Shown in pieces: positions 1-64,000 of a DNA stretch of 64,000 nucleotides. Below the pieces are notes generated by a model that ran no database searches, was not told where the DNA came from, and saw only the letters and a list, made by a program, of their open reading frames with translations. The number at the start of each line of letters is the position of its first letter. Within the stretch, counting starts at the first letter, position 1. The translations under genes were made by a program, and so were the position numbers. The stretch lies in assembly GCA_965262725.1 (NCBI GenBank), contig OZ253555.1, positions 3,296,001 to 3,360,000 on the forward strand, read 5' to 3'. This stretch comes from Dehalococcoidia bacterium (GTDB taxonomy: Bacteria; Chloroflexota; Dehalococcoidia; UBA2979).

Positions 1-251
1 AGCCGCGCTCGCGCGACTACGGGCGATACCGCTCCCGACCTGACGCCCGCTCACAGCGCCGAACCGGAGCCGAAGCTCGCGCCAGCATGCCCGCGCACGC
101 CTCGCGCACCCTCAGCGCCCCCGAGCGGCGCTGAGCGACGACTCCTGGCTCCGGCCCGCCCCCGGCGCCGCCCGGCGAACGCCGACACACCCGTCGAACT
201 CTCCGGCAGCCCGGCACCCCGCCTCGTCAAGCTTCGTTCGGTGGATTCGAG
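1..251 (+). mobile_element. Right end of an IS1380-family element (copy 1, truncated by window edge; intact, intron-free right terminal repeat)
   Basis: Nearly identical to ~8079-8332 plus 11804-11813. Encodes the transposase C-terminus AALARLRAIPLPT* (stop 41-43) and ends ...CTTCGTTCGGTGGATTCGAG. Confidence 0.9.
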
Positions 252-415
252 TGTATTCAGGTCCCGCGGCGCGTACGAGTCAGGACGGGGCAAGCCGGCG
301 GGCGCGCTCTCCCTTCGGTCCCGTCGCGGGGACGGTCCCCTGGCGCCGAGCGGGCGCCCGCGCAGACCGTTGCGGGCGCGGCGCTATGATGGCCGCGCAG
401 CCGCGGGGGTCCCCG

Positions 416-1987
416 ATGCCGAGCAGCCCGTCTCCGAAGAACCTCGTCTGGCCGGTGGACCGCGGGGGCGGCATCCAGGCCAGCTGGGATCCCGACCAGC
501 CGCACATGGAGGGCTCCGCGCAGCCCGCGCCCTACCACACGATCCATCTCCCGTACGAGCCCCTGACCACCCCGCGCATCGCCACCGACGACGAAGGCGT
601 CCTCTACCCGGTCGCCGGCGATCTCCAGAAACGGCTCGCCGAGAGCTGGGAGTCGGCGGACGGCGATCGGACGTGGACCTTCCGGCTGCGCGCCGGACTG
701 CTGAGCCATGCCGGCAACGAGCTGACCGCCGACGACGTGGCGTGGATGGTGGAGCGCGTCTTCGCGCTGCGCGGCGTCGGGCTCTGGCGATTGCGGCGCC
801 TCGCCGGGATCAACGCCCCGTCGGACGTGGAGGCCCTCGACCGGCACACGGTGCGCTTCCGCCTCCGCGGCGCCAACTCGCAGTTCGCGGCGTACTTCGT
901 CTTCGCGACGGGCAACGTCGTCGACTCGACGGAGGCCCGCCGCCACGCCACCGACGAGGATCCGTGGGCGACTGAGTGGCTCTCGAAGAACGCCTGCGGC
1001 TTCGGCCAGTTCTCCGTCGTGCGGCACGACGATCACGAGATCGAATACGCGGCCCGCGACGAACACTGGATGGGGCGCCCGGGGATCGACTCGATCGTGC
1101 AGGTCGGCGTCGACTCCCGCTCCGAGGCCCTGCGCATGCTCACCTCGGGGCACGCCAACATGGCGCTCGGCCTCTACCCGGAGGAGCTCGCGCGCTTCGA
1201 GGGTCGGCCGGAGTTCACGACGCGCCGCATGCGGGCCAACCACTCGACGCTCGAGTTCAACTGGGCCGAGCCGCCGTTCGACGATCAGAAGGTGCGCCAG
1301 GCCGTCTGCTACGCCCTTCCGTACGACCTCATTCTCGACTCCGTCTACGCCGGCCGCGCGCGGCGCAGCCACAGCCCGATCTGCTCCACCTCGGAGTTCC
1401 ACACCGCCGAGTTCGATCCCTACGTGTACGACCTCGAGCGCGCCCGGGGCCTGATGAGGGAGAGCGGCCAGCCCGACGGCTTCGACACGGAGCTGTGGGT
1501 GAAGGGCTCGTACGAGTGTCTGCGGCTCGCGCACATCGTCCGCAACTCCCTGGCGGCGATCGGGATCGGGGTCGAGGTGCGCCTGGACACGCGCGTCCCC
1601 TTCGGGACAAAGGTTCCGATGTGGATCAAGGAAGAATGCAGTCACGCCCTCTACGAGCCGATGTACGACGTCGCCCACGACTACGATCCGCCGCTCGGAA
1701 TGTGGGGCGGGAAGATTAACGTCGACCGGGAGTGGAGCACTCGGATCCGCGCCATCCACTCCGCGGACTCGGCGGAGCAGCCCCGGATCTACCGGGAGAT
1801 CCAGCGCGACCTGATGGAATTCGCGGCCTGCGCCCACATCGCCGAGATCGAGACCGGCTGGGTGTTCCGCGCCGATGTCGACCCGTGGGCGCTCGACCCG
1901 TCCTTCCTGGGCGCCGCCACGACCGTCTGGTCGGCGCACCGCCCGATACTCGGTCTGCGCGAGCTCGACGACGAGTACGAGTGGTAG
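416..1987 (+). CDS. ABC transporter substrate-binding protein, family 5 (OppA/DppA-like), no evident signal peptide
   Basis: Motifs LAESWESADGDRTWTFRLR, ELTADDVAW and PPFDDQKVRQAV. Start chosen at ATG 416 after a TATGAT -10-like box; start uncertain. Confidence 0.8.
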   Translation: MPSSPSPKNLVWPVDRGGGIQASWDPDQPHMEGSAQPAPYHTIHLPYEPLTTPRIATDDEGVLYPVAGDLQKRLAESWESADGDRTWTFRLRAGLLSHAGNELTADDVAWMVERVFALRGVGLWRLRRLAGINAPSDVEALDRHTVRFRLRGANSQFAAYFVFATGNVVDSTEARRHATDEDPWATEWLSKNACGFGQFSVVRHDDHEIEYAARDEHWMGRPGIDSIVQVGVDSRSEALRMLTSGHANMALGLYPEELARFEGRPEFTTRRMRANHSTLEFNWAEPPFDDQKVRQAVCYALPYDLILDSVYAGRARRSHSPICSTSEFHTAEFDPYVYDLERARGLMRESGQPDGFDTELWVKGSYECLRLAHIVRNSLAAIGIGVEVRLDTRVPFGTKVPMWIKEECSHALYEPMYDVAHDYDPPLGMWGGKINVDREWSTRIRAIHSADSAEQPRIYREIQRDLMEFAACAHIAEIETGWVFRADVDPWALDPSFLGAATTVWSAHRPILGLRELDDEYEW

Positions 1988-2024
1988 CGCGCCCTCGCGA
2001 GGCGCGCCGGCCGCGCGGCGGCCG

Positions 2025-3110
2025 TCACTCGCGGATCGGCCGATAGAGGCGGAAGCCGCGCTTCGCGATCCCCGCAGCGATCGGACCGTACGCGGGGCCC
2101 ATCGGATCCATGCTCCTCATCCGCATCGTCCCGCGCTGGATCATGATGTCGGCCGGAGCCAGCTCCGTCGCGCTCTCGAAGTGCCGCGCCGCCGCCTCGC
2201 TGCGCCCGCGCTCCCACAGCCACTGCCCGAGCGCGAACTCCGCGCGCGCCTGCTGCTCCCCGGCCGTCGGCAGCCGCTCCCGCATGAGCTCGCGCGCCCG
2301 CTCCTCGGAGGAGAGCGCCGGCGCCTCACCGCGGGCCCACGCGCGCACGCGCTCGAGATAGGCATCGGGATCGACCCGGACCAGCTTCGCGCCGCCGGGG
2401 TTCATGACCGCGACGTCGTTGGGGCGCGCGATCCGTCCCTCCTCGTCGATCCAGACGATCGTGGGGACGTTGAACATATTGTAGAGCTCGGGCACGCGGT
2501 GGTGCGTATCGATGACGATGGGGTAGCTCGCCCCGGCCGCCTCGATCCAGGGCAGCGCATCGCCGCGGTCGCGGTCGGCCATCACGCCGAAGACCGTGAA
2601 CGGCAGCGCCTCCGCCTCGGCCAGCTCGTGGTGGAGCGCCTGCCACACGGGCAGGTCCTCGCGGCAGCCTCACCAGGAGGCGTGAACGGCGAGGAGCACC
2701 TTCTTCCCGCGGTGATCGGAGATCCTGTGCAGCCGCCCGGCCGCATCGGGGAGTTCGACGTCGGGCGCCTCGAGGCGCGCCAGGGGCGCGGAGCGCTCGG
2801 CGACGGAGGCTCCGAGGGCCGCCGCCCCCTCGGCGAGGTCGACGACCAGCGGGCGGTCGAGCGCCTCGGCGAGCGCGACGAGGTCGAAGCCGTCATCGGT
2901 GGCGAGCGAGGCGGCATCTCGAACCGGGACGCAGAGGGGGCCGCGGCAGAGCCCCTCGGGCTGAAGCGTCCAGCCGAGCTCGCGGGCGACGGCCTCGGCC
3001 GGGAGGTACACCGATTCGCCGCCGACGGTCGCAGCGATCCGGACCTCGCGCGGGGCGGGACCGGCGCTCTCGCCGTCGAGCAGCGTGAGGAGCCCGGCAC
3101 CTGGCACCAT
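2025..3110 (-). CDS. Thioredoxin-fold redoxin (AhpC/TSA/TlpA-like) with C-terminal TPR-like helices; predicted selenoprotein (in-frame UGA)
   Basis: ORFs 2670-3257 and 2025-2648 are in the same frame, joined by TGA at 2672-2670: APDVELPD...RGKKVLLAVHASW-U-GCREDLPVWQ. GGGAGGAG RBS precedes ATG 3110. Confidence 0.8.
2632..2662 (-). promoter_or_regulatory. Candidate bacterial SECIS hairpin
   Basis: Minus strand: CCTGCC-CGTGT-GGCAGG perfect 6-bp stem with a GU-containing loop, starting 15 nt after the UGA. Confidence 0.65.
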
Positions 3111-3259
3111 GTCGTCGCTCCTCCCGGCGGACCGCGCTCCGGCCCGCGCCGATGGTAGCGGCTCGGCGCCGATCGCGGGGGTGGCGCTGGCCATTTCGGA
3201 TGTTGTAGGGTCCACCCGAGCACCACCTCCGTGGTGCCTCGGAGAGGGGGGTTTCACCG

Positions 3260-4921
3260 ATGACAGAATGGCTTGTGCGCGGAGCGATCTCGAGGCGGAG
3301 CCTCCTGCGAGGCGGGGCGCTGGGGGGGCTCGGCCTCGCCACGGCCGCCGTGATCGGCTGCGGCGACGACGACGAGGAGGCGGCGGCGCCGGCGGCGACC
3401 CCGGTGGCCACCGTTGCGGCGGCCGCGACTCCGGAGCCGGCGAAGACGGCGACGCTGCGATTTGCAGCCACCAACCCGATTCCCACGCTGAGCCCGAACT
3501 CGACGGCAGCGAGCGAGTCCGATCTCCACGCCATCTACGACGCTCTCACGCGCCAGCACGCGAACGACACCGGCGGTGCCATCGAGCCGGGGCTCGCCAC
3601 CAGCTGGGAGACGCCGTCGGGCGACGGCCGGACGTGGGTCTTCAACCTGCGCGAGGCCGAGTGGTCGGACGGGACCAAGTTCACGGCCGAGGACGTGGCC
3701 TGGGTCCACGACTTCTACAAGAACCCGGACAGCCAGTCGCGACTGTTCTCGCGCGTCGGCACATATGAGTCCTCGAAGGTGATCGACGACCGGACGATCG
3801 AGATCACGACAGACTACGACCCCATCTTCCCGAAGCGCGAGGGGATCGTCTTCATCCTGCCGAAGCACATCTTCGAGGATGGCTCGATCGACGCCGAGGC
3901 ATTCATGGGGGAGACACCGGTCAGCACCGGCGCCTACATCGGCACGAACTTCCTGCAGGGGCAGCGTGTCGACCTCGTCCAGTCGCCGGCCACCTGGCAC
4001 ACCAACGGCGGCTTCACCAAGGTCGAGTACAACTGGCTCACGGAGACCACGACGCGCGTCGCGGCCTTCGAGACCAACGAGATCGACTTCATTCTCGGCG
4101 TTCCGGACATCGACACCGAGCGGGTCCGGGGCTTCAACAACGTGACCACCGGCGGATCGCCGGGCAACACCAACCGGGCGTGGGACTTCGCCAACATGCC
4201 CGACAAGGATCCGTCGCCGACCAACGACCCCCGCGTGCGTGCGGCGCTCAACCACGCACTCGACCGCGACGGGATCATCCGGACGGCGTACGGCGGCAAC
4301 GGGGTCCCTGCGAAGGACCAGCTGCTCGCGCAGGCGGTCTTCGGCCACCAGCCCGACTGGGCCGTGCCGGCCTACGACTCGGATCTCGCGCGTCAGTACC
4401 TCAGGGACGCCGGCTTCCCCAACGGCACCAACATTTCGATCGACGCGCAGATCCTGACCGCCGCGTCGGGGAAGCCGATTCTCGAGGCGACCATCGGACT
4501 CTGGGACGATGTCGGCGTCACGTCGGACGTCCGCACCATCGAGGTGAACGTCTGGCGCGACCGGCTCTACGGCCGGGCCACGGAGGGACGCCCCGGCGCC
4601 TTCCTGATGGGCTGGTCCTCGTTCCTCTACGAGGGGGCGCTCGCCCTCCAGTGGCACGAGAGCTCGAACCCGTACGGCCTCTGGGACAACCCGGAGTTCG
4701 ACCGGCTCTTCGAGGCCGTCAACAAGGAGGTCGACGGCGAGGAGCGCTTCAACCTCTACCGCCAGCTGATGGAGACGGAGCGGGTGGAGAACGGCGGGCC
4801 GTCGGCGTTCATGAACGGGTCGGACGGCACCATCGCCTGGTACCACACCGTGCTCGACAGCTCGAGCTACACCCCGTGGACGACGCCGACGATCTTCTTT
4901 TCGGAGGTGTCGCCGGCGTAG
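3260..4921 (+). CDS. ABC transporter substrate-binding lipoprotein, family 5, Tat-exported
   Basis: SRRSLLRG twin-arginine motif, lipobox VIGC, Ala/Pro linker, PGLATSWE, WSDGTKFTAEDV, DPRVRAALNHALDR. Confidence 0.88.
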   Translation: MTEWLVRGAISRRSLLRGGALGGLGLATAAVIGCGDDDEEAAAPAATPVATVAAAATPEPAKTATLRFAATNPIPTLSPNSTAASESDLHAIYDALTRQHANDTGGAIEPGLATSWETPSGDGRTWVFNLREAEWSDGTKFTAEDVAWVHDFYKNPDSQSRLFSRVGTYESSKVIDDRTIEITTDYDPIFPKREGIVFILPKHIFEDGSIDAEAFMGETPVSTGAYIGTNFLQGQRVDLVQSPATWHTNGGFTKVEYNWLTETTTRVAAFETNEIDFILGVPDIDTERVRGFNNVTTGGSPGNTNRAWDFANMPDKDPSPTNDPRVRAALNHALDRDGIIRTAYGGNGVPAKDQLLAQAVFGHQPDWAVPAYDSDLARQYLRDAGFPNGTNISIDAQILTAASGKPILEATIGLWDDVGVTSDVRTIEVNVWRDRLYGRATEGRPGAFLMGWSSFLYEGALALQWHESSNPYGLWDNPEFDRLFEAVNKEVDGEERFNLYRQLMETERVENGGPSAFMNGSDGTIAWYHTVLDSSSYTPWTTPTIFFSEVSPA

Positions 4922-4944
4922 GAGCGTCACAGACGACCACGCAC

Positions 4945-4975
4945 GGAAGGCCCGGGCCGGTAGCCCGGGCCTTCC
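4945..4975 (+). terminator. GC-rich hairpin, probable terminator or mRNA stabiliser
   Basis: GGAAGGCCCGGGC-CGGTA-GCCCGGGCCTTCC 13-bp perfect stem just after the stop; no U-tract. Confidence 0.55.
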
Positions 4976-5054
4976 TGCATCTGCGCACCGCGCCCGAACG
5001 GCCCATGTCCGCTCACGGCGGCGCCGCGCCGCCTCGCGCCGAGAGGAGAGAGCG

Positions 5055-6683
5055 ATGATCCGCCCAGAGGCCGCCGACTACCAGGGCCACCGCGTGGTGG
5101 GGGCGCGGCTGGCGGAGCCGGTGCTCGACGATGAGATCGGCTTCCACTCCTCCGAGCGCGAGCGCCTGCTGCTTCCCCACTATCACGCGCTCGACCGCGC
5201 GCAGCTCGTCATGCTGGTCGAGCGCGGGCTCGTCACGCGTACTGACGGAGTGAGCATGGCGGCGGGGCTCCGCCGCTTCGTCGAGCCCGGGATCGAGGCG
5301 GGCTACATCTCAGTAGGCGCGGGAATGCACTCTGGCGAGGTCGCCCTCATCGCAGAGCTCGGCGAGGAGGTGGGCGGGCGCCTCGAGATCGGCCGCGCCT
5401 CCGGCGAAGTCGTGCAGGTGGCGTGGCGCCGGATGGAGGCCGCGGCGCTGCGCTCGCTGCTCCATACGCTCGCGGAGGCGCGCGCAGCAATCCTCGAGGT
5501 GGCGGCGGCGCACACCTCGAGCGTGATGCCTGGCTACACGCACAGCCAGCACGCACAGGTCGTGACGCTCGCGCACGTGCTGCTGGCGTGGGAGGCGGGG
5601 CTCGCCCGCTGCTTCGCACGGGGCGCGGAGACGCACGCCCGCGTCAACTGGAGCGCGGCCGGGAGCGGGAACATGAGCGGCAGCGACGCCCCGCTCGATC
5701 GGGCGCGCACGGCCGAGCTGCTCGGATTCGACGGACCGCTCGACAGTACGTACGACGCGATCCAGCACAACGATCACGCGATCGAGTGCCTCGGCCTGCT
5801 CGCCACGCTCGGATCTCTCGTCACGCGCTGGGCGCAGGACCTCTATCTCTACGGCTCGCAGGAGGTCGGTGTCCTTGAGCTACCCGACCGCTTCTGCGGG
5901 ACGAGCGCCCTCATGCCGCAGAAGAAGAACCCCCGCCTGCTGGAGTACCTGCAGGGCGCGTCGGCCTCGGCGCTCGGCGGCCTGGCCACGGCGCTGATGG
6001 TGGAGAAGACACCCTCGGGCGGCGCGATCGTCGAGCGCACCCTCTTCGTCGAGGCGCTCGCTCGGGGCTTTCGCGAGGCGGAACGCAATCTCGGATGGCT
6101 CGCCCTGGCCGTCTCGGAGTCGCAGTGGGACCTGGAGCGGATGCGCTCGCTCGCGCGCACGCACGGGGCGACGTCGAGCACGCTCGCCGCCGCGCTCGCC
6201 CGCGAACGCGGGTGGGCGTGGCGGACCGCGCACGAGGTCGTCGGCACCGCCGTGCGCATCGCGAGCGAGCGCGGCGTCGCGGCCGGCGACCTCACCCCCG
6301 CCCTCCTCGACGAGGCGTCGGAGCTCTACTGCGGGCAGCCGGCGGGGCTGAGCGCCGAGAGCGTCGCGAGCGCCCTCGATCCGCTGGAGGCGGTGAGGCG
6401 CCACGCCCTGCTCGGAGGACCGGCGCCGGAGGAGAGCATCCGGCTGCTCCCGGAGCGCCGCGCCGCGCTGGCCCGCGACCGGGAACGCCTCTCTCAGCTC
6501 ACCGCTCACGCGGAGTCGGCCGCACGGACGCTCGAGGCCACCTTCGATCGGGTCGCGCGGGGGGAGCCGTCCGGCCGCGCGAAGGGGCGCGCGCGCGCCA
6601 CGGGAGTCGCACACCCGGTACCCGCCGGGGCGTCGGACAAGAGCGCCGACGGCCGGCCAACGCCGCGCCCCGACCCCCCTTAA
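5055..6683 (+). CDS. Argininosuccinate lyase-like C-N lyase (fumarase/aspartase superfamily)
   Basis: MPGYTHSQHAQ, GTSALMPQKKNP signature and WRTAHEVVG. The stop TAA lies in the IS1380 target duplication. Confidence 0.8.
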   Translation: MIRPEAADYQGHRVVGARLAEPVLDDEIGFHSSERERLLLPHYHALDRAQLVMLVERGLVTRTDGVSMAAGLRRFVEPGIEAGYISVGAGMHSGEVALIAELGEEVGGRLEIGRASGEVVQVAWRRMEAAALRSLLHTLAEARAAILEVAAAHTSSVMPGYTHSQHAQVVTLAHVLLAWEAGLARCFARGAETHARVNWSAAGSGNMSGSDAPLDRARTAELLGFDGPLDSTYDAIQHNDHAIECLGLLATLGSLVTRWAQDLYLYGSQEVGVLELPDRFCGTSALMPQKKNPRLLEYLQGASASALGGLATALMVEKTPSGGAIVERTLFVEALARGFREAERNLGWLALAVSESQWDLERMRSLARTHGATSSTLAAALARERGWAWRTAHEVVGTAVRIASERGVAAGDLTPALLDEASELYCGQPAGLSAESVASALDPLEAVRRHALLGGPAPEESIRLLPERRAALARDRERLSQLTAHAESAARTLEATFDRVARGEPSGRAKGRARATGVAHPVPAGASDKSADGRPTPRPDPP

Positions 6684-6794
6684 CCCTGATCCACCGAAGA
6701 AGAGTGCGCGAGCGGCTGGGGTTGGGTGCTCCGCTGTAGCTGGGACAATGGTTTTTGACCGAATCACGTCACAGCCACAGGGAGCACCCATTCG

Positions 6795-8120
6795 ATGTTA
6801 GCAACGAGCAGCCCCGACCGGATACACATCGCCTTCGACGACGACCGCCTCGTGGACCACGCGGGCCTGCTGCTCCCGGCCACGCTCGCTGGCCGGCTCG
6901 GCCTCCGTGAACTGGCAGACGCCCACCTCGACCTCGGTGACGCAGCGGGGCGGGCGAACGTCGGCGACAAGCTGATGACTCTCATCGCCTCGGCGCTCGC
7001 GGGCGGCGACTGCATCGATGACGCCGATGCCATGCGCTCAGGCGGCGCCGGGCGCGTGCTCGGCTGCACGGTGAAGGCGCCGTCCACCCTCGGGACGTTC
7101 CTGCGCAGCTTCCGCTGGGGCCACGTCCGCCAGCTCGACCGCGTCAGCCGCGAGTTGCTGGCCCGCAGTTGGGCGGCCGGGGCGGGACCCGGCGCGGCAC
7201 CGTTCACGATCGACCTCGACTCGACGCTCTGCGAGACCTACGGACTGGCGAAAGAGGGCGCCCGGCACCACGGCTACACGGGCGTGCGCGGCTATCACCC
7301 GCTGCTCGCGGTGGCGGCCGGGACGGGTGAGGTGCTGATGGCCCGGCTGCGCGGGGGCCGTGCCAACACCGCTCGGGGGGCCGCCCACTTCCTGCGTGAG
7401 ACGGTGGGCCGGGTGCGCGACGCCGGGGCGAGCGGGCAGCTCACGGTGCGCGCCGACAGCGGCTTCTACAACCACGCTGTCGTCGCCGTCTGTCGCAAGC
7501 AGGATGTCCGCTTCTCCATCACCATTCGGCAGCAGCCGAACGTACGCCGGCTGATCGAGGCGATACCGGAAGAGGACTGGACGCCGATCCCGTACTGGCA
7601 GGACGACGGCGCCGCTGTCGCCGAGACGACCTACACGCCGTTCCAGCACACGAGGGACGCCACCGCGGTGCGGCTCATCGTGCGGCGCGTCAAGCCGACG
7701 CCCGGCTCACAGCTCGCGCTCTTCGTGAACTACAGTTACCACGCCTTCATCACCGATCGCGCGGGGGAGATGATGGAGCTGGAGGCCGACCATCGCCGTC
7801 ACGCCGAGATCGAGAACGCGATCCGCGACCTCAAGTACGGCGTCGGGTTGAACCATCTCCCCTCGGGCCGCTTCGCCGCGAACGCGGCGTGGCTCGCGGT
7901 GCAGGTGATCGCGCACAACCTCGCCCGCTGGACGGCACGCCTCGGGCTCGGCGAGGGGATCGTGACGACCAGGACGCTCAGGCGGCGCTACTTCTCTCTC
8001 GCCGGACGGCTCACCCACTCTGCCCGGCGGTGGACCCTGCACCTCCCGAAGCGCTGGCCCTGGGCCGGGCAGCTGGCAGCCGCGCTCGCGCGACTACGGG
8101 CGATACCGCTCCCGACCTGA
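6795..8120 (+). CDS. IS1380-family DDE transposase
   Basis: 441 aa; TIDLDST, GYHPLLA, VRADSGFY, HRRHAEIENAIRDLKYG, LPSGRFAANAAW. Confidence 0.93.
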   Translation: MLATSSPDRIHIAFDDDRLVDHAGLLLPATLAGRLGLRELADAHLDLGDAAGRANVGDKLMTLIASALAGGDCIDDADAMRSGGAGRVLGCTVKAPSTLGTFLRSFRWGHVRQLDRVSRELLARSWAAGAGPGAAPFTIDLDSTLCETYGLAKEGARHHGYTGVRGYHPLLAVAAGTGEVLMARLRGGRANTARGAAHFLRETVGRVRDAGASGQLTVRADSGFYNHAVVAVCRKQDVRFSITIRQQPNVRRLIEAIPEEDWTPIPYWQDDGAAVAETTYTPFQHTRDATAVRLIVRRVKPTPGSQLALFVNYSYHAFITDRAGEMMELEADHRRHAEIENAIRDLKYGVGLNHLPSGRFAANAAWLAVQVIAHNLARWTARLGLGEGIVTTRTLRRRYFSLAGRLTHSARRWTLHLPKRWPWAGQLAAALARLRAIPLPT

Positions 8121-8404
8121 CGCCCGCTCACAGCGCCGAACCGGAGCCGAAGCTCGCGCCAGCATGCCCGCCCACGCCTCGCGCACCCTCGCGCCCGCAC
8201 CCTCAGCGCCCCCGAGCGGTGCTGAGCGACGGCTCCTGGCTCCGGCCCGCCCCCGGCGCCGCCCGGCGAACGCCGACACACCCGTCGAACTCTCCGGCAG
8301 CCCGGCACCCCGCCTCGTCAAGCTTCGTTCGGTTCGCGGTAGGGATGCCGGTTGCCCGGCACCCCCCGCACAGATCCGGACGTGCCCTCTCGGGCATCCG
8401 GCTC

Positions 8405-9733
8405 CTACCTCAAGTGCGTGACGGCAAATCGCTCCGCAGGCCACGGGTGAAGGATGGAGATTCGGGGCCAGTGTCCCTGGCACAGGGCAAGGATGCGCTC
8501 CCACGTGAAACGGTCGCGCTGCGACCGCCGTCGGAGAACGCGCAGCCAGAGCCGCTTCACGAAACGGACAAACCGCGTGAGCGCCGGCGAGCTGGTCGGC
8601 ACCGCGTAGTAGCCAAGCCACCCACGCAGTACCCGCCCCAGCCACTGCCCCGTCGTCACGGGGTTGTCGTGCATGCGCCGCCACAACTCGGCCTTGATGA
8701 CCTTCAGCGTCCGGCGCATCCGCTTCGCAACGGGCTTGCGCCCCAGCCCGAATCTCCCGTCGCGTCGGGTCCGGCAGTAGTGCGTCATGCCGAGAAAGTC
8801 GAACGTTTCCGGTCGGCCCTCCCCGCGCTTCCGCCTGTTCGCCAGCGCGAACCTGCCGAACTCAAGTAGACGGGTCTTCTCCGGGTGCAGCTCCAGCCCG
8901 TAGGCCGCGAACCGCTCCCGGAGTGCCTCCATGAACCGCACCGCATCGCTGCGGTGCTGGAACCCCAGGACGAAGTCATCGGCATACCGCACGATGTACG
9001 CCTCGCCCCGGACCTCCCGCGGTCGCCACTCGCGCGCAAACCAGTCGTCGAGCACGTTGTGCAGGTACACGTTCGCAAGCAGCGGCGATATCGGCGCCCC
9101 CTGCGGCATCCCCCGCACGAAATCGACTTCCGGCTCCGCGTCCATGACGCCGACGCTCAGCCACTTTCGTATCAGGCGCAACACCCGCTGGTCCCCGATG
9201 CGCATCTCCAGAAACGACATCAGCCGCCCCCGGTCGATGCTGCCGAAGAACTCCCGGATGTCCACCTCGACAATCCAGCTGACCTTGCGCCGTTCGACCG
9301 CGTAGGCCAGTGCGTCCAGCGCGTCATGCGCCGAACGCCCCGGCCTGAAGCCATGCGAGAAGCCGTAGTAGCCCGACTCGTAAATCGGGTTCAAAAGATT
9401 GTCCACCACCGCCCGCTGAACGATCTTGTCCTCCAGCGAGACGATACCGAGCGGCCGTATTCCCCCGTCCGGCTTGGGTATCTCTACCCGCCTGACGGGC
9501 TTCGCCCGGTACGCTCCACGGTGTACGCGGCCATGCAGGTCGAGCAATCGCTCGTCCAGCCCGTCCCCGTATTCTCGCCACCTCACCCCGTCCACGCCCG
9601 GAGCCGCATCCCGCTTCAACGCGAGATACGCCTCCCGCAGCGCCTCCGGCGTGATGTGGTGCAAGAGCGCGGTGAGTTTCTCTCCCGGCTTCCGTTCCAC
9701 GAACTGCCGTATCCTCTCCGCTCCGGGTGACAC
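8405..9733 (-). CDS. ltrA: Group II intron reverse transcriptase/maturase
   Basis: AAPGVDG, IPKPDGGIRPLGI, GFRPGRSAHDAL, GMPQGAPISPLLANVYLH, RYADD, FDFLG. Ends ILHPWP with no HNH domain. Confidence 0.95.
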   Translation of the reverse strand: MSPGAERIRQFVERKPGEKLTALLHHITPEALREAYLALKRDAAPGVDGVRWREYGDGLDERLLDLHGRVHRGAYRAKPVRRVEIPKPDGGIRPLGIVSLEDKIVQRAVVDNLLNPIYESGYYGFSHGFRPGRSAHDALDALAYAVERRKVSWIVEVDIREFFGSIDRGRLMSFLEMRIGDQRVLRLIRKWLSVGVMDAEPEVDFVRGMPQGAPISPLLANVYLHNVLDDWFAREWRPREVRGEAYIVRYADDFVLGFQHRSDAVRFMEALRERFAAYGLELHPEKTRLLEFGRFALANRRKRGEGRPETFDFLGMTHYCRTRRDGRFGLGRKPVAKRMRRTLKVIKAELWRRMHDNPVTTGQWLGRVLRGWLGYYAVPTSSPALTRFVRFVKRLWLRVLRRRSQRDRFTWERILALCQGHWPRISILHPWPAERFAVTHLR

Positions 9734-9849
9734 CGCACCCCGACTCTGCGTCCGGACCGTGCCGGTGCTTTGAGGATTCCTCTCGGTTGGGGCCCTTTGC
9801 TCCAGCGACTCCGCCGGGGCTCGCGCCCCCTTCTATGAGGGTCGTCTGA

Positions 9850-10170
9850 TCCGCAAGGCCGACGTGGCGGCCTTCTGCACCGTTCTACCGATCGCGCCTC
9901 CCGTCCGCAGCCCTGTGGTGGTTGTCGGTGCCGATGCGAGTGGTGCCGCCGTCTTGTCCCCGGGACGTTGTGGTGACCGTGCTTCTATTCGCACTCGTCG
10001 AGGGGCCGCTCCGGGCCCGGTGCATGATGATCAGCCTGTCTCCAGGGTGTGGGCGCTGCCATCTTGTTCCCGTCCTCGTTGGGACCAGGGGGTTCCGCAG
10101 TCGCCCGCGTGTCGGCATCTCTCGTATCCTCCGAAGCCCACCGGCCGCCCGGTCGCCTCGCTCCTCGCGT
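9850..10170 (-). ncRNA. Candidate bridge/seek RNA in the IS1111 3' non-coding end
   Basis: ~345-bp non-coding end downstream of the recombinase. It contains CTTGTTC (10063-10069; core plus target flank) and CTTCTAT (9982-9988; core plus element end). RNA limits are approximate. Confidence 0.6.
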
Positions 10171-10178
10171 GCTGTCTG

Positions 10179-11270
10179 CTACGCCGCCTCGGCCGCGCGC
10201 GCGTGGCGCAACGGCTCGTAGACCTCCCCGCTCTTCCAGAGCGCAAGCATCAGCACCGCCAGTCGCCTCGCGACCGCGACGACGGCACGCTTCTTCGCAT
10301 TGCCGGCCCCCGACTCCGCGTAACGCAGCCCCCACCTGCGGAGGTCGCTGTCGGGGCCGAAGGGGCCCAGGATGTAGTGCGCGGCCTGGTTCAGCACCCG
10401 GCGCAGCGCCACGTCCCCTTCCTTCGTGATCCGCAGCTGGGGCTGCCGATCACCGGAATCGCGGCTCCGGGGCACCAGCCCCAGGTAGGGCCCCACCTCC
10501 CTGTTCTTGGGGAAGCGGGCCGGGTCCTCGATGGTGAGGATGAAGGTGAGCGAGGTGATCGGGCCGACGCCCACGATCTGCCGCAGCGCGCCGGTCTCCG
10601 CGTAGCGCTCGCACATCGCGGCGAGCTTCTTGTCGGCCTGGCGGATCTCCCCGGTCAGCTGCTCGATCTGGTGGAGCACCGGCAGCAGCGCCGGGCCCAG
10701 CTCCTCGGGGATGTGCTCTCTGACCGCGCGGTGGAAGGCCGGCGCCGTGCAGCCCGGAAGCGCCGCGCCCCACGCCTTCACCGCGCCCCGGACGTGGTTG
10801 ATGAACATCGTGCGCGCCCGGACCAGCGCCTCGCGGCTGCGGAGCACCTGGAGGTCCGCCTGCGCCATGGCGCTTCGGTGCCGGATGGGGAAGAGGAGCG
10901 CCGGGTCGAATCGGCCGAGCCGTGCGAGGTGCTCGGCATCGGAGCGGTCGGTCTTGCGCTGGCTGCGCGCGATCAGCCTGACCTGCCTCGGGTTGGCGAC
11001 GATCACGTCGTGACCGAGCTCCGCGAACATCCGGCTCAGCCACGGGGAACGCGGCCCCACCTCCATCACCACCCGGGCGCCCTGCAGTGGGGTGAGCGCC
11101 CGCGTGAGCGCCGCGGTCGTGGTGCGGACTCGCTCCTCCCGCACGATCTCCCCGTCGCCACCGAGGACGCAGAGGTGGCTGTAGCGGTCGCTGACGTCGA
11201 TGCCGACAGTCACGAGCTCCGCATCCCCCACCTTCCTGCTCTCTGTGACATCTGATGTACGCTGTGCCAC
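10179..11270 (-). CDS. IS110-family DEDD recombinase/transposase
   Basis: VTVGIDVS, VMEVG, KTDRSDA, YLGLVPRSRDSG, AVVAVARRLA. GTG 11270 follows an AGGTAGGAG RBS. Confidence 0.92.
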   Translation of the reverse strand: MAQRTSDVTESRKVGDAELVTVGIDVSDRYSHLCVLGGDGEIVREERVRTTTAALTRALTPLQGARVVMEVGPRSPWLSRMFAELGHDVIVANPRQVRLIARSQRKTDRSDAEHLARLGRFDPALLFPIRHRSAMAQADLQVLRSREALVRARTMFINHVRGAVKAWGAALPGCTAPAFHRAVREHIPEELGPALLPVLHQIEQLTGEIRQADKKLAAMCERYAETGALRQIVGVGPITSLTFILTIEDPARFPKNREVGPYLGLVPRSRDSGDRQPQLRITKEGDVALRRVLNQAAHYILGPFGPDSDLRRWGLRYAESGAGNAKKRAVVAVARRLAVLMLALWKSGEVYEPLRHARAAEAA

Positions 11271-11834
11271 GGTCGGTCTCCTACCTCTCTCGGCTCGCCT
11301 GAGCCGTTCTCCTGGGCCACCACGTGAGCCCGTGCTTGGAGGGGAAGTATCCCCTCTGAGGAGGGGACCGACCCTCATGTCATCTTGTTCGCCGCCTTCA
11401 TCGCTCGTACGGCCCCATCAGACTGCTGCGCATCGTTCATCATCGGCTACGGTTTACGTCCCTTCCCGACGCGGTCCCGGCGTACGACTCGTCGGGACAA
11501 CGCGCAGCTCTCCCAAGTCCCGGCGATAGACGTGTGTGCGTGCATGGGGTCTTCGACACCGTGGGGCCCGACCACGACTCGCCAGTAGCGCCGTCGCCGG
11601 TATTGCCTTCGACCAATCCAAGAGCCTCGGCACCCCAAATGGCCCTTTCGATGCTCATTAGCCCCGCCCGCACACCCCGCTGCCGACGCTTCACAAGCCG
11701 CCTCGCGACGACCCGCGCACGGCTCGCGGAATGACATGAGTGGCTAGCTCTTTGCCATAGAGGACTTCCACCTCCTGCCTACTCGCCAGTTAGCCTGGCG
11801 CTCTGGATTCGAGCTTAAGGGCGGGGACGCCCGA

Positions 11835-11843
11835 TGCTAGACT
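11835..11843 (+). promoter_or_regulatory. Extended -10-like box, probably a leaderless purEK transcript
   Basis: TGcTAGACT followed by 6 nt and the purE ATG; no Shine-Dalgarno. Confidence 0.4.
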
Positions 11844-11849
11844 GCGGTC

Positions 11850-12341
11850 ATGCAACCCCTCGCCGGCATCATCATGGGCTCCTCCTCCGACTGGGAGACG
11901 ATGCGCCTCACCGCCGACGTGCTCGAGGAGCTCGGCGTGCCGCACGAGGTACGCGTGATCTCCGCGCACCGGACGCCGGACCTCCTCTTCGAGTACGCGT
12001 CCACCGCCCGGGAGCGTGGGCTCCAGGTGATCGTGGCCGGCGCCGGGGGCGCGGCGCACCTGCCGGGAATGACCGCCGCCAAGACGGCCCTGCCCGTGAT
12101 CGGCGTGCCGGTCGAGTCGAAGGCGCTGAGCGGACTCGACTCGCTGCTCTCGATCGTCCAGATGCCGGCAGGCGTACCGGTGGCGACGGTGGCGATCGGC
12201 GCGGCCGGGGCCCGCAACGCCGGCCTGCTCGCCGCAGCGATCCTCGCCCCGGGCCGCCCCGCCATCGCCGAGGCGCTCGATAGCTACCGCACGCGTCAGA
12301 CCGACGGCGTCCTCGCGCAGCCGGATCCCCGCCAGGGCTGA
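11850..12341 (+). CDS. purE: N5-carboxyaminoimidazole ribonucleotide mutase
   Basis: [43 protein letters not shown]. Confidence 0.97.
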
Positions 12342-12344
12342 GGC

Positions 12345-13484
12345 GTGCGGATCGGCGTAGTCGGGGCCGGCCAGCTCGGGCGCATGCTCGTGCTGGCCGG
12401 TCGGCCGCTCGGCATCGACTTCCTGATGTACGACCCGGCGCCCGACGCCTCGGGCGGGCGCGTCGCGCCGCTCGTCGTCGGGGACTTCGACGACCGGCGC
12501 GCGCTCGAGCGCTTCGCCTCAGAGGCGGACGTGGTGACCTTCGACTGGGAGAACGTCCCCGCCAACGCCCTGAGAACCCTCCGCGGCCGCGCCGCCGTGC
12601 GGCCGCCGGCGCGTGCGCTCGCGCTCTCGCAGGACAGGCTCGCCGAGAAACGGATCTTCCGGCGGCTCGGCATCGCCACGGCGCCGTTCGCGGCCGTGAA
12701 CTCGCTTCAGGGGCTGCGGCGCGCCGTTGGCCGCGTCGGCCTGCCGGGCGTGCTGAAGACGCGACGGCTCGGCTACGACGGGAAGGGCCAGGCGTGGCTG
12801 AAGCACCCCCGCGACATCGGGACGGCCTACGAGGTCCTGGGCGGGCGGCCGCTCATCTACGAGGCGCGCGTCCCCTTCACGCGCGAGCTCTCGCTGCTCT
12901 CGGTGCGGGGTGCCGACGGCGCGATCGCCCACTACCCGCTCGCCGAGAACCGCCACGAGCGGGGGATCCTCAGGCTCACCACCGCCCCCTACGTCGACCG
13001 CGCGCTGCAGGCGGAGGCGGAGGCGTACCTGGAGTCGCTGCTCCGGCGCCTGCGCTACGTCGGCGTGCTGGGCGTCGAGTTCTTCGAGGCGGAGGGGCGT
13101 CTCGTCGCGAACGAGACGGCCGCGCGCGTGCACAACTCCGGCCACTGGACGATCGAGGGCTCGGTGACGAGCCAGTTCGAGAACCACATCCGGGCCCTCG
13201 CGGGGCTGCCCCTCGGACGCACCGACGCGCGGGGCTACGCAGCGATGGTCAACTTCATCGGCCGCCTCCCCGACGCCGCGGAGGTGCTCGCGGTGCCGGG
13301 TGCCCACTTCCACGACTACGAGAAAACCCCGCGCCCCGGCCGCAAGGTCGGCCACGCCACCCTCGTCTCGCGGAGCGCCCGCGAGCGCGACCGCGCGGCC
13401 AGACGCCTGCTCGAGCTGGGACGGCGCGCGGCCGGTGAGGAGCTGCCCCCCGCCGGGCGCGGCGGGAGGCCCCGGCGTCAGTAG
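12345..13484 (+). CDS. purK: N5-carboxyaminoimidazole ribonucleotide synthase
   Basis: GAGQLGRML, GYDGKGQ, RVHNSGHWT, SQFENH, RKVGH; directly after purE. Confidence 0.95.
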   Translation: MRIGVVGAGQLGRMLVLAGRPLGIDFLMYDPAPDASGGRVAPLVVGDFDDRRALERFASEADVVTFDWENVPANALRTLRGRAAVRPPARALALSQDRLAEKRIFRRLGIATAPFAAVNSLQGLRRAVGRVGLPGVLKTRRLGYDGKGQAWLKHPRDIGTAYEVLGGRPLIYEARVPFTRELSLLSVRGADGAIAHYPLAENRHERGILRLTTAPYVDRALQAEAEAYLESLLRRLRYVGVLGVEFFEAEGRLVANETAARVHNSGHWTIEGSVTSQFENHIRALAGLPLGRTDARGYAAMVNFIGRLPDAAEVLAVPGAHFHDYEKTPRPGRKVGHATLVSRSARERDRAARRLLELGRRAAGEELPPAGRGGRPRRQ

Positions 13485-14158
13485 GTGCCGACGAGCGGGT
13501 CGGGCGGACCGAGGCTGAGCACGTCGAGTCGGGCACGGAACGCGTCGACATCGAGGCTCATGATCTGCAGGTCGTGCAGCACGCCATCGCGGTCGATCGC
13601 GTGGCGCGCCAGCCGCGCCTCGCGGCGGAAGCCCATGCGCGAGAAGACGGAGATCGCGGCGCGCTGGTCGGTCGTCATCTGCGCCACCATCTTCTTGACG
13701 CCCAGCTGCCGCGCGAGCGCGAACGCCTGCTCGGTGAGCAGACGGCCGAGGTGCTTTCCGCGCATCGACTCCGCCACCAGCACGCGCAGCTCCGCGACGT
13801 GGCGGGTCCAGTGGAGCCCCTCGCGGCCCACGGTCGCGACGCCCACGACTTCGTCGCCGCGGAGGCCGAGTACCGTGACGTACTGCCCCTCCTCCACGAG
13901 TTCAAGCCAGGCGCGCACATGATCCGGGTTGGTGATGTCGCGCCTGAGGAAGAGCAGGTCGTGCTCGGGGAGCTCGCGAGCGAAGGCGAGCAGCGCCTCC
14001 TGATCCGCGGCGGTGGCGAGACGCAGCGTGAGCGTGGCCTCGCCCAGGGCGATCTGCGCCGGGTAGTCCAGGGGCTCCTGCGCCTGAGCCTCCACCTGCT
14101 CCGAGACGACCCACGCGTGGCCGCCGAGGAGACGGCCCAGGAGGCTACCTATGCCCAT
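13478..14158 (-). CDS. GNAT-family N-acetyltransferase
   Basis: VAESMRGKHLGRLL acetyl-CoA-binding motif and AISVFSRMGF. Start uncertain. Confidence 0.8.
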   Translation of the reverse strand: MGIGSLLGRLLGGHAWVVSEQVEAQAQEPLDYPAQIALGEATLTLRLATAADQEALLAFARELPEHDLLFLRRDITNPDHVRAWLELVEEGQYVTVLGLRGDEVVGVATVGREGLHWTRHVAELRVLVAESMRGKHLGRLLTEQAFALARQLGVKKMVAQMTTDQRAAISVFSRMGFRREARLARHAIDRDGVLHDLQIMSLDVDAFRARLDVLSLGPPDPLVGTY

Positions 14159-14243
14159 CGCACACGCTCCACCTCATCACCCTCCCATGGTAGGGCAGAG
14201 GCACGCGCCGCGACACCCCGCCCCCGACCGTCGTCCGCCCGGC

Positions 14244-15059
14244 TCAGGGCCGGCAGTAGGCGGCGACCTCGCGCGCGAAGGTCTCCTGCTGGTAGAGCGG
14301 GTGTGGCTCCCCGCCGGCGACGATCTTGAGCTCGGCGTTCGGGATCAGATCGGAGACGTGCGCGATGTTCTTGACGAAGGTGTCGGCCTCGCTGCAGAGG
14401 ACCAGAGTCGGCACGGGGACGAGCGGAAGCCTCGCCTTCGAATCCCAGCGGAAGAGGGCGCGCAGCGCCATGCTCGTCCTGGGCCCGGGCTTGATGTAGT
14501 CGATGAAGAGCGCCGTCGACCCGCCGGCGCCGTAGCGCTGCACCCCGGCGTGGCTGTTCCACGCCTCGAGCAGCCCCGATCCGTCCTCGCCCGCGGACCA
14601 GTCGGCGAAGAAGGGCGCGTCCACCTGCGTCAGCCGCGTCGCGGGGTTGCGCCAGAACGGCATGCCCGAGATCACGAGCTTGCGGAAGCGCTCCGGCTGC
14701 TGGATCGACGCCTCGGCGGCGATCACCGACCCCGTGTGATGGCCGACCACGGCCGGCTCGTCCAGCCCCAGCGAGTCGAGCGCCTCGAGCAGAACCCGGG
14801 CGTAGTCCGGGATCTCCAGCACGCGGTCCGCGGGCGCCGGGTCGGAGTCGCCCTGCCCGAGCGTATCGAGCGCGTAGACCGTGAAGTCGCGGGCGAGATC
14901 GGGGATCACCCCGAAGAACATGCGCGAGGAGAGCCACGTGTTGTGCAGAAGCACGAGCGGCGGGCCGCTGCCGACCGTGCGGTAGTGGATCTGCCCGAGC
15001 GAGGTGTCGGCAAAGGCGCGCTTCAGCGTCGCTCCCTCCGCCAGTACGCCGTAGGTCAC
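14244..15059 (-). CDS. Alpha/beta-fold hydrolase
   Basis: GPPLVLLH, ALDTLGQGDSD; nucleophile elbow reads GHHTG. Confidence 0.85.
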   Translation of the reverse strand: MTYGVLAEGATLKRAFADTSLGQIHYRTVGSGPPLVLLHNTWLSSRMFFGVIPDLARDFTVYALDTLGQGDSDPAPADRVLEIPDYARVLLEALDSLGLDEPAVVGHHTGSVIAAEASIQQPERFRKLVISGMPFWRNPATRLTQVDAPFFADWSAGEDGSGLLEAWNSHAGVQRYGAGGSTALFIDYIKPGPRTSMALRALFRWDSKARLPLVPVPTLVLCSEADTFVKNIAHVSDLIPNAELKIVAGGEPHPLYQQETFAREVAAYCRP

Positions 15060-15193
15060 CGCTCACTCCCTCCGCGCCGCGCGCGTCCGTCTCGGCCGCG
15101 CCTCCGTATTGCGCATGGCGCATAGGTAGTGCAGGCGACGCCGCTTGTCCAGTCCGGCGCCGACGGCGGGCCCGCCGGCCAGGTGTCCTGGTG

Positions 15194-16144
15194 TCAGCGC
15201 GCGGCGGCGGGTCGCGCTCGCTCGTTCCAGCCGGCGACCACCGGGAGCACCTCCTCGACGAGGCGACGGCTCTGATCGAGCATCCCCCGGTCGTCGTCGG
15301 CGAGCGGCCGCAGCACGAACTTCGAGACGCCGGCCTCCACGAACGCCTCAAGGCGCCGCACGATCGCCTGCGCGTCGCCGACGGCGAGATAGCTCTCGAG
15401 CACCTCCTCGCCGAGCCGGCGGAGCGGCGCCACGGCCCGCTCGACCGGAGCGTCGTCCCTGCTCCCGAAGCGGAAGGCGAAGGTCGCCCCGTAGTGGTCC
15501 TCGTCGATGGGACGGCCGGCCTCCGCGGCGGCGCGCCGAATGGCGGAGACGGTTTCCCGCGTCTGCGCCACCGTGTGCAGGCCGCCCAGCCAGCCCGTCC
15601 CGACGCGCGCCGTGCGGCGGATCGCCGCCTCCGAGGCGCCGCCGATCCACAAAGGCAGCGGCTGCTGCACCGGACTGGGCTCGATGGTGAGGCCCCGCGC
15701 CGAGTAGTACTTACCCCGGAAGCTGACGTCGCGCTCCGACCACAACCGCGCCAGGAGATCGAGCGCCTCGTCGGCGCGCGCGCCGCGGGAGCGGGAAGAG
15801 AGTCCCGCCGTCTCCCAGTCCGCCGACCGGGCGTTGCCGACGCCGAAGGCGGGAAGCAGGCGCCCGTTCGAGAGGTGGTCGATGCTCGCGCACTGCTTCG
15901 CGACGAGCAGCGGATCGCGTAGCGGAAGGACCACCACGTTCATGCCGAACTTGAGGCGCTGCGTGCCGCCGGCGAGCGCCGCCATCAGCGCCATCGGCTC
16001 AAGCGCCGGCTGGGGCGAGACGAGGCGATCGCTCTGCCATATCGAGTCGACGCCGCCGTCCTCGCAGAGCTCGATCCAGCGCCAGAAGGCACGCGCGCCG
16101 GAGAACGGGTAGGCGGCGAGCCCGAGACCGACGCCGATGCTCAT
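15194..16144 (-). CDS. LLM-class flavin/F420-dependent oxidoreductase
   Basis: DSIWQSDRL, LPLRDPLLVAKQCASIDHLSNGR, PLWIGG. Confidence 0.88.
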   Translation of the reverse strand: MSIGVGLGLAAYPFSGARAFWRWIELCEDGGVDSIWQSDRLVSPQPALEPMALMAALAGGTQRLKFGMNVVVLPLRDPLLVAKQCASIDHLSNGRLLPAFGVGNARSADWETAGLSSRSRGARADEALDLLARLWSERDVSFRGKYYSARGLTIEPSPVQQPLPLWIGGASEAAIRRTARVGTGWLGGLHTVAQTRETVSAIRRAAAEAGRPIDEDHYGATFAFRFGSRDDAPVERAVAPLRRLGEEVLESYLAVGDAQAIVRRLEAFVEAGVSKFVLRPLADDDRGMLDQSRRLVEEVLPVVAGWNERARPAAAR

Positions 16145-16178
16145 CCTGCCCCCTCCCCCCCGGCGCCCCCGCCCGCGG

Positions 16179-16496
16179 CTACTCCTCGGGCGTCTCCCCG
16201 ATCTCATAGTCAACGCCGGAGATTGCGGACACGATTGGCACCAGCTTCTCCGCGACGATGCGGTCGTGCTGCTCGCCCTGCGAGTACTCCCGGTAGGCTG
16301 CCCGGGTGGCGAAGTCCATCGTCATCACCCAGTCGTAGCGCCGGGAGCGACGCGACTCCGAGATGTTGCGGCCCATCGAGATCGCGATCATCCCCGGCAT
16401 GCTGTCGTGGATCGCCTGGAAGCCCTGCTCGACGTCGGCGATCTGCTCGGGCGTCGTGCCCTCCTTGAAACCCAGGTTGATGATGTGGCGGTGCAT
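16179..16496 (-). CDS. Dabb-family (stress-responsive A/B barrel) protein
   Basis: HRHIINLGFKEG, GRNIS...YDW, H near the C-terminus, VDYE; GGGAGG RBS. Confidence 0.75.
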   Translation of the reverse strand: MHRHIINLGFKEGTTPEQIADVEQGFQAIHDSMPGMIAISMGRNISESRRSRRYDWVMTMDFATRAAYREYSQGEQHDRIVAEKLVPIVSAISGVDYEIGETPEE

Positions 16497-16733
16497 CGTT
16501 CCTCCCTTCCCGTCGGGGGCGCATGCTACGGCCCACGGCTGCCGCGCGGCGAGCGAGGGCGCGCGGGGCCGGCCTCCGGATCTCGGGGTACGGTGGTTCG
16601 GTTCTCTCTACAATGGGGCTGCGCCCGAGCCGAGTGCTGGGGCCGATCCACCGCGGCGGGCCCGAGGTCGCCTCCCCGGGCCCGCGGAGCCGCGTGATGG
16701 GAGACGGGCCGTGGTGACGACGAGCAGCCGCCC

Positions 16734-18182
16734 GTGACCTCGGCCCCCGCCGGCGCTCCCGGCGGTCGGGGATACGATCTCTTCGTGATCGGGTCGGGCC
16801 CCGCCGGCCAGCGCGGGGCCATCCAGGCGGCGAAGCTGGGGGCGCCGCGTCGGCCTCGCCGAGGTGCAGGGCACGCTGGGCGGCGTCTGCTTCAACACCG
16901 GCACCATTCCGAGCAAGACGCTCCGGCAGGCCGTCATGGAACTCTACTCCGCGCGCGCGCGGAGGAGGGCCACGCCCTCAGCGCGGGCTCCGTGGAGATG
17001 GGCGGCCTCGTGTCGCGCGTCAACCACGTCATGGAGAACGAGCAGGAGCTGGCGAGGCGCCAGCTCGAGCGCAACGGCGTGGAGGTGCACTGGGCGCGCG
17101 CCTCGCTCGTCGGACCGCACCGCGTGCGGCTGGAGCCGGCTCAGCCGGGGGGCGGCCCCGCTGTCGAGGTGCACGCCGACCACGTCCTCATCGCCACCGG
17201 CTCCACCGCCACTCGCAACCCGGAGATCCCCTTCGACGGCGAGTACGTGCTGACCAGCGACGACGTGCTGGGGCTCGATCGCGCGCCGCGATCGCTCGCG
17301 GTGGTCGGCGCCGGCGTGATCGGGACGGAGTACGCGAGCATCTTCGCCGCGCTCGGGGTGCGCGTCGCGCTGATCGACAAGGGCCCGACCCTGCTTCCCT
17401 TCGTCGACGGCGAGATCGTCGCCGCGCTCACCTACCAGCTGCGCCGCCGCCGCGTGAGGATGCGCCTCGGCGAGGAAGTGTCCCGGGTCGAGATCGTGGA
17501 GCGAGACGGCGAGACGCACGTGCGCCTCGGCCTCGCCTCCGGGAAGCAGATCATCACAGAGCGAGTGCTCTACAGCATCGGGCGCTCCGGGACGACGGCC
17601 GGTCTCGGGCTCGAGGCGCTCGGCATCGAGCCCGATCCTCGGGGGCGGCTCGCCGTCGACGCGTACTGCCGGACCGCCGTCCCGCACATCTACGCGGCCG
17701 GCGACGTGATCGGCTTCCCCGCGCTCGCCTCCACGTCGATGGAGCAGGGGCGGCTCGCCGCGGCCCACGCCTTCGGCGGCGCGATCCACTCGCAGCCGGA
17801 CCTCCTGCCATACGGGATCTACACGGTGCCGGAGATCTCGATGGTCGGACGCACCGAGGCCGAGCTGACCGAGGCAGGCGTCCCCTACGAGGTCGGGCTC
17901 GCCCGCTACAGCGAGATCGCGCGCGGGCAGATCGTCGGCGACATCTCGGGGCTCCTCAAGCTGATCGTGCACATCGAGACGCACGAGGTGCTCGGCGTGC
18001 ACATCATCGGCGAGGGGGCATCGGAGCTCGTCCACATCGGGCAGGTGGTGATGGGTCTCAGGGGCGTCGTCGACTACTTCTCCGAGACCGTCTTCAACTA
18101 CCCGACCTTCGCCGAGTGCTACAAGACCGCCGCCCTCGACGTGCTCAACCGCCTCGCGGTGGTGGATTCCCTCGAGCTGTAG
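16734..18182 (+). CDS. sthA: Soluble pyridine nucleotide transhydrogenase (two compensating frameshifts near the 5' end)
   Basis: YDLFVIGSGPAG, GAGVIGTEYAS, GDVIGFPALASTSMEQGR, FNYPTFAECYK. The conserved GGVCFNTGTIPSKTLR segment lies in another frame (ORF 16864). Confidence 0.85.
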   Translation: MTSAPAGAPGGRGYDLFVIGSGPAGQRGAIQAAKLGAPRRPRRGAGHAGRRLLQHRHHSEQDAPAGRHGTLLRARAEEGHALSAGSVEMGGLVSRVNHVMENEQELARRQLERNGVEVHWARASLVGPHRVRLEPAQPGGGPAVEVHADHVLIATGSTATRNPEIPFDGEYVLTSDDVLGLDRAPRSLAVVGAGVIGTEYASIFAALGVRVALIDKGPTLLPFVDGEIVAALTYQLRRRRVRMRLGEEVSRVEIVERDGETHVRLGLASGKQIITERVLYSIGRSGTTAGLGLEALGIEPDPRGRLAVDAYCRTAVPHIYAAGDVIGFPALASTSMEQGRLAAAHAFGGAIHSQPDLLPYGIYTVPEISMVGRTEAELTEAGVPYEVGLARYSEIARGQIVGDISGLLKLIVHIETHEVLGVHIIGEGASELVHIGQVVMGLRGVVDYFSETVFNYPTFAECYKTAALDVLNRLAVVDSLEL

Positions 18183-18229
18183 CCGGATCGCCCTGCGGCC
18201 AGCCGCCACCGGGGCGGCCCCCTTACCTT

Positions 18230-18400
18230 CTTTCTGCGGCCTGGGTAGCTTCCCGGGCCGGGAGTCCGGCCGTGCCGGCATGGCTCAGTGCCCCCTGTCG
18301 CTTGACGGCCTGGGGGGTGTTGCCACCGGCACTGCTCGGTGCGTGAACCTCTGATAGGGACATGCGAGCTGATCGCTGATTCGTAAGGTGGATGACGGCG
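18230..18400 (+). ncRNA. Candidate bridge RNA in the IS110 left end
   Basis: GATAGGGACA (18353-18362) is identical to the right end 19718-19727. GTAAGGTG (18383-18390) is the reverse complement of the predicted circle junction CACCTTAC. Confidence 0.65.
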
Positions 18401-18453
18401 CGCGCACCTGCGGCCTTCCGGACGAGTGGACGGAGCACCCGAGAGGAGCCGCA

Positions 18454-19669
18454 GTGGGAACGCCCGATGACATCGACGTGTGGATCGGCCTCGACATCGG
18501 CAAGGCAGAACATTTCGCTGACGCGCGGGACGCCGCGGGCGAGTCGCTGTTCGCCGGCGCCGTGGCCAACGACGAGGCCGACATCGAGACGCTCCTCGGC
18601 CGTGCCCAGGCCCTGGGTGCCCCTGCCCTGGTCGTCGACCAGCCCGGCTCGCTCGCCAGCCTCGTGCTCGCCGTCGCTGCGCGCCTCGGTGTGCCGGTGG
18701 CGTACGTGCCCGGCCTGATAATGCGCCGCGCCGCCGACCTCTACCCGGGCGAGGCCAAGACCGACCGCCGCGACGCCTTCGTCCTCGCCGACACCGGCCG
18801 CATCCGGCGCCACCAGGTGCACTGGCTCGACGCCGGCAACGACGAACTGCTCGCACAGCTCCGCGTCTTGAACGGTTACGACGCCGACCTCGCCACGGAC
18901 GCCAACACGGCTGTCGAACCGGCTCCGGGACGCGCTCACGGGCATCTCCCCGGCGCTGGAACGCGTTCTGGGCCCGAGGCTGCACCATCCGGGCGTCCGG
19001 GATCTCCTGGCACGCTACCCGGCTCCCCAGGCACTGGCGAAGGCCGGCCGCGGCCGCATCGAGAGCACGATCCGGAAGCGCTCGCCGCGGCTGGCGAAGG
19101 CCCTCACCGTCGCCGTGACGCAGGCGCTCGGAGCTCAGAGCGTCGTCGTGCCGGTCGAGGCCGTGATGGGGCGCGTGATCTCCGAGGTCGTTGTCGAACT
19201 CGACCGCACGCTGGAGCGACGGAAGCGGCTCGCGGCCGACATCGAGGAGCTCTTCGAGGCACACCCTTTCGGACGCATCCTCGGCACGCTCCCGGGCATC
19301 GGCCCCCGGACCGGGTCGAGGATCCTCGCTGAGATCGGCGACGGCGCCCGGTTCGCGAACGGATCGAGGCTCGCGAGCTACGCCGGCCTCGCTCCGGTGA
19401 CCCGCCAGTCCGGGTCGAGTCTCCGCGGCGAAGTGCGCAGCCGGCGCGGGAACCACCGCCTCAAGAACGCGATGTTCCTGGCGGCCTTCGCCTCGCTGCG
19501 CGATCCCGCATCGAGGGCCTTCTACGACCGGAAGCGGGCCGAGGGGAAGAAACACAACGCCGCCGTCATCTGCCTCGCGCGCCGGCGCTGCGACGTCATC
19601 TTGGCCATGCTTCGCTTGCGCCAGCCCTACCGAGCCACGCAATCCCGCCACAACGCGGCAGCCGCCTGA
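18454..19669 (+). pseudogene. IS110 transposase with +1 frameshift near 18904
   Basis: WIGLDIGK, VVDQP, KTDRRDA in the first frame. RLSNRLRDAL...LASYAGLAPVTRQSG...CLARRR continues in another frame after GCCAACACGG. Confidence 0.85.
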
Positions 19670-19795
19670 TGGCCTCCGGCCACCTCGACTCACAACCTCG
19701 AGGCCCTTGACAGAGAAGATAGGGACACCCCCCCCCCCTTGACGCACGGGAGCGGCGGACGCCGATAATCGGCCTCCCAACGGGGCCACGGGGAG

Positions 19796-20332
19796 GTGGC
19801 GATGGAGGCCGGTGGCGCGCGACCGTTGGTCACGCCCGAGATGGAGGCGCGCCGGGGCGTGTGGGGGTCGCCGCGGGCCTCGCCCCCCGTCGAGCGCTAC
19901 GACATCCGCGTCTGGGCGATCGCGGCCTACTGGCCAGAGACGCCGCCCCGTCTCTACTGGAACGACGAGTACGCCCGGACGACGCGCTGGGGCGGCATCG
20001 TCGCCCCGCCGGACTTCAATCCCTTCGGCTGGCCGGTCGGCGAGCGCGGCGGCGCGGAGAGCCCGGCCGGCTTCTCGGCGCCGGGCATGCCCGCGATCAA
20101 CGGCGGGCAGAGCGACGAGTACGGCGTCCCGATACGCCCGGGCGACTGGATCACGGAGCGCTCGCGGCTGCGCGGCTGGGAGCACCGCCGCACGCGGATG
20201 GGGCCGACCGCCTTCGTGACCACCGAGGTGGTGTGGCTCAACCAGCGCGCCGAGTTCGTGCGCAGGCGGCTCTCGACCAACATTCGCTACCAGTCGGACG
20301 CCGGCACCCCGGAGGGCGAGGCCTCCCCGTGA
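19796..20332 (+). CDS. MaoC/FAS1-like hotdog dehydratase subunit
   Basis: WGGIVAPP, INGGQSDEYGVPIRPGD, NQRAE. Confidence 0.78.
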   Translation: MAMEAGGARPLVTPEMEARRGVWGSPRASPPVERYDIRVWAIAAYWPETPPRLYWNDEYARTTRWGGIVAPPDFNPFGWPVGERGGAESPAGFSAPGMPAINGGQSDEYGVPIRPGDWITERSRLRGWEHRRTRMGPTAFVTTEVVWLNQRAEFVRRRLSTNIRYQSDAGTPEGEASP

Positions 20333-20811
20333 CCTACCGTGTGACCTTCGACGAGGTGCGCGTGGGGCAGGAGATCCCGCCCTGGTCACGCACCACCGGG
20401 CTCATGCACTGGAACCGCTACGCCGCCGCCAACGACGAGTTCGTGCCGTTCCACATGGAGGACGCCGCGGGCCTCGAGGCCGGGGGGAGGGGTGCCTTCG
20501 GGATGGGAAACCTGCGCCACACCTACCTCGTGAACGCCGTGCGCGAGTGGGCCGGCGACGAGGCGGAGATCCGCGAGGTCGGCTGCCAGTACCGCGCCTT
20601 CAACTACCGGGGCGACACGCTCACCTGCTCCGGCCGCGTCGTCGAGATGAGCGTGGGGTCGGGGCGAGGCGGGGTGGTCGGAGTCGTCCGGCTCGAGCTC
20701 GCGGTCACCAACCAGGCAGGCGCCGTGGTCTCCCCCGGCCACGCGCTGGTCGCGCTCCCGCTCTCGCGCGAGGCCATTCTCCCGGGCGCCGCCCACGGCG
20801 ATCGGCTATAA
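20329..20811 (+). CDS. MaoC-like hotdog dehydratase subunit
   Basis: FDEVRVGQEIP, YAAANDEFVPFH, GDTLTCSGRV, NQAG; GTGA overlap with the upstream gene. Confidence 0.8.
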   Translation: MTYRVTFDEVRVGQEIPPWSRTTGLMHWNRYAAANDEFVPFHMEDAAGLEAGGRGAFGMGNLRHTYLVNAVREWAGDEAEIREVGCQYRAFNYRGDTLTCSGRVVEMSVGSGRGGVVGVVRLELAVTNQAGAVVSPGHALVALPLSREAILPGAAHGDRL

Positions 20812-20841
20812 CGCGGAGCGAGCCGCCCCGGGAGGTGCACC

Positions 20842-21825
20842 GTGATCGACAGCCAGGTCCACGTCTTCGCGCGCGAGAACCTGCCCGACGGCAACCGGGC
20901 CGAGTTCGCGCGCCGCGCCGCACGCTCCCGGCTTCCCTACCGCGACCCGCAGGAGATCCTCCCGCGCGTGGGCCGCGGCACCTGGGATCCGGAGGGAGCA
21001 GCGGTGATCGAGTTCCTCGATCAGGCCGGGGTCGAACTCGGCGTCAATGCCACCTGCGACTTCGGCCCCTGCTTCGGCGAGGAGGCGGAGTGGGACGGCC
21101 TGCGGATCCATGAGCACGCCTACGAGGTCGCGCAACTTCACCCGGGGCGGATCGCCTTCCTCTGCGGCGTCGACCCGAGGCGCCACGACGCTCTCGAGAT
21201 CCTCGACCGCTCCGTCACGGAGTGGGGCGCGGTCGGCTGGCAGTGCTTCCCGGCGAACGGCTACGCCCCGACCGATCCGCTCTGCCTGCGGCTCCTCGAA
21301 CGCTGCCTCGCGCTCGGCGTACCCGCCGTGATCCGCACCGGCTCCGGCGACATCGGGCCCTACACCGCCTATTCGCATCCCTACTACGTCGAGGACGTCG
21401 CGCGCCTCTTCCGCGACCTCGAGATCATCGACGAGCACGCCGGCGGCGGCCTCGACGGCCTCTGGCGCGAGTCGCTGCTCGTGGCGAGCACCAACCCCAA
21501 CGTCTCCCTCGGGCTCGGCCTCTGGCAAGGCGCGGCGCTCTTCGGCTCGCCACGAGCCCCGGACCGCATCGCCGAGTTCGTGCGCATCCTGCACACGATG
21601 CGCGAGCAGGTCGGCGCGCACCGGCTGCTCTGGGCCTCCGACTACATGCGCGGCTTCAACGTGGATCACACGGTGCGGTGGGCGGAGCTCTTCCGAGATC
21701 TCCCCGGCGTCGCGCGCGAGCACGGCTTCCTCTTCGACGAGGACGAGGTCGATCTGATCACCGACCGGAACGCGCGACGCCTCTTCGGTCTCCCGACCGG
21801 TGGCGAGGCCCCGGGGAGCCCGTGA
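20842..21825 (+). CDS. Amidohydrolase-family protein (Amidohydro_2-like)
   Basis: IDSQVH, GVDPRR, EHAG, RLLWASDY, NARRLFGL. Confidence 0.8.
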   Translation: MIDSQVHVFARENLPDGNRAEFARRAARSRLPYRDPQEILPRVGRGTWDPEGAAVIEFLDQAGVELGVNATCDFGPCFGEEAEWDGLRIHEHAYEVAQLHPGRIAFLCGVDPRRHDALEILDRSVTEWGAVGWQCFPANGYAPTDPLCLRLLERCLALGVPAVIRTGSGDIGPYTAYSHPYYVEDVARLFRDLEIIDEHAGGGLDGLWRESLLVASTNPNVSLGLGLWQGAALFGSPRAPDRIAEFVRILHTMREQVGAHRLLWASDYMRGFNVDHTVRWAELFRDLPGVAREHGFLFDEDEVDLITDRNARRLFGLPTGGEAPGSP

Positions 21826-22733
21826 GCCTCCCGGCCGGGGGGGAGGGCGCGCCCGCCGGGCCGCCGCCCCGCTACACGCCGGACGGGGAGCTCGTCCCCC
21901 CGCCCTCCGCCTCCGACGTGCTCTACGAGCCGGCGGACGGCTTCGCGTGGATCACGCTCAACCGCCCGCGCGTCCTCAACGCGATCGACTGGTCGGTGCG
22001 CCGCCACCTCGCGCGCGCCATCGAGCAGGCGGCCTCAGACGATGGGGCGCGTGCCATCGTGCTGCGCGGCTCGGGCCGCTCCTTCTGCGCGGGCGGTGAC
22101 ATGCAATCCTCGCCCGAGCCCGACGACGGGGTGACGACGCCCGGCTTCCTCCACCTCGTGCTCGCGCTGTGGTCGCTCGACAAGCCGGTGATCGCGGCGG
22201 TGCAGGGGCACGCCGTCGGCCTCGGCTGCGAGCTCGCCGGCGTGTGCGACCTCGCGATCGCGGCTGAGGACGCGCGTCTGGGCGAGATCCAGATCCGGCA
22301 CGGCTACCGACCGCCGGTCCTGATCACGCCGTTCCTCACCGGTCTCCGGGGCGCGAAGGAGCTGCTCCTGCTCGGCGGGCTCGTGGAGGCGGAGGAGGCG
22401 GCGCGGCTCGGGCTCGTCAACCGCGTCGTTCCCCGCGAGCGCCTCGAGGAGGAGGCTGCCGCCCTGGCGCTCCGGATCGCGGCGCTGCCGCAGGCGACGG
22501 TGCGGCTCAACAAGCTGCTCGTGAACCGCGTCTACGAACTCGCCGGCTTCCGGGAGGCGCTCGGTTACATGGAGGAACCCGGACTCGCCGCGCTCGCCGA
22601 GGCGACGGCCGGCGACCCGCTCGGCGAGGAGCGGCTCGCCGTGCTCAGGGAGCGGGGGTGGCGCGCTTTCGTCGAGCACCGCGACGCCTCCGCCGACGGC
22701 GGGCGCGGGACGGGAGAAGAGACTCCCTCCTGA
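21822..22733 (+). CDS. Enoyl-CoA hydratase/isomerase-family protein
   Basis: ITLNRPRVLNA, SFCAGGD, KPVIAAVQGHAVGLG, ARLGLVNRVV. Confidence 0.88.
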   Translation: MSLPAGGEGAPAGPPPRYTPDGELVPPPSASDVLYEPADGFAWITLNRPRVLNAIDWSVRRHLARAIEQAASDDGARAIVLRGSGRSFCAGGDMQSSPEPDDGVTTPGFLHLVLALWSLDKPVIAAVQGHAVGLGCELAGVCDLAIAAEDARLGEIQIRHGYRPPVLITPFLTGLRGAKELLLLGGLVEAEEAARLGLVNRVVPRERLEEEAAALALRIAALPQATVRLNKLLVNRVYELAGFREALGYMEEPGLAALAEATAGDPLGEERLAVLRERGWRAFVEHRDASADGGRGTGEETPS

Positions 22734-22874
22734 TCGGGGCCGCGCGATGACCGCCCGAGCCGGAGGGCTACTCGGGCCGCGCGCCCGGGGCGGATGACAG
22801 GCGGCGCGGTCGGCGCGATAGTACGGGTGGCGGCTGGCCTCTCCACCGCCGGACCACGAGGCACGAAGAACGGG

Positions 22875-24020
22875 ATGAGCATGCGCTGGGGCATCTACCT
22901 GAACCCGCAGACGCCGGGACCCGACGATGACGGCCGCATCATCGACGAGGTCCTGGGGCAGACCGATCTCGCCGAGCGGCTCGGCGCCTCGCACGTCTGG
23001 CTCACCGAGCACTACTTCACGGGCTACAACGCCTTCTCCGACCCGATGCTGCTCGCCGCGGCGATCACGCAGCGCAACCACCGGCTGCGCATCGGCTTCT
23101 CCGTCACGGTCGCCCCCTTCGCCCACCCGATCCGCTTCGTGACGCAGTGCAACCTCCTCGACCAGCTCTCCGGCGGGCGCGTCACGATCGGCGTCGGGGC
23201 GGGGAACTCGCCCGACGAGTACGCGGGCTGGGGCCTCGATCGCGAGAACCGGCATCAGCGCATGAACGAGCTGATGGATGTCGCCGAGCGCGCCTGGAGC
23301 GCCGGCCCCGGCGGGTTCGACTACGACGGCGAGCATTTCCACGGCTCGGTGCGCGGCCGCATGATCCCCGCGCCCGTGCAGAAGCCGCACCCGCTCATCG
23401 CCTACGCCACGGCGACGCCGGAGCGGCTGCGGATGGTCGGGAGCAAGGGCTGGGCGCTGCTGCTCGGCCCGCAAACGGCGGAGCTGCTCGCGGCGAGGCT
23501 GCACCACTACGTCGCCGGCATGGACGAGACCGGGCTGAGCGAGGAGCAGCGCGCCCGCGCCTGGGGGAACAGCGCCGTGCTGCGCCAGATCTACGTCGCC
23601 CGGCCCGGCGAGGACTGGCGCTCGACAATCCGCCCCGCGATCGAGACGTACGTGCGCAAGAGCGCGCTCGCCAACACCGGCATCGACGAGCTCCCGACCG
23701 ACGACATGGAGCGCCGCGCCGAGCGGCTGATGGAGGTGCAGCTCTTCGCGGGGCAGCCCGAGGAGATCGTGGAGCGGATCCGCCCCTTCGCCGAGCTCGG
23801 TATCGACCAACTGATGTGCTGGTTCACCTTCGGCCACATGCCGGACGAGCAGGCGCGCGGCTCGATTCAGCGCTTCGCCGAGCAGGTCGCGCCCCGCATC
23901 GCGGAGATCGCGCCGGACGAGGGGCTGTTCGAGCGTATCGTCGCGCGCGCCGGGTCGGAGACGCGCACGTCCGCGCAGATTACCGAGCGCGGCGGCGTGC
24001 GATCCGGCGGCCGCGGCTAG
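22875..24020 (+). CDS. LLM-class flavin-dependent oxidoreductase (luciferase-like)
   Basis: VWLTEHYF, HPIRFVTQCNLLDQLSGGR, PVQKPHP. Confidence 0.88.
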   Translation: MSMRWGIYLNPQTPGPDDDGRIIDEVLGQTDLAERLGASHVWLTEHYFTGYNAFSDPMLLAAAITQRNHRLRIGFSVTVAPFAHPIRFVTQCNLLDQLSGGRVTIGVGAGNSPDEYAGWGLDRENRHQRMNELMDVAERAWSAGPGGFDYDGEHFHGSVRGRMIPAPVQKPHPLIAYATATPERLRMVGSKGWALLLGPQTAELLAARLHHYVAGMDETGLSEEQRARAWGNSAVLRQIYVARPGEDWRSTIRPAIETYVRKSALANTGIDELPTDDMERRAERLMEVQLFAGQPEEIVERIRPFAELGIDQLMCWFTFGHMPDEQARGSIQRFAEQVAPRIAEIAPDEGLFERIVARAGSETRTSAQITERGGVRSGGRG

Positions 24021-24081
24021 CGGGGCGAGAGCCATCTCAGCCGGCGCTCCGGCCGGGATCACCTTCCTCGCACCGACGGGG

Positions 24082-25425
24082 ATGCTCGGCACGGGCTTCC
24101 CGGAGGCGTCGCTTCAGGCAGGCCTCGCGCGCCGGCCGGCCTTTCTCGGGGTCGACGCCGGATCCACCGACCAGGGGCCTCAGGCGCTCGGCACCGGGCA
24201 GCCGCTGCTCTCGCGGGAGGCGATCAGGCGCGACCTCTCGCTGCTGCTCCCGGTGGCGCTCGCCCACGGGATACCGCTCCTCGTCGGCTCGGCCGGCACC
24301 TCGGGCTCCGACGACGCGCTGGACTGGCTCTGGGACGTGCTGCGCGACGTCGCGGCCGAGCAGGGGCTTCACCCGCGCGTCGCTCTCATCCGCGCCGAGC
24401 AGGAGGCGGATCACCTCGCACAGGAGCTGCGCTCCGGGCGCATCCACCCGCTCGGGGGCGCTCCCCCCCTCGAGGAGGCGACGCTGCGCCGCGCGCGCCG
24501 CATCGTGGCGATGATGGGGCCCGAGCCCTTCCAGGCGGCGCTCGACCAGGGCGCCCAGATCGTGCTCGCCGGGCGTTCCACCGACGCGGCCATCTTCGCG
24601 GCGCCGCTCCTGCGCGCCGGGGCCGCGCCCGGGCCCGCGTGGCATGCCGGCAAGATCCTCGAGTGCGGCGCCGCCGCCGTGACCGCGCGCACCGCCCCCG
24701 ACGGGATGCTGGCGTACGTCGATGCCGATGGCTTCACGGTTGAGCCCCTGAACCCCGGGATGCGCTGCACGCCGCTCTCGGTCGCGGCGCACGCGCTCTA
24801 CGAGACCGCCGATCCGACGCGCCTAGTCGAGCCGCCAGGGACGCTCGTCACCTCGGCCTGCCGCTACGAGCAGGCGGAGGACGGGCGCTCCGTCCGCGTG
24901 ACCGGCAGCGCCTTCGAGCCGGCTGAGCGCTACACGGTGAAGCTCGAAGGGGCGGAGTTCGTCGGCTACCAGACGATCGTCCCAGCCGCGGTGCGGGATC
25001 CGCTCCTGCTCGCGCAGCTCGACGTCTGGACGAGCACGCTCGTCGAGAAGATCCGCGAGCGCGCACAGAGCATCCTCGGGGGGGCGCTCATGCCGGGATC
25101 GTGGTCGGTCGGCGTGCGCGTCTACGGCCGGGACGGCGCGCTGGGGTCCCTCGAGCCCGAGCCACGCCTGGAGGGGCACGAGGCGATGCTGCTTTTCGAG
25201 TTCACCACGCCCGAGCAGGAGCAGGCCACGGCGATCGCGAAGAGCGCGGGGCTCCTCGCGATGCACCACCCGATCGAGGGGTGGGAGGGTTTCGTGAACG
25301 CCGTCGCCTTCCCCTACGCCCCCTACGAGATCGAGCGCGGCGCCGTCTGGCGCTTCTCGCTCAACCACATCTGGGAGCTCGACGACCCGCTCGCGCCCTT
25401 CCCCATCGCGATCACGGAGCTCTAG
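24082..25425 (+). CDS. AtuA/DUF1446-family protein
   Basis: DAGSTD, VGSAGTSG, AGRSTDAA, WHAGKILECG, AHALYE, YTVKLEGA. The true start may lie upstream. Confidence 0.82.
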   Translation: MLGTGFPEASLQAGLARRPAFLGVDAGSTDQGPQALGTGQPLLSREAIRRDLSLLLPVALAHGIPLLVGSAGTSGSDDALDWLWDVLRDVAAEQGLHPRVALIRAEQEADHLAQELRSGRIHPLGGAPPLEEATLRRARRIVAMMGPEPFQAALDQGAQIVLAGRSTDAAIFAAPLLRAGAAPGPAWHAGKILECGAAAVTARTAPDGMLAYVDADGFTVEPLNPGMRCTPLSVAAHALYETADPTRLVEPPGTLVTSACRYEQAEDGRSVRVTGSAFEPAERYTVKLEGAEFVGYQTIVPAAVRDPLLLAQLDVWTSTLVEKIRERAQSILGGALMPGSWSVGVRVYGRDGALGSLEPEPRLEGHEAMLLFEFTTPEQEQATAIAKSAGLLAMHHPIEGWEGFVNAVAFPYAPYEIERGAVWRFSLNHIWELDDPLAPFPIAITEL

Positions 25426-25427
25426 GC

Positions 25428-25781
25428 ATGGCGCGGCTGCACGAGCTGGCGCGGCTGGTCCGCAGCAAGAACGCGGGGCCCTTCGCCCTCACCTTCGACC
25501 TGCTCTTCGACGACCGCGCCACCTTCGAGGCGGTCCGCGACGCCGGGGTCGTGACGCCGGAGCTCTTCGCCCGGCTCTACGGCGTGGCGGAGGAGATGGT
25601 CATGCTCGTCGCCTACGACCCGGCGCTCGCCATCAAGGCGACGATCCCGCGGCCGGTCGCCTCGGGCGACCTCCGGGACACGGACGTCTTCGGCGCGCAG
25701 TTCTACGGTCCGCTCGTGGAGCTGGAGGTGCCAGGGGTGGCCGTGCCGCCGAGCCGGGCCCCCGGCCGCCGGCGTTCCTGA
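25428..25781 (+). CDS. DUF4387-family protein
   Basis: LARLVRSKNAGPFALTFD, AIKATIPR, DVFGAQ; the usual partner of the upstream gene. Confidence 0.82.
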   Translation: MARLHELARLVRSKNAGPFALTFDLLFDDRATFEAVRDAGVVTPELFARLYGVAEEMVMLVAYDPALAIKATIPRPVASGDLRDTDVFGAQFYGPLVELEVPGVAVPPSRAPGRRRS

Positions 25782-25804
25782 GAAGGTCAGGGGGGGAGGC
25801 ACGC

Positions 25805-26773
25805 GTGGAGTGGGCGGTCTTCTCGCTCGCTGAGCGGGCGAGCTGGGTGGTGCGGGAGATGGCGGCCGTCCGGCCCGGGGAGCAGGTGCTCGTCGCCGCG
25901 GACTACGCCTCCGACTTCGCCGTCGTCGAGGCGCTCACCGCCGCGGTCTCGGCGGCCGGCGCGGAGCCGACGGTCGCCGTCATGCCGCCGCGCCCGCACG
26001 CCGGGGCGCCGGCGACCCGGGTGATGTGGAACGCGGCGAACGGCGCCGACGTCGTGATCTGCCCCTCCACCACGGTGCTCCACTTCACGCGCGAGATCCG
26101 GCAGGCGCTGACGGAGGAGCGTATTCGCCTCGTCTCGATCTCGATCGGGCGGGAGGAGATGCTCCACGGCGCCGGCTCAGCCGACCCGGCGGAAGTGCGG
26201 GCACTGACGCAGCGGGTCTACGACGTCCTCGCCCCCGCGCGGGGGCTGCGCATCGCCTCAGAGAACGGCACCGACTTCAGCTGCTCCGTCGAGGGACGGC
26301 TCCCCAACCTCTCCGTCGGCCGCGCCGACGAGCCTGGGCGCATCGGGACCTTCCCCTTCGGGGAGGTGCCGCACGCGCCGATCGAGGGGACGGCCGAGGG
26401 GACGGTCGTCTTCGACGGCCCGATGCACACCGTGGGCCAGCTGATCGAGCCGGTCCGCTACACGGTGCGCGCGGGGCGCGTCGTTGAGGTCGCGGGCGGC
26501 GAGCAGGCCCAGCGCCTCAGCCGCCTGATCGAGACGACCGAGAACGCCGACGTGATCGGGGAGGTCTCGGTCGGGACGAACCCCGCCGCCCGCTTCGACG
26601 GCGACGTCCAGGAGGCGAAGAAGCGGCTCGGCTGCGTGCACATCGCCGTCGGCGACGCGACCGGGCTGCGCGGGCTCACGTGGAGCCCGCTCCACATCGA
26701 CGGCGTGATCCGCCGTCCGACCGTGTGGGCCGACGGGAGGCTCGTCGTCGAAGACGGCGCGCTCGCCCTGTGA
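25805..26773 (+). CDS. M29-like metallo-aminopeptidase / NicX-like protein
   Basis: FPFGE, EGTVVFDG, IGEVSVGTNP, EAKKRLGCVHIAVG, HIDGVI. Confidence 0.75.
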   Translation: MEWAVFSLAERASWVVREMAAVRPGEQVLVAADYASDFAVVEALTAAVSAAGAEPTVAVMPPRPHAGAPATRVMWNAANGADVVICPSTTVLHFTREIRQALTEERIRLVSISIGREEMLHGAGSADPAEVRALTQRVYDVLAPARGLRIASENGTDFSCSVEGRLPNLSVGRADEPGRIGTFPFGEVPHAPIEGTAEGTVVFDGPMHTVGQLIEPVRYTVRAGRVVEVAGGEQAQRLSRLIETTENADVIGEVSVGTNPAARFDGDVQEAKKRLGCVHIAVGDATGLRGLTWSPLHIDGVIRRPTVWADGRLVVEDGALAL

Positions 26774-27657
26774 GGCGCGGCTTCGTCGACACGCCGGACG
26801 GGCAGCTCCACTACTGGGAGCACGGACCGCGGGGAGCGTCGGCTCTCCTCCTGATCCACCTCACGCCGGATGCGCGCTGCTTCCTGGACGCCATGCTCCA
26901 CCTCGGCAACCGCGACGTTCGCGCGATCTCGGTCGACATGCCGGGCTACGGCGATTCGGAGCGGCCCCCGCGCCCCTACGAGCAGATCGCCGAGTTCGCC
27001 GACCAGGTGGCGCGGGTCCCCCACGCGCTCGGGATCGAGCGCTACGACCTGCTCGGTCACATGACCGGCGCGAACGTCGCGGCGGAGCTCGCCGCGCGCC
27101 ATCCCCAGGCAATCCGGCGCCTCGTTCTCTCCGAACTCGTCGACTGGCGCGCGCACGCCGAGCACCGGGGCTCGCACGCGCGTCGCTTCCCCGCCCCCCC
27201 GCCGGCCCGAGACGGTTCGCACCTCCTCGCGCTGTGGAACCAGTACGCCCCGATGATCGAGGAGGAGCGGGGCGAGGTTCGTATCGAGGACGCACAGCGC
27301 CGCTTCCTCGCGCTCTGGCTCGCGACCTACCAGGGCCCGCCCACCGGGGCTCTCGGCACCGACGCCACCGCTCTCTACGGCGCGGCCGGGTGGGCGGCCG
27401 CCGCAGCGCACACGATCGAGAGCCAGGTGCTCAGCGAGCGGCTCGCGGCGATCCCGGCGCCCACGCTCGTGCTCTGCGCCGGCGAGGGGCTGCTCAGGAC
27501 TGGCGCCGACCCGCGCGCCGACCGCGATCGCCTCGCCCGGCTGATGCGGCGGGCGACGACGCGGACGGTGCCGGGCGTCTCCCACGTCTGGCCGCACACG
27601 CGCCCCGCGGCGTTCGCGGAGGCGGTCGTGGAGTTCCTGAAGAGCGCCGACCCGTAG
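26770..27657 (+). CDS. Alpha/beta-fold hydrolase
   Basis: GFVDTPDGQLHY, VDMPGYGDS; elbow reads GHMTG. Confidence 0.82.
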   Translation: MRRGFVDTPDGQLHYWEHGPRGASALLLIHLTPDARCFLDAMLHLGNRDVRAISVDMPGYGDSERPPRPYEQIAEFADQVARVPHALGIERYDLLGHMTGANVAAELAARHPQAIRRLVLSELVDWRAHAEHRGSHARRFPAPPPARDGSHLLALWNQYAPMIEEERGEVRIEDAQRRFLALWLATYQGPPTGALGTDATALYGAAGWAAAAAHTIESQVLSERLAAIPAPTLVLCAGEGLLRTGADPRADRDRLARLMRRATTRTVPGVSHVWPHTRPAAFAEAVVEFLKSADP

Positions 27658-27673
27658 ACGCTCCCGGCTGCGA

Positions 27674-28669
27674 TCAGCCGAGCCCGGCGAGCTCCCGCAG
27701 CGTGCCCCCGAGGATGCGCTCGCGATCCCCGGGCGAGAGACCGGGCGCGCGATTCAGCCACTCGACCGGGGATTCGTAGCCCATGTCGAAGGGGAAGTCG
27801 CTGCCGAGCACGACGTGATCGGCGCCCATCGTCTCCACCACGTACCGGAGGGCGGCGTAGTCGTGCGTGATCGTGTCGACGTAGAGGAGCCGGAGGTAGT
27901 CGCGCGGCGGGCGCGCGATGCGGGCCCGCGGCTCGCGGCGGACGCCGAACCCGTGATCCCAGCGCCCGATGGCGAAGCAGGCGTAGCCGCCCGCGTGTGC
28001 GAAGACGAGCTTGAGCGAGGGGAGCCTGTCGAGCACGCCGCCGAAGATGAGACTCGCGATCGCGATCGTCGAGTCGAGCGGAAAGCCAACGAAGTTCTCC
28101 AGGTAGTAGGTCCGGCCCCGCCCCGACGCCTGCGTGGCCGGCGCGTGCGGGTGGAAGAAGAGCAGCGCCCCCAGCCGCTCGGCCGCCTGGAAGAAGGGGA
28201 AGAGCGCCGGGTCGTCGAAGTCGCGCCCGTCGGCGTGTGTGCCAAGAGCAGCGCCCTGAAAGCCGAGCGCCATCGCGCGCTCGAGCTCGGCGACGGCGCG
28301 GGCGGGCTCCTGAAGCGGCACCGTGGCGAGGCCGCCGATGCGCGTCGGCGCCTCCCTCATCGCCTGTGCGATCTCGTCGTTGAGCTCGCGAGCGGCGCCC
28401 TCCGCCTCCCCCGCCGGGAGGTGGTAGTTGAAGAAGTACGGGGGCGAGGAGAGCAGCTGCATGTCAATGCCCTGCCGGTCCATGACGGCGAGGCGCTCCT
28501 CCAGCGATGCACGCCACAAGGGCTCCTGCGGTCCGGCCAGCCGGTCGCGCGTGACGATATAGCGCTCCCCGTCGCGCTCGCGCTGCGAGGCGCGATACCA
28601 CTCGCCACCCCCCTCGGTCGCGCGCCAGAAGGCCTGCGGGATGAGGTGGGCGTGGACATCGACGTTCAT
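27674..28669 (-). CDS. Amidohydrolase-family decarboxylase/hydratase (ACMSD-like)
   Basis: VDVHAH, ATVPLQ, FFHPH, AHAGG, LGSDFPFDMG. Confidence 0.88.
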   Translation of the reverse strand: MNVDVHAHLIPQAFWRATEGGGEWYRASQRERDGERYIVTRDRLAGPQEPLWRASLEERLAVMDRQGIDMQLLSSPPYFFNYHLPAGEAEGAARELNDEIAQAMREAPTRIGGLATVPLQEPARAVAELERAMALGFQGAALGTHADGRDFDDPALFPFFQAAERLGALLFFHPHAPATQASGRGRTYYLENFVGFPLDSTIAIASLIFGGVLDRLPSLKLVFAHAGGYACFAIGRWDHGFGVRREPRARIARPPRDYLRLLYVDTITHDYAALRYVVETMGADHVVLGSDFPFDMGYESPVEWLNRAPGLSPGDRERILGGTLRELAGLG

Positions 28670-28783
28670 GGGTGCTCCGCTCGCGGGCGCGGGGTCGACG
28701 GCTGAGAGCCTAATCGATCGCCGGCGTGGGGCCGAGCACCGCCCGGGAGGGTTTCCGGCGGGGGCTGGAGGGTGGGGCGGGCG

Positions 28784-29827
28784 CTAGCCCCGCTCGGGGA
28801 CCTGCGAAGGCTCGGCGTCTTCCGCGGCCTCGTCGCTCCGGGAGGCGAGGAGGTCGCGCGGACCGACGTGGAGCGTCCACATCGCGGCGACGCCGGTGAT
28901 GCTGATCCACACGATGAGCAGGAGGTGCGATCCGACCGCGTAGGCGCCGGCCTCCGACAGCCCAAAACCCATGAACGCGAGCGCCTCGGTGACCGCCACC
29001 TCGTAGGGACCGATGTCCCACGGCGTCAAGGGCAGCGAGACGATGACGTTCGCAGCGATGGTGACGAGCACCGCCTCCGAGAACCCCATCTCCAGCGCGA
29101 AGGCCCGGCCCATCATCCAGTAGACGGCGACCTCGGCCGTCCACGCGACGACGGAGAGGGCGATCGCGATCCCCATCCCCCGGCCTCCGCGCAGCACGCG
29201 CATCCCGTTCATGAACGAGGGGACGATCGCGGCGACGCGGTCGCGCAGGGCGGGCGGAAGCCACCCCACCAGGCGCCAGCGGTCGACGGCGACCCCGACC
29301 TCGAGACGCGCGATAAGCAGCGAGGCGGCGAAGGCGCCGAGCACGATCGCGCCGATGAGAGCCGCCGTCGGCGTCCGGAGCGCACCGGGGTCGAGGAGCA
29401 GGAGCGCCGGAAGCAGCAGCGCGACGAAGGCGACGCCGTCGAGCACCGACTCTACGAGAAAGACGCTGCTGGTCAGCTCGGCGCGCGGGATGCCGAACCG
29501 GCGGCGCGTCAGTTCGACGCGCAGCACGTCGCCGGCACGCAGCGGCACCACGGCGTTGGCGAGATTCGAGACGAGGAAGACGGGGAAGAGGTCGCGGCCC
29601 CGCAGCCCGCTCCGGTGGCGGAGCAGCACGCGCCAGCGGTAGGAGTGGATCGCCTTCGACAGCGTGAAGGCGACGAGTCCCGCAACTGCCCAGCCGAGGC
29701 GAACCTCGGTCAGCTGCTCCACCGCCCGGGGGAGATCCACACGGAGCGCCAGAAACGTGAAGGAGCCCGTCGCGAGCGCCGCCTGCAAGAGCACCCACCG
29801 GCGGCGACGGCGCAGATACCCGCCCAT
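28784..29827 (-). CDS. Lysylphosphatidylglycerol-synthase TM domain / flippase-like membrane protein
   Basis: YRWRVLL, NAVVPLRAGDVLR, PLTPWDIGPYE; multiple hydrophobic helices. Confidence 0.8.
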   Translation of the reverse strand: MGGYLRRRRRWVLLQAALATGSFTFLALRVDLPRAVEQLTEVRLGWAVAGLVAFTLSKAIHSYRWRVLLRHRSGLRGRDLFPVFLVSNLANAVVPLRAGDVLRVELTRRRFGIPRAELTSSVFLVESVLDGVAFVALLLPALLLLDPGALRTPTAALIGAIVLGAFAASLLIARLEVGVAVDRWRLVGWLPPALRDRVAAIVPSFMNGMRVLRGGRGMGIAIALSVVAWTAEVAVYWMMGRAFALEMGFSEAVLVTIAANVIVSLPLTPWDIGPYEVAVTEALAFMGFGLSEAGAYAVGSHLLLIVWISITGVAAMWTLHVGPRDLLASRSDEAAEDAEPSQVPERG

Positions 29828-30013
29828 CGAGTCTCCCCGCTGCGCCGAACGGCCCGCGGCTCAGCGGGCATCCCGAGCCGAGAGTGTACGGCGTGGGGGG
29901 CAGGAGGCCACGCACGGACCGCGCCGGGCCGGCGTGCGTCCCGCCGGGTGTCCGATGGCGGTACGCTGGAGGGAGGAGCGCGCGAGAGCGCGCCGCGTGG
30001 TTGGAGGTGAGCC

Positions 30014-30859
30014 GTGGCCGTGGTCGAGGTAGGCGAGGCGAGCTTTCAGGACGAGGTCCTTGAGTTCTCGCACCAGCAGCCGGTCGTGGTCGACTTCTGG
30101 GCTGCCTGGTGCGAGCCGTGCCGCATCCTGGGTCCCACGCTCGAGACGGTGACCGAGGAGTACGGCGGCGCCGTCCGTCTCGCCAAGGTCGACGTGGACG
30201 CCCACCCCACCCTCGCCTCGCGCTACGGGATCAGCGGGATTCCGGCCGTGAAGGCGTTTCGGGACGGCGAGCTGGTGAACGAATTCGTCGGCGCGCTCCC
30301 GGAAGCGCAGGTGCGCGCCTTCTTCGCCTCGCTCGTGCCGACCGCCGCCGACCGCGCCGCGGAGGCGGCAGCCGCCGCCCACTCGGCGGGGAGGCTACTC
30401 GAGGCGCGCCGACTCTTCGACGAGGCGCTCGCCGCCGCGCCCCGGCACGAGGAGGCCGCGCTCGGTCTCGCGGAGCTCCTCGTCGAATCGGGAGCGCCGG
30501 CCGAGCTCGAGCGCGCGCGCCAGCTCGTCGCCCCGTTCGGCGCCTCGACGCGGTCGCGCCGCGTCGAGGCGCTCGCGCGCTTTCGCGCGCTGGGCGCAAC
30601 GCTCGAGGAAGGCGACCTGCTCGCTCGCATCGCCGCGGACGAAGCCGACGCGGCGGCGCACTATGGCCTCGGCACGCTCCTCGCCGCGCGCGGCCAGTGG
30701 GAGGCAGCGCTCGAGGAGCTGCTCACCACGGTCCGCCTCGACCGCGCCCTCGACGACGACGGCGGCCGGCGCGCGATGCTCGATATCTTCAACGTCCTCG
30801 GCAATCGCCACGCCCTGACCGAAGAGTACCGCCAGAGTCTCGCCTCGCTCATCTTCTAG
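30014..30859 (+). CDS. Thioredoxin-TPR chaperedoxin (YbbN/CnoX-like)
   Basis: VVVDFWAAWCEPC, GALPEAQVR, C-terminal YRQSLASLIF. Confidence 0.88.
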   Translation: MAVVEVGEASFQDEVLEFSHQQPVVVDFWAAWCEPCRILGPTLETVTEEYGGAVRLAKVDVDAHPTLASRYGISGIPAVKAFRDGELVNEFVGALPEAQVRAFFASLVPTAADRAAEAAAAAHSAGRLLEARRLFDEALAAAPRHEEAALGLAELLVESGAPAELERARQLVAPFGASTRSRRVEALARFRALGATLEEGDLLARIAADEADAAAHYGLGTLLAARGQWEAALEELLTTVRLDRALDDDGGRRAMLDIFNVLGNRHALTEEYRQSLASLIF

Positions 30860-30934
30860 GCGGCAGGCGGGCCGGCGACGCACCGACGGGGCGTCGTCCC
30901 GACGAGGCGCGACGGGGGGAGAGGGGAGCGGGAG

Positions 30935-32023
30935 ATGGACGAGGGCTTTCCGAGCTTCCGGGCGGCGGCCGTGCAGGCCGCGCCGGTCTTCCTCGACCGC
31001 GACGCGACGCTCGACAAGACGCTGGCGCTCGCCGCGGAGGCGGCGCGGGGAGGCGCCGAGATCGTCGTCTTCCCGGAGGTCTACATTCCCGGATACCCGT
31101 ACTGGAACCGTCTGGAGAACGTCTTCCGCACCACGGGCTACTACGAGGAACTGCTCCGGAACGCGGTGCGTGTCCCCGGCCCGGAGACCGAGCGGCTCTC
31201 AGACGCCGCGCGCCGCGCCGGGATCTACCTTCTGGTCGGGATCAATGAGCGCGTGCCGGTGACCGTCGGCACGCTCTACAACACCAACCTCCTCTTCGGT
31301 CCCGCCGGCGAGCTCTTGCTGCGCCACCGCAAGCTGATGCCCACCTACGCCGAGAAACTGACGTGGGGCTTCGGGGACGGGAGCTCCCTGCGCGTCGTGG
31401 AGACGCCACTCGGCGGTCTCGGCACGCTGATCTGCGGTGAGAACGCGAACCCGCTCTATCGCTACGCCCTGCTCGCGCAGGGGGAGCAGGTGCACCTGAC
31501 CAACTACCCGGCGCTCCCCGGGGGCGATCCGGGCGGCTACGACATCGGCGAGGAGATCCGCCTCCGCTCCGCGAACCACTCCTTCGAGGGGAAGGTCTTC
31601 ACCGTCACCGCCTCCGCCGTGATCGACGAGAGCGTCATCGCGCGTGTCGCCGACACCGACGAGAAGCGTGCCGCGATGGGCGGACCGCAGGCGGCGTTCA
31701 GCGGGATCTTCGCGCCCGGCGGGAGGCTCATCACGGAGCCTCTGCCGCCCGGCGAGGAGGGCATCCTCTACGCCGACTGCGACCTCAGGGAGCAGGTGGG
31801 CCCGAAGCTGCGCCACGACGTCATCGGTCAGTACCACCGCCCGGACGTGGTCGCGCTGCTGCTCAACCGCGCACCGCGCTCGCCGCTGATCGAGGTGGGG
31901 GGGCAGGCGGATAAGGAGGAGTCCACAGGAGCGGACGACGCCGCCGTGGCGTCGCGCAACGGACGCGGCACCGGCGCCTTCGGGCCGGCCGCCCTCGCAC
32001 GAACGGAGGATGAGGCGCGATGA
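30935..32023 (+). CDS. Nitrilase (carbon-nitrogen hydrolase)
   Basis: E-K-C triad: VFPEVYIPGYP, HRKLMPTYAEK, LICGEN. Confidence 0.9.
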   Translation: MDEGFPSFRAAAVQAAPVFLDRDATLDKTLALAAEAARGGAEIVVFPEVYIPGYPYWNRLENVFRTTGYYEELLRNAVRVPGPETERLSDAARRAGIYLLVGINERVPVTVGTLYNTNLLFGPAGELLLRHRKLMPTYAEKLTWGFGDGSSLRVVETPLGGLGTLICGENANPLYRYALLAQGEQVHLTNYPALPGGDPGGYDIGEEIRLRSANHSFEGKVFTVTASAVIDESVIARVADTDEKRAAMGGPQAAFSGIFAPGGRLITEPLPPGEEGILYADCDLREQVGPKLRHDVIGQYHRPDVVALLLNRAPRSPLIEVGGQADKEESTGADDAAVASRNGRGTGAFGPAALARTEDEAR

Positions 32024-32844
32024 CCGTCGCACCGGGACGACCGCTCGCCGGACGCGTCGCCATCGTCACCGGCTCCTCGCGCGGCATCGGCAAGGACATC
32101 GCCCACGTCCTCGCGGCCGCCGGCGCCTCGGTCGTGGTCGGCGCGCGCTCGGAGGAGACGCGCCCCGACCCCAGGCTCCCCGGCACGATCCACGAGGTTG
32201 CGGGCGCCATCGAGGCGGCCGGCGGCCGGGCGCTCGCGCTGCGCCTCGAGATGCGCGACCCCGAGAGCATCGACGCCTGCGTCGAGGCCACCGCCGAGCA
32301 CTTCGGCCGCATCGACATCGTGGTGAACAACGCCGCCGCCTTCGTCGGGAACCTGCTCGAGCGCATCGAGCCCAGGCACATGGACGTGATGACGCAGGTC
32401 AACGTGCGCGGACCGCTCGCGATGGTCCGAGCCGCCCTCCCGCACCTCCGCGCCGCCGCCACGAGCGAGGGCGCCGCGCACGTGATCAACATCTCCTCGC
32501 GCGCCGCGCGCTTCCCCGGTCCGGGCCCCTACGCCGGCGCAGCCGGCGCGCGGGCGGCGGCCGCCCCCCTCTACGGGACCACGAAGGCCGCCCTGGAGAG
32601 GCTCACGCAGGAGCTCGCCATCGAGCTCGAGCCCGACCGCATCGCGGTGAACGCGCTCTCCCCGCAGGGCGGGATCAACACGCCGGGCGTGCTCTTCGGC
32701 CAGAGCGATCCGGCTGACCCGCGCCTCGACTTCGAGACCGCCGACCAGATGGCGAAGGCAACGCTCTGGATCGCGCTTCAGCCCCCCTCCTTTACCGGCC
32801 ACATCGTCTACGACGAGGAGCTCTGCGCCGAGCAGGGACTCTGA
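32020..32844 (+). CDS. Short-chain dehydrogenase/reductase
   Basis: TGSSRGIG, VNNA, NISS, YGTTK. Confidence 0.9.
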   Translation: MTVAPGRPLAGRVAIVTGSSRGIGKDIAHVLAAAGASVVVGARSEETRPDPRLPGTIHEVAGAIEAAGGRALALRLEMRDPESIDACVEATAEHFGRIDIVVNNAAAFVGNLLERIEPRHMDVMTQVNVRGPLAMVRAALPHLRAAATSEGAAHVINISSRAARFPGPGPYAGAAGARAAAAPLYGTTKAALERLTQELAIELEPDRIAVNALSPQGGINTPGVLFGQSDPADPRLDFETADQMAKATLWIALQPPSFTGHIVYDEELCAEQGL

Positions 32845-32880
32845 CCGGGAAGGCGCGCCGCGGAGGGGGCGTCCCTGCCC

Positions 32881-34179
32881 CTAGCCGGCCGCCGGCGCCC
32901 CCGGCGGACTGAGGCGCCGGAGCTCGGGCGCGAAGATGAAGACGGCGGCGGCGAAGAGCGAGACCGCGAGCGCTCCGAGCGCGATCGCGGTCGGAGTGCC
33001 GAGCAGCGTCGCGGCGCTCCCCGAGACGAAACCCCCGACCATGATCAGAAACCAGGTCACGCTCCACACCCCCATCACGCGCCCGCGCAGCTCGTCGGGA
33101 ACAAGCAGCTGTATCACCGTCATCGCGAGGTTGAGGTAGACGGACTGCATGAGGCCGGCTGCGAAGAGCAGCGCCATCCCGGGCAGGAGGGAGTGGGTCG
33201 CCGAAAAGGCCGCCACCAGCAGGCCGAACGAGAACGCGCCCGCGATGATCGCGCGCCCCGTGTGGCGGCCGGCGCCGAGGCGCACCACGACCACTGTCCC
33301 GGCGAGCGCGCCGAGACCGGCGGCGGCCTCGAGCGCCCCGAATCCGCGCGCGCCCACGCCGAGCACGTCCTCGGCGAAGATGGGCAGCAGGATCATGTAG
33401 CTCGTCCCGAACACGGAGGTGAAGAACGAGAGACCGGTCACCGCGAGGAAGACGCGGTGCCGGGCGATGTAGCGGGCCCCCTCCCACATCCCGCCGCGCA
33501 GCAGCGAGGGGCCCCCGGGACGCGGCCGCAGCGAGAGCGTGGCGATGGTGAGGGAGGCGAGCGCGTAGCCGAGGGCGGCCGCAAGCAGCGAGGGTCCCGA
33601 GCCGACGAGGGCGACGGAGACGCCCGCCACCGCCGGCCCCACCACGCGCGTGGTCTGCCAGATCGCGCTGGAGTAGGCGACGGCGCTCGCCATCGCGCGG
33701 CGGTCGACGAGGCGCGGGAGCAGCACGTTCTGCGCCGTCGTCGACCCCGAGGCGAGCGCGCCGACCGTCATCGCCCAGACGATCACCATCCACAGCTCGA
33801 CGAGCCCGGCGATCGTCAGGAGCGCGATCGCGAGGTGGCTCAGGCCGATCACCGCGTAGGTCACGGCGAGGATGAGCCGGCTCTCCATGCGATCGGCGAG
33901 CGCGCCCGCCGGCACGGAGAGCAGCACCGTCGGCACGGCCTGCGCCAGCGCGACCACTCCGAGCCAGAACGGCGAGTCCGTGAGCTCGAAGACGAGCCAG
34001 AGGCCGGCGATGAAGCGGAACCGCTCGCCGAAGACGGCCGCGAAGGTCCCCACCCAGTAGCGGCGATAGGCCCGGTAGGAGAACGCGGATGCGGATGCCT
34101 CGCCTCCGGCGGGGGGCTCCGGCTCAACCGGGATCGAGGCGTCGATCGGCTGCGCGCCTGCGGAGGGAGCTCGGGTCAT
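32881..34179 (-). CDS. MFS transporter
   Basis: GALADRM, PDELRGRVM; about 12 hydrophobic segments. Start uncertain. Confidence 0.88.
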   Translation of the reverse strand: MTRAPSAGAQPIDASIPVEPEPPAGGEASASAFSYRAYRRYWVGTFAAVFGERFRFIAGLWLVFELTDSPFWLGVVALAQAVPTVLLSVPAGALADRMESRLILAVTYAVIGLSHLAIALLTIAGLVELWMVIVWAMTVGALASGSTTAQNVLLPRLVDRRAMASAVAYSSAIWQTTRVVGPAVAGVSVALVGSGPSLLAAALGYALASLTIATLSLRPRPGGPSLLRGGMWEGARYIARHRVFLAVTGLSFFTSVFGTSYMILLPIFAEDVLGVGARGFGALEAAAGLGALAGTVVVVRLGAGRHTGRAIIAGAFSFGLLVAAFSATHSLLPGMALLFAAGLMQSVYLNLAMTVIQLLVPDELRGRVMGVWSVTWFLIMVGGFVSGSAATLLGTPTAIALGALAVSLFAAAVFIFAPELRRLSPPGAPAAG

Positions 34180-34311
34180 CGGCTTCGGACCTCCGCGGGG
34201 CGGCCGGCGGGCGGGGTCGCTGCGCGCTCGGCCATCGTACGCTAGCGTCATCGGCGCGCGGACCCCGCGAGCGCCGGGGCGGGCCGAGAGCCGCTCGGAG
34301 GGCATGCGGGT

Positions 34312-35637
34312 ATGGCGCTACCAGGTGGTCGCGACGAGGGCCCCCACCCCGGGAACCCCGGTTCGGCCAGCTCCGCGTCCCACTCGATGGGCGACGTCCT
34401 CGCCAACGCCATGTTCCGGCGGCTCTGGTTGGCGGGCGCACTGACGTCGGCAATGCGCTGGCTCGATCTGCTGGTGCTCGGGGTCTTCGTCTACGACCTG
34501 ACCGGGTCGCCGGCCCACGTCGCGATCTTCTTCTTCGTGCGCATGATCCCGCGCGTCCTGTTCGGGGTCGTGATCGGGACGATCGCGGATCGCATCTCCA
34601 GGCAGGTGATGCTCGTCGTCGGCTTCCTCGCGCTCGCGGCAGTCTCCGTGGGACTCGGCGTGCTCATCCTCACCGGGCGCGTCGAGTACTGGCACCTCCT
34701 GATCGGCGCCTTCGTCGCGGGGATCTTCTGGTCGAGCGAGTTCCCGGTCAGGCGCGCCATGATCGGGGACGTCGTGGCACCCGGCCTGGTCGGGCGCGCC
34801 ATGGCCCTCGATATCGGCACCAGCGCCTTCACGCGGATGTTCGGCCCCGTCCTCGGCGGCGTGCTGCTGGAGGGGATCGGGGCGGAGGCGGCCTTCTTCC
34901 TGGAGGCGGTGGCATTCGTCGGGGCGGCCGCGGTGATCGCCTCGCTGCGGTATACGCGGCCCGCCGCCGACAGGCCGCGCTCCACGGCTCTTCGCGACGT
35001 CGCCGACGCCGCGCGCTACGTCCGCGCCAGCCAGCTCCTGATGGGGGTCTTCGCGGTGAGCTTCGTCATGAACCTGCTCGCGTTCCCGTTCATGACCATG
35101 GTGCCGGTGATCGGGCGCGAGACGCTCGAGATCGACGCCGTGCGCATCGGCATGCTCACCTCCGCGGAGGGGCTGGGCGCGGTGATGGGGTCGGCACTCA
35201 TCGCCGCGCGCGCGCCCGAGAGCTCCTACTCGCGCATCTACTACTTCGGCTCGATGCTCTTCCTCGCATGCGTGCTGCTCTTCTCCCGCTCGGAGGTCTA
35301 CGCGGTGTCTCTGGGCCTGCTCTGGCTCGCCGGCTTCGGGATGACAAGCTTCGCGACGATGCAGACGACGCTCGTGGTCACCTCGGCGGCGCCGGAGATG
35401 CGGGGGCGGGCGCTCGGGGCGCTCTCGCTCTCCATCGGGTCGGGTCCGCTGGGCGCCCTCAACATCGGCACGATGGCGAGCCTGCTCGGCGCGCCGCTCG
35501 CGACGACGATCTCCTCGGCGGAGGGGCTGGCGGCGCTCGCGCTCGTCGGCCTCGCGTGGCCGGTGCTCAGGGGCGAGTTCCGCGCAGCGCCGGAGCGGGC
35601 GCGCGCCGCCCGCGGGGAGGCGCCGGGCCGGCGCTAG
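34312..35637 (+). CDS. MFS transporter
   Basis: GTIADRISR, PEMRGRAL; about 12 hydrophobic segments. Divergent from the neighbouring MFS gene. Confidence 0.88.
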   Translation: MALPGGRDEGPHPGNPGSASSASHSMGDVLANAMFRRLWLAGALTSAMRWLDLLVLGVFVYDLTGSPAHVAIFFFVRMIPRVLFGVVIGTIADRISRQVMLVVGFLALAAVSVGLGVLILTGRVEYWHLLIGAFVAGIFWSSEFPVRRAMIGDVVAPGLVGRAMALDIGTSAFTRMFGPVLGGVLLEGIGAEAAFFLEAVAFVGAAAVIASLRYTRPAADRPRSTALRDVADAARYVRASQLLMGVFAVSFVMNLLAFPFMTMVPVIGRETLEIDAVRIGMLTSAEGLGAVMGSALIAARAPESSYSRIYYFGSMLFLACVLLFSRSEVYAVSLGLLWLAGFGMTSFATMQTTLVVTSAAPEMRGRALGALSLSIGSGPLGALNIGTMASLLGAPLATTISSAEGLAALALVGLAWPVLRGEFRAAPERARAARGEAPGRR

Positions 35638-36656
35638 GACGAGAGCGGGCCGAGCGCCTCGATCGCGAGCTCCAGGTTCTCGAGGACGCGCGCTCGGTCC
35701 ATCGTGTTGCTCGCCGAGTAGAAGCAGAGGGTGTCAATGACGCCCTCGTATCTGAGGGCCTGTTCCGCGACGTCCTCCGGCGTGCCGTAGAGACCGTGCT
35801 CGGCCGCCACTTCGTCCGGGATCGCGGCGGCGAGGGCGTCGGGATCGTCGGGATGGTTCACGAAGGCGTCGCGGATGCGCTCCCTGACGTCCCCGTAGCC
35901 CTGCGAGTCCAGCACCACGCTGTAGCTGCGCGTCGCCATGAAGCGGGCGACGTGGACCTTGAGCTCGCGCAGCGCCTGCGCGCGATCGCGCGAGACCGCG
36001 AAGGTAAGCCAGCTCTGGTGATCGAAGTCATCACGCGTGCGCCCCGAGCGCCTGAGCCCCTCGTCGACGTGCGGCCAGACGTGCTCTTCGATGAAGCGCA
36101 CGGAGGCGATCGGGTGGCCGCAGAGGCCGTCGCAGAGATCGCCGGCCAGCCTGAGCATCCCCTCGTTCACCGCGGCGAGATAGATGGGTGCGGAGGCGTC
36201 CTCCACGCCGCCGCTCCCCCAGCCCCGGAGCGCCTGCCCCTCCACCCGCACGTACTTGCCGTTGAAGCTGAGGTGTTCGTCAGAGGGGACGCTCCAGGCG
36301 TAGCGCAGGAAGCGGATCAGCTCGCGGATGTGGCTCGCCGGGTTCGGGAAGTCGCGGCCGAGCGAGTTGATGTTCATGTACTTGGTGCCGCCGCCCAGCC
36401 CGAGGATGAAGCGGCGGTCGTAGAGCCGCTGCAGGTCCGCCGCGTGCTGTGCGAGGTTGCGCGCGTCGAACTGGAAGGCGCGGATCACGCCGCTGCCGAT
36501 CCGCGCGCTGCTCGTGCGCTCGAGCATCGAGGCGAAGACGGGGATGCTCTCCCCGGAGTTCCAGATGACGTCGAAACCGGCCTCCTCGGCACGGCGGGCG
36601 AGCGCCGGCTTCTCCTGGATCGCACTGTCGGCGATCGAGATGGCGCGCCTCGGCAT
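35634..36656 (-). CDS. LLM-class (probably F420-dependent) oxidoreductase
   Basis: AEEAGFD, RFILGLG, PIYLAAVNEGMLRLAGDLCDG. Confidence 0.85.
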   Translation of the reverse strand: MPRRAISIADSAIQEKPALARRAEEAGFDVIWNSGESIPVFASMLERTSSARIGSGVIRAFQFDARNLAQHAADLQRLYDRRFILGLGGGTKYMNINSLGRDFPNPASHIRELIRFLRYAWSVPSDEHLSFNGKYVRVEGQALRGWGSGGVEDASAPIYLAAVNEGMLRLAGDLCDGLCGHPIASVRFIEEHVWPHVDEGLRRSGRTRDDFDHQSWLTFAVSRDRAQALRELKVHVARFMATRSYSVVLDSQGYGDVRERIRDAFVNHPDDPDALAAAIPDEVAAEHGLYGTPEDVAEQALRYEGVIDTLCFYSASNTMDRARVLENLELAIEALGPLSS

Positions 36657-36793
36657 CTGGGATCCCTTCCCGCTTGCGGGCGGCCCGCGCCCGGCGGCTC
36701 GCACGATAGCACGCGTCCCCGGCCCCCTCGCGCCGCCGGGCGCGGTCGTGCGAGGATCCCCCCGCCCCCCGGAGCACGGCGGGCGGGGAGGGG

Positions 36794-37432
36794 ATGCTGA
36801 TGGCGGGCGCTCATCCCTCCGCGGCCGGGGGCGGGCTTCACGACGCCCTCCGCCGGCGGCGCTCCATCCGCGGCCTCACGGGTCCGCCGCTGACGCACGA
36901 GGAAGTCGAGGAGCTGGTCGCGCTCGCGCTCACCGCGCCTGCGCCGCACCACACCCGCCCCTGGCGCTTCGCGCACGTCGACACGGCCCGCCGATCCGGG
37001 CTCGCCCGGGCGATGGGCACGGCCTGGCACGCCGACATGCAGCGGGACGGCGTCGCCCCGGAGCAGCAGGGGCGGGCCCTCGAGCGCTCACGAAGGCAGC
37101 TCGAGGAGGCGCCGACGCTGCTCCTCGGCGCGATCGTGGGCGAGGGGCTGCGGGCGTGGCCGGACGAGCGGCGCCTGCGGGCTGAGTGGACGATGGCCGC
37201 CCACTCGTTCGGGGCAGCCCTCGAGAACCTCCTGCTCGCGGCGAGTAGCTCCGGGGTGGCGGCCTTCTGGATATCGGCGCCGCTCTTCGCCCCCGAGGCG
37301 GTCCGCGAGGCGCTCTCTCTCCCCGAGGACTGGGTGCCGCAGGCCGCCATCGCCCTCGGGCGCCCCAGCGCCGACTATCGCCCCTTCGATCGCCCGGCGC
37401 CCGACCTCGCCGGCTCGCTGCTCTGGAGGTAG
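36794..37432 (+). CDS. Nitroreductase-family protein resembling the FbiB C-terminal domain
   Basis: RRRSIR, APAPHHTRPWRF, WISAPLFAP, AIALG. Confidence 0.78.
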   Translation: MLMAGAHPSAAGGGLHDALRRRRSIRGLTGPPLTHEEVEELVALALTAPAPHHTRPWRFAHVDTARRSGLARAMGTAWHADMQRDGVAPEQQGRALERSRRQLEEAPTLLLGAIVGEGLRAWPDERRLRAEWTMAAHSFGAALENLLLAASSSGVAAFWISAPLFAPEAVREALSLPEDWVPQAAIALGRPSADYRPFDRPAPDLAGSLLWR

Positions 37433-37434
37433 CC

Positions 37435-37890
37435 GTGCGCATCGCCTTCGGGGCCGACGAGAGGACGGCGCTCACCGACCGCCTGGTCGAGGAATTGCGC
37501 GCGCGCCGCCACGAGGTCTCCGTGCTCGGGCCTCCCGCCGGCGACGGCGCGCCCGGGGCGGCGATGGAGTGGGCCGAAGTGGCGCAGGAGGCGGCGCGGG
37601 CGGTGGCGCGCGGCGACGCCGACGAGGCCGTGATCTGCTGCTGGACCGGCACCGGCGTCTCTATAGCCGCGAACAAGGTCCCCGGCGTGCGCGCCGCGCT
37701 CTGCGCCGACGCCGAGACGGCGCGCGGCGCGCGGCGCTGGAACGACGCAAACGCGCTCTGCCTCTCGCTGCGCACCACGACCGAGGCGCTGGCACTGGAG
37801 ATCCTCGCTGCCTGGTTCGCGGGGCACGAGCTCGACCCCGCCGAGCGGCCGAACGTCGCCCGCCTCGAGGATCGCGAGGACGGCACGTAG
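37435..37890 (+). CDS. RpiB/LacA/LacB-family sugar-phosphate isomerase
   Basis: CCWTGTGVSIAANKVPGVRAAL, WNDANALCL. Confidence 0.88.
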   Translation: MRIAFGADERTALTDRLVEELRARRHEVSVLGPPAGDGAPGAAMEWAEVAQEAARAVARGDADEAVICCWTGTGVSIAANKVPGVRAALCADAETARGARRWNDANALCLSLRTTTEALALEILAAWFAGHELDPAERPNVARLEDREDGT

Positions 37891-38025
37891 GCGGAGGGAC
37901 GGTCGGGGCGCCCGGGCCCAGCATCCGCGGACGGCGGCGGTCGCGACGGTGGCGGGCGGCGGCCAGCGCGCGCCATACTCGGCCGCGCGGCGGCTCCAGG
38001 CTCGCCGCGGGAGGGGGAGGCGCGC

Positions 38026-38508
38026 ATGCCGACGCTTGGGGTCAACGGCGAGAAGCGCGCGGCGCCGGATGGGGCGCGGAATTTGCTCTCCTACCTGCGC
38101 TTCGACCTCGGCCTGACCGGCACCAAGTACGCCTGCGGCGAAGGGCTCTGCGGCGCCTGCACGGTGCTGGTGGACGGCCAGGCGCTGCGCTCCTGCCAGA
38201 CGTCCGTCGGCGCGGTTGCCGGCGGCGAGGTGACGACCGTAGAGGGGCTCGCGCCGGGCGCGGAGAACCTCGACGACCTCCACCCCGTCCAACGGGCCTT
38301 CGTCGAGGAGGGGGCGATGCAGTGCGGCTACTGCATCCCCGGCTTCGTGATGAGCACCGTGGGGCTGCTCGCGCGAGAGCCGCACCCTTCCCGCGCGCAG
38401 GTGCAGGAGGCGCTGGAGGAGCACATCTGCCGCTGCGGGACCTACGTGCGCATCCTGCGAGCCGTCGAGCGCGCCGCGGCCGGCGGCGCCCCGGTGGGCG
38501 CGCCATGA
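38026..38508 (+). CDS. [2Fe-2S] subunit of a xanthine-oxidase-family molybdo-hydroxylase (IorA/CoxS-like)
   Basis: GTKYACGEGLCGACTV, QCGYC, ICRCG. Confidence 0.93.
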   Translation: MPTLGVNGEKRAAPDGARNLLSYLRFDLGLTGTKYACGEGLCGACTVLVDGQALRSCQTSVGAVAGGEVTTVEGLAPGAENLDDLHPVQRAFVEEGAMQCGYCIPGFVMSTVGLLAREPHPSRAQVQEALEEHICRCGTYVRILRAVERAAAGGAPVGAP

Positions 38509-40634
38509 GCGCGGCGGCGGCGGGGGCCGGCCTCGATGTCTACGGCGACGTCACCTTCGGCATCCCCGATCGCCTGCGCGCGAGCTACCGCACCACCACC
38601 TACTTCAACACCGCGCCCGACGAGCCGCTGCAGCGCTGGCTCACCGTCAGGCCCGACGGTCGCGTCCTCGCCTTCGCGGGGAAGGTCGAGTACGGGCAGG
38701 GCGTCCGCTCCGGCTTCGCGATGGAGGTCGCGGAGGAGCTGCGCCTGGCGCCCGACGCCGTCGAGGTGACGCTCGGCGACACCGACCTCGTGCCGTGGGA
38801 TCTCGGCACGTTCGGCTCGGGCTCGACGGCCTACGTCGGCCTGCAGCTGCGGCGCGCCGCCGCCACGGCGCGCATGGCGCTGCTCGATCTCGCCGCCGAT
38901 CGTCTCGACCTCCCCGCGAGCGAGCTGCACCTGGCGGGCGGCCGCGTCGTCGCCGCCACCGATCCCGGCCGCTCGCTCGGCTACGGCGAGCTCGTCGCGG
39001 ACGGCTACAGGCGTGAGGAGATCCCCGAGGGTGAGGTTGAGCTCACCGCCCCGGGCGAGTTCACGGTGCTGGGCAGCGAGCGCGGCCGCGTCGACGCGAT
39101 GGACCGCGTCACCGGCGCCGCCGTCTACTCGCGCGACGTGCTCCTCCCCGGCCTCCTCCACGCGGCCGTGATCCGGCCACCGTCTCTGGGTGCGGAGCTC
39201 TCCGAGTTCGACGCGAGCGTCGCGGGGCAACTCCCCGGCGTGGTGCGGGTCGTTCACGAGCCCCCCGCCCCGGGAAGGCCGGCGCTCGCCGCGGTGCTCG
39301 CCGAGAGTGACGAGCAGGCGCTCCGCGCGGCGAGCATCGTACGGGCGCGGTGGGAGGAGCGGCCGGGGCAGCCCTCTCGCTGGGACGTGCCGCAGATCCT
39401 GCTCGACTCGGCGCGCGACACGATGGTGATGCAGCACGCCGGCGACGTGAAGGCCGGCCTCGAGGCCTCGGCCCGAACGCTCGAGGCCACCTACTACGCC
39501 CCCTACATCAGCATCGCGCCGATGGAACCCCGAGCCGCCACCGCGCGCTGGGAGGGCGAGGGAGAGGACGCGCGGCTCACGGTGTGGGCGGGGACGCAGC
39601 GACCCTTCGGCATACGCTCGGAGCTCGCCGTGCACTTCGAGATGCCGGAGGCTCGGGTGCGCGTGATCGCGCCGGAGATCGGCGGCGGCTTCGGGGGAAA
39701 GAGCATCTACCCGATCGCGCTGGAGGCGGCGCGGCTCGCCCACGCGGCCGGGCGACCGGTCCGGGTCGCCTTCAGCCGCACCGAGGAGACGCAGCACTCG
39801 ACGTTCCGCCCGGCGGCACTGGTCTCGATTCGCAGCGGCATCGACGGACAGGGGCTGCTCACCGCCTGGGAGTACGACGCGATCCACGCCGGAGAGCGGG
39901 CTCTCATCGGGCGCCGCGGCTCGGAGTCGCCCTACACGGCGCCCCACGTGCGCACCGTCGTCTCCTCGGCCGACTCGCCGCTCCCCGTCGGCTCCTACCG
40001 ATCGCTCGGCGCCGCGGTCAACCACTTCGCGCGCGAGTCGCACGTCGACGAGATCGCGGCCGTTCTGGGCGACGATCCCGTCGAGTGGCGGCGACGGCAC
40101 CTCGAGGATCGGCGCTACCACGGCGTCCTGGACGAGGCCGCCCGGCGCTTCGGCTGGCGCCCGGCCGCGCCCGGCGCCTCGGGGCACCGCGGCCGCGGCG
40201 TCGGCTGCGCCGTGGGCATCGACGTCGGGAGCTACGTCGCGCTCTGCGTCGCCGTCGAGGTGCGGGGGCAGGAAGTGCGGGTCGAGCGCGTCTCCGCGGC
40301 AATCGACTGCGGCCTTGCGGTGAACCCGGACGGGGTCGTCAACCAGATCGAGGGAGGCATCGTGCAGGGGCTCGGGGGGACGCTCTCCGAATCGGTCGAG
40401 TTCGAGGGCGGCGTCGTGCTGAACCCGGGCTTCGCCCGCTACCGCGTGCCGCGCATCCACAACACGCCCCGCGTCGACGTCGGGATCGTCGGCGACCCCG
40501 CGGTGCGCTCGACGGGCGCGGGAGAGCTCGGCATCGTGCCGATAGCCGCCGCGGTCGCGAACGCCGTCTACGACGCCACCGGCCAGCGCATCCGCGAGCT
40601 GCCGCTGCAGCGCCAGCTCGCGCCGGTCGGCTAG
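38505..40634 (+). CDS. Molybdopterin-binding subunit (IorB-like)
   Basis: GKVEYGQG, GTFGSGS, APMEP, GGGFGGK, NQIEGG, GAGELG, ANAVYDATGQRIRELP. Confidence 0.9.
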   Translation: MSAAAAGAGLDVYGDVTFGIPDRLRASYRTTTYFNTAPDEPLQRWLTVRPDGRVLAFAGKVEYGQGVRSGFAMEVAEELRLAPDAVEVTLGDTDLVPWDLGTFGSGSTAYVGLQLRRAAATARMALLDLAADRLDLPASELHLAGGRVVAATDPGRSLGYGELVADGYRREEIPEGEVELTAPGEFTVLGSERGRVDAMDRVTGAAVYSRDVLLPGLLHAAVIRPPSLGAELSEFDASVAGQLPGVVRVVHEPPAPGRPALAAVLAESDEQALRAASIVRARWEERPGQPSRWDVPQILLDSARDTMVMQHAGDVKAGLEASARTLEATYYAPYISIAPMEPRAATARWEGEGEDARLTVWAGTQRPFGIRSELAVHFEMPEARVRVIAPEIGGGFGGKSIYPIALEAARLAHAAGRPVRVAFSRTEETQHSTFRPAALVSIRSGIDGQGLLTAWEYDAIHAGERALIGRRGSESPYTAPHVRTVVSSADSPLPVGSYRSLGAAVNHFARESHVDEIAAVLGDDPVEWRRRHLEDRRYHGVLDEAARRFGWRPAAPGASGHRGRGVGCAVGIDVGSYVALCVAVEVRGQEVRVERVSAAIDCGLAVNPDGVVNQIEGGIVQGLGGTLSESVEFEGGVVLNPGFARYRVPRIHNTPRVDVGIVGDPAVRSTGAGELGIVPIAAAVANAVYDATGQRIRELPLQRQLAPVG

Positions 40635-40636
40635 CC

Positions 40637-43132
40637 GTGGGCACCGGGACGGCCGCGCCACTTCTCCACGGCCTGCGTGTGCTCGACCTCTCCAGCGGGC
40701 CGGCCGGTGGCCTCGCCACGATGATCCTCGCCGACTTCGGCGCCGACGTCTTGAAGATCGAGCCGCCCGCGGGTGATCGCTTCCGCTTCCTTGCCGCGTC
40801 GCCGGTGTGGCTCCGGGGCAAGCGCTCGCTCGCGCTCGACCTCGGCTCCGAGGAGGGCCGCGCTCGGTTGCATCAGCTCGCGGGCGAGGCCGACGTCGCG
40901 GTGGCGAGCTTCCGCCCCGGCAGCGCCGCGCCCCTGGGAGCGGATCCGGCGGCGCTCCGCGCACTGAACGGCGGTCTCATCTACTGCTCGATCACGGGCT
41001 TCGGGCCCGAGGGGCCCTACTCCCGCTACCCCGGTTACGAGCAGGTGGTCGCGGCGAAGTCGGGGCGGATGCTGATCTTCGAAGGCTCGATCGGACGCGA
41101 CGGTCCTGTCTACGCGGCGGTCCAGCTGGGCACGCACGTCGCGTCGCAGTCGGCCGTTCAGGGCATCCTCGCGGCGCTGCTCGCCCGGGAGCGGACCGGC
41201 TCGGGGCAGCTTGTGGAGACGAGCCTCCTGCGGGGCTACATCCCCTTCGACATCGCAGGGCTCACCATCCAGCAGCTCCGGGGACGCCACCCGGAGCGCT
41301 TCCCGCCGCCGCCGCCCCAGCTCTTCGGGCGACTCCCGGTGGTCGGCTACAACCCGGTGCCGACCTCCGACGGCGAGTGGATCCAGCTCGCCAGCATCGT
41401 CGAGCACCTCTTCCACGCCTTCATCGCGGCAACCGACCTCGGGGAGATCTACGCCGATCCCCGCTTCGAGGGCGCGCCCTACCTCATCGCCGACGAGGCG
41501 AAAGAGGCGCTGCTCGACATCGTCTACGCCCGCACGCTGACGAAGAGCACGCGGGAGTGGATGCGTACCTTCGTGGCGAACGGGAACGTCGCCGCCGAGC
41601 CCTGGCGCTCCACGCAGCAGGCGCTCGACCACCCGCAGATCGTTCACACGGGCGATGTGATCACGCTCGACTCGCCCGCCCACGGACCGGTGCGGCAGCT
41701 CGGTCCCGTGGCGAAGTTGCCGGCGACGCCGGCCCGGCCCGCCGCGACGCGGCCCACAGTCGACGAGCACCGGGGCGAGGGCTGGCGTCCGCGCGCCGAG
41801 GCGCCGACCCCCCCCGCCGCGCCACGCGGCGGGGGGGCTCCGGAGGAGCGCGAGGGGGGGCCGCTTCAGGGCGTCACGGTGCTCGAGTTCGCCTCGGTCG
41901 TGGCGGTGCCGTACGCCTGCACCATCCTCGCCGACCTCGGCGCGCGCGTGATCAAGCTCGAGACGCTCGCCGGCGACAGCTTCCGCCTGATGGGGAACCC
42001 CGGCGTCGGGGACGTGCGTGGGCTGGGCGCGATCAAGATGACGGCCTCCAAGGAGAGCATCACGCTGGACCTGAAGGCGGCCGAGGGGCGGCGCATCGCC
42101 GAGCAGCTCATCGAGCGCGCCGACGTGCTCATCCACAACTTCCGCCCGGGGGCTCCGGAGCGGATCGGGATCGGCTACGAGCAAGCGAGCGCGCTCAACC
42201 CGCGCCTCGTCTACGTCTCGGCGACCGGCTACGGCATCGACGGCCCGTACGCGCGTCGCCCGACCGCGCACCCGGCGCCCGGCGCGGCGCTCGGCGGCGC
42301 TTACCTGCAGGCCGGCGGCGTCGACCACCCCGTGGCCGCGGGCGACCTCGCCGCGATGAGCGAGGAGGCGCGCCGCATGCAGCAGGCAAACGAGATCTCG
42401 CCCGATCCCAACGCCTCGGCGGTGGTGGCGACCGCGGCGCTCCTCGGGCTGATGGCGCAGCGGAGACGCGGGGTCGGCCAGCACGTGCAGTGCAACATGA
42501 TGGGCGCCAACGCCTACGCGAACCACGATGACTTCGTCGACTACGACGGCAAGCCCGAGCGCCCGCACGCCGACGGGGACTTGCTCGGCCTCTCGGCCCT
42601 CTATCGCCTCTACCGGGCGGCTCCGGCCGAGGAGGACGGGGCGAGGCCGAGCTGGCTCTTCCTCGCGGTCACGAGCGAGCGCGAGTGGACGGCGCTGGCC
42701 GGTACGCCGGGGCTCGAGGCGCTCGCGGGCGATACGCGATTCCAGACGGCCGAGGCCCGGGGCGAGCACGACGCGGAGCTGGCAGGGGCGCTCGGCGAGC
42801 TGCTCGCCGCACGGACAGCCGACGAGTGGGAGCGGCTGCTCACCACTCGCGACGTCGCCGGCGTGCGTGCCGACGCCCGGGAGCCCGGGCTGTTCTGGGA
42901 CAGCGACCCCCACGTGGAGGCGGCCGGGCTGACGGTTGAGACCGACCACCCCCTCTGGGGCCCGTACCGGCGGCACGCGCCGCTCGTGCACTTCCACGGG
43001 ACGCCGGAGACGCCGGGTCCGGGGATGCTCGGCGGACAGCACGCGCGCGCCATCCTCGCCGAGCTCGGCTACGACGACGAGGCGGTAGAGGGCCTCTACG
43101 AGCGGGGCGTGGTCGTCACGCTCGACTACTAG
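40637..43132 (+). CDS. Two-domain (fused) family III CoA-transferase, CaiB/BaiF-like
   Basis: Two repeats of GxxVLxx...LADxGAxVxKxE (LADFGADVLKIE; LADLGARVIKLE), SITGFG and NFRPG. Confidence 0.88.
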   Translation: MGTGTAAPLLHGLRVLDLSSGPAGGLATMILADFGADVLKIEPPAGDRFRFLAASPVWLRGKRSLALDLGSEEGRARLHQLAGEADVAVASFRPGSAAPLGADPAALRALNGGLIYCSITGFGPEGPYSRYPGYEQVVAAKSGRMLIFEGSIGRDGPVYAAVQLGTHVASQSAVQGILAALLARERTGSGQLVETSLLRGYIPFDIAGLTIQQLRGRHPERFPPPPPQLFGRLPVVGYNPVPTSDGEWIQLASIVEHLFHAFIAATDLGEIYADPRFEGAPYLIADEAKEALLDIVYARTLTKSTREWMRTFVANGNVAAEPWRSTQQALDHPQIVHTGDVITLDSPAHGPVRQLGPVAKLPATPARPAATRPTVDEHRGEGWRPRAEAPTPPAAPRGGGAPEEREGGPLQGVTVLEFASVVAVPYACTILADLGARVIKLETLAGDSFRLMGNPGVGDVRGLGAIKMTASKESITLDLKAAEGRRIAEQLIERADVLIHNFRPGAPERIGIGYEQASALNPRLVYVSATGYGIDGPYARRPTAHPAPGAALGGAYLQAGGVDHPVAAGDLAAMSEEARRMQQANEISPDPNASAVVATAALLGLMAQRRRGVGQHVQCNMMGANAYANHDDFVDYDGKPERPHADGDLLGLSALYRLYRAAPAEEDGARPSWLFLAVTSEREWTALAGTPGLEALAGDTRFQTAEARGEHDAELAGALGELLAARTADEWERLLTTRDVAGVRADAREPGLFWDSDPHVEAAGLTVETDHPLWGPYRRHAPLVHFHGTPETPGPGMLGGQHARAILAELGYDDEAVEGLYERGVVVTLDY

Positions 43133-43152
43133 ACGCGACGGGAGCCGGAATC

Positions 43153-44793
43153 ATGGCAGAGAACAGATCCTCACGTGGCGGGCCCGCCGTCGATGAGCGC
43201 ACCATCGTCGTGCCGACGCTGCGCCTCCCCACCTGCTACGACCCCGACCAGTTCACCCGCGTCGCCCCCTGGCGCTCGATCGTGAACTGGGATGTGCATG
43301 TGCAGCTCTATGATCAGCTGCTGCGCTACGTGATCGTCGAGGTCGACGGCCGGCCCGTGCAGGACGTGACGAGCTTCGATCCGATGCTCGCCGATGGCTT
43401 CGAGGTCTCTCCGGACGGCATGCGCTACCGCGTCGCGCTGAGGCCCGGCGTTACCTCTCAGCACGGCCACGAGCTCACGGCTGACGACGTGGTATGGAGC
43501 TGGGCCGCGCTCGAGGAACCCGCCGGCGCGCTGCGGCCGCCCGACGTGAACTGGCTGAGCACCGGCGTCCACGGCGAGGTCGGCCGCTGGGTCGCTTTCA
43601 TGGGCTCGGCGTACGAGGCGATCCCCGGATCCGGTCCCCCCGAAGTGCGCGCGCTCGACCGCTACACCGTCGAGTTCGCTCTTCCCGAGCCGAACGCGGC
43701 CTTCCCGCACATCCTCACCATGACGGTGCCGCCGATCTACGACTCGACCGAGGCGAGGCGGCACGCGACGCCGGAGGATCCGTTCGCGCGCGACTGGCTC
43801 GCCGAGAACCCGGGAGGTTTCGGCCGCTACGCCGTCGAGAGCCGCTCGGAGGAGGAGCTCGTGCTCCGCGCCCGAGCCGACCACTACGCCGGGATACCGG
43901 CGGTCGAGCGGGTCGTCTACCGCGTGCTGCCGGAGGGGCGCGACCGCGTCGATGCGCTGCTGGCCGGCGAGATCGACGTGGTTTTCCAGCCCTCGCCAGC
44001 CGAGGCCGAGCGCGTCGCCGACCACGCGGAGGCCGCGCTCTTCCAGTCGCCCAGCAACTCGCAGCTCTCGCTCCAGATGGACGCGCGCGTCGCCCCCTTC
44101 GACGACGTCCACGTCAGGCGGGCGCTCGCCGCGGCGGTCCCCTACCGCGAGATCGCGGACGAGGTGTTGAGAGGGTACGGGCGCCCCTGGCGAGGCGTCG
44201 TGCCGGAGACGAGCCTCGGCTACCTGGAGCTGTGGTCGGGCGAGCAGGATCTCGCGCGGGCACGCGAGGAGATCGCAGCGTCGGGGCGCGGCGAGGTGCG
44301 CGCCACGCTCTACCACGGCGCCGGCGACCCGGTGCACGCGGACGTGGCGCGGCGCGTGGCGCGCGACGCCAGGGTCGTCGGCATCGATCTCGAGGTCCGT
44401 CCGGTGGCGGGGAACGAGCTCAGCGACCTCCAGAAGGAGTACCGCATGCCGCTCGCGATCGCCGGCGGCGGCCACCGCTGCAACGAGATGGGCTACGCCG
44501 TTCCACACGACTTCGGCGACCGCTACTTCGGCATCACGAACTGGATCGACTACCAGAACCCGGGCGTGAACGAGCGCATCCTGGAGATCCGGCGGACGCA
44601 CGACCCCGATCGGCGCCTCGCGCTCATCCACGAGACGCAGCGGATCGTCGCCGAGGACCAGCCGTGGGCTTTCATCGCCCAGCCCGATTTCCTCGTCGCC
44701 CACCGCGCCGGGCTCCAGGGATTCGCGTGGCGCTCCCGCTCGGGCAACCGGCTCGCCTACTACGACCTCCGTTGGGGAACGCCGCCGGAGTAG
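43153..44793 (+). CDS. ABC transporter substrate-binding protein, family 5, no evident signal peptide
   Basis: PMLADGFEVSPDG, ELTADDVVWS, PFDDVHVRRALA. Confidence 0.82.
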   Translation: MAENRSSRGGPAVDERTIVVPTLRLPTCYDPDQFTRVAPWRSIVNWDVHVQLYDQLLRYVIVEVDGRPVQDVTSFDPMLADGFEVSPDGMRYRVALRPGVTSQHGHELTADDVVWSWAALEEPAGALRPPDVNWLSTGVHGEVGRWVAFMGSAYEAIPGSGPPEVRALDRYTVEFALPEPNAAFPHILTMTVPPIYDSTEARRHATPEDPFARDWLAENPGGFGRYAVESRSEEELVLRARADHYAGIPAVERVVYRVLPEGRDRVDALLAGEIDVVFQPSPAEAERVADHAEAALFQSPSNSQLSLQMDARVAPFDDVHVRRALAAAVPYREIADEVLRGYGRPWRGVVPETSLGYLELWSGEQDLARAREEIAASGRGEVRATLYHGAGDPVHADVARRVARDARVVGIDLEVRPVAGNELSDLQKEYRMPLAIAGGGHRCNEMGYAVPHDFGDRYFGITNWIDYQNPGVNERILEIRRTHDPDRRLALIHETQRIVAEDQPWAFIAQPDFLVAHRAGLQGFAWRSRSGNRLAYYDLRWGTPPE

Positions 44794-44802
44794 ACGAGGA
44801 CG

Positions 44803-46047
44803 CTAGCCGTAGGCGTTGCCGATCACGCCGTCTGCCTCGAGGCGGTCGATCTCGTCGTCGTCGTAGCCGTGCTCGCGCAGGAGTTCCCGGTTGTACTCCC
44901 CCACCAGCCCGCAGGGGAGATCCCAGGACAGCGCGTCGGGGCCGAAGCGCCAGAGGAAGCCAGCCTGGATGCGGGGGCCCGTGTACGGGTGGTCGATCGT
45001 CGGGAACCAGCTGCGGGCGTTGAGCTGCGGCGAGAGCAGCATCTCCTGGGGTCCCGCGACGGCCGCGGCGATGCCTCCCTCCTCCTGAACGAGATCGGCG
45101 AGCGCCTCGGCCTCGGCACCGGCCGCGTGCTCGGCGAGGGCGCGATCGACCGCCTCGCGGTCGCGGAGCCGACCGACGACCGTGGCCCACCGGTGCCCGT
45201 CCTGAGCCCACTCCGGGTGGCCGACGGCGCGCGCGAGCGCGCCCCACTGCGCGTCGTCCTCCGCGGCCAGCACCACCCAGCGGTCCTCGCCTGAGGCGCG
45301 GTAGCAGTCGTGGGGGACGACGTGCTGCTCGGCGTTGCCGACGCGCGCCGGGAGGCGCCCGTTGAGGGTCCACTCGGCGAGCACGCCGGGGACCTGGGTC
45401 GCGAGTTCCTCCACCTGCGAGAGGTCGACAAGCATCCCCTCGCCCGTGCGCTCGCGCTCGCGCAGCGCGGTCACGACCGCGAAGACGAGGGCGAGCGGCA
45501 CCGTCGCGTCGGAGTGCGTGATCGGTGACGTCTCCTCCACGCCGCGCCAGGGATAGCCGCGAACCGCGGTGTGGCCGGTCACGCAGTCGAAGCCGCCGCC
45601 GAAGGAGACGTAGCCCTGGTAGGGCCCCGAGAGACCCCAGCCCGGCAGCGAGAGGCGGATCAGCCGCGGCGCGTCGGCGTGCATCCGCTCCCAGTCGAAG
45701 CCGAGCTTCTCCATCGTTCCAGCCGAGAATGAGTCGATCACGACGTCCGCTCGCGCGAGCAGCCGTCGGAACGCCGCCGCCCCTTCCTCGCGCCTGAGGT
45801 TGATCGCCATGTTGCGCTTGTTGCGGTTGCCCTGATGCTGCGCCCACGAGTGCTCGTACGCGGGCCCCTCGCCCGGCGCGACGCGCCAGTCGGCGGGGTC
45901 GATGGGGCGCGTCGGCGAGAAGCGCGGGTACGACTCGACCTTGATCACATCGGCGCCGAGGTCACCGAGCAGCGAGCCGCCGACCGGGCCCGCCCAGACC
46001 TCGCTGAGCTCGATCACGCGTACGCCGGCAAGCGCGCGGCTGGTCAT
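44803..46047 (-). CDS. Family III CoA-transferase
   Basis: LAGVRVIELS, LGDLGADVIKVES, NRNKR, GWGLSGPY. Confidence 0.9.
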   Translation of the reverse strand: MTSRALAGVRVIELSEVWAGPVGGSLLGDLGADVIKVESYPRFSPTRPIDPADWRVAPGEGPAYEHSWAQHQGNRNKRNMAINLRREEGAAAFRRLLARADVVIDSFSAGTMEKLGFDWERMHADAPRLIRLSLPGWGLSGPYQGYVSFGGGFDCVTGHTAVRGYPWRGVEETSPITHSDATVPLALVFAVVTALRERERTGEGMLVDLSQVEELATQVPGVLAEWTLNGRLPARVGNAEQHVVPHDCYRASGEDRWVVLAAEDDAQWGALARAVGHPEWAQDGHRWATVVGRLRDREAVDRALAEHAAGAEAEALADLVQEEGGIAAAVAGPQEMLLSPQLNARSWFPTIDHPYTGPRIQAGFLWRFGPDALSWDLPCGLVGEYNRELLREHGYDDDEIDRLEADGVIGNAYG

Positions 46048-47237
46048 CCCGTCACCCCGGCGCGGAAGAGGGCCTGCTGTTCCTCGCGGGAGTAACCGAG
46101 GCTGTCGAGAATCTCGGTGCCGTGCTCGCCCAGGCGCGGCGCCGGACCGGCGCGCCAGCCATCGCCCTCCACGCCGCCGAGGCGGAACGGCGGGCCCGCG
46201 AGCGTTATCGTGCCCACGTCGGGCTGCTCGACGGCGACGTAGGAGCCGCGCGCGACCGACTGCTCGTCCTCCAGCGCCTCGGAGATGTCGAGGATCGGCG
46301 TGCAGAGCACGCGCTCGGCCTGCATCGCGCGGAAGACATCCCCCTTCGTGCGCGCGTCCAGCCACGGCTGGAAGACCGCGAGGAACTCCTCGTGGTGGTC
46401 GGGGCGGACTTCCTTCGTACGAAAGCGCCGGTCCTCGATGAAGTCGGGCCGACCGATCGCGCGGCAGGCGCGCTCGAAGAACGGCGAGTCACCCGCCGTC
46501 AGCTGCACGAAACCGTCCTTGCACTGGTAGGTGCCCACGGGGTACGTCCCGCGGGAGCGCCGGGGCACGGAGGGCGCGCCGCCGGAGAGGGACCACGCGA
46601 CGAAGGAAGTGTCGACGTTGCCGGCGAGCGCCTCGACGGCCGACACCTCGGCGTCGCGGCGGACGCGGTCGTGGACGTGTCCCCAGAGGGCACCGGCGGC
46701 GGCGGCGGCGGCGGTCAGGCCGACCTGCATCGCGGCGACGTGGGGCGCGTAGCGCAGCGGCGGCTCTCCCTCCCGGCGGTGACGGTGGAGACGCGTGGTC
46801 CAGGCGAAGATCGAGAGGTCGTTCTCGAGGCGCTCCCGGTAGGGACCGTCGAGGCCGTGCGGGCTCATCGCCACCACGGACGGCGCCTCCTCCGCCCCGC
46901 GCAGCGCGTCGAGCACGCTCGCGGCCATGGCGGGCGGGAGCTCGACGAGCGCGAGCTGAGCACCTCGCGCGAGCCGCCCGAGCACCTCGCGCCCCGACGC
47001 TGTCCCTACGTCGAGCGCGAGCGAGCGCTTCCCGGTGTCGAGCGAGAGGTGGAAGCCCCCGCGATCGCGGTGCGGTCGGTCGTCTGGGAAGGGGGGCAGG
47101 CGGCGCACTTCGCCGCCGCCTACCCGCTCGACCTTCACGACGTCGGCACCGAAGTCGGCGAACTGCTTCCCGGCGCACGAGACGGCCACACCGTCGCCGA
47201 TCTCCACCACGCGAACGCCCGACCAGGGCTGCGTCAC
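46044..47237 (-). CDS. Family III CoA-transferase (partner subunit)
   Basis: FADFGADVVKVE, GKRSLALD, YQCKDG, APRLGEH; overlaps the downstream start by 4 nt. Confidence 0.9.
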   Translation of the reverse strand: MTQPWSGVRVVEIGDGVAVSCAGKQFADFGADVVKVERVGGGEVRRLPPFPDDRPHRDRGGFHLSLDTGKRSLALDVGTASGREVLGRLARGAQLALVELPPAMAASVLDALRGAEEAPSVVAMSPHGLDGPYRERLENDLSIFAWTTRLHRHRREGEPPLRYAPHVAAMQVGLTAAAAAAGALWGHVHDRVRRDAEVSAVEALAGNVDTSFVAWSLSGGAPSVPRRSRGTYPVGTYQCKDGFVQLTAGDSPFFERACRAIGRPDFIEDRRFRTKEVRPDHHEEFLAVFQPWLDARTKGDVFRAMQAERVLCTPILDISEALEDEQSVARGSYVAVEQPDVGTITLAGPPFRLGGVEGDGWRAGPAPRLGEHGTEILDSLGYSREEQQALFRAGVTG

Positions 47238-47430
47238 CCGCTCGCTCCTCCCGCCCGGTCTCGTGTCCCGGGCGCTGTCGAACCCCCTCGGCGTCGCATG
47301 CTACGTCACCTCCTCGATGGCGCGCACGGCCGATCCGCGCGCGGGCGCGCCGCTCGCGCCGCCGGCGCGCCGTGGCTACGCTGGGTCCCCGCCGCCTCCC
47401 CTCGGGGGCGGCGCTCGACGAGGAGCTGCG

Positions 47431-48219
47431 ATGGACCTCGGGATCGCGGGGCGCGTCGCCCTCATCACAGGCGGGAGCTGCGGCATCGGCCGGGCCTGCG
47501 CGGTGGAGCTCGCGCGCGAGGGCGCCCGCGTCTGCCTCGTCGCCCGCGATCCCGGGCGCCTCGGCGAGGCGCTCGCGTCAGTGCGGGCAGCCGGGGGCGA
47601 AGGGATGACGATCTCCGCCGACCTGGCCACCATCGAGGGCTGCCGGGAGGCCGTCGAGCGCTGCGTCGGCGAGCTCGGCGCCCTCCACATCCTGGTCAAC
47701 AACGCCGGCGCGGCGCGCGAGCACCACGTCGCCGACGTTCCGGCCGAGCTCTTCGACGACGCCCTTGCGCTCAAGCTCTACGGCTACCTGCGGATGTCAC
47801 AGCTCGCGCTCGTGCACATGCGGGACGCCGGCTGGGGGCGCATCGTGAACATCGCCGGCGCCGCGGGCGCGAGTCCGCTCCCCGACAACCTGCCGATGAG
47901 CATCGCGAACGTGGGCGTGCTCAACCTGACGCGCGCGTTCTCCGACATCGCGGCGGCAGACGGCGTGACGGCGAACGCGATCTGTCCGGGACTCACCGAC
48001 ACCGACCGAGCTCGGGAGCTTCGCGAGGAGCGCGCCGCCGCGGCCGGCATCGATGTAGAGGAGTTGCTGAACCGCATGGCGTCGCGCACCCCCGCCGGCC
48101 GCATGGCGAGCGCCGAGGAGGTCGCGCGTGTCGCGTGCTTCCTCGCCTCGGAGGCGGCGAGCTTTGTGCACGGGACGGCCGTTTACATGGACGGCGGCGC
48201 GCGCCGCGCGACGCCGTAG
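47431..48219 (+). CDS. Short-chain dehydrogenase/reductase
   Basis: MDLGIAGRVALITGGSCGIG, VNNAG, GWGRIVNI, MDGG; AGGAG RBS. Confidence 0.9.
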   Translation: MDLGIAGRVALITGGSCGIGRACAVELAREGARVCLVARDPGRLGEALASVRAAGGEGMTISADLATIEGCREAVERCVGELGALHILVNNAGAAREHHVADVPAELFDDALALKLYGYLRMSQLALVHMRDAGWGRIVNIAGAAGASPLPDNLPMSIANVGVLNLTRAFSDIAAADGVTANAICPGLTDTDRARELREERAAAAGIDVEELLNRMASRTPAGRMASAEEVARVACFLASEAASFVHGTAVYMDGGARRATP

Positions 48220-48296
48220 CGTCCCCCTCGTCCCCGGGCGGCCGCTTTCCGCCCCGTGGGCTGCTCCCGTATCGTGAGATGGCGCCCTCCAGCGGT

Positions 48297-48384
48297 GCCG
48301 AAGTGGCGGAACGGCAGACGCGGCGGTCTCAAAAACCGTTGGGCTTCACGGCCCGTGTGGGTTCGAATCCCACCTTCGGCACCA
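48297..48384 (+). tRNA. tRNA-Leu (CAA)
   Basis: Acceptor stem GCCGAAG/CTTCGGC plus ACCA, anticodon loop CT-CAA-AA, long variable arm, GGTTCGAATCC T-loop. Confidence 0.96.
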
Positions 48385-48427
48385 GAAATCCAGTTCAAAT
48401 CGGGCATTCCCGGCGATCACCGACCCC

Positions 48428-48475
48428 ATCAATTGTAGTCACCACACTGATCAATTGTAGGCATTCTGTAGGCAT
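48428..48475 (+). repeat. Phased short direct repeats downstream of the tRNA (candidate integrase arm-type sites)
   Basis: ATCAATTGTAG at 48428 and 48450; TGTAGGCAT at 48456 and 48467; TGTAG spacings of 22 and 11 bp. Confidence 0.6.
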
Positions 48476-48799
48476 GCGCGGTCAAGACGGGTGGGCCCCG
48501 CAGCAGGGAGATGCGGACATTCCGGGGAGCGCGGCGGCTCTCGCCGGTCCGCGGGACCCGCCGGCGGTCCGTGCCGCCAGGGTCATCCAGGCCCATCAGG
48601 CTCCTCCGTTCCTCCTCTCGTCCCCCACGATCCGCCGGTCCGGGCCTGTCTGATTCGCGACCGGCCGACACCGTTCCCGTGTGCGAGGGACATCGAGACG
48701 GCACGTCCGGCCTGGTGGCGATGGCTTCCCGGCCTGGCGCCGAGGTGCGCCGGCGCCGCCGGGCTGGAGATGGCCGGAGCGCGCGGCTGCCCGTGGAGC

Positions 48800-49345
48800 C
48801 GGGGGGCGAGCGGTGGGGCGTCGCTCCGGGCGAGCAGCGGAACGAACTCGCCGTCGTCGGTCGCGTAGAGGGAACTCACCGCCGAACGGCGGGCGCAGCC
48901 AGGCGATCCTGAAGGTGAGGTTGTCGCTGCCGTTGTGGAAGGTCGGGAAGCTCTCGAAACGTGCCGTCAGCGGCTCAGGCCCGTTGACGGTGAGCTCCAG
49001 CCGGTTGGACAGCATCCTGTCGTCCCCGGTGTAGATGGGCCCCCCGCGCGTCGCACTCCTCAGTGGCGGTGACGTCGCCACTGGAGGCCGGCCTGACGCT
49101 GATCCCCCGCCGGGTGTTGCCCGGCGGGTACAGCTGCCGGGGCCCGACCACCAGTCCTCCGGTCACCGAGAACGCAATGTCCCGCAGCATCGCGTACCGA
49201 TGGTGGGAGCCCCGAGCGTCTCCTGGCCGCTGGCCCGATCCTCCACCACGAAGAGGCAGAGGGCGGCACAAGCCGCCAGCAGCAGCGCGGCCAGCCCGCT
49301 CCAGGGAGCACTGGACCGCCTACACCACCTGAGGCTCGATGCCAT
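48800..49345 (-). pseudogene. Collapsed remnant of a large secreted surface-protein gene
   Basis: Signal-peptide-like start (LAALLLAACAALCLFV...GAPTI), frameshifted beta-rich fragments (LRDIAFSVTGG, LSNRLELTVNGP) and GCARRSAVSSLYATDDGEFVPLLARSD, which resembles the C-terminal repeat of the 52672 ORF. Confidence 0.55.
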
Positions 49346-49591
49346 CTGCCCCCGGGGGAGCACTGTAGCGAACGGTTGTTGAATCTCCGCCCAATCTGGA
49401 GCGGTATTGGTACCACTTCTGTGCAATCACGCCGCCAGCTGTCTCCGAGCGAATACTGTGAATCGCCAAGGTCTATAGACCACGAAATCGCCAGATCGCC
49501 AGGGTCATTGATCCACCCCGTCAGGGACTCCTGCCCGCCCGGGTCGCCGGTACGGCCACCATCGCCTGCATCCCCAGCGGAGGGAGCAGCG

Positions 49592-51172
49592 ATGGCCTAC
49601 CGGGAGGTACACGGGGTGGAGATCCAGGAGATCATTCGACGCTGGCAGGCGGGGCTCAGCCAGCGCCGCATCGCCAGCGGCACGGGGCTATCGCGCGTGA
49701 CGGTGCGCCGCTACGTCGAGGCGGCCGAGGCGGCCGGCCTCACGCCGGGCGGTCCCGAGCCGAGTGAGGAGCAGCTCGCCGCGCTGGCGACGCTGAGCCT
49801 CTCCGGCCCGCGGCAGGTCGAGGCGCCGAGCGAGGAGCTGCTCTCGCCCTGGGCGGAGCAGATCGAGCGCTGGCTTGAGACCGACCGCCTGCAACTGACG
49901 CGCATCCAGGAGCTCCTCGCCGGACGAGGCTGCGAGGTCTCCTACACCACGCTGCGGCGTTTCATCCGGCGCCGCGGCTGGCGCCACCGGCTGCCGTCGA
50001 CCGTGCGCATGGACGACGGGCCGCCGGGCGAGGTGGCGGAGATGGACTTCGGCCGCCTCGGCTTCATCCGGGACCCCGAGAGCGGCCGCCGGCGCGCGGT
50101 GTGGGCGCTGGTCGTCGTCTGGCGCTACTCACGCCACTGCTTTGTGTGGCCCACCACCAGCCAGAAGCTGGACGCTGTGATCGAGGGCCTGGAGGAGGCC
50201 TGGGCCTTCTTCGGGGGCGTGCCGCGCTACCTCGTCATCGATAACTTCCCGGCCGCCGTCGCCGGGGCCGACGCGCTGCACCCGCGCTTCACGCGGGGCT
50301 TCCTCGAGTACGCCCGCCACCGCGGCTTCATCACCGACCCCGCGCGCGTGCGTCATCCCCGCGACAAGCCGCGCGTCGAGCGCAGCATCCCCTACGTGCG
50401 CGAGCGCCTCTTCAAGGGCGGCGACTTCCGGGACGTCGTCGACCTGCGCTCCGCCGCCCGCAGCTGGTGCCTCGAGGTGGCGGGGCAGCGCATCCACGGC
50501 ACGACACGCCGGCGCCCGCTCGAGGTCTTCCTGAAGGAGGAGCTCCCTCTGCTCGCTCCCTGGGACGGCGAGCCCTACGAGGTCCCCGACTGGCGGACGG
50601 CCACGGTCCACCCGGACCACCACATCGCCTGCCAGTACGCCCTGTACTCGGTGCCGTCCATGGCCTGCCCGCCCCGCCAGAAGGTCGAGGTGCAGCTCGG
50701 CTCGAAGCTGGTGCGCATCTACCACCGCGGTCAGCTCATCAAGGTGCACCCGCGCCAGCGCCGGGGCGGCCGGGCCACCGACCCGAACGACTACCCGGCC
50801 GAGCTCACCCCCTACACCAGGCGGGCGCCCGACTGGATACAGCGCCGCGCCGCCGAGCTGGGGGAGGCCGTGGGCGCCTACGCCGAGCGTCTCTTCGAGG
50901 GCTCCCTGCCCTGGGCGAAGCTGCGGCAGGGCCACAAGCTCCTCCGCCTCGCCGAGCGCTACTCCCCCGACCGCCTCGATGCCGCCTGCCGCCGCGCGCT
51001 CGAGGTCGACCTCATCGACGTGCGCCGCCTCGAGCGCATCCTCGTCGAGGCCCTCGACCAGGAGAGCACCCCAGACCAGCCCGAGCTGCCGCCGCCTCCG
51101 GGGCGCTTCGCCCGCTCGGGCTCCGTCTTCGCCCAGTCCCGCACGCAGACCCCGACAGGAGCACCACGATGA
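49592..51172 (+). CDS. istA: IS21 transposase
   Basis: N-terminal HTH, PGEVAEMDFG, VIDN, PRDKPRVER, RIHGTT. Confidence 0.93.
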   Translation: MAYREVHGVEIQEIIRRWQAGLSQRRIASGTGLSRVTVRRYVEAAEAAGLTPGGPEPSEEQLAALATLSLSGPRQVEAPSEELLSPWAEQIERWLETDRLQLTRIQELLAGRGCEVSYTTLRRFIRRRGWRHRLPSTVRMDDGPPGEVAEMDFGRLGFIRDPESGRRRAVWALVVVWRYSRHCFVWPTTSQKLDAVIEGLEEAWAFFGGVPRYLVIDNFPAAVAGADALHPRFTRGFLEYARHRGFITDPARVRHPRDKPRVERSIPYVRERLFKGGDFRDVVDLRSAARSWCLEVAGQRIHGTTRRRPLEVFLKEELPLLAPWDGEPYEVPDWRTATVHPDHHIACQYALYSVPSMACPPRQKVEVQLGSKLVRIYHRGQLIKVHPRQRRGGRATDPNDYPAELTPYTRRAPDWIQRRAAELGEAVGAYAERLFEGSLPWAKLRQGHKLLRLAERYSPDRLDAACRRALEVDLIDVRRLERILVEALDQESTPDQPELPPPPGRFARSGSVFAQSRTQTPTGAPR

Positions 51173-51942
51173 CCGCCACCACCTCAGACCTCCGCCCGCT
51201 GCTCAAGCGCCTCAAGCTCGGCCGTATGCTCGACACCCTGCCCGAGCGCATCGCCCTCGCGCGGCGCGACCACCTCGACTACGCGGACTTCCTGCAGATC
51301 CTGCTCGTCGACGAGGTGAGCCGCCGCGACCACGGGCGGTTGGAGCTGCGCCTGCGCCAGGCCGGCTTCGAGCAGCTCTGCCGCCTCGAGGACTTCGACT
51401 GGGCGGCCGCCATCCGGCTCGACCGCCGCCTGCTCGACGCCGCCTTCTCGCTGCACTTCCTCGATCGCCGCGAGCACGTCCTGCTCGTCGGCCCCGTCGG
51501 CGTCGGCAAGAGCTTCTTAGCCCAGGCGCTCGGCTACTCAGCCGTCCGCTCCGGACGCAGCGTCCGCTTCGCCCCGGCCGACCACTACTTCCGCGAGATG
51601 GCGCAGGCCCGCGTCGACCACTCGGCCGAGAAGGTCTTCCGAAGCTTCCTCGCGCCCGACCTGCTCATCCTCGACGACCTCGGGCTCCATCGCCTCAGCG
51701 CGCAGCAGTCCATCGACCTCTACGAGCTGGTCATCGGGCGCCACCGCAGCTCCAGCTTCGTCATCACCTCGAACCGCGCCGTGGAGGAATGGCTGGGGCT
51801 CTTCGACGACCCGATCCTCGGCAACAGCGCCCTCGACCGGCTCGCGAACGCCAGCTACCAGATCGTGATCGAGGGCGATAGCTACCGCCAGCGGCTCTCG
51901 CCGCACCGCGCCCTGCTCGAGGCGCAGACGGGAGGTGATTGA
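51169..51942 (+). CDS. istB: IS21 helper AAA+ ATPase
   Basis: GPVGVGKS Walker A, LLILDDLG Walker B, ITSNR, ALDRL; ATGA overlap with istA. Confidence 0.94.
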   Translation: MTATTSDLRPLLKRLKLGRMLDTLPERIALARRDHLDYADFLQILLVDEVSRRDHGRLELRLRQAGFEQLCRLEDFDWAAAIRLDRRLLDAAFSLHFLDRREHVLLVGPVGVGKSFLAQALGYSAVRSGRSVRFAPADHYFREMAQARVDHSAEKVFRSFLAPDLLILDDLGLHRLSAQQSIDLYELVIGRHRSSSFVITSNRAVEEWLGLFDDPILGNSALDRLANASYQIVIEGDSYRQRLSPHRALLEAQTGGD

Positions 51943-52264
51943 CGCGCTAGACGCTCACTGATATCAAGCCGCCTACCGGCGTCCCGGGTGGTCTAATGAC
52001 CGTGGCGACGCGTGGATCAATGACCCTGGCGATCGACAAATACACACCACCGTACTCCGCAGCTTGTCGTGCCATCGACCGGTGCCCCGTGCAATGGCCT
52101 GAGCCGCAGCCGTCGAGCAGCGGCTCGAACGAGCTGGACCAGGCTCGCAGCGAGACGGCGCCCGGGCAGCAGGAACAGGCCGCTTCGCCCCGCGGGGCCG
52201 GCCGCGGCAAGCAGCGCAGCAAGCACCCCAGCCGGCCCGCCGCAGGCGCTCCGGCGGACGACCG

Positions 52265-52410
52265 GTGAACCCCGAGCGGGACCTGCTGCGCCTGCTCGCC
52301 GCGATGCCCTTCCTCGACCGCCTGGAGATGGCCGCCGTCTCCGGCTGGTCGAGGGGCGCGATCTACGGCGGCGTGCGCGCGCTGGAGGGGGCGGGCCTGG
52401 GCTCCCACAG
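52265..52410 (+). pseudogene. N-terminal winged-HTH-like fragment (possibly a replication-relaxation-family remnant)
   Basis: LLRLLAAMPFLDRLEMAAVSGWSRGAIYGGVRALEGAGL, then degenerates into low-complexity sequence. Family assignment from memory only. Confidence 0.3.
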
Positions 52411-52671
52411 GTCCCCATCGCCGCCTGCTGGACCTGGAGGGACCGCTGGGCAGGGCATGGCTCGCCCCGCGCCGGTCGGCCCCGCTGCCAGTGCGCCTGC
52501 CGGCCAGCCACTGACATCGCGCGGGCGCGCCCCGGTCGATTCGGAACGTCGATCCCGCCTTCGGGGGAATCGTGCCCCGTCGGCTGCCGCGGGGAGGGGA
52601 GGGCGAGCGGCGGGCTGATCAGGACCGCGTCCCGGTAGGTGCAGAGTCCCATTGCCCGGCGGAGACCGGCC

Positions 52672-55407
52672 TCAGCGACCGCCGGGCTGTCCCTCGCTCC
52701 TGGCAACCAGTGGCGTCATGAATGGCAGGCCGTCGGCGAACACGTCGCCGAAGGGCTGGTTCACGAAGGCCGGCGCGCCGAGGATGTAGGAGAGGTAGAC
52801 GCCCTCATGCAGCGCGTACAGGGCGGTGATCTCCATGCTGCGCGCGCAGGCCTCCAGCTCATCGACGCTGCCCCCCTCGTAGACGACGAGGCTCAACCCC
52901 TCGGAGACGGCGCCCCGCACGCACTCCGGCCACGGCTGCTGCCCATCGCCCTCAAGGTCATCCCCGAACGGGTCCGCCGAGGGCGGCCCGTTGCTCCGGA
53001 CCACCAGCGCCGTGACCGGCGGTACGCCACCCCCGAAGGTCTCGACGAAGCCCCGGTTCACGAACCCCGGCGCCCCGAGGATGTAGGAGAGGTAGACGCC
53101 CTCATGCAGCGCATAGAGGGCCACGATGCCCCGGCTCTCCGCGCAGCTGACCAGCTCCTCGACGCTGCCTCCCGCGAAGACGACGAGGCTCAACCCCTCG
53201 GAGACCGCGCCCCGCAGGCAGTGCGGCCAGGGATCGCGGGCCGGATCCCATCCTGTGTCGGGGAACCGCACGCGGTAGACCTTCATACGGCTGCCGTCCT
53301 GCGAGGTGACGGTGACCGTGATCTCGCCGAGGTCCTGGAGGGCTACCTGGTGGCCGTTCGCGTCGTCGCCGTCGGCATCGGGCGGGTCGATGGCGACATC
53401 CGTGCGGCGCTGCATCGCCTCGGCCTCAACGGCCGTCTCCACCACACCCTCGCCAACAGTGCCCTCGTACTCCGTCCGGCCGGGGTCGAACTCCCCGATG
53501 TCCACGCCGCTGAGCGTGAGCGAGGCAAGCCGGGCGTCGATGGCGTCGGGCATGTTGTAGCTGTAGACGCGGTCATCGCTCTCGTCGGCGACGTACATCA
53601 CGTCGCCGTCGGACCAGAGGCCGCGGGGGCTGTTGTTGCTGGCACGGCTCAGCACCGTGTTGGGGAACTCCTCGTCGCGGACGCGCTCGAGGTCCTGCGG
53701 TTCCGCGTCTTCTGCCGCGGGCCCCTCGGGCGCGGGCAGACGGTAGGCGAAGAGCCGCTTCCCCCCGTGGTCGGAGACCCACACGGTCGTGCCGTCGGAC
53801 CAGATGCCGTGGGGGTCGCCGTTGGCGTCGTCGAGCTCGTACTCGGCGAGCAGGTCGCCGCTGGCGATGTCGTAGGCGAAGAGGGCGTCGTTGCGGTCGT
53901 CCAGCACCCACATCGTCTCGCCGTCGGACCAGATGCCGCGCGCATCGCGGTTGCGTTCGGCGAGTGCGATGTCGCGCTCGGGGAGGCGCTCGCCGCTCTC
54001 GAGGTTGTGGGCGAACAGCTTCTCTTGGCCACTGTCGAAGACCCAGATGACCGTGCGGTCCGACCAGACGCCGCGTGGTGCGCGGTTGCGCTCATCGAGC
54101 ACGAACTCGCGGTCCTCCACGCGTTCGCCGGTGGCGAGGTCGTAGGCGTAGACGGCGTCGTCGGCGCCGTCGGCGTTCTCGGCGATCCAGAGGGTCTCGC
54201 CGTCGGACCAGAGACCCGTGGGGGAGCCGTTGGCCGAGTCGAGGGCGTCGATGTCGCGCTTCACGTTCCACTCGAAGTCGACCTCGCTCGGGGTGGGGCC
54301 GCTGGGACCGCTGGGACCGCCGCCGGTACCGCGATTGGTGGTCAGAGTCAGTCGCTCTACGACCTGAATCGTGATGGTGGCCCGGGCGAAGTCGCCGTCC
54401 GGATCTTGTACTCTGACCACCAGCGAATAAATCTCCTGAACGGTGTCATCCATGACGGCGCCGGGCGCCACGCTGATTTGTGCCGTCTCTCGTTTGATGA
54501 CAAAGTCAGCAGACCCGCTCAGCGTGTATACGAGTTCGCCCTCCTGATGATCGGGGTCGTTTGCATGCAGTTCCTGGCCCACCAGCGTCCCACCGCGGGA
54601 ACCCTGCTGCACCTCAAGTTCGATGGTGGGTTCGGCGAAGCTTGGCGGGTCGTTGATCTCGCGCACTTCAACGGTCACCCACTCTATCGATTCCATCTTT
54701 CCATCTGACACCCGGTACTGGAAGGTCATCCTGCCCGAGGCGTGAGGATTCGGCGTCACACGCAGCTTGTTGTCGCTCAGCACCTGCACCGTGCCATTTT
54801 CCGGATATCGGTGGATCGAGACCCGCAGAGGATCCCCTTCGGGATCGGAATCGTTCGCCAGCACATCGATTTCGACCGGAACGTCCTCGTCCGTCGTAGC
54901 CTCGTCGGGTTCCGTCGCCGGTTGCTCGTCCACATCTGTTATGCGGACCGTGACAGTAATCGTATCCTTCAGGATCGCCGGGTCGGTGGCCTCAACCATG
55001 AGCAGGTACTCGTTTGTCGTCTCATGGTCCAGATTCGCGGCTCTTCCTACCAGGATCTGCCCCGTTTCCGAATCAATCTCGAATCGGTCATTGAACGTTG
55101 ACACGAGGCTGTAGACCAGGTCATCGCGATTCGGGTCCGTTGCCTCCACCTCGGCGCCGACCACAGTCTCATGACTGGAGTTCTCGGCCACGAACCGGAG
55201 CGTGAGCCCATCGTCTGTGAATCGCGGCGGGTCGTTATCCTGAGCCGTACGTTTCACGACTCGTCGAGAGACAGACTCTTTGACCTTGCCAGCGCCGTGC
55301 GTATCCTCATAGGTTGTGGTAGCACGCAGATAGTGGTTGATATCTGCAACCCCTGGTGTATATGTACTGCTCGTTGCGCCGTCAATCACATTCCAGTCGT
55401 CCCGGTT
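52672..55407 (-). pseudogene. Giant surface protein, C-terminal part: cadherin/Ig-like domains, GxWSDG propeller repeats, tandem C-terminal repeat
   Basis: VAENS...ATDP...LDHE, DVLANDSDPEGD, repeated PRG(L/I/V)WSDG. In frame with the upstream part across a single TAG at 55410-55408. Confidence 0.78.
52690..53240 (-). repeat. Tandem duplication with 297-bp period encoding a Cys-containing C-terminal module
   Basis: 38-bp identical stretch at 52778-52815 and 53075-53112; protein consensus WPxCxRGAVSEGLSLVVxxGGSVxELxxCAxSxxIxALYALHEGVYLSYILGAPxFVN. Confidence 0.85.
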
Positions 55408-58400
55408 CTAGGAACGGTGCCAACTCCAACTCCGGCTGATGATCCGATCAGGGTCGTCGTGCGTCGCCGTGTAGGGAATCGAGATCAGCGGCTGAGGTGA
55501 CGACAGCGTCAAGTCCGCTTCTTCATTGATGTCCGCAACAGTGATTCTGATGAACTTGATCGCGGGCGGATTGCCCGAGCCCGCCCACACCTGGAATTTC
55601 GTTTCGTATATATTGTCACCATTGGTGTCGCCCCTGATCTCCTGTTCAAAGCTGGGAGCGCCAATCTGCCAATACAGCCACCACTCCTGCCACCACTCCC
55701 GCCCAATCCTCCTCCAGGTGGACGACCTCTTCAAGGTGAACGAGTTTCCATCCACACCCCCAGTCACCGAAAATCGCGGATTCCGTTCCCCTTGCGGATC
55801 GACGGCATAGTACTTCGTGACTAGTATCGGACCGTCCTCATCGACAGTCAGTTCGGATGGTCCGTGAATGATTGGCAGTTCCTCAACATTTCTCACAGTC
55901 ACGCGTACTGCCAACGATGCCGACAGACTGCGACCGTATGAGCCGTCATCGGAAGCGATCACGTTGACATCATATATATTGTCTCGGCCTGAGTCGGTGG
56001 ACACCTCAAAGTTTCGCTCTGAGGCGAAACTCAGCCACCCGTGTTCGTCTATCTCGAACGCGCTCTTGTCGTAACTCGAGAGCGACCACGTCATCGGACT
56101 CTGCTCGATGTCGACTGCCTCATACTGACCGATCAGCAGGCTTCCGTGTTCATCGACCACGTATGATTCGCGGCCTGTTACCAGGTGTGGGTCGTTCGCA
56201 TCAACCACTGAGACTGCCACCTCAATCTGCGCGTCGAGCGTAGTGTCGAGTTCGTCGCTGTGGTTCTTGTTGTCGCGCACATACACCGTCAGCGAATAAC
56301 TGCCCTGTACTTCATGGTCGAGCGGTGCAGTAGTCTGGATCTGACCAGTGGTAGGATTAATCTCGAACTGGGAACTGTTTGTCTCCGCCAGCGAAAACTC
56401 CAAGACATCACCATCTGGGTCGACAGCGACGATTGGTTCGCCGACGGCAGTTCCACTCAGGGCGTTCTCCACTACTTCACGCAGGCCGGTTTCCGTGGGT
56501 GCGAATGCTGCATCAACATTCAGCAGTCTGGGCTCAGCGGCGACTACCGCAGACCACGGGCCTTCTCCAACTGACGTGTGCGCCTGCAATTGCACGTCGT
56601 AGGACGTACCGTTGAGCAGAGATGGAATGTTGTAGCGAAGCTCTCTGCCGCCGGTATTCCAGGCCGCAGCAACCGGGGTCCAGTTGTCGTCGGCCTTGTC
56701 CATCGCATCAGTGCGGATGTAGCGCAGACCGTAGCGGGAGACATCGGCGCCGCCGTCCTCAGCCGGCGGCTGCCAGAACACGCCGAGCCCGAGGTGTCGC
56801 GGACGTAGTTCGACGTTCGTCGGCGCCCAAGGCAGTTCCAGGATGGGATGGGCCTCGTACGTCAACGACCAGGGACCGGCGCCGCTGCTGGTAACCGCCC
56901 GGACCTGCACGTCGTAGCCCGCGCCGGGACCGAGGTTGGTCATCTGATATGTGTCGGAGTCCGAGGCTCCGACTCCGGTGACCGGGGTCCAGTTATCGTC
57001 CGACTTGTCCGCGGCTCGGCTGCGGATGTAGCGCAGGTCGTAACTCGTGACCGCACCGCTGCCGGTCTCCTCCGGCGCCGCCCAACCGATCGTCAGCGTC
57101 CTCATGCCCGCGACGGCGGACGTCACGCTCGGGCGTCCCGGCAGATCGCCATGACCGTAGATTTTGAGCCGCCAGGCGACCAGGTCACCGGAACGCTCGT
57201 GGTAACGGTCAGCCAGGCGCAACGTCCACTCACCCGCCGGGTTCTCCCCCAGGTGGCGAGCCGAGCCGAAGCGCACGCTCGAGCGCAGCGCGTGAGGGTA
57301 GAACCGGGTGTTGATCCGGGTCGAGTGCGCCGCCGGAAGGATGGTCGATACCGCGCCGGAGGGGGAGATCAGTTCGATCCGCATATCCCGAAACGAGGGA
57401 TGATCAAACTCGATATGGAGCTCGACAAACTCGACAAACTCGACGTATGGATCAATCGTTACCTTGCTCGTCACCGTCGGACCAAAACAACAACCCGACG
57501 GAGCGTCGGGGACGACCTGCCGTGCGTCCTGGGACGATGCTTCGAAGGTCTTCATCGGCGGCAGCTTGGTCCATGTGGTCGCCAGCGCCACTGCGGCGCC
57601 GGCATCGACGACGCCGAAACCGTAGTCATGGCTGAAGCGGTAGTTCCCTGTGGCGCCATACTTGGCCGGGCCGGATTTCCAGCTGTTGCTCGATTGATGG
57701 TTCCAGCGCGCCGACGCTGCGAGGATCAACTTGACATCCCTCCAGGTCAGATCCTCATTGGTGGCCCGAATCAGCGCCGCCACGCCGGAGACGATCGCAG
57801 TGGCGTGACCCGAACCTCCTTGCCCGAACACATAACGATTCCCATAGTCGGTTGTGACGATATGTTGCGCCGGCGCGCATAGCCACAGCGTGGCGCCACG
57901 GTTGCCGAAATTCAATCGCTTGTCGTTGTAACCGACTCCGCAGACGGCTGTCGCTGCATAGGAATTGCTTCGCTCGTTCAAGTTCGCGTCGTCGGCATAG
58001 CCGAGATGCGAGCCGCCATTGAACACGTAGAAGATGCCCTTCTCGCCGAAGCCCTCGGTGACACCGCGTTCGAGCGCAGCCTCCCAATCGGCGCTCGCTC
58101 GCCGAATGTTGTCGGTTTCGTGTCCGCCCCAGCTATTGTTCGAGACAGCCACGACATCGAGGTTGCGGAGCATGGCTGCTACGAGCTCCGACTCGGAATT
58201 GTCGGAATCGCGATCATGGATGCCACCGGTTAACAGGATGTTTGCTTCAGGCGCAACCCCGCGAATGCCGATATCGTTCTGCTCGGCAGCGATCACTCCT
58301 GCATAACCGGTCGCTACTGATCCAAAATGGAGCACTCTATTATCTTTCAAGGAATCGAGCTTGTAGCTCCGCACGAGATCAACGTTGTCATCCAGGTCAC

Positions 58401-58509
58401 GGTGAGCGGCATGGAAGTTGTGGTCGGCCACCGCAATATTGATGCCTGCGCCTCTCGTCGTCTCCCAGACGCTTGCAACATTAATGTCGTATCCGGGACC
58501 GGCGCCGTA
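55408..58509 (-). pseudogene. Giant surface protein, middle part: kexin-like S8 domain, P-domain, 2 FN3, cadherin-like domains
   Basis: DINVASVW, GVAPEA, NNSWG, VSGVAAL, LTWRDVKLIL, YGFGVVDA, ELISPSG, GENPAGEWTL, YDVQVRA. Confidence 0.82.
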
Positions 58510-59927
58510 AGTAGCGTCCCAGCAAGTGGTGTCACAGGCGGGGAGACGGTCTCCGCAGGGGGACCTACTACCGACCACGGTGCCCATGCAGGTGGACGTA
58601 AGAGACCACCGCATCATCCTTCACGAAGTTATGACGAACGTGGAGGAGGACGACGGTGGTCAGAGAGAGCGTGGACGTGTTGGAACTGCTCCGCAAGCAG
58701 GCATCGGGAGCTGACCTCGATTTCCTGCGCGAAGCGGTGGCTGTGCTCGCCGAGGCGGTCATGGACCAGGAGGTCTCGGCGCAGGTCGGCGCCGGCTACG
58801 GCGAGCGCAGCGAGATGCGCACCACCCGGCGCAACGGCTACAGGCAAAGACGCTGGGACACGCGGGTGGGCAGCATCGACCTGCAGATCCCGAAGCTCCG
58901 CCAGGGGTCCTACTTCCCGGCGCTGCTCGAGCCCCGGCGCCGCTCAGAGCGCGCCTTGCTAGCCGTCGTCCAGCAAGCGTACGTGGAGGGCGTCTCCACT
59001 CGCCGCGTCGACGACCTCGTGCGCTCGCTCGGCTGCGAGGGCATCTCCAAGAGCCAGGTCTCGCGTATCTGCTCGGAGCTCGACACGGTCGTCACAAGTT
59101 TCCTCGGCCGGCCCCTGGACTCCGGCCCCTACCGATACCTCTGGCTCGACGCGCTCACCCAGCGGGTGCGCGAGGAGGGCCGCATCGCCCAGGTGAGCGT
59201 CGTCGTCGCCACCGCGGTCAACGTGGAGGGGAAGCGCGAGGTGCTGGGCATCGACGTCGGTACCAGCGAGGACGGGGCCTTCTGGCTGGCATTTCTCCGC
59301 GGCCTCGTAGCACGAGGGCTCTCCGGCGTGGAGCTGGTGACCTCCGACGCCCACCAGGGCCTGAGGGGAGCGATCGCGACCGTCTTCGGCGGCGCCTCCT
59401 GGCAGCGCTGCCGTACCCACTTCATGCGGAACCTGCTCACACGCGTGCCGAAGAGCGCCGAGGCGCTGGTGGCGACGACCGTGCGCACCATCTACCAGCA
59501 GCCCTCGGCCTCCGAGGTGCACGCCCAGCACACGCGGGTCGTGGAGCAGCTCGGTGCGCGCTTCCCGCAGGCCGCGGCAATGCTCGCCGACGCCGCGGAG
59601 GAGATCCTGGCGTTCACGGCCTTCCCGGTGGCGCACTGGCGGCAGATCTGGTCGAACAACCCCCAGGAGCGGCTCAACAAGGAGATCCGCCGGCGCACCA
59701 ACGTGGTCGGCATCTTCCCCAACCGCTCAGCGGTCATCCGGCTCATCGGTGCGGTGCTCTCCGAGCAGCACGACGAGTGGGCCGTGGGGCGGCGCTACAT
59801 GACGATGATGACGCTGCTCTCCCCGCCGGGGAGTGAGCTCACGTCAGGCAAGGAGGTGCTGCTGCAGGCTGCCGGCTAACAAATGATAAGGATGATGCGC
59901 AGTGACACCACTTGCCGGGACGTGACC
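58510..59927 (+). mobile_element. IS256-family element
   Basis: 8-bp duplication GCGCCGTA at 58502-58509 and 59928-59935; terminal inverted repeats sharing CGTCCC-GCAAGTGGTGTCA. Confidence 0.94.
58656..59879 (+). CDS. IS256-family transposase
   Basis: RNGYR, IPKLRQGSYFP, YLWLDA, VTSDAH, WQRCRTH, SNNPQERLNKEIRRR. Confidence 0.95.
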   Translation: MVRESVDVLELLRKQASGADLDFLREAVAVLAEAVMDQEVSAQVGAGYGERSEMRTTRRNGYRQRRWDTRVGSIDLQIPKLRQGSYFPALLEPRRRSERALLAVVQQAYVEGVSTRRVDDLVRSLGCEGISKSQVSRICSELDTVVTSFLGRPLDSGPYRYLWLDALTQRVREEGRIAQVSVVVATAVNVEGKREVLGIDVGTSEDGAFWLAFLRGLVARGLSGVELVTSDAHQGLRGAIATVFGGASWQRCRTHFMRNLLTRVPKSAEALVATTVRTIYQQPSASEVHAQHTRVVEQLGARFPQAAAMLADAAEEILAFTAFPVAHWRQIWSNNPQERLNKEIRRRTNVVGIFPNRSAVIRLIGAVLSEQHDEWAVGRRYMTMMTLLSPPGSELTSGKEVLLQAAG

Positions 59928-61858
59928 GCGCCGTACTGTCCAGTGTTCTTCAAGTGCCATTGGCATCCGCTCAGAGGATCAACATTCTCTTCACCTGACA
60001 GGGAATTATGCGCCTGGGCCAGTGTCAAGCACTTCGTCACCCCGGCTGCATAGATGTCGTCCGGACCCGATTCGATGATATATGCGGCGCCCGTGCTGCC
60101 TGACGGCGCTGAGACTCGGATGATATACGTGCCAGCATCGAGCCAGTCTCGAACAAAGCCGGCCATATTGGGAAAGGCCAACAGGTGGTGATCTCTATTG
60201 GCGGTGAACAGGTCGAGTTGCGTATCACCTTCGAATACCTTGATCTCCAGCGGCTTGTCCTCTTCGAAGGCAGTGGCCAGGATAACGACATGGCGCCTGG
60301 AATCTAGCGTCAGTTGGAAAAAGTCCTGATCCGTCGCCGATGAGATGCGGCCGGTCTTGATCGTACGCAAGGGCAGCGCCGTCGCCGTCGCGGCTGTGCT
60401 GCCTGGCTCGGTGACCGTGCGCAGATGGACGCGGAACGTGACTTGGCCACTCGTGTCTGGATGAGCCACGCGAATGAAATAGGTGCCCGCGTCCAGTGAC
60501 CGTCTGAACATGAAGTCCGCGTGCATGGTTATAAAGAGGTAGGAGTTGTCGTTCTCGTCGAGTAGGACATCTTCGGGCGTCAGCAGCTCGGCTCGCAAGT
60601 CGAGCCACACATGACTTGAATCGGAGGAGTGGATCCACACTTCCGTTGGGTCGTCCAGGGTGAAGGTGAACAGGATCGGGCTTTGAACTGCGCCGTTCGA
60701 GCGGTGGAACGTGCCTTCAGCATAGGAGTCAAGCTCGATCACGGTGGCGTCGTTGGGGTCGAGGGCGGTACGGCTCTGGCTGGCGACCCGGGTTTCGGCC
60801 TGCAGCAGGTAGGAACCGGTCCCGCCGAGCGCGTGGCTGACGGTCAGGTAATAGGCGCCCGCCTCGACCGTGGCGTCGAGCGAGAACTGCCGGGGGGCGT
60901 TGAGCAGCGAGCCGCTCGAGGACACGAGCACGTCGCCCTCGGATGTGCTCAGCGAGCCCTGGATGTTGGCCGACCCGCTGCCGGTCACGCTGAGCAGCGC
61001 CGCGCGCGGCGTCTCGATCACGAAGACATCCTGATCGCCGGCCCGGTTGATGCGTCCGGGCACGGATGATCCCAGCGCCAGCGGTGTGGCCTCGCCGCGC
61101 GTATCGCCATGGTCGGTGGTCACGGCGATGCGCGTCGCCGACCAGGGACCCGCGCCGGTCGCGTTGACCGCGCGCGCCTGGATGTCATAGCTGACGCCGT
61201 CCGTCAGCCCCGTGAGCACCGTCCCCAGCTGCGCCCCGGCGGCCAGGCCGCGCTGCAGCGTCCAGCGTTCGTCGGACCGCTCGGAGGCCCCGCTCTCGAT
61301 ATAGCGCAGCTCGTACGAGCTGATCGGCGAGCCGCCGTCCGCCGGCGCGCTCCAGCTGATCGTCAGTGTGGTCGCCGCGGCAGACGCATCCGCAACGGTT
61401 GGCGAGCCCAGCGCGGTCTGCGAGCCGACCGTCACGGCCACGGTAGGCTCCGCGCTCACGGTGAGACTGGCTTCGGACCAGGGGCCGCTCCAGCCGGCGT
61501 AGCGGGCCCTGACCCGTACCTTGTACTCCACCCCAGGCACGAGACCGCTGATGCTCACCCTGGTGACCGTGCCCTGCGGGTAGAGATGGCCTTCATCGAC
61601 CTTGTAAGAGCGGAACTCCTCGTCCGACCGGGCCCAGTCCACCCGGTAGTCGGTGGGCGCCGGACTGGGCATGTCCCAGGCAACCGCGAGCTCGCCCGGC
61701 ACATCGTTGGACAGTCCGAAACCGCTGATCGCGCCGCTTGCCTCCTGCGCGTGGGATACGGCGCACGCCGCTACAGTCAGCGCAATGCTGGCGATGAGGG
61801 AAGTGAAGGCGCAGGCGAGGAACAATGCACCGGCTCTGGCCATATCGAGCCGCTCCAT
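59928..61858 (-). pseudogene. Giant surface protein, N-terminal part: signal peptide, FN3 and pre-peptidase (PPC)-like domains
   Basis: Hydrophobic leader ending VSHA-QE, FN3 (YKVRVRA, YDIQARA), DQDVF/DQDFF and AGTYFIRV motifs. Ends QWHLKNTGQYGA at the IS256 junction. Confidence 0.8.
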
Positions 61859-61963
61859 CCACGCAAGGCGCACCGCTGTCCCGCCTGTTCGACTTCATGG
61901 GCTGCCGTGAAAGGAATTCTAGCGAGAGGTTGTGTAATCAGAGATCAACGGGAGACAGCTAAA

Positions 61964-63601
61964 CCCGGATCCACCGGTGACCGGTGTTGAGCGTGCGGAG
62001 GAGCGCGAAGCGGCCGTCGTGTGAGGTGCGGGAGCCGTTTGTGACTCCCGGAGGAGTGCTCGGCGCTGTCCGGGGCGTGTGATCAGCAGGGGAGACCGGC
62101 GCGGAGGCGATTGCGGACAGGCTGGCGCGCGGCGCTGGTCCGCGAGCGGCGAGGGGGAGCGGCGTCAGGTCGGGAGCGGGAGCGCGCGCAGCCGTGCGAG
62201 GGCATCGGTGAAGTGACCGGCCCATGGCCAGCGCGCCGGCAGATGGAGCGTGAACCGACGAGCAGAGCGGGTCAGCCGCCCGACGAGAGCGAAGAGCCGC
62301 CGCCGGAGCGTCCGGGTGGTGACGATGCGCTCGCCGAGCCCGAGCCGCGCCGTCCAGCGAGCGAGATTGTGGGCGATCACCTGGACCGCGAGCCAGGCGC
62401 CGTTGGCGGCGAAGCGGCCGGACGGCAGGTGATTGAGCCCCACGCCGTACTTCAGGTCGCGGATCGCGTTCTCGACCTCGGCGTGGCGGCGATGGTCGGC
62501 CTCCAGTTCGAGCGTCTCTCCGTCGCGGTCGGTGATGAAGGCGTGGTAGCTATACGTCGCGAAGAGAGCGAGCTGCGAACCAGGCGTCGGCCGCACGCGC
62601 CGGACGATGAGCCGCACCGGGACGGCGTCCGGCGCGTGTGCGAACGGCGTGTAGGTCGTCTCTGAGACATCGGCGCCGCCCTCCAGCCAGTACGGGATCG
62701 GCGTCCACTCCTGTTCGGGAATCGCCTCGATGAGCTTCCGCAGCTTCGGATGCTGGCGGATCGTGACCGAGAAGCGGACATCCATCTCGCGGCAGGCAGC
62801 GACCACCGCGCGGGAGTAGAAGCCGCTGTCGGCGCGCACCGTGAGTTGCCCGTTCGCTCCGGCATCGCGGACTCGACCCACCGTCTCCTGTAGGAAGTGG
62901 GCGGCGCCCCGGTCGCTGTACGCACGACCCCCGCGCAGCCGGGCCATTAGCACGTCACCCGTCCCGGCCGCCACCGCGAGCAGCGGGTGATAGCCGCGCG
63001 CACCGGTGTAGCCGGGGCGCTGCGCCCCCTCCTTGGCGAAGCCGTAGGTCTCGCACACCGTCGAATCGAGGTCGATGGTGAATGGCGCCTCGCCGGGTCC
63101 GGCCCCGGCGGCCCAGGCGCGGGCAAGCAGCGCGCGACTGACGCGGTCGAGCTGGCGGACGTGGCCCCAGCGGAAACTGCGTAGGAAGGTGCCGAGCGTG
63201 GATGGCGCCTTGACGGTGCATCCGAGAACGCGCTCTGTGCCGCCGGCGCGCAACGCATCGGCATCGTCGATGCAGTCGCCGCCCGCTAGCACGGAGGCGA
63301 CGAGTGTCGCGACCTTGTCTCCCGCGTTCGCCCTGCCCTGTGCGTCGCCGAGGTCGAGATGACGGTCGACCAGCTCCCGCAGGCCGAGACGTTCGGCGAG
63401 CGTGGCCGGCAGGAGCAGACCCGCGTGGGCCACCAGGCGGTCGTCGTCGAAGGCGATCGAGAGCCGGGCGGGGCTGCTCGGTGATAGCATCGAATGGGTG
63501 CTCCCTGTTTCCGGTGGATCGTTCGCTTCACGACCATTCTCCCAGATTCAGAGGAGCACCCAATTCCCTCTCTTCGCGACTGCATCCACGCTCTCCTTCG
63601 G
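61964..63601 (-). mobile_element. IS1380-family element (copy 3, divergent isoform), left terminal repeat split by a group II intron
   Basis: Right end CCCGGATCCACCG at 61964. Upstream end CTCTCCTTCGG (to 63601) resembles the inner part of the copy-2 left end and is followed directly by intron sequence. Confidence 0.88.
62165..63490 (-). CDS. IS1380-family DDE transposase
   Basis: 441 aa, colinear with the 6795-8120 protein but with many substitutions. Confidence 0.93.
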   Translation of the reverse strand: MLSPSSPARLSIAFDDDRLVAHAGLLLPATLAERLGLRELVDRHLDLGDAQGRANAGDKVATLVASVLAGGDCIDDADALRAGGTERVLGCTVKAPSTLGTFLRSFRWGHVRQLDRVSRALLARAWAAGAGPGEAPFTIDLDSTVCETYGFAKEGAQRPGYTGARGYHPLLAVAAGTGDVLMARLRGGRAYSDRGAAHFLQETVGRVRDAGANGQLTVRADSGFYSRAVVAACREMDVRFSVTIRQHPKLRKLIEAIPEQEWTPIPYWLEGGADVSETTYTPFAHAPDAVPVRLIVRRVRPTPGSQLALFATYSYHAFITDRDGETLELEADHRRHAEVENAIRDLKYGVGLNHLPSGRFAANGAWLAVQVIAHNLARWTARLGLGERIVTTRTLRRRLFALVGRLTRSARRFTLHLPARWPWAGHFTDALARLRALPLPT

Positions 63602-64000
63602 TTCGCGGTAGGGATGCCGGTTGCCCGGCACCCCCCGCACAGATCCGGACGTGCCCTCTCGGGCATCCGGCTCCTACCTCAAGTGCGTGACGGCAAATCG
63701 CTCCGCAGGCCACGGGTGAAGGATGGAGATTCGGGGCCAGTGTCCCTGGCACAGGGCAAGGATGCGCTCCCACGTGAAACGGTCGCGCTGCGACCGCCGT
63801 CGGAGAACGCGCAGCCAGAGCCGCTTCACGAAACGGACAAACCGCGTGAGCGCCGGCGAGCTGGTCGGCACCGCGTAGTAGCCAAGCCACCCACGCAGTA
63901 CCCGCCCCAGCCACTGCCCCGTCGTCACGGGGTTGTCGTGCATGCGCCGCCACAACTCGGCCTTGATGACCTTCAGCGTCCGGCGCATCCGCTTCGCAAC
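63602..64000 (-). mobile_element. Group II intron copy 2 (3' end: RT C-terminus, domains V-VI; truncated by window edge)
   Basis: Matches ~8333-8730 with no difference seen by eye; ORF 63674-63988 equals the C-terminus of the 8405-9733 protein. Confidence 0.92.

Follow-up and report, generated by a model that had tools for sequence, protein, structure and literature searches.

The window, the whole 64,000-nt stretch of Dehalococcoidia DNA that was analysed, contains a three-tier nest of mobile elements in which an IS1380-family insertion sequence (IS) is interrupted by a group II intron, and the intron by an IS1111-type element of the IS110 family. The IS1380-family element is read on the plus strand, and the two inner elements share one orientation on the minus strand. 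The features, in window coordinates, are as follows.

6679–6683, no strand: left target-site duplication CTTAA, read from the sequence
6684–8332, plus: IS1380-family element from its left inverted repeat to the intron insertion point (1649 of 1659 nt)
6795–8120, plus: IS1380-family DDE transposase, 441 aa, intact (NF033539, PF13701)
8333–11803, minus: group II intron, whole span (RF02005, RF00029, TIGR04416)
8333–9832, minus: intron 3′ segment (remaining domain IV with the ORF, domains V and VI), 100% identical to uninterrupted copies
8405–9733, minus: intron RT/maturase, 442 aa, YADD present (TIGR04416)
9833–11386, minus: IS1111-type (IS110-family) element, 1554 nt with one AAG copy counted; four copies at 99.7–100% identity with identical flanks
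9835–9844, minus: right subterminal inverted repeat CGACCCTCAT, followed by the 3-nt extension AGA
9974–9988, minus: donor-guide-like stretch ATAGAAG-CACG-GTCA, co-varying with the element's own ends
10063–10069, minus: guide block B, GAACAAG, same sequence as the top strand on the left side of the target and the core; would pair with the bottom strand
10087–10092, minus: guide block A, CCCCCT, complement of the target top strand (core AG plus GGGG)
10179–11378, minus: DEDD transposase ORF (NF033542; PF01548, PF02371)
11369–11378, minus: left subterminal inverted repeat ATGAGGGTCG; the 7-nt extension before it is AG plus ATGAC
11387–11803, minus: intron 5′ segment, domains I–III and the predicted 5′ strand of the domain IV base (RF02005; fold)
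11615–11621, minus: EBS1 loop UUGGAUU (RF02005 hairpin loop; co-variation in five lineages)
11642–11646, minus: candidate EBS2, AGGGC (co-variation; G at −11 enriched in occupied tips)
11804–11813, plus: last 10 nt of the IS1380 element, the outer part of its right inverted repeat; on the minus strand these form the intron 5′ exon, with IBS1 AAUCCA at 11804–11809
11814–11818, no strand: right target-site duplication CTTAA, its first base being the G at −11 of the intron target

Architecture of the nest

The transposase of the outermost tier matches the IS1380 family model over residues 11–421 (NF033539, 338 bits; cut-off 180), and the element recurs in the genome as 12 near-full copies at 95.9–100% identity and two that lack the first 100 nt. 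Target duplications in this family are typically 4–5 bp long; those found are of 5 bp, CTTAA here and TGTAT at a neighbouring IS1380 copy, and the left CTTAA includes the TAA stop of an upstream lyase-like ORF (5055–6683). The terminal inverted repeats have the tips CCCTGATCCACCGAAG and CTCGAATCCACCGAAC, and the intron parts the outer 10 bp of the right repeat from the rest of the element.

Domain I of the intron is recognized at 11547–11768 (RF02005, 170 bits against a cut-off of 49), and domains V and VI at 8332–8406 with a score marginally below the cut-off of 40 (RF00029, 39.9 bits, E = 1.4e-5). The RT/maturase matches TIGR04416 over residues 30–403 (326 bits, cut-off 300), and the approximately 39 residues that follow this match leave no room for an endonuclease domain. 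All copies of this intron lineage, lineage A, begin with GAGCG, which departs from the consensus GUGYG, and related lineages in the same genome begin with GTGCG. The IS1111-type element is inserted approximately 100 nt upstream of the RT start. A reading made from the sequence alone had placed it in domain III; the minimum-energy fold of a single ORF-deleted construct instead puts the site probably on the 5′ strand of the basal stem of domain IV, a domain that the insertion makes larger.

ISfinder places IS1111 within IS110. The transposase of the innermost element scores 216.6 bits against NF033542 (cut-off 140) with a family match from residue 57, its true start is likely to be a GTG at residue 50 or 56, giving 344–350 aa, and the motif GL-P----S(T)G is present as GLVPRSRDSG at residue 300. 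The subterminal repeats ATGAGGGTCG and CGACCCTCAT form a perfect 10-bp pair, flanked by terminal extensions AGATGAC (7 nt) and AGA (3 nt), with one AG core counted in the element. The non-coding sequence downstream of the transposase gene is 346 nt long (9833–10178), against approximately 150–170 nt upstream of the likely start.

Each layer, once removed, leaves the next one whole. Joined together, the intron pieces of 1500 and 417 nt match uninterrupted 1917-nt copies at other places in the genome with 100% identity, and excision of the intron yields TTCGG-TGGATTCGAG, the intact IS1380 end found at positions 237–251 of the window. The empty chromosomal site is also on record, in contigs of runs X6 and X7, from two studies, where 6678 runs straight into 11814, with 5135 nt left out and five letters in common. 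The intron boundaries are uncertain by 1 nt (an A common to both sides) and those of the IS1111-type element by 3 nt (AAG/CTT is repeated). The sequence-only reading had described this order, with CTTAA bounding the IS1380-family element, the intron splitting its right repeat and the IS1111-type element splitting the intron, and the coordinates, family models and restored junctions bear it out.

It is very unlikely that repeats were misjoined and that the 5.1-kb nest was never one molecule. The contigs of four public runs are short and end at repeats, and among those listed none bridges a nested junction by at least 31 letters on both sides; the best piece across the IS–intron junction at 11386/11387 (run X5, 11112–11413) has just 27 letters on one side, and a joint from 9829 to 11384 in the run contigs, which skips 1554 nt with sides of 20–21 letters, adds nothing beyond the uninterrupted copies of the genome itself. 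The genomes of the relatives are themselves metagenome-assembled. Against a misassembly, three loci of this single-contig genome show the three tiers in the same order, with differing outer flanks and intron haplotypes, and the CTTAA duplication brackets the full nest exactly, at the very bases where the empty site is joined in the two other samples.

Target sites and guides of the two inner elements

Every one of the 14 5′ junctions of lineage A introns (copies with an identity of 97.9% or higher) falls at an IS1380-type tip of the form C(C/T)C(T/G)(G/A)ATCCA; in 12, IS1380-family sequence follows on the exon-2 side. A further 25 such tips in the genome are unoccupied, as are all of approximately 22 other ATCCA^CCGA sites that, on inspection by eye, fall outside IS ends. 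AG at positions −12/−11 accompanies 13 of the 14 occupied tips as against 11 of the 25 empty ones (Fisher p = 0.005). The sequence-only reading had asked whether intron copies always sit in IS1380 ends, and an unqualified yes would overstate the case: one copy (genome 2475993–2477909) sits in a repeat-like 15-mer with no adjoining IS1380 transposase, and one 588-nt 3′ intron fragment has the odd flank CAGCCGAAGA beside it. By hand count, 10 of the 14 copies would be co-oriented with the leading strand if a cumulative GC skew of small range is taken as a guide (minimum at approximately 0.40 Mb, maximum at approximately 2.51 Mb).

The EBS1 sequence UGGAUU is complementary to (A/G)AUCCA of the repeat tip, and the candidate EBS2, AGGGC, to GC(C/U)C(U/G), that is GCCCU or GCUCG, at −11 to −7. 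Across five lineages (A, B, L035, L047/L052 and L048) both loops change with the exon: in the four other than A the EBS1 loop differs and is complementary to the 5′ exon of its own lineage, with some wobble pairs, and the second loop co-varies likewise. In the L038–L044 introns EBS1 pairing extends over just 3–5 of 6 positions, and simple EBS1 pairing does not fit L042 and L043. GGGCU at intron positions 140–144 had been considered as EBS2 and was replaced by AGGGC at positions 158–162, because in other lineages it is the AGGGC loop alone that varies along with the target. The earlier proposal that the intron is RNA-programmed against the IS1380 element gains from this co-variation of loops and exons.

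The IS1111-type element occupies a single intron site, GGCGAACA-AG-GGGGCGC, in all four of its full-length copies, one of which lies in a divergent hybrid intron. The 17-mer of this target occurs unoccupied 10 times in the genome, every time inside an intron (10 of 10). The 11-mer GAACAAGGGGG has one copy outside any intron, which is empty, suggesting either that more bases are read or that chance and selection contribute.

Within the element, blocks A and B (element positions 1295–1300 and 1318–1324) match the two strands of the landing site, as the sequence-only reading had held in general terms; the top-strand complement comes first and the blocks overlap at the AG core. These matches are short in the main element, 6 nt for A and 7 nt for B. 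In six related IS copies with other targets the blocks differ and match the flanks of their own element, with longest own-flank matches for blocks A and B of 6, 9, 7, 8, 4 and 7, 5, 7, 7 nt, compared with 2–4 nt to the flanks of other elements; in two further variants block A matches its own flank over 9 and 8 nt. In a variant copy the ends of the element have changed from CATAG to CATGG on the right and from ATGAC to ATGGC on the left, and the donor-guide-like stretch has changed with them. The sequence GCGCCC (element position 1331) was rejected as a right-hand target guide, since variants that have other targets conserve it. For the variant at genome positions 1707872–1712034, no empty copy of the target was found in the genome.

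Proposed order of insertion and alternative explanations

Taken together, these comparisons make it very probable that the nest arose by three successive, independent insertions, with both inner tiers guided by RNA. An IS1380-family element would have transposed into CTTAA at the stop codon of the lyase-like gene. The intron, lacking an endonuclease domain, would then have retrohomed into the outer right inverted repeat, its RNA choosing the site by pairing of EBS1 UGGAUU with AAUCCA at −6 to −1 and of the second loop, AGGGC, with GCUCG at −11 to −7, one base into the duplicated flank. Both IS1380 ends carry the site, so that the intron could take either; CTTAA yields AG at −12/−11 at the right end only, and the right end is the occupied one. 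Finally, the IS1111-type element would have inserted at GGCGAACA-AG-GGGGCGC near the predicted base of domain IV, directed by a guide RNA encoded in the 346 nt of non-coding sequence downstream of its transposase gene, with block A pairing with the top strand and block B with the bottom strand. From sequence we infer that the guide RNAs are made and that their pairing drives insertion, that the elements splice and move, and that each guest either disables or tolerates its host. Here the case for RNA programming no longer rests on single matches but on co-variation. The sequence-only reading had set a programmed chain of hyper-parasites against chance stacking; site specificity and guide co-variation favour the former. 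The chain is one path in a wider web.

Passive stacking, in which untargeted insertions persist in mobile DNA as they are harmless to the cell, would fit a genome crowded with such DNA: a 2.6-kb repeat has approximately 20 copies, one of them in an IS110 variant and one in a second IS1111-type element, and an IS1380 right tip abuts position 387 of a lineage A intron (genome 1950181) in a manner resembling untargeted DDE insertion or recombination. It is nonetheless extremely improbable as the origin of the nest, as the junctions are identical to the base in 14 of 14 intron copies and 4 of 4 IS copies, a single-base identity of sites that lies beyond the reach of selection alone, and as the guides are complementary to their sites and alter with the target in relatives. 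Segmental duplication of one passively stacked nest is countered by the differences in outer flanks and intron haplotypes. The copy counts would overstate the number of targeting events had the elements spread as composites, either by retrohoming of a 3.47-kb intron-plus-IS unit or by co-transposition of the IS1380-family element with its intron. Domain IV of group II introns tolerates inserts, and the IS1111-type element lies in the orientation of the intron and probably in that domain. In a related genome a nest of an intron in an IS1111-type element has clearly been amplified within a larger repeat (1561–3481 identical nt upstream), and the second IS1111-type element has its four copies all within introns, which means that its events are not separately countable. 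The three IS-bearing full-length introns, however, represent three haplotypes, each closest to, and one change from, an IS-free copy, which makes the insertions separate events, and the fourth IS copy lies in the divergent hybrid intron. Composite spread is accordingly unlikely, with the haplotypes resting on only 11 variable sites that gene conversion could blur.

Relation to known systems and biological meaning

The mechanisms of both inner tiers are already known. IS4321 and IS5075 are IS1111-family elements that insert in the terminal inverted repeats of Tn21-family transposons. Like them, the IS1111-type element here appears specialized on a cis-essential site of another mobile element; their host is a Tn3-family transposon end, making two tiers, whereas here the host is a retroelement and the tiers are three. 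In the IS110 group, the bridge RNA of IS621 binds target and donor through different parts of a single molecule, with a core of two bases, CT, which reads AG on the opposite strand. Here the donor-guide-like stretch co-varies with the element's own ends. According to PMC11187229, elements of the IS110 group encode the RNA upstream of the transposase with the guide order reversed, in contrast to the downstream position of the candidate guides here.

That source describes, as seekRNA elements of the IS1111 family, ISEc11, ISKpn4/ISPst6 (attC sites) and ISPa11 (REP sequences), which share a DEDD transposase, subterminal repeats extended by 7 nt and 3 nt, and non-coding sequence downstream; within it, a match for the bottom strand follows the complement of the top strand, with overlap of the two in the target. 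Reprogramming in nature, among closely related elements, is also on record (PMC11187229). The block order and core overlap found here are those of this seekRNA arrangement (PMC11187229). The subterminal repeat is 10 bp long, 1 bp under the usual 11–13 bp, and the target here is a group II intron ribozyme, as against the attC and REP targets described there.

For the intron, the closest likeness is to RmInt1 in ISRm2011-2 and RmInt2 in ISRm17 of Sinorhizobium meliloti, bacterial group II introns whose homing site lies inside a multicopy IS and is recognized by EBS–IBS pairing; they occasionally use ectopic sites with similar IBS sequences, and their insertion is said to block the spread of the IS (PMC5894124). 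The RmInt hosts belong to the IS630 family and carry the site internally, whereas here the host is of the IS1380 family and both of its ends carry the target, which comprises the outermost 10/11 nt of the terminal inverted repeat. Unlike the RmInt introns as described, the intron here itself hosts a third element. In the literature searched, no intron directed at an IS1380 end was found, and no IS110/IS1111 element with a group II intron as its target; a case of the latter could be present in the supplement of PMC11187229, which gives the targets of more than 300 IS. Nor was a paper found in that literature on a group II intron with an insertion sequence in Dehalococcoidia.

Among 61 genomes searched, that of the window included, sizeable matches to the IS1111-type element occur in three others (G001, G003 and G008) and to the intron in two (G003 and G008); the three-tier nest was not found outside this genome, and none of the related IS copies in the loci fetched from relatives lies in an intron. 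In the same genome an intron of a second lineage and a second IS1111-type element are nested alike. Two different IS1111-type elements are aimed at one intron family, each at a different site in it, and in a related genome the order is reversed, with the intron inside an IS1111-type end. The two intron targets, GCCCU-GAUCCA at the IS1380 tip and GCCCU-CAUGCCA at the IS1111-type left end, go with a change of EBS1 from UGGAUU to UGGUAU. One IS1111-type element has two tandem seekRNA-like modules with differing guide blocks, which could give two targets. Each guest appears to occupy a place its host requires in cis, be it the tip of an inverted repeat, the region of translation start or the base of domain IV. 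Observations of this kind make it conceivable, if somewhat doubtful, that these Dehalococcoidia genomes contain an RNA-guided food web of mobile elements that mainly parasitize one another and switch hosts by small guide changes; such a web, if true, would mean mutual control of copy number, with the genes of the cell largely spared.

The locus provides a natural set of guides paired with targets: seven related IS1111-type elements, in each of which the blocks match that element's own target. Working out how seekRNA and bridge-RNA systems pair, without engineering, requires sets of this kind; occupied and empty sites also stand side by side (14 and 25 IS tips, 4 and 10 intron sites). A retroelement ribozyme as the chosen target of an RNA-guided DNA transposon would be a new target class, and a group II intron can, it appears, specialize on a terminal repeat that its host IS cannot alter without losing mobility. 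If each guest disables its host, the nest would amount to layered control of mobile DNA, testable within one genome.

Three elements at one chromosomal site

The lyase-like gene (5055–6683) and purE (11850–12341) are separated by a 5135-bp insert in the single 3.67-Mb contig of the source genome, whose same-genus and same-family relatives are recorded as metagenome-assembled Dehalococcoidia. The insert is made up of an IS1380-family element, a group II intron and an IS1111-type member of the IS110 family, arranged as follows.

6679–6683 and 11814–11818: CTTAA bracketing the insert
6684–8332 and 11804–11813: outer layer, IS1380-family element, 1659 bp
8333–11803, minus strand: group II intron, inserted after position 1649 of the IS1380 element
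9833–11386, same strand as the intron: IS110-family element splitting the intron, 1554 bp

The reading frames of all three elements are intact, including the IS1380-family transposase (NF033539, 338 bits versus 180), the intron reverse transcriptase/maturase with its YADD motif (TIGR04416, 326 bits versus 300) and the DEDD transposase of the innermost element (NF033542, 216.6 bits versus 140). Intron domain I was recognized with 170 bits (RF02005), and domains V/VI with 39.9 bits versus a cut-off of 40 (RF00029). Both intron pieces agree at every base (100% identity) with uninterrupted copies of 1917 nt, the IS1380 end is found unbroken at 237–251, and in two public runs, each from a different study, contigs link 6678 straight to 11814, sharing five letters; this joint is the empty chromosomal site. 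The clean removal of each layer shows that the IS1380 element came first, the intron second and the IS1111-type element last. The nest is confirmed as the sequence-only reading had it, in its families, CTTAA brackets and clean peel-off. The TAA stop of the lyase-like frame (6681–6683) lies within the duplicated CTTAA, so that the IS landed at the stop codon and the gene was not truncated. It is very probable, from the sequences compared, that three successive insertions took place, the two inner ones aimed by candidate guide RNAs.

Targets and candidate guides of the intron

Intron junctions were mapped genome-wide, the 5′ set comprising copies of at least 97.9% identity. An IS1380-type 10-nt tip, C(C/T)C(T/G)(G/A)ATCCA, precedes 14/14 5′ junctions, with IS1380-family sequence on the opposite side in 12 of these copies; one of the 14 is truncated short of its 3′ end. 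The copy at genome positions 2475993–2477909 is inserted in sequence resembling the repeat; cadherin-like and fibronectin-type genes adjoin it, and an IS1380 transposase is absent from its surroundings. Among near-identical copies, CCG(A/G) of the repeat interior follows 12 of 13 3′ junctions, the remaining one belonging to a 588-nt intron fragment flanked by CAGCCGAAGA. Because the target site belongs to the inverted repeat, both IS ends are open to the intron (9 left-type versus 3 right-type tips by hand tally); 25 IS1380-type tips are empty, and of about 22 ATCCA^CCGA sites assigned by eye as lying outside IS ends, none is occupied by the intron. On the question whether the intron always sits in IS1380 ends, every 5′ junction follows an IS1380-type tip, but the copy with no transposase beside it and the odd flank of the fragment make 'always' an overstatement. 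The intron tier is targeted.

An IS-free second copy of the same intron lineage begins at 63602 and runs past the window end (region 62157–64000; genome 3358157–3361518). It interrupts an IS1380 relative of 82% identity at position 9/10 of the left repeat and differs from the nested intron at 1 of 1917 positions.

Two candidate exon-binding loops were located in the nested intron; negative positions count back from its insertion point.

11615–11621: EBS1 loop UUGGAUU, a hairpin loop in the RF02005 alignment, complementary to (A/G)AUCCA at −6 to −1
11642–11646: candidate EBS2 loop AGGGC, which can pair with −11 to −7

The −11 to −7 stretch extends one base into the flanking duplication. AG is present at −12/−11 in 13/14 occupied tips versus 11/25 empty tips (Fisher p = 0.005), an excess that agrees with EBS2 pairing reaching into the duplication; around the nest's own CTTAA, the left end has AA and is empty, and the right end has AG and is occupied.

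The strongest evidence for the putative intron guides is their co-variation with the exons.

Candidate EBS–exon pairings by intron lineage
Lineage B: EBS1 CCCAUU, 5′ exon end AAUGGG; EBS2 GAUGC, upstream exon GCAUC
Lineage L035: EBS1 CUCGCA, 5′ exon end UGCGGG; EBS2 GUGGC, upstream exon GCCGU, two wobble pairs
Lineage L047/L052: EBS1 UGGUAU, 5′ exon end AUGCCA / GUACCA; EBS2 AGGGC, upstream exon GCCCU
Lineage L048: EBS1 CAGCGA, 5′ exon end UCGCUG, one-base offset from the extrapolated boundary; EBS2 CUGUC, upstream exon GACGG, one wobble pair

The EBS1 fit is incomplete across lineages L038–L044, which have only the last three pairs in common, and L042 and L043 do not fit. An 85% intron lineage (L035, L037 and L055 in the related genome G008, and genome 734423–736345) occupies a conserved hairpin-like site at several loci, ..GAGCCGTGTGCGGG^AGAACCGCA(C/T)G.., whose UGCGGG fits its EBS1 CUCGCA. 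Two chimeric introns (L036/L032 in G008, and L056) have an IS1380-type tip as 5′ exon and, as 3′ exon, the target of a different lineage, an arrangement suggestive of recombination between introns inserted at separate locations.

Target and candidate guide blocks of the IS1111-type element

In the innermost element the subterminal repeats are 10 bp long and carry 7-nt and 3-nt extensions, the transposase has the motif GLVPRSRDSG, and 346 nt of non-coding sequence lie downstream of it; Siddiquee et al. (PMC11187229) give such features as hallmarks of the family. All four full-length copies (99.7–100% identity), one of them hosted by a divergent hybrid intron, are inserted at GGCGAAC-AAG-GGGGCGC, the targeted intron site being GGCGAACAAGGGGGCGC; across the whole genome, 10/10 empty copies of the 17-mer site lie within introns. 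The three IS-bearing full-length introns represent three haplotypes, each one change from an IS-free copy, which argues for separate arrivals of the IS and against its having been carried along within a composite intron.

The site lies 99 nt upstream of the reverse transcriptase start. When the intron is folded to minimum energy with its ORF deleted, the left half of the site base-pairs with the sequence immediately 5′ of domain V. The proposal that these copies always sit in intron domain III was accordingly upheld for the constancy of the site (4/4) but not for the domain: in this one fold, the site may tentatively be placed in the basal stem of domain IV.

Two candidate seekRNA guide blocks were found in the non-coding region.

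10087–10092: block A, CCCCCT, complementary to the top strand, AG of the core plus GGGG
10063–10069: block B, GAACAAG, identical to the top strand left of the core, core included

Block A, the complement of the top strand, lies ahead of block B, and their matches overlap within the target; IS1111 seekRNAs are described with this order and overlap (PMC11187229). A 92–96% identical variant in the same genome has another target, CCTCCCTC-AG-CTTCCGC, and its guide region differs from that of the main element mainly in blocks A and B, which read CGGAAGCT and CCCTCAG; a donor-guide-like stretch co-varies with the variant's own ends. Related copies in two other genomes show the same guide–flank behaviour. 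In the cross-match table, block A matches its own flanks over 6, 9, 7, 8 and 4 nt and block B over 7, 5, 7 and 7 nt, versus 2–4 nt for other pairings of either block; block A of two further variants matches over 9 and 8 nt. The IS tier, too, is targeted, and the earlier proposal that guides match both inner tiers to their host elements is supported by junction identity and by guide–target co-variation in relatives.

Known systems and other nested elements

Introns homing into insertion sequences are known from RmInt1 in ISRm2011-2 and RmInt2 in ISRm17, where the intron reportedly keeps the IS from spreading (PMC5894124); as is apparently so for the nested intron, an insertion sequence is the homing target. 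RNA-chosen targets of IS1111 elements, namely attC sites and REP sequences, are likewise established (PMC11187229), and the nested IS resembles these elements in a target that is apparently RNA-chosen. With both activities known, the mechanisms of the nest are ordinary. The literature searched, at the level of main texts, yielded no IS1111 guide directed against a group II intron, no intron directed to the repeat tip of an IS1380, no stacking of both targetings in one locus and no natural series of reprogrammed guides.

A second group II intron, ORF-less and 2625 nt long, whose domains V/VI were confirmed, is present in the same genome in three copies (loci L063 and L064; genome 1921199–1923823, 1951737–1954484 and 2020542–2027212), antisense and 8 nt upstream of an IS1380 transposase start codon. 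Every copy holds, between domains I and II, a second IS1111-type element (1973 nt, 370-aa transposase) at CCGGGAC-CT-GGGAG. Its non-coding region contains two tandem 251-nt seekRNA-like modules, 88% alike (about 2070–2700 of L063; element positions about 1330–1850). Blocks CGGGACC/TCCCAG of module 1 match the occupied intron site; blocks CGGAACC/ATATCAG of module 2 have no match to the element's own site, and this module may either have decayed or direct the element to a different target. At one locus a 2.6-kb repeat interrupts the element and adds a fourth tier. About 20 copies of this repeat occur in the genome, one at 49496–52037 of the window (genome 3345496–3348037), others inside the IS110 variant (genome 1708744–1711347) and the second IS1111-type element (genome 2021058–2023659).

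The order is reversed in another Dehalococcoidia genome (L047, L049, L050, L051, L054 and L059), in which an 83% related intron with EBS1 UGGUAU and 5′ exon ..GGCCCTCATGCCA splits the left end of an IS1111-type element between positions 7 and 8. These copies have 1561–3481 identical nucleotides upstream in common and therefore represent one amplified composite, counted as a single event. That genome also has an IS1380 element, 90% identical to the one in the window, within the 3′ portion of a group II intron (L053, 5345–6998). At genome 1950181 of the source genome, the right tip of an IS1380 adjoins intron position 387. In view of these arrangements, the chain of three elements is one part of a wider web.

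Follow-up and report, generated by a model that had tools for sequence, protein, structure and literature searches.

The window, a 64,000-nt stretch of a Dehalococcoidia bacterium genome (contig OZ253555.1, positions 3,296,001 to 3,360,000), contains an IS1380-family element whose right terminal repeat is split by a group II intron 10 nt from the tip (Table 1). The transposase of this element matched NCBIfam NF033539 (transpos_IS1380) at 338 bits, with a cut-off of 180, and Pfam DDE_Tnp_1_4 (PF13701) at 1.5e-58. The two IS1380 ends (CCCTGATCCACCGAA on the left, CTCGAATCCACCGAA on the right) agree at positions 1, 3 and 6-15, and 5-bp target duplications were present at four IS1380 copies (CTTAA, CCAAG, TGTAT and CTAAA). 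A joint of position 6678 to 11814, found in runs X5, X6 and X7, omits 5135 bases, has an overlap of 5 letters and represents the chromosomal site as it stands unoccupied in other samples; no joint skipping the intron alone at this locus was seen among the matches listed. RNA runs contained 4-6% of the sampled words or less. The left tip of the element is an empty target at 6693/6694. The diverged IS1380 copy has an empty end at window position 61964 (genome 3357964; tip CCCGGATCCA) and an occupied one at 63601. The initial annotation had read an empty site, CTCGAATCCA^CCGAA, on the minus strand at 251-237 in the IS1380 copy at the window start, an occupied site consisting of CTCGAATCCA, the insert and CCGAA, and GATCCA at 6688-6693 and 61968-61973; we read all of these identically.

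Table 1. Features of the split IS1380 element, its intron and related copies, in window coordinates.
Feature	Position	Strand	Evidence
Right end of another IS1380 copy, extends beyond window; repeat unoccupied	1..251	+	End census
Left 5-bp target-site duplication (CTTAA)	6679..6683	+	Flank comparison
IS1380-family element, left tip (CCCTGATCCA...) to inner half of right inverted repeat	6684..8332	+	Genome BLAST copies, end census
IS1380-family transposase gene, 441 aa	6795..8120	+	NCBIfam NF033539, Pfam
Group II intron: 1917 nt plus nested 1554-nt IS110	8333..11803	-	Empty vs occupied sites, intact 1917-nt copy, Rfam
Domains V-VI	8333..8406	-	RF00029 Intron_gpII match 8406-8332
Downstream part of RT/maturase gene, severed from first 20 codons	8405..9829	-	Intact-copy comparison, TIGR04416
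IS110-family element, 1554 bp, 1-nt boundary ambiguity	9830..11383	-	IS110-free copy comparison
IS110-family transposase ORF; family match from residue 57	10179..11378	-	NCBIfam NF033542, Pfam
First 20 codons of IEP gene (MMNDAQQ...)	11384..11443	-	Intact-copy translation, IS110 junction position
Domain I core	11547..11768	-	RF02005 group-II-D1D4-6, 170 bits vs gathering score 49
Candidate EBS3 (G), predicted to pair with C at +1 (8332)	11554..11554	-	Covariation
Predicted EBS1 (UGGAUU), in 8-nt loop CUUGGAUU	11615..11620	-	Rfam structure line, RNAalifold, covariation
Candidate EBS2 (AGGGC), internal loop	11642..11646	-	Consensus fold, covariation, occupancy
5' exon, outer 10 nt of IS1380 right inverted repeat (CTCGAATCCA)	11804..11813	-	Empty/occupied sites
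Right 5-bp target-site duplication (CTTAA)	11814..11818	+	Flank comparison
Diverged IS1380 copy, ~81% DNA identity	61964..63601	-	Genome copies, end census
Second intron copy (c3361518, intact), 3' 399 nt, cut by window end	63602..64000	-	Genome copy comparison

Comparison of empty with occupied sites delimits the insert on the minus strand from 11803 (GAGCG...) to 8333 (...CCUACCGCGAA), with a boundary ambiguity of 1 nt that results from an A at either side. The range 8321-11813 initially assigned to the intron is too wide, since it adds the 10-nt 5' exon (11813-11804) and 12 nt of the 3' exon (8332-8321). The inserted bases total 3471, with 1554 belonging to a nested IS110-family element. 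The match to RF00029 scored 39.9 bits, just below the gathering score of 40 (E 1.4e-5), and includes the first base of the 3' exon; GAGCC and CUAC-CGC align with the RF00029 consensus, and the domain VI A of CUAC falls at the consensus branch-site position. The consensus fold of domain I showed two-sided changes at 7 pairs. We take the element to be a bacterial group II intron that carries an ORF and whose domain I is IIB-like. Group II introns usually begin with GUGYG and end with AY. The ends of this intron, GAGCG and GAA, differ from that consensus, and the deviation is common to 12 nearly identical copies, while sister intron lineages begin with GUGCG or GAACG.

Intact copies of the intron encode a 494-aa intron-encoded protein (IEP; RT/maturase) that matched NCBIfam TIGR04416 at 325.6 bits, with a cut-off of 300. 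Pfam searches at E<=1 returned RVT_1, a weak GIIM match and RdRP_1 and nothing else, such that no endonuclease family was found in the IEP even at this threshold. The protein stops ~30 aa past the GIIM match and is without a D/En region after domain X. Endonuclease-less intron lineages comprise classes A, C, D, E and F/g1-g4 (PMC3552965). The best plasmid-borne relatives of the IEP are ~490-aa "ltrA" genes of proteobacteria (52-55% identical), and a search of genome contigs with the IEP gave 24 loci, each of which lies in a Dehalococcoidia MAG from the searched genome set.

The intron copy in the window is defective and non-autonomous because the IS110-family element, which the initial annotation had overlooked, splits its IEP gene. 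The insertion point lies after intron nt 420, and the joint 9829 to 11384 leaves out the 1554 bases. The transposase of the nested element matched NF033542 ("IS110 family RNA-guided transposase") at 216.6 bits, with a cut-off of 140, as well as Pfam DEDD_Tnp_IS110 and Transposase_20. The junction ...GAACAAG|ATGACATG was identical in all four full-length genomic copies of this IS110 element, each of which lies within an intron, and it recurs in another genome, within an intron of 76% identity. No bridge RNA of the element was identified; three 7-mers shared between its non-coding ends and the intron target were considered as a hint of a guide and set aside, their number being about that expected by chance by our estimate. 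Among the literature matches listed, there was no title on IS110 elements targeting introns and no co-mention of the IS110 family, group II introns and bridge RNA.

The initial annotation had proposed that TGGATT (11620-11615), directly ahead of GGTCGAAGGCAA, serves as EBS1 and pairs with the last 6 nt of the 5' exon, with one G-U wobble at GATCCA tips. The motif lies where it was reported, and alignment to RF02005 places it within an 8-nt hairpin loop rather than a stem; in an RNAalifold consensus of 12 diverse relatives, the 4-bp EBS1 stem was kept in 12/12. Covariation across lineages supports the predicted pairing with IBS1 (11809-11804, minus strand), including the wobble. Cognate EBS1/IBS1 combinations paired at a mean of 5.06 of 6 positions (n=16, 8 perfect), compared with 2.77 of 6 for non-cognate combinations (n=144, 4 perfect), and examples of cognate pairs include UGGAUU/AAUCCA, UGGUAU/AUGCCA, CACCAC/GUGGUG, CCCAUU/AAUGGG and CUCGCA/UGCGGG. 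Three of the 16 cognate pairs were poor, scoring 1, 3 and 4 of 6.

A search for the further exon-binding sites that the initial annotation had called for gave a candidate for each. The columns of the EBS2 candidate are unpaired in the consensus fold and covary in 4 lineages; it could pair with GCCC(U) at -11 to -8 (-7), with base 11814 being position -11 (IBS2). This is the least certain of the pairings, as it involves 4-5 pairs and its register shifts by 1 nt between lineages. For EBS3, the candidate position covaries with the first base of the 3' exon across lineages (G-C, U-A and A-U). Taken together, EBS1 and the candidate EBS2 and EBS3 all covary with the exons among related intron lineages, and the combination of an EBS2 with a separate EBS3 presumably speaks against class IIC.

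A genome-wide survey of occupancy indicated that each of the 14 intron 5' junctions comes after a tip of IS1380 type and that no full copy of the intron lies outside an IS1380-type end, as would be expected if the intron targets these ends. The genome contains 179 ATCCACCG sites, 27 of them within IS1380-type ends; across the whole genome, none of the 152 sites outside such ends was occupied by the intron (0/152). The association between intron and IS1380 ends thus exceeds chance. At one of the 14 junctions (the copy at genome position 2475993), the tip is a 21-nt sequence resembling the inverted repeat with no IS1380 body behind it, and one 589-nt 5'-truncated intron fragment has a non-IS 3' exon. 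Insertion was always between IS positions 10 and 11, with the intron always reading from the tip inwards. The proposal of two sites per IS also held, in that ATCCACCGA is common to the left and right repeats, which provide one site on each DNA strand and are both found occupied.

We also compared occupied with empty ends. G at -11 was present in 13/14 occupied vs 15/30 empty ends (Fisher p=0.007), GCCC in 10/14 vs 7/30 (p=0.006), and co-orientation with the replication fork in 9/12 vs 8/23 (p=0.035), all of these being small, possibly non-independent counts, with the replication origin and terminus placed approximately. Taken alone, the occupied sites showed no significant bias in orientation (binomial p=0.15). 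Occupancy therefore tracks G at -11, which belongs to the EBS2 pairing, and co-orientation with the fork. Both copies with GATGCA tips were unoccupied (2/2). Among the five sister genomes examined, the number of empty IS1380-type ends ranges from 5 to 56 in four and is 3 in the fifth; no genome carries more than one IS1380-tip intron junction (one in 3 genomes, none in 2), and both of the sister-genome junctions for which the 3' exon was read continue into a non-IS 3' exon.

We conclude, with a probability of about 0.9, that an endonuclease-less group II intron uses the terminal inverted repeats of IS1380-family elements as its retrohoming targets, a reading that we draw from sequence comparisons. 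The intron would presumably move by reverse splicing and reverse transcription. Its RNA would read 12 nt, of which 11 form the outer end of the repeat and one is a flanking base: EBS1 (UGGAUU) would pair with positions -6 to -1 (AAUCCA or GAUCCA), EBS2 ((A)GGGC) with -11 to -8 (-7), and EBS3 (G) with the C at +1. Since the IEP is without an endonuclease domain, priming would probably be by nascent lagging-strand DNA, by analogy with RmInt1 and RmInt2.

The initial annotation had suggested that the split repeat may immobilise the IS or that the intron may hitch-hike with it. Alternatively to retrohoming, the intron could have entered one IS1380 element once and then multiplied passively with the composite IS, without any site-specific homing. 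Each intron copy does lie inside or adjoin IS1380 sequence, and the composite is a single 5135-bp insertion relative to other populations. However, the 12 full intron copies show 11 variable positions in an alignment of 1917 columns (at least 99.4% identical), whereas the host IS1380 copies form groups of ~100%, 96-97% and 81% identity and differ by up to ~19%. Introns that are nearly identical in host copies that diverge show that the insertions were recent and independent, and this contrast argues against passive carriage as the main route. Such carriage also fits poorly with occupation of both left and right repeats, and a repeat split 10 bp from its tip should hinder rather than help transposition. 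We therefore regard this explanation as very unlikely.

Equally improbable, in our judgement, is spread at the DNA level, in which the intron would pass from one IS copy to the next by homologous recombination or gene conversion and without an RNA intermediate. Homology between IS copies extends for as much as 1.6 kb on the 3' side, one diverged IS copy bears the common donor-type tip, and hybrid junctions, in which an IS tip at the 5' side is combined with an unrelated 3' exon, were found in the two junctions read into the 3' exon in genomes G004 and G077 and in a related intron lineage in G078. These hybrids indicate that recombination between intron copies does occur. However, homology on the 5' side is limited to 10 nt of IS plus a unique flank, targets as low as 81% identical were invaded, and gene conversion predicts neither the dependence of occupancy on the -11 base that pairs with EBS2 nor its dependence on fork orientation. 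An artefact of assembly or repeat collapse in this metagenome-assembled genome, which is repeat-rich and has a skew plateau at 1.8-2.55 Mb suggestive of rearrangement, can practically be dismissed, because an independent-assembly contig from run X1 (record 8, 11788-12400) spans the flank/tip/intron junction, other run X1 contigs (records 6 and 7) span the intron/IS110 junction, and the 14 junctions have 14 distinct flanks.

Beyond retrohoming itself, we consider a more speculative and, on balance, rather unlikely extension, namely a three-tier chain of parasites in which each finds its target in the next tier down through nucleic-acid recognition (IS110 on intron, intron on IS1380). The RNA-guided IS110 element would have specialised in a conserved site of the intron's RT gene and would disable that gene; the intron would be specialised on the IS1380 end repeat and would disable that end by parting its outer 10 bp; and IS1380 may escape through tip variants such as GATGCA. 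If this were true, the intron would act as a brake on IS1380 expansion and IS110 as a brake on the intron.

Retrohoming into these repeats opens no new class of mechanism. The 14 occupied and 30 empty ends nevertheless form a natural data set in which occupancy is linked to a single EBS2-pairing flanking base and to fork direction. The nested IS110-family element provides a clean case of repeated strikes at one site in a retroelement gene, and may help in studying the natural target choice of RNA-guided recombinases.

Among the literature matches listed, none was relevant to group II introns with IS1380. Homing to specific IS positions is described as a widely used strategy that offers many sites, non-essential DNA and help with horizontal transfer, and in the available part of that account the enterobacterial introns E.c.I1, E.c.I3, E.c.I4, E.c.I9 and c-Ha.de.I1 (ISPlu15-like) home into IS elements (Leclercq and Cordaux 2012, PMC3522654). 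Their sites are given there as specific IS positions rather than both terminal repeats, and the phrase "inverted repeat" occurs 0 times in its text (PMC3522654). The endonuclease-less RmInt1 (class D / IIB3), as excerpts describe it, likewise has its natural homing site in an IS, ISRm2011-2, reverse-splices into the lagging-strand template and uses EBS1, EBS2 and EBS3. RmInt1 differs from the intron described here in its high target specificity, and it reportedly has one site per IS, which is internal and not in a terminal repeat.

Homing into IS terminal repeats with two sites per IS has already been published for RmInt2 in the inverted repeats of ISRm17 of Sinorhizobium meliloti GR4 (Martinez-Rodriguez et al. 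2014, PMC4615759; reviewed in PMC5894124). According to the available parts of these accounts, every RmInt2 copy likewise lies within IS inverted repeats (PMC4615759, PMC5894124), with the left and right repeats each providing a site, so that an IS has two of them, which lie on opposite replication strands. As excerpted, the RmInt2 IEP is likewise without an endonuclease, its copies are likewise a recent, nearly identical burst, and its EBS2/IBS2 pairing is relaxed, with four pairs being enough, similar to the intron here. The insertion bias of RmInt2 to the lagging-strand template (LAG) was determined by assay, whereas ours comes from an occupancy comparison; similarly, RmInt2 mobility was demonstrated by plasmid assay, while the present intron is known from sequence comparison alone. 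The same excerpts give RmInt2 as a class D intron, 72% identical to RmInt1, from an alphaproteobacterial host, and ISRm17 as a member of the ISNCY family, in contrast with the IS1380-family host here. The present intron further differs from RmInt2 in its 494-aa IEP, its GAGCG start and its close relatives in Dehalococcoidia MAGs. What is new here is that the relatives are Dehalococcoidia and that the IS family and the intron lineage are both different from those of RmInt2. This kind of homing, so far described in a rhizobium, has probably arisen again, and it appears to be a solution that endonuclease-less introns have reached more than once: no part of an IS is under tighter constraint than its repeats, which are paired on opposite strands and lie in dispensable DNA.

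The genome to which the window belongs is a single 3.67-Mb contig, and the intron lies within one IS1380-family element that is flanked on either side by the 5-bp duplication CTTAA. The sequence landmarks reported in the initial annotation were all recovered, namely the unoccupied CTCGAATCCA^CCGAA (minus strand, 251-237), the occupied site with CTCGAATCCA at 11813-11804 followed by GAGCGCC, the TGGATT motif at 11620-11615 immediately upstream of GGTCGAAGGCAA, and GATCCA at both 6688-6693 and 61968-61973. The range of 8321-11813 given for the intron was slightly too wide, since comparison of empty and occupied sites delimited a 3471-nt minus-strand insert running from 11803 to 8333, with a 1-nt boundary ambiguity because an A is present on both sides. 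Introns of this main lineage start with GAGCG (11799-11803 in the window) and end with GAA (8333-8335), and sister lineages start with GUGCG or GAACG. In contigs from three public sequencing runs belonging to three studies (X5, X6, and X7), position 6678 was joined straight to 11814, skipping 5135 bases with a 5-letter overlap, indicating that the chromosomal site is empty in other populations and that the 10 nt beyond the intron are part of the IS. The right repeat is interrupted by the intron between positions 10 and 11 of the IS, and separating the outer 10 bp from the rest of the repeat would be expected to cripple that IS1380 end. At other places in the genome, uninterrupted intron copies have a length of 1917 nt and encode a 494-aa reverse transcriptase/maturase (IEP; TIGR04416, 325.6 bits against a cut-off of 300), in which a domain search found no endonuclease domain.

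Coordinates and supporting matches of the IS1380 element, its insertions, and the target site of a second intron lineage (window positions unless stated otherwise)
Feature	Position	Strand	Details
IS1380-family element, single	6684-11813		intron and IS110 inside
IS1380 transposase	6795-8120	+	NF033539, 338 bits (cut-off 180)
IS1380 ends			left CCCTGATCCACCGAAG...; right CTCGAATCCACCGAAC...
Intron domain I			RF02005, 170 bits (gathering score 49)
Intron domains V-VI			RF00029, 39.9 bits (slightly below gathering score of 40)
IS110-family element, 1554 bp	9830-11383		after intron nt 420, within IEP codon ~21
Second-lineage site, empty	6786/6787	antisense to transposase gene	103 nt from left tip
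Second-lineage copies, occupied	genome 1921199, 1951737, 2020542		in locus L044 near 3449

The proposal that TGGATT is EBS1, the intron motif that pairs with the end of the 5' exon, held when domain I was folded, with two structure predictions and covarying exons in agreement. In the Rfam alignment, CUUGGAUU is the loop of a hairpin with a 4-bp stem (GGCU/GGUC), and RNAalifold returned the same hairpin without the Rfam model from 12 diverse relatives in six genomes, with the four stem pairs kept in 12/12 sequences and eight loop columns unpaired. Across lineages, EBS1 covaried with the 5' exon: UGGAUU was found with AAUCCA or GAUCCA, UGGUAU with AUGCCA, CACCAC with GUGGUG, CCCAUU with AAUGGG, CUCGCA with UGCGGG, and GUGGAU with AUCCAC. 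The 16 distinct cognate combinations formed a mean of 5.06 of 6 pairs (8 perfect), compared with 2.77 of 6 for 144 non-cognate combinations (4 perfect). Three cognate cases were weak, at 1, 3, and 4 pairs out of 6; the worst looks like a recombinant, its 5' part being common to another lineage.

The search for EBS2 and EBS3 suggested by the initial annotation yielded candidates for both that also covary with the exons. The candidate EBS2, (A)GGGC at 11646-11642, lies in an internal loop that is unpaired in the consensus fold and pairs with GCCC(U) at -11 to -8 (-7) in the target at the left end and with GCUC in that at the right end, negative positions denoting the 5' exon. Where the exons of other lineages read GCAUC, GCCGU, and AGCCC, this loop reads GAUGC, GUGGC, and GGGUU, respectively, although the EBS2 assignment is less firm than that of EBS1 because the register shifts by one nucleotide between lineages. 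The candidate EBS3 at 11554, the base following GGUGUC, is G when the 3' exon begins with C, U when it begins with A, and A when it begins with U; such a separate EBS3 is arranged as in IIB-type introns. By these predicted pairings, the intron RNA reads positions -11 to +1 (the first 3'-exon base), which correspond to IS positions 1-11 and the adjoining flanking base.

A genome-wide survey of occupancy strongly favored the IS1380 ends as the target. The first 15 nt of the intron occur 14 times in the genome, in all 14 cases directly after an IS1380-type tip, the outermost part of the inverted repeat (CCCTGATCCA nine times, CTCGAATCCA three times, and CCCGGATCCA and CCCGAATCCA once each), while none of the 152 ATCCACCG sites outside IS-type ends was occupied (of 179 ATCCACCG sites in the whole genome). 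IS1380 sequence continues past the inner repeat at 12/14 junctions; the junction at genome position 2475993 is followed by no more than a 21-nt repeat-like sequence, without a nearby transposase, and one of the 14 is cut off by a later IS1380 insertion. A separate, 5'-truncated intron fragment of 589 nt has a non-IS 3' exon. The tip-plus-inner-repeat pattern was also matched at 30 unoccupied places, three of them with GATGCA tips, one of which is only a putative IS end. By tip type, 9/17 left-type and 3/17 right-type ends were occupied. In locus L044, an IS1380 insertion (...GCAGTCTGAT/CTCGAATCCA) interrupts an intron copy (1506-1893) after ~387 nt, so nesting occurs in both directions in the IS-rich stretch between 1.91 and 2.03 Mb.

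These junctions could in principle have arisen if the intron were copied passively along with its IS. However, passive copying does not fit the divergence of the two elements: the 12 full-length intron copies differ at only 11 of 1917 aligned columns, whereas the IS copies that host them form groups of about 100%, 96-97%, and 81% identity to the IS of the window, with both ends used. Because a young intron thus sits in old, diverged targets, the sequences argue that it inserted repeatedly and independently. An open 494-codon IEP frame is retained in 7/12 of these copies, as uninterrupted 1917-nt introns. The finding that the intron targets IS1380 repeats is real and well supported. At window positions 61964-64000, a diverged IS1380 copy carries CCCTGATCCA as the tip of the end that the intron occupies and has an intact 5-bp duplication (CTAAA), and the two other copies of this subfamily carry CCCGGATGCA at the corresponding, unoccupied end; the 5' exon may have been co-converted during homing, or the difference may reflect an escape variant of the tip.

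Occupied and empty ends differed in sequence and orientation. A G at -11 was present at 13/14 occupied and 15/30 empty ends (Fisher p = 0.007), and complete GCCC at 10/14 and 7/30, respectively (p = 0.006). With the origin taken near 0.48 Mb (dnaA at 478 kb; skew minimum) and 2.30-2.55 Mb left out as terminus, 9/12 occupied and 8/23 empty ends were co-oriented with the replication fork (p = 0.035), while the occupied sites alone did not depart significantly from 50% (p = 0.15). These occupancy statistics agree with EBS2 pairing and use of the lagging-strand template, with counts that are small, events that may be non-independent, and a skew that is flat at 1.8-2.55 Mb. Cumulative GC skew is level at 0-0.45 Mb as well, with numerous IS and intron copies concentrated in these two regions. 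The dnaA gene is on the minus strand and the window lies at 3.296-3.360 Mb; the DnaA-domain search also matched dozens of IS21-type helper ATPase genes.

Since the IS110-family element (transposase NF033542, 216.6 bits against a cut-off of 140) lies inside the IEP gene, the intron copy of the window cannot make its own protein. All four full-length copies of this IS110 in the genome are in introns, three of the main lineage and one diverged, at the same junction (...GAACAAG/ATGACATG ... CATAGAAG/GGGGCG), and the remaining matches are fragments with different flanks. The three main-lineage carriers represent at least two intron haplotypes, and an intron with 76% identity in another genome shares this junction. 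Locus L033:538-4015 likewise has the IS110 at this site. This recurrence across haplotypes, a diverged intron, and another genome favors repeated insertion of the IS110 at a specific site in the IEP gene over a single event, and the element looks like a specialized parasite of the intron. A 7-mer comparison of the IS110 non-coding ends with the intron target did not identify a bridge RNA. Two further intron copies, c1521916 and c1875230 (loci L040 and L042), have other insertions in the RT gene, one measuring roughly 2.2 kb and accompanied by the loss of 20 nt, the other measuring 1332 bp with a 5-nt overlap.

Related introns were found in 10 of 99 genomes of the same taxonomic family, the window's own included, and among these 10 the intron has expanded only in the latter. 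The junction pattern occurs 14 times there, once in each of three other genomes (G004, G077, and G079), and in none of the remaining genomes searched. Of these three single junctions, the two examined, in G004 and G077, look like recombinants between intron copies because their 3' exons are not IS1380. Three sister genomes (loci L031, L032, and L034) have introns with an IS1380 tip as 5' exon and an unrelated 3' exon, which in one is the target of another intron lineage and in another precedes a putative IS21-type transposase gene by translation; their structure suggests rearrangement through recombination between intron copies. Empty IS1380-type ends are numerous in these other genomes, at 3, 16, 24, 5, and 56 in the five examined. 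A separate lineage in two genomes (EBS1 GUGGAU) has a 5' exon ending in CCCTGATCCAC, the same IS tip but with the cut shifted inward by one base, and a copy in G078 has a non-IS 3' exon. A second lineage in the window's genome (EBS1 CCCAUU, ~80% identical in domain I) uses a different site in the same IS1380 family, with a 5' exon ending in ...CATCGAATGGG and a candidate EBS3 A pairing with T at +1. In the species collection, all close relatives found are titled Dehalococcoidia MAGs.

The targeting of IS repeats inferred by the initial annotation is real here, but it is not new, having been published for an intron of probably another class and for another IS family. IS targeting is described as a widely used strategy of introns (PMC3522654), and in Sinorhizobium meliloti GR4 every copy of RmInt2 lies inside the inverted repeats of ISRm17 (PMC4615759; PMC5894124), an ISNCY-family element (PMC10194956). 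The RmInt2 authors report that each ISRm17 offers two sites, located on opposite replication strands, which ensures one on the lagging-strand template, that RmInt2 retrohoming was demonstrated with a lagging-strand-template bias, and that four-pair EBS2/IBS2 interactions are tolerated (PMC4615759; PMC5894124). Beyond RmInt2/ISRm17, the portions of the literature covered by our search contained no group II introns in IS1380 elements or IS repeats. The Dehalococcoidia intron provides an attractive natural data set and, like RmInt2, resides in IS inverted repeats, with a different intron lineage and IS family. It adds an example to a strategy already in print and does not represent a new kind of system.

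Follow-up and report, generated by a model that had tools for sequence, protein, structure and literature searches.

An IS1111-group insertion sequence within a group II intron of a Dehalococcoidia bacterium, and its putative guide RNA

IS4321 and IS5075, both members of the IS1111 group, target the terminal repeats of Tn21-family transposons, and another IS1111 group targets attC. The bridge RNA or seekRNA mechanism on which such elements rely is itself already known (2024). As described by Siddiquee et al. [quoted passage not shown] Here we analyse a window (the whole stretch of DNA under study, 64 kb long) of a Dehalococcoidia bacterium in which a group II intron is interrupted by an insertion sequence. 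We consider it very probable that this is an IS1111-group element whose recombinase is guided to a motif of the intron by an RNA from the element's own 3' non-coding end. A group II intron as the target of such an element appears to be new, and a literature search, as far as titles and main-text passages go, returned no report of an IS110/IS1111 element targeting a group II intron.

The element and its host intron

The features of the locus that concern the element, its gene and its host are the following.

9830 to 11386, minus strand: IS1111-type insertion sequence, with AAG (core AG) at both junctions (junction reading, empty sites, contig joint and copies)
11369 to 11378, minus strand: left subterminal inverted repeat ATGAGGGTCG, set back 5 nt from the left end (direct reading)
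9835 to 9844, minus strand: right subterminal inverted repeat CGACCCTCAT, separated from the core by 3 nt (direct reading)
10179 to 11213, minus strand: recombinase (transposase) gene, 344 aa, GTG start inferred (Pfam, NCBIfam and PDB relatives)
8332 to 11803, minus strand: group II intron hosting the IS, about 1918 nt without it (Rfam and maturase match; ends from copy alignments)
11384 to 11416, minus strand: 5' half of a domain III-like hairpin, with the internal loop GAACAAG at its end (fold of uninterrupted copies)
9789 to 9829, minus strand: 3' half of the domain III-like hairpin, starting with the apical stem-loop GGGGC-GCGA-GCCCC (fold of uninterrupted copies)

Read on the minus strand, the left junction is GGCGAAC-AAG-ATGACAT, with its AAG at 11386-11384, and the right junction is CCTCATAG-AAG-GGGGCGC, with its AAG at 9832-9830, which gives an element of 1554 bp when counted with one AAG. 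The two subterminal repeats are 10 bp each and lie 5 and 3 nt from the ends, the left one, ATGAGGGTCG, being the reverse complement of 9844-9835. The uninterrupted sequence GAACAAGGGGG is present in 10 intron copies of the same genome, an exact empty site that bears out the first-pass annotation, which had described an IS1111-type element inside a group II intron with GGCGAAC-AAG-GGGGCGC as its target. Furthermore, metagenome contigs from three runs join position 9829 to 11384, with 1554 bases skipped and three letters that fit either side. Since the empty sites hold a single AAG, there is no target duplication beyond the shared core. The excised element would form a circle junction in which both ends abut; no such joint was seen in the assembled metagenome contigs.

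The recombinase matches the Pfam families PF01548 (E 2.7e-19) and PF02371 (E 7.2e-18), and scores 217 bits against NCBIfam NF033542, 'IS110 family RNA-guided transposase', for which the cut-off is 140. Its relatives in the PDB are the transposases of ISCro4 (E 2e-9) and IS621 (8wt6, E 7e-9), the latter match covering the C-terminal third of the protein. In the translation the serine motif reads GLVPRSRDSG, which fits the IS1111-group pattern. With a DEDD (RuvC-like) N-terminal and a C-terminal Transposase_20 domain, subterminal repeats, a non-coding region that is longer downstream of the gene (346 nt, 10178-9833) than upstream of it (about 170 nt, 11383-11214), and an insertion that is both site- and orientation-specific, the element is, as judged from its sequence, a member of the IS1111 group of the IS110 family.

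The host is identified as a group II intron by its ribozyme domains and an intron-encoded reverse transcriptase/maturase. RF02005 matches with 170 bits at 11768-11547 (gathering score 49), RF00029 with 39.9 bits at 8406-8332, just under its gathering score of 40, and the intron-encoded protein (8405-9733) reaches 326 bits against TIGR04416 (cut-off 300). The insertion site falls in a hairpin of 74 nt. On its 3' side this hairpin directly adjoins the ORF-enclosing stem CCUCAA/UUGAGG (domain IV), and a domain II-like hairpin lies on its 5' side. The 74-nt hairpin is conserved, with compensatory changes in other intron lineages. Because it is the last hairpin before the ORF-bearing domain IV, the insertion site is probably in domain III, where it had already been placed on first reading; its position and the conserved hairpin with compensatory changes speak for this label. 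The idea that splicing of this copy would be blocked until the IS is excised is weakened by chloroplast rps12 intron 1, since that intron trans-splices with its domain III split: PMC9275481 describes its separately encoded halves, 1a and 1b, as folding domain III between them.

Guide windows and the sites they follow

Within the 3' non-coding end, four short segments match either the target or the ends of the element itself.

10063 to 10069, minus strand: left target guide (LTG) GAACAAG, in the same sense as the left target plus core (varies with the left flank of each element)
10087 to 10092, minus strand: right target guide (RTG) CCCCCU, complementary to AG+GGGG on the top strand of the intron target (varies with the right flank)
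9982 to 9988, minus strand: AUAGAAG, the left donor guide (LDG), with the same letters as the IS right end plus core (tracks the right end)
10026 to 10030, minus strand: UCAUC, tentatively the right donor guide (RDG), the complement of the core G together with the left-end letters ATGA (register, partial covariation)

Two of these had been pointed out before, GAACAAG at 10069-10063 and ATAGAAG at 9988-9982 on the minus strand, and both lie at precisely these coordinates. A window-wide shuffle (64 kb, both strands) leads one to expect 1.82 occurrences of GAACAAG and 0.72 of ATAGAAG; rescaled by simple arithmetic to 346 nt of one strand, these figures become approximately 0.005 and 0.002. As to the right-hand guides, which the first-pass annotation had been unable to find, the right target guide CCCCCU is now located, and UCAUC is a tentative candidate only for the right donor guide. 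The RTG lies 5' of the LTG, and the order inside the target loop is thus right-then-left.

Covariation was assessed over 13 guide variants (this element and 12 related ones) with 20 insertions, drawn from this genome and other Dehalococcoidia assemblies. The LTG agrees with its own target over at least 3 nt in addition to the core in 12 of 19 cases, versus 8 of 341 for foreign targets, and the RTG agrees with its own target over at least 6 nt in 11 of 20 cases, versus 5 of 360 for foreign ones. When targets were permuted among the variants, the observed match sums were reached in 0 of 20000 permutations. Across homologues the two windows therefore follow each element's own insertion site and, together with the four copies found at the intron site, this upholds the earlier claim that the 3' non-coding end carries guides aimed at a conserved group II intron motif. 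The match is poor on both sides for L038, L046, L047 and L052 (4 of the 19 insertions with both flanks), is restricted to one side for L034 and L044, and is missing from the right side of the truncated copy L055/L057/L058. With these 4/19 as exceptions, the target loop holds what is expected of a seekRNA or bridge RNA, namely a top-strand and a bottom-strand segment that overlap at the core and depend on the target. As a separate observation, several of the poorly matching insertions are deleted or rearranged copies.

Close relatives display the same pattern. An older copy, 93-96% identical and located at another site, differs exactly in the guide windows, which match its own flanks. Between L033 and this element, 9 of 18 columns differ inside the guide windows and 6 of 143 outside. 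A sister variant present on metagenome contigs departs from this element largely within 10065-10069 and 10089-10094; in a metagenome scan the frame pattern was found at 4 loci, and the exact intron-specific guide pair gave 0 matches. These relatives also bear on the possibility that the protein alone recognises the site, for instance through the intron hairpin as formed in DNA, in which case the matches in the RNA would be incidental. The target region is indeed imperfectly palindromic and able to form a hairpin, and the subterminal repeats of IS1111 elements are described as possibly protein-bound (PMC11187229). However, L033 has a recombinase that is 94% identical and yet uses an unrelated site, which is matched by the windows of its own RNA, and the published IS1111 elements are described in that same paper as requiring their seekRNA. 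Recognition by protein alone strikes us as extremely unlikely.

On the donor side, the LDG is the same 7-mer as the right end of its own element in 20 of 20 insertions, and where an A/G polymorphism occurs, it changes jointly in the LDG and the right end. With respect to the inner stem, UCAUC has the register of the RTG; its covariation with the left end holds for this element and for L040 and fails for L033. UCAUC is short (4-6 nt), its covariation is partial, and it has CA where the core would need CU; as such, we assign it only tentatively as the right donor guide. Another candidate for this role, GGUCA just after the LDG, was rejected, as it offers only 4 nt and lies partly within the outer stem. 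Taken together, the comparison of variants supports GAACAAG and ATAGAAG as real guides.

Four copies of the IS, reported to be 100% identical, are present in the genome, and 4/4 copies with these guides occupy the same intron motif, GAACA-AG-GGGG, in the same orientation. The intact target is also found unoccupied, as ten 11-mers inside introns and one perfect 11-mer outside introns. This distribution could have come about with matches that have no function, if the IS had entered an intron once and had then been passed on among intron copies, whether through gene conversion or homologous recombination between near-identical introns or as cargo of an intron that retrohomed. Among the four occupied introns, three exceed 99% identity and would provide long homology for such a process, and the orientation of the IS is that of the intron. 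However, the fourth copy occupies the homologous position of a divergent intron of which the flanks are widely different. Furthermore, the occupied introns differ from one another in their single-base patterns, and each pattern is found again, exactly or nearly, in different empty copies, for which reason the occupied introns are not one lineage. Spread among introns also leaves unexplained why the guide windows follow their targets in the 12 other variants, and we regard it as very unlikely.

A conserved frame for the guides

The guides are part of a predicted structure, for which the following coordinates were obtained.

9976 to 10116, minus strand: predicted seekRNA/bridge-RNA core, 141 nt (RNAalifold consensus of 13 variants)
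10051 to 10106, minus strand: the whole target-binding loop (consensus fold, pair counts)

In the consensus fold, an outer stem formed by GCCG (10116-10113) and CGGU (9979-9976) encloses the target loop, a small GAGA-capped hairpin (10046-10035) and the donor loop. The target loop thus comes first and the donor loop second, in agreement with the order of a GAACAAG loop followed by an ATAGAAG loop that had been put forward before. The target loop is closed by pairing of GGGCG-A-CUGC (10106-10097) with GCAG-CGCCC (10059-10051) and contains an inner hairpin, GUCC..GGAC (10085-10072); these pairs (9 + 4) are kept in 13/13 variants except for one cell, and most of them do not vary. Over the whole consensus 99.7% of cells are paired, versus 34-47% with the partners slid, and the guides fall in the unpaired loops of this conserved stem-loop frame. 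A compensatory change occurs in only 2 of 30 stem pairs, and covariation support for the stems is thin because most pairs never vary.

The minimum-energy fold of the single sequence has a z-score of -0.57, no better than that of shuffles. It contains the hairpin GAUGGCAGC/GCUGAUCAUC, which the first-pass annotation had drawn after GAACAAG. This hairpin exists in the single-sequence fold only and was rejected, since its 5' strand has another partner in the consensus of homologues, where GCAGCGCCC joins the upstream GGGCGACUGC, and since in G003a, G003d and L043 the complementarity between the RDG region and the letters after the LTG is not kept.

Could the matches be fossils, that is, remnants of an old left junction and an old right end that were left behind by nested insertion or imprecise excision? 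GAACAAG-AUGGCA does resemble a target followed by core and left end (ATGACA/ATGGCA), and nested insertion of this IS family into the non-coding end of a sibling does occur (L056). However, the right target guide is a reverse complement, not a copy, and in several variants the letters that come after the LTG depart from the left end. Moreover, both windows lie at fixed places in a frame that is conserved in 13/13 variants, and it is the windows that change and not the frame. A fossil origin of the matches is hardly credible to us.

Searches for related RNAs were made at several levels. Within 9833-10178 no Rfam 15 family was found at E up to 1, a database that may hold no IS1111-type model. The covariance model R1 matches only the 5 IS copies in this genome, with no orphan guide-RNA gene found, and across a sample of the class it matches 2 of 151 genomes, being this genome and one weak match (E 4e-4). 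IS621-like handshake guides were sought in the RNA of the element and none were identified. A consensus scan of the IS returned no sigma-70-like promoter, the sigma-70 consensus being uninformative for this phylum. One terminator-like site, on the strand opposite to the IS, was also returned by consensus scan, which for this phylum is uninformative as well.

Proposed mechanism and comparison with known systems

We propose that the 344-aa DEDD recombinase would be guided by an RNA from the 3' non-coding end of the element, in which two internal loops are set in a conserved frame. The target loop would be programmed for a motif of 13 bp that lies where the internal loop meets the apical stem, in the hairpin next to domain IV on its 5' side. 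The second loop, by means of AUAGAAG and probably also UCAUC, would bind both element ends as joined in the excised circle, and recombination at the shared AG core would then result in insertion in one orientation. Since the target motif resides in a multi-copy intron, the intron copies would constitute a repeated landing site. Directly supported by the sequences compared here are the exact ends, the empty sites, the conserved frame and three guide windows that covary with the DNA they would bind; that the guide RNA is made, is bound by the recombinase and directs recombination by base pairing, we infer by analogy to the published ISEc11 and IS621.

The lineage provides a clean natural case of IS1111 guide-RNA retargeting, with 13 variants of near-identical frame at different sites, among them a pair with recombinases that are 94% identical. 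It also yields working rules for this subgroup from sequence alone: the core is AG, the left guide extends about 5 nt and the right guide 4-9 nt beyond it, and the right guide comes before the left. Likewise, the ribozyme domain of a group II intron would join the repeated sequences that such elements use as landing sites. Within the same lineage, the site used by variant L023 is the terminus of an IS21-family element, and that used by L056 is the guide-RNA hairpin of a sibling. A broader interpretation, which we consider doubtful, is that this Dehalococcoidia IS1111 lineage parasitises other mobile elements by swapping two guide windows, going from an intron hairpin to an IS21-family terminus or to the guide-RNA gene of siblings, and that sense-orientation transcription of the intron supplies both recombinase mRNA and guide RNA. 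If this were true, the IS might ride along in intron retrohoming, or disable its intron copy until excision. Interference of one selfish element with another could be put to the test at this locus.

As with IS4321, IS5075 and the attC-targeting group, the landing site here is a conserved repeated motif of another mobile element; in contrast to theirs, this motif lies in DNA encoding a ribozyme domain of a retroelement. The interrupted host resembles rps12 intron 1 in being a group II intron with a break at domain III, a label that is probable for the host; the halves of rps12 intron 1 are described as separate transcripts that splice with the help of host proteins (PMC9275481), whereas here 1.55 kb of IS RNA would be present in cis.

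Compared with the bridge RNA of IS621, as described by Durrant et al. (2024, PMC11208160) and Hiraizumi et al. (2024, PMC11208158), the element is alike in that the target loop precedes the donor loop, a dinucleotide core is included in the guides and the recombinase is related. It differs in that its RNA is located at the 3' end, that of IS621 being at the 5' end; in that the right guide precedes the left within each loop, an order reversed in IS621; and in its AG core, CT in IS621, and long subterminal repeats. ISEc11, ISPa11 and ISKpn4, according to their description in PMC11187229, share with it a recombinase of 330-350 aa, subterminal repeats, a long non-coding region downstream of the gene, and a pair of short matches to the target, overlapping where insertion takes place, of which the one to the top strand lies 5'. 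It is also common to them that close relatives are naturally retargeted through exchange of the target segments only. Going by that description, this element stands apart by its high-GC Dehalococcoidia host, its group II intron hairpin target and its AG core, and a second loop matching the element's own ends is seen here, where ISEc11, ISPa11 and ISKpn4 are described by their target matches.

The insertion sequence and its host intron

The minus strand carries a group II intron that is interrupted by a 1554-bp insertion sequence (IS) lying in the orientation of the intron itself.

~11803 to ~8332, minus strand: group II intron, identified by Rfam matches and its ORF
8405-9733, minus strand: intron ORF of 442 aa, a group II reverse transcriptase/maturase (PF00078; TIGR04416 at 326 bits, cut-off 300)

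The Rfam search matched RF02005 at 11768-11547 (170 bits) and RF00029, representing domains V/VI, at 8406-8332 (39.9 bits, just below the gathering score of 40). At the intron's 3' end lies a 134-bp repeat (109-242 and ~8190-8323) with about 15 copies in the genome, mostly without the intron, so that the intron's own homing site seems to be located in a repeat. Part of a second copy of the same intron occupies 63587-64000 and runs past the window end, and its IS site, just beyond, is empty.

The left junction of the IS reads GGCGAAC-AAG-ATGACAT (AAG at 11386-11384) and the right one CCTCATAG-AAG-GGGGCGC (AAG at 9832-9830). Its ORF matches PF01548 and PF02371 in Pfam and encodes a recombinase of 344 aa when counted from the GTG at 11213 (NF033542, 'IS110 family RNA-guided transposase', 217 bits, cut-off 140), with the ISCro4 and IS621 transposases as relatives of solved structure. 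The serine motif GLVPRSRDSG, the 10-bp subterminal inverted repeats (5 and 3 nt inward from the ends) and the position of the long non-coding region (346 nt) downstream of the recombinase gene are among the features by which passages of PMC11187229 and PMC11208160 separate the IS1111 from the IS110 group.

Besides four full copies with a reported identity of 100%, the genome contains fragments and one older copy (93-96% identity), which another element interrupts. The first-pass annotation had raised the question of whether other copies insert at sites unrelated to GAACAAG; all four full copies occupy this same position in intron copies, one of them in an intron with widely different flanks. 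The target GAACAAGGGGG is uninterrupted in 10 further intron copies, and the only non-intron occurrence of this 11-mer, at genome 2481572, is unoccupied. In metagenome contigs from three runs, position 9829 is joined directly to 11384; the joint passes over 1554 bases, and three letters at it could belong to either side. The AAG first proposed as core does stand at both junctions, but since only AG is common to both across all relatives, the core is AG, and the additional A of the window copy a coincidence. At 12 variable sites in the intron's 3' half, three near-identical occupied introns each group with different empty copies, which argues for separate insertions and not for one composite spreading.

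In the fold of uninterrupted intron copies, the insertion site falls within a 74-nt hairpin that consists, from bottom to top, of a GGGGCC/GGCCCC basal stem, an internal loop, a GGCGGC/GUCGCU stem, a GAACAAG/GGCGGA internal loop and an apical GGGGC-GCGA-GCCCC, the IS being placed between the GAACAAG loop and the apical stem. This hairpin comes after a domain II-like hairpin and 5' of a stem, CCUCAA (9775-9770)/UUGAGG (8413-8408), that surrounds the ORF and borders on domain V. The hairpin is kept in the divergent occupied intron and in related introns of two other genomes, where both the basal and the middle stem show compensatory changes. Because of this position and conservation it is most simply read as domain III, as had been suggested.

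The IS might block splicing of the intron. Domain III is described as a catalytic effector; such a block is not certain, however, because chloroplast rps12 intron 1 is trans-spliced from two separately encoded halves, which passages of PMC9275481 describe as folding domain III between them.

Guides and the predicted RNA

Two 7-mers in the element's 3' non-coding end, GAACAAG and ATAGAAG, had been proposed as guides, with none convincing for the right-hand sides. The older copy has a different site, CCTCCCTC-AG-CTTCCGCACG, and two blocks set its 3' non-coding end apart from that of the main copy: in place of GAACCCCCUG it has ACGGAAGCUG, which is the reverse complement of AG+CTTCCG, and in place of GAACAAG it has CCCTCAG, the older copy's own left flank plus core. 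Relatives from a sister genome, named Dehalococcoidia assemblies and metagenome contigs (loci with L-numbers) gave 13 guide variants in 20 insertions, all in one conserved frame: GGGCGACUGCG, a window of 10-11 nt, GUCCCAACGAGGACG, a window whose last letters are AG, then AU and finally GCAGCGCCC. The left window matches at least 3 nt beyond the core in 12 of 19 own targets versus 8 of 341 foreign ones, and the right window shares at least 6 nt with the right flank's complement in 11 of 20 versus 5 of 360; none of 20000 permutations of targets among variants gave sums as high as those observed. Differences between variants concentrate in these two windows, as in L033 (recombinase 94% identical), where 9 of the 18 columns in the windows are changed, against 6 of the 143 others. 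The guide-like matches thus hold up as windows covarying with their own insertion flanks, and because the windows follow each element's targets across variants, CCCCCU (10092-10087) is the right target guide that had been missed. The IS is always in sense orientation in the intron, because the guides are asymmetric.

In the targeted loop, three of seven intron lineages (genome 734425-736345; L068; L070) have GAACAAAGGGG in place of GAACAAGGGGG, a change that would be expected to spoil both guide matches, and the IS is absent from all of these copies. Exceptions speak against the rule: neither side matches well in L038, L046, L047 and L052, a single side matches in L034 and L044, and the truncated L055/57/58 copy has no match on the right. 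Several of the poorly matching copies are deleted or rearranged. The internally deleted L052 shares both flanks with L035, from a different genome, and has different guide windows, a mismatch that may stem from exchange between IS copies.

On the donor side, all 20 insertions carry AUAGAAG or AUGGAAG, identical in each case to the right end of the element itself with the core; the older copy shows its change to AUGGAAG in its right end too. The right donor guide is tentatively UCAUC (10030-10026), which is placed relative to its inner stem in the register that the right target guide has to its own, and which is complementary to G+ATGA at the left end. This window covaries with the left end in the main element and L040 and fails in L033, and it has CA where the core would require CU.

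A consensus fold computed from the 13 variants gave the following elements.

10116-10113 with 9979-9976, minus strand: outer stem
10106-10097 with 10059-10051, minus strand: target-loop closing stem
10085-10072, minus strand: inner hairpin
10046-10035, minus strand: GAGA-capped hairpin
10023-9991, minus strand: donor-loop inner arm

All guides fall in unpaired stretches, and 99.7% of cells do pair, versus 34-47% with partners slid. Since most pairs are invariant and only two show compensatory change, the frame is conserved, but covariation does not prove it. The hairpin initially reported is present in the single-sequence fold and is not kept by homologues. When the alignment was turned into a covariance model, this matched only the five IS copies in this genome; in a sample of 151 genomes of the class it matched 2, this one among them.

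Other mobile targets and known systems

The sister variant L023, in genome G003, targets the terminus of an IS21-family element, its insertion site and guide match being the left terminus TGTGAATCGCC-AG-GTCTATAG. The IS21-family element with this terminus lies in the window.

49496-52037 (genome 3345496-3348037): IS21-family element, 2.6 kb (NF033546, 213 bits)

Near-full copies of this element number at least 15 in the genome, and one of them interrupts the older IS1111 copy. At L056:645-3559 one IS copy lies inside another, in the conserved CCUGG-AG-ACAGG hairpin of the outer copy's guide-RNA region. Because this site is matched by the guide windows of the nested copy, CCTGGAG and the complement of GACAGGTT, the variant is aimed at its siblings' guide-RNA gene. 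IS1111 elements are known to land in other mobile DNA, and both targets fit this habit.

Downstream of the IS at three loci (L040:2776-2941; L042:2818-3599; L044:2805-2910), the final 45-60 bp of its right end stand in tandem 2-5 times, and at L042 part of the non-coding region is present twice as well; these repeats may result from recombination of the right end with an internal target-like site.

The right target guide lies 5' of the left one, which is the order published for IS1111 seekRNAs (PMC11187229) and the reverse of that given for IS621 (PMC11208160). A literature search covering article listings and passages of main text found no report of an IS110/IS1111 element aimed at a group II intron. 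The mechanism is the one described for seekRNA and bridge RNA in 2024, and the element is a further member of that guide-RNA kind, with a type of target that is apparently unreported.
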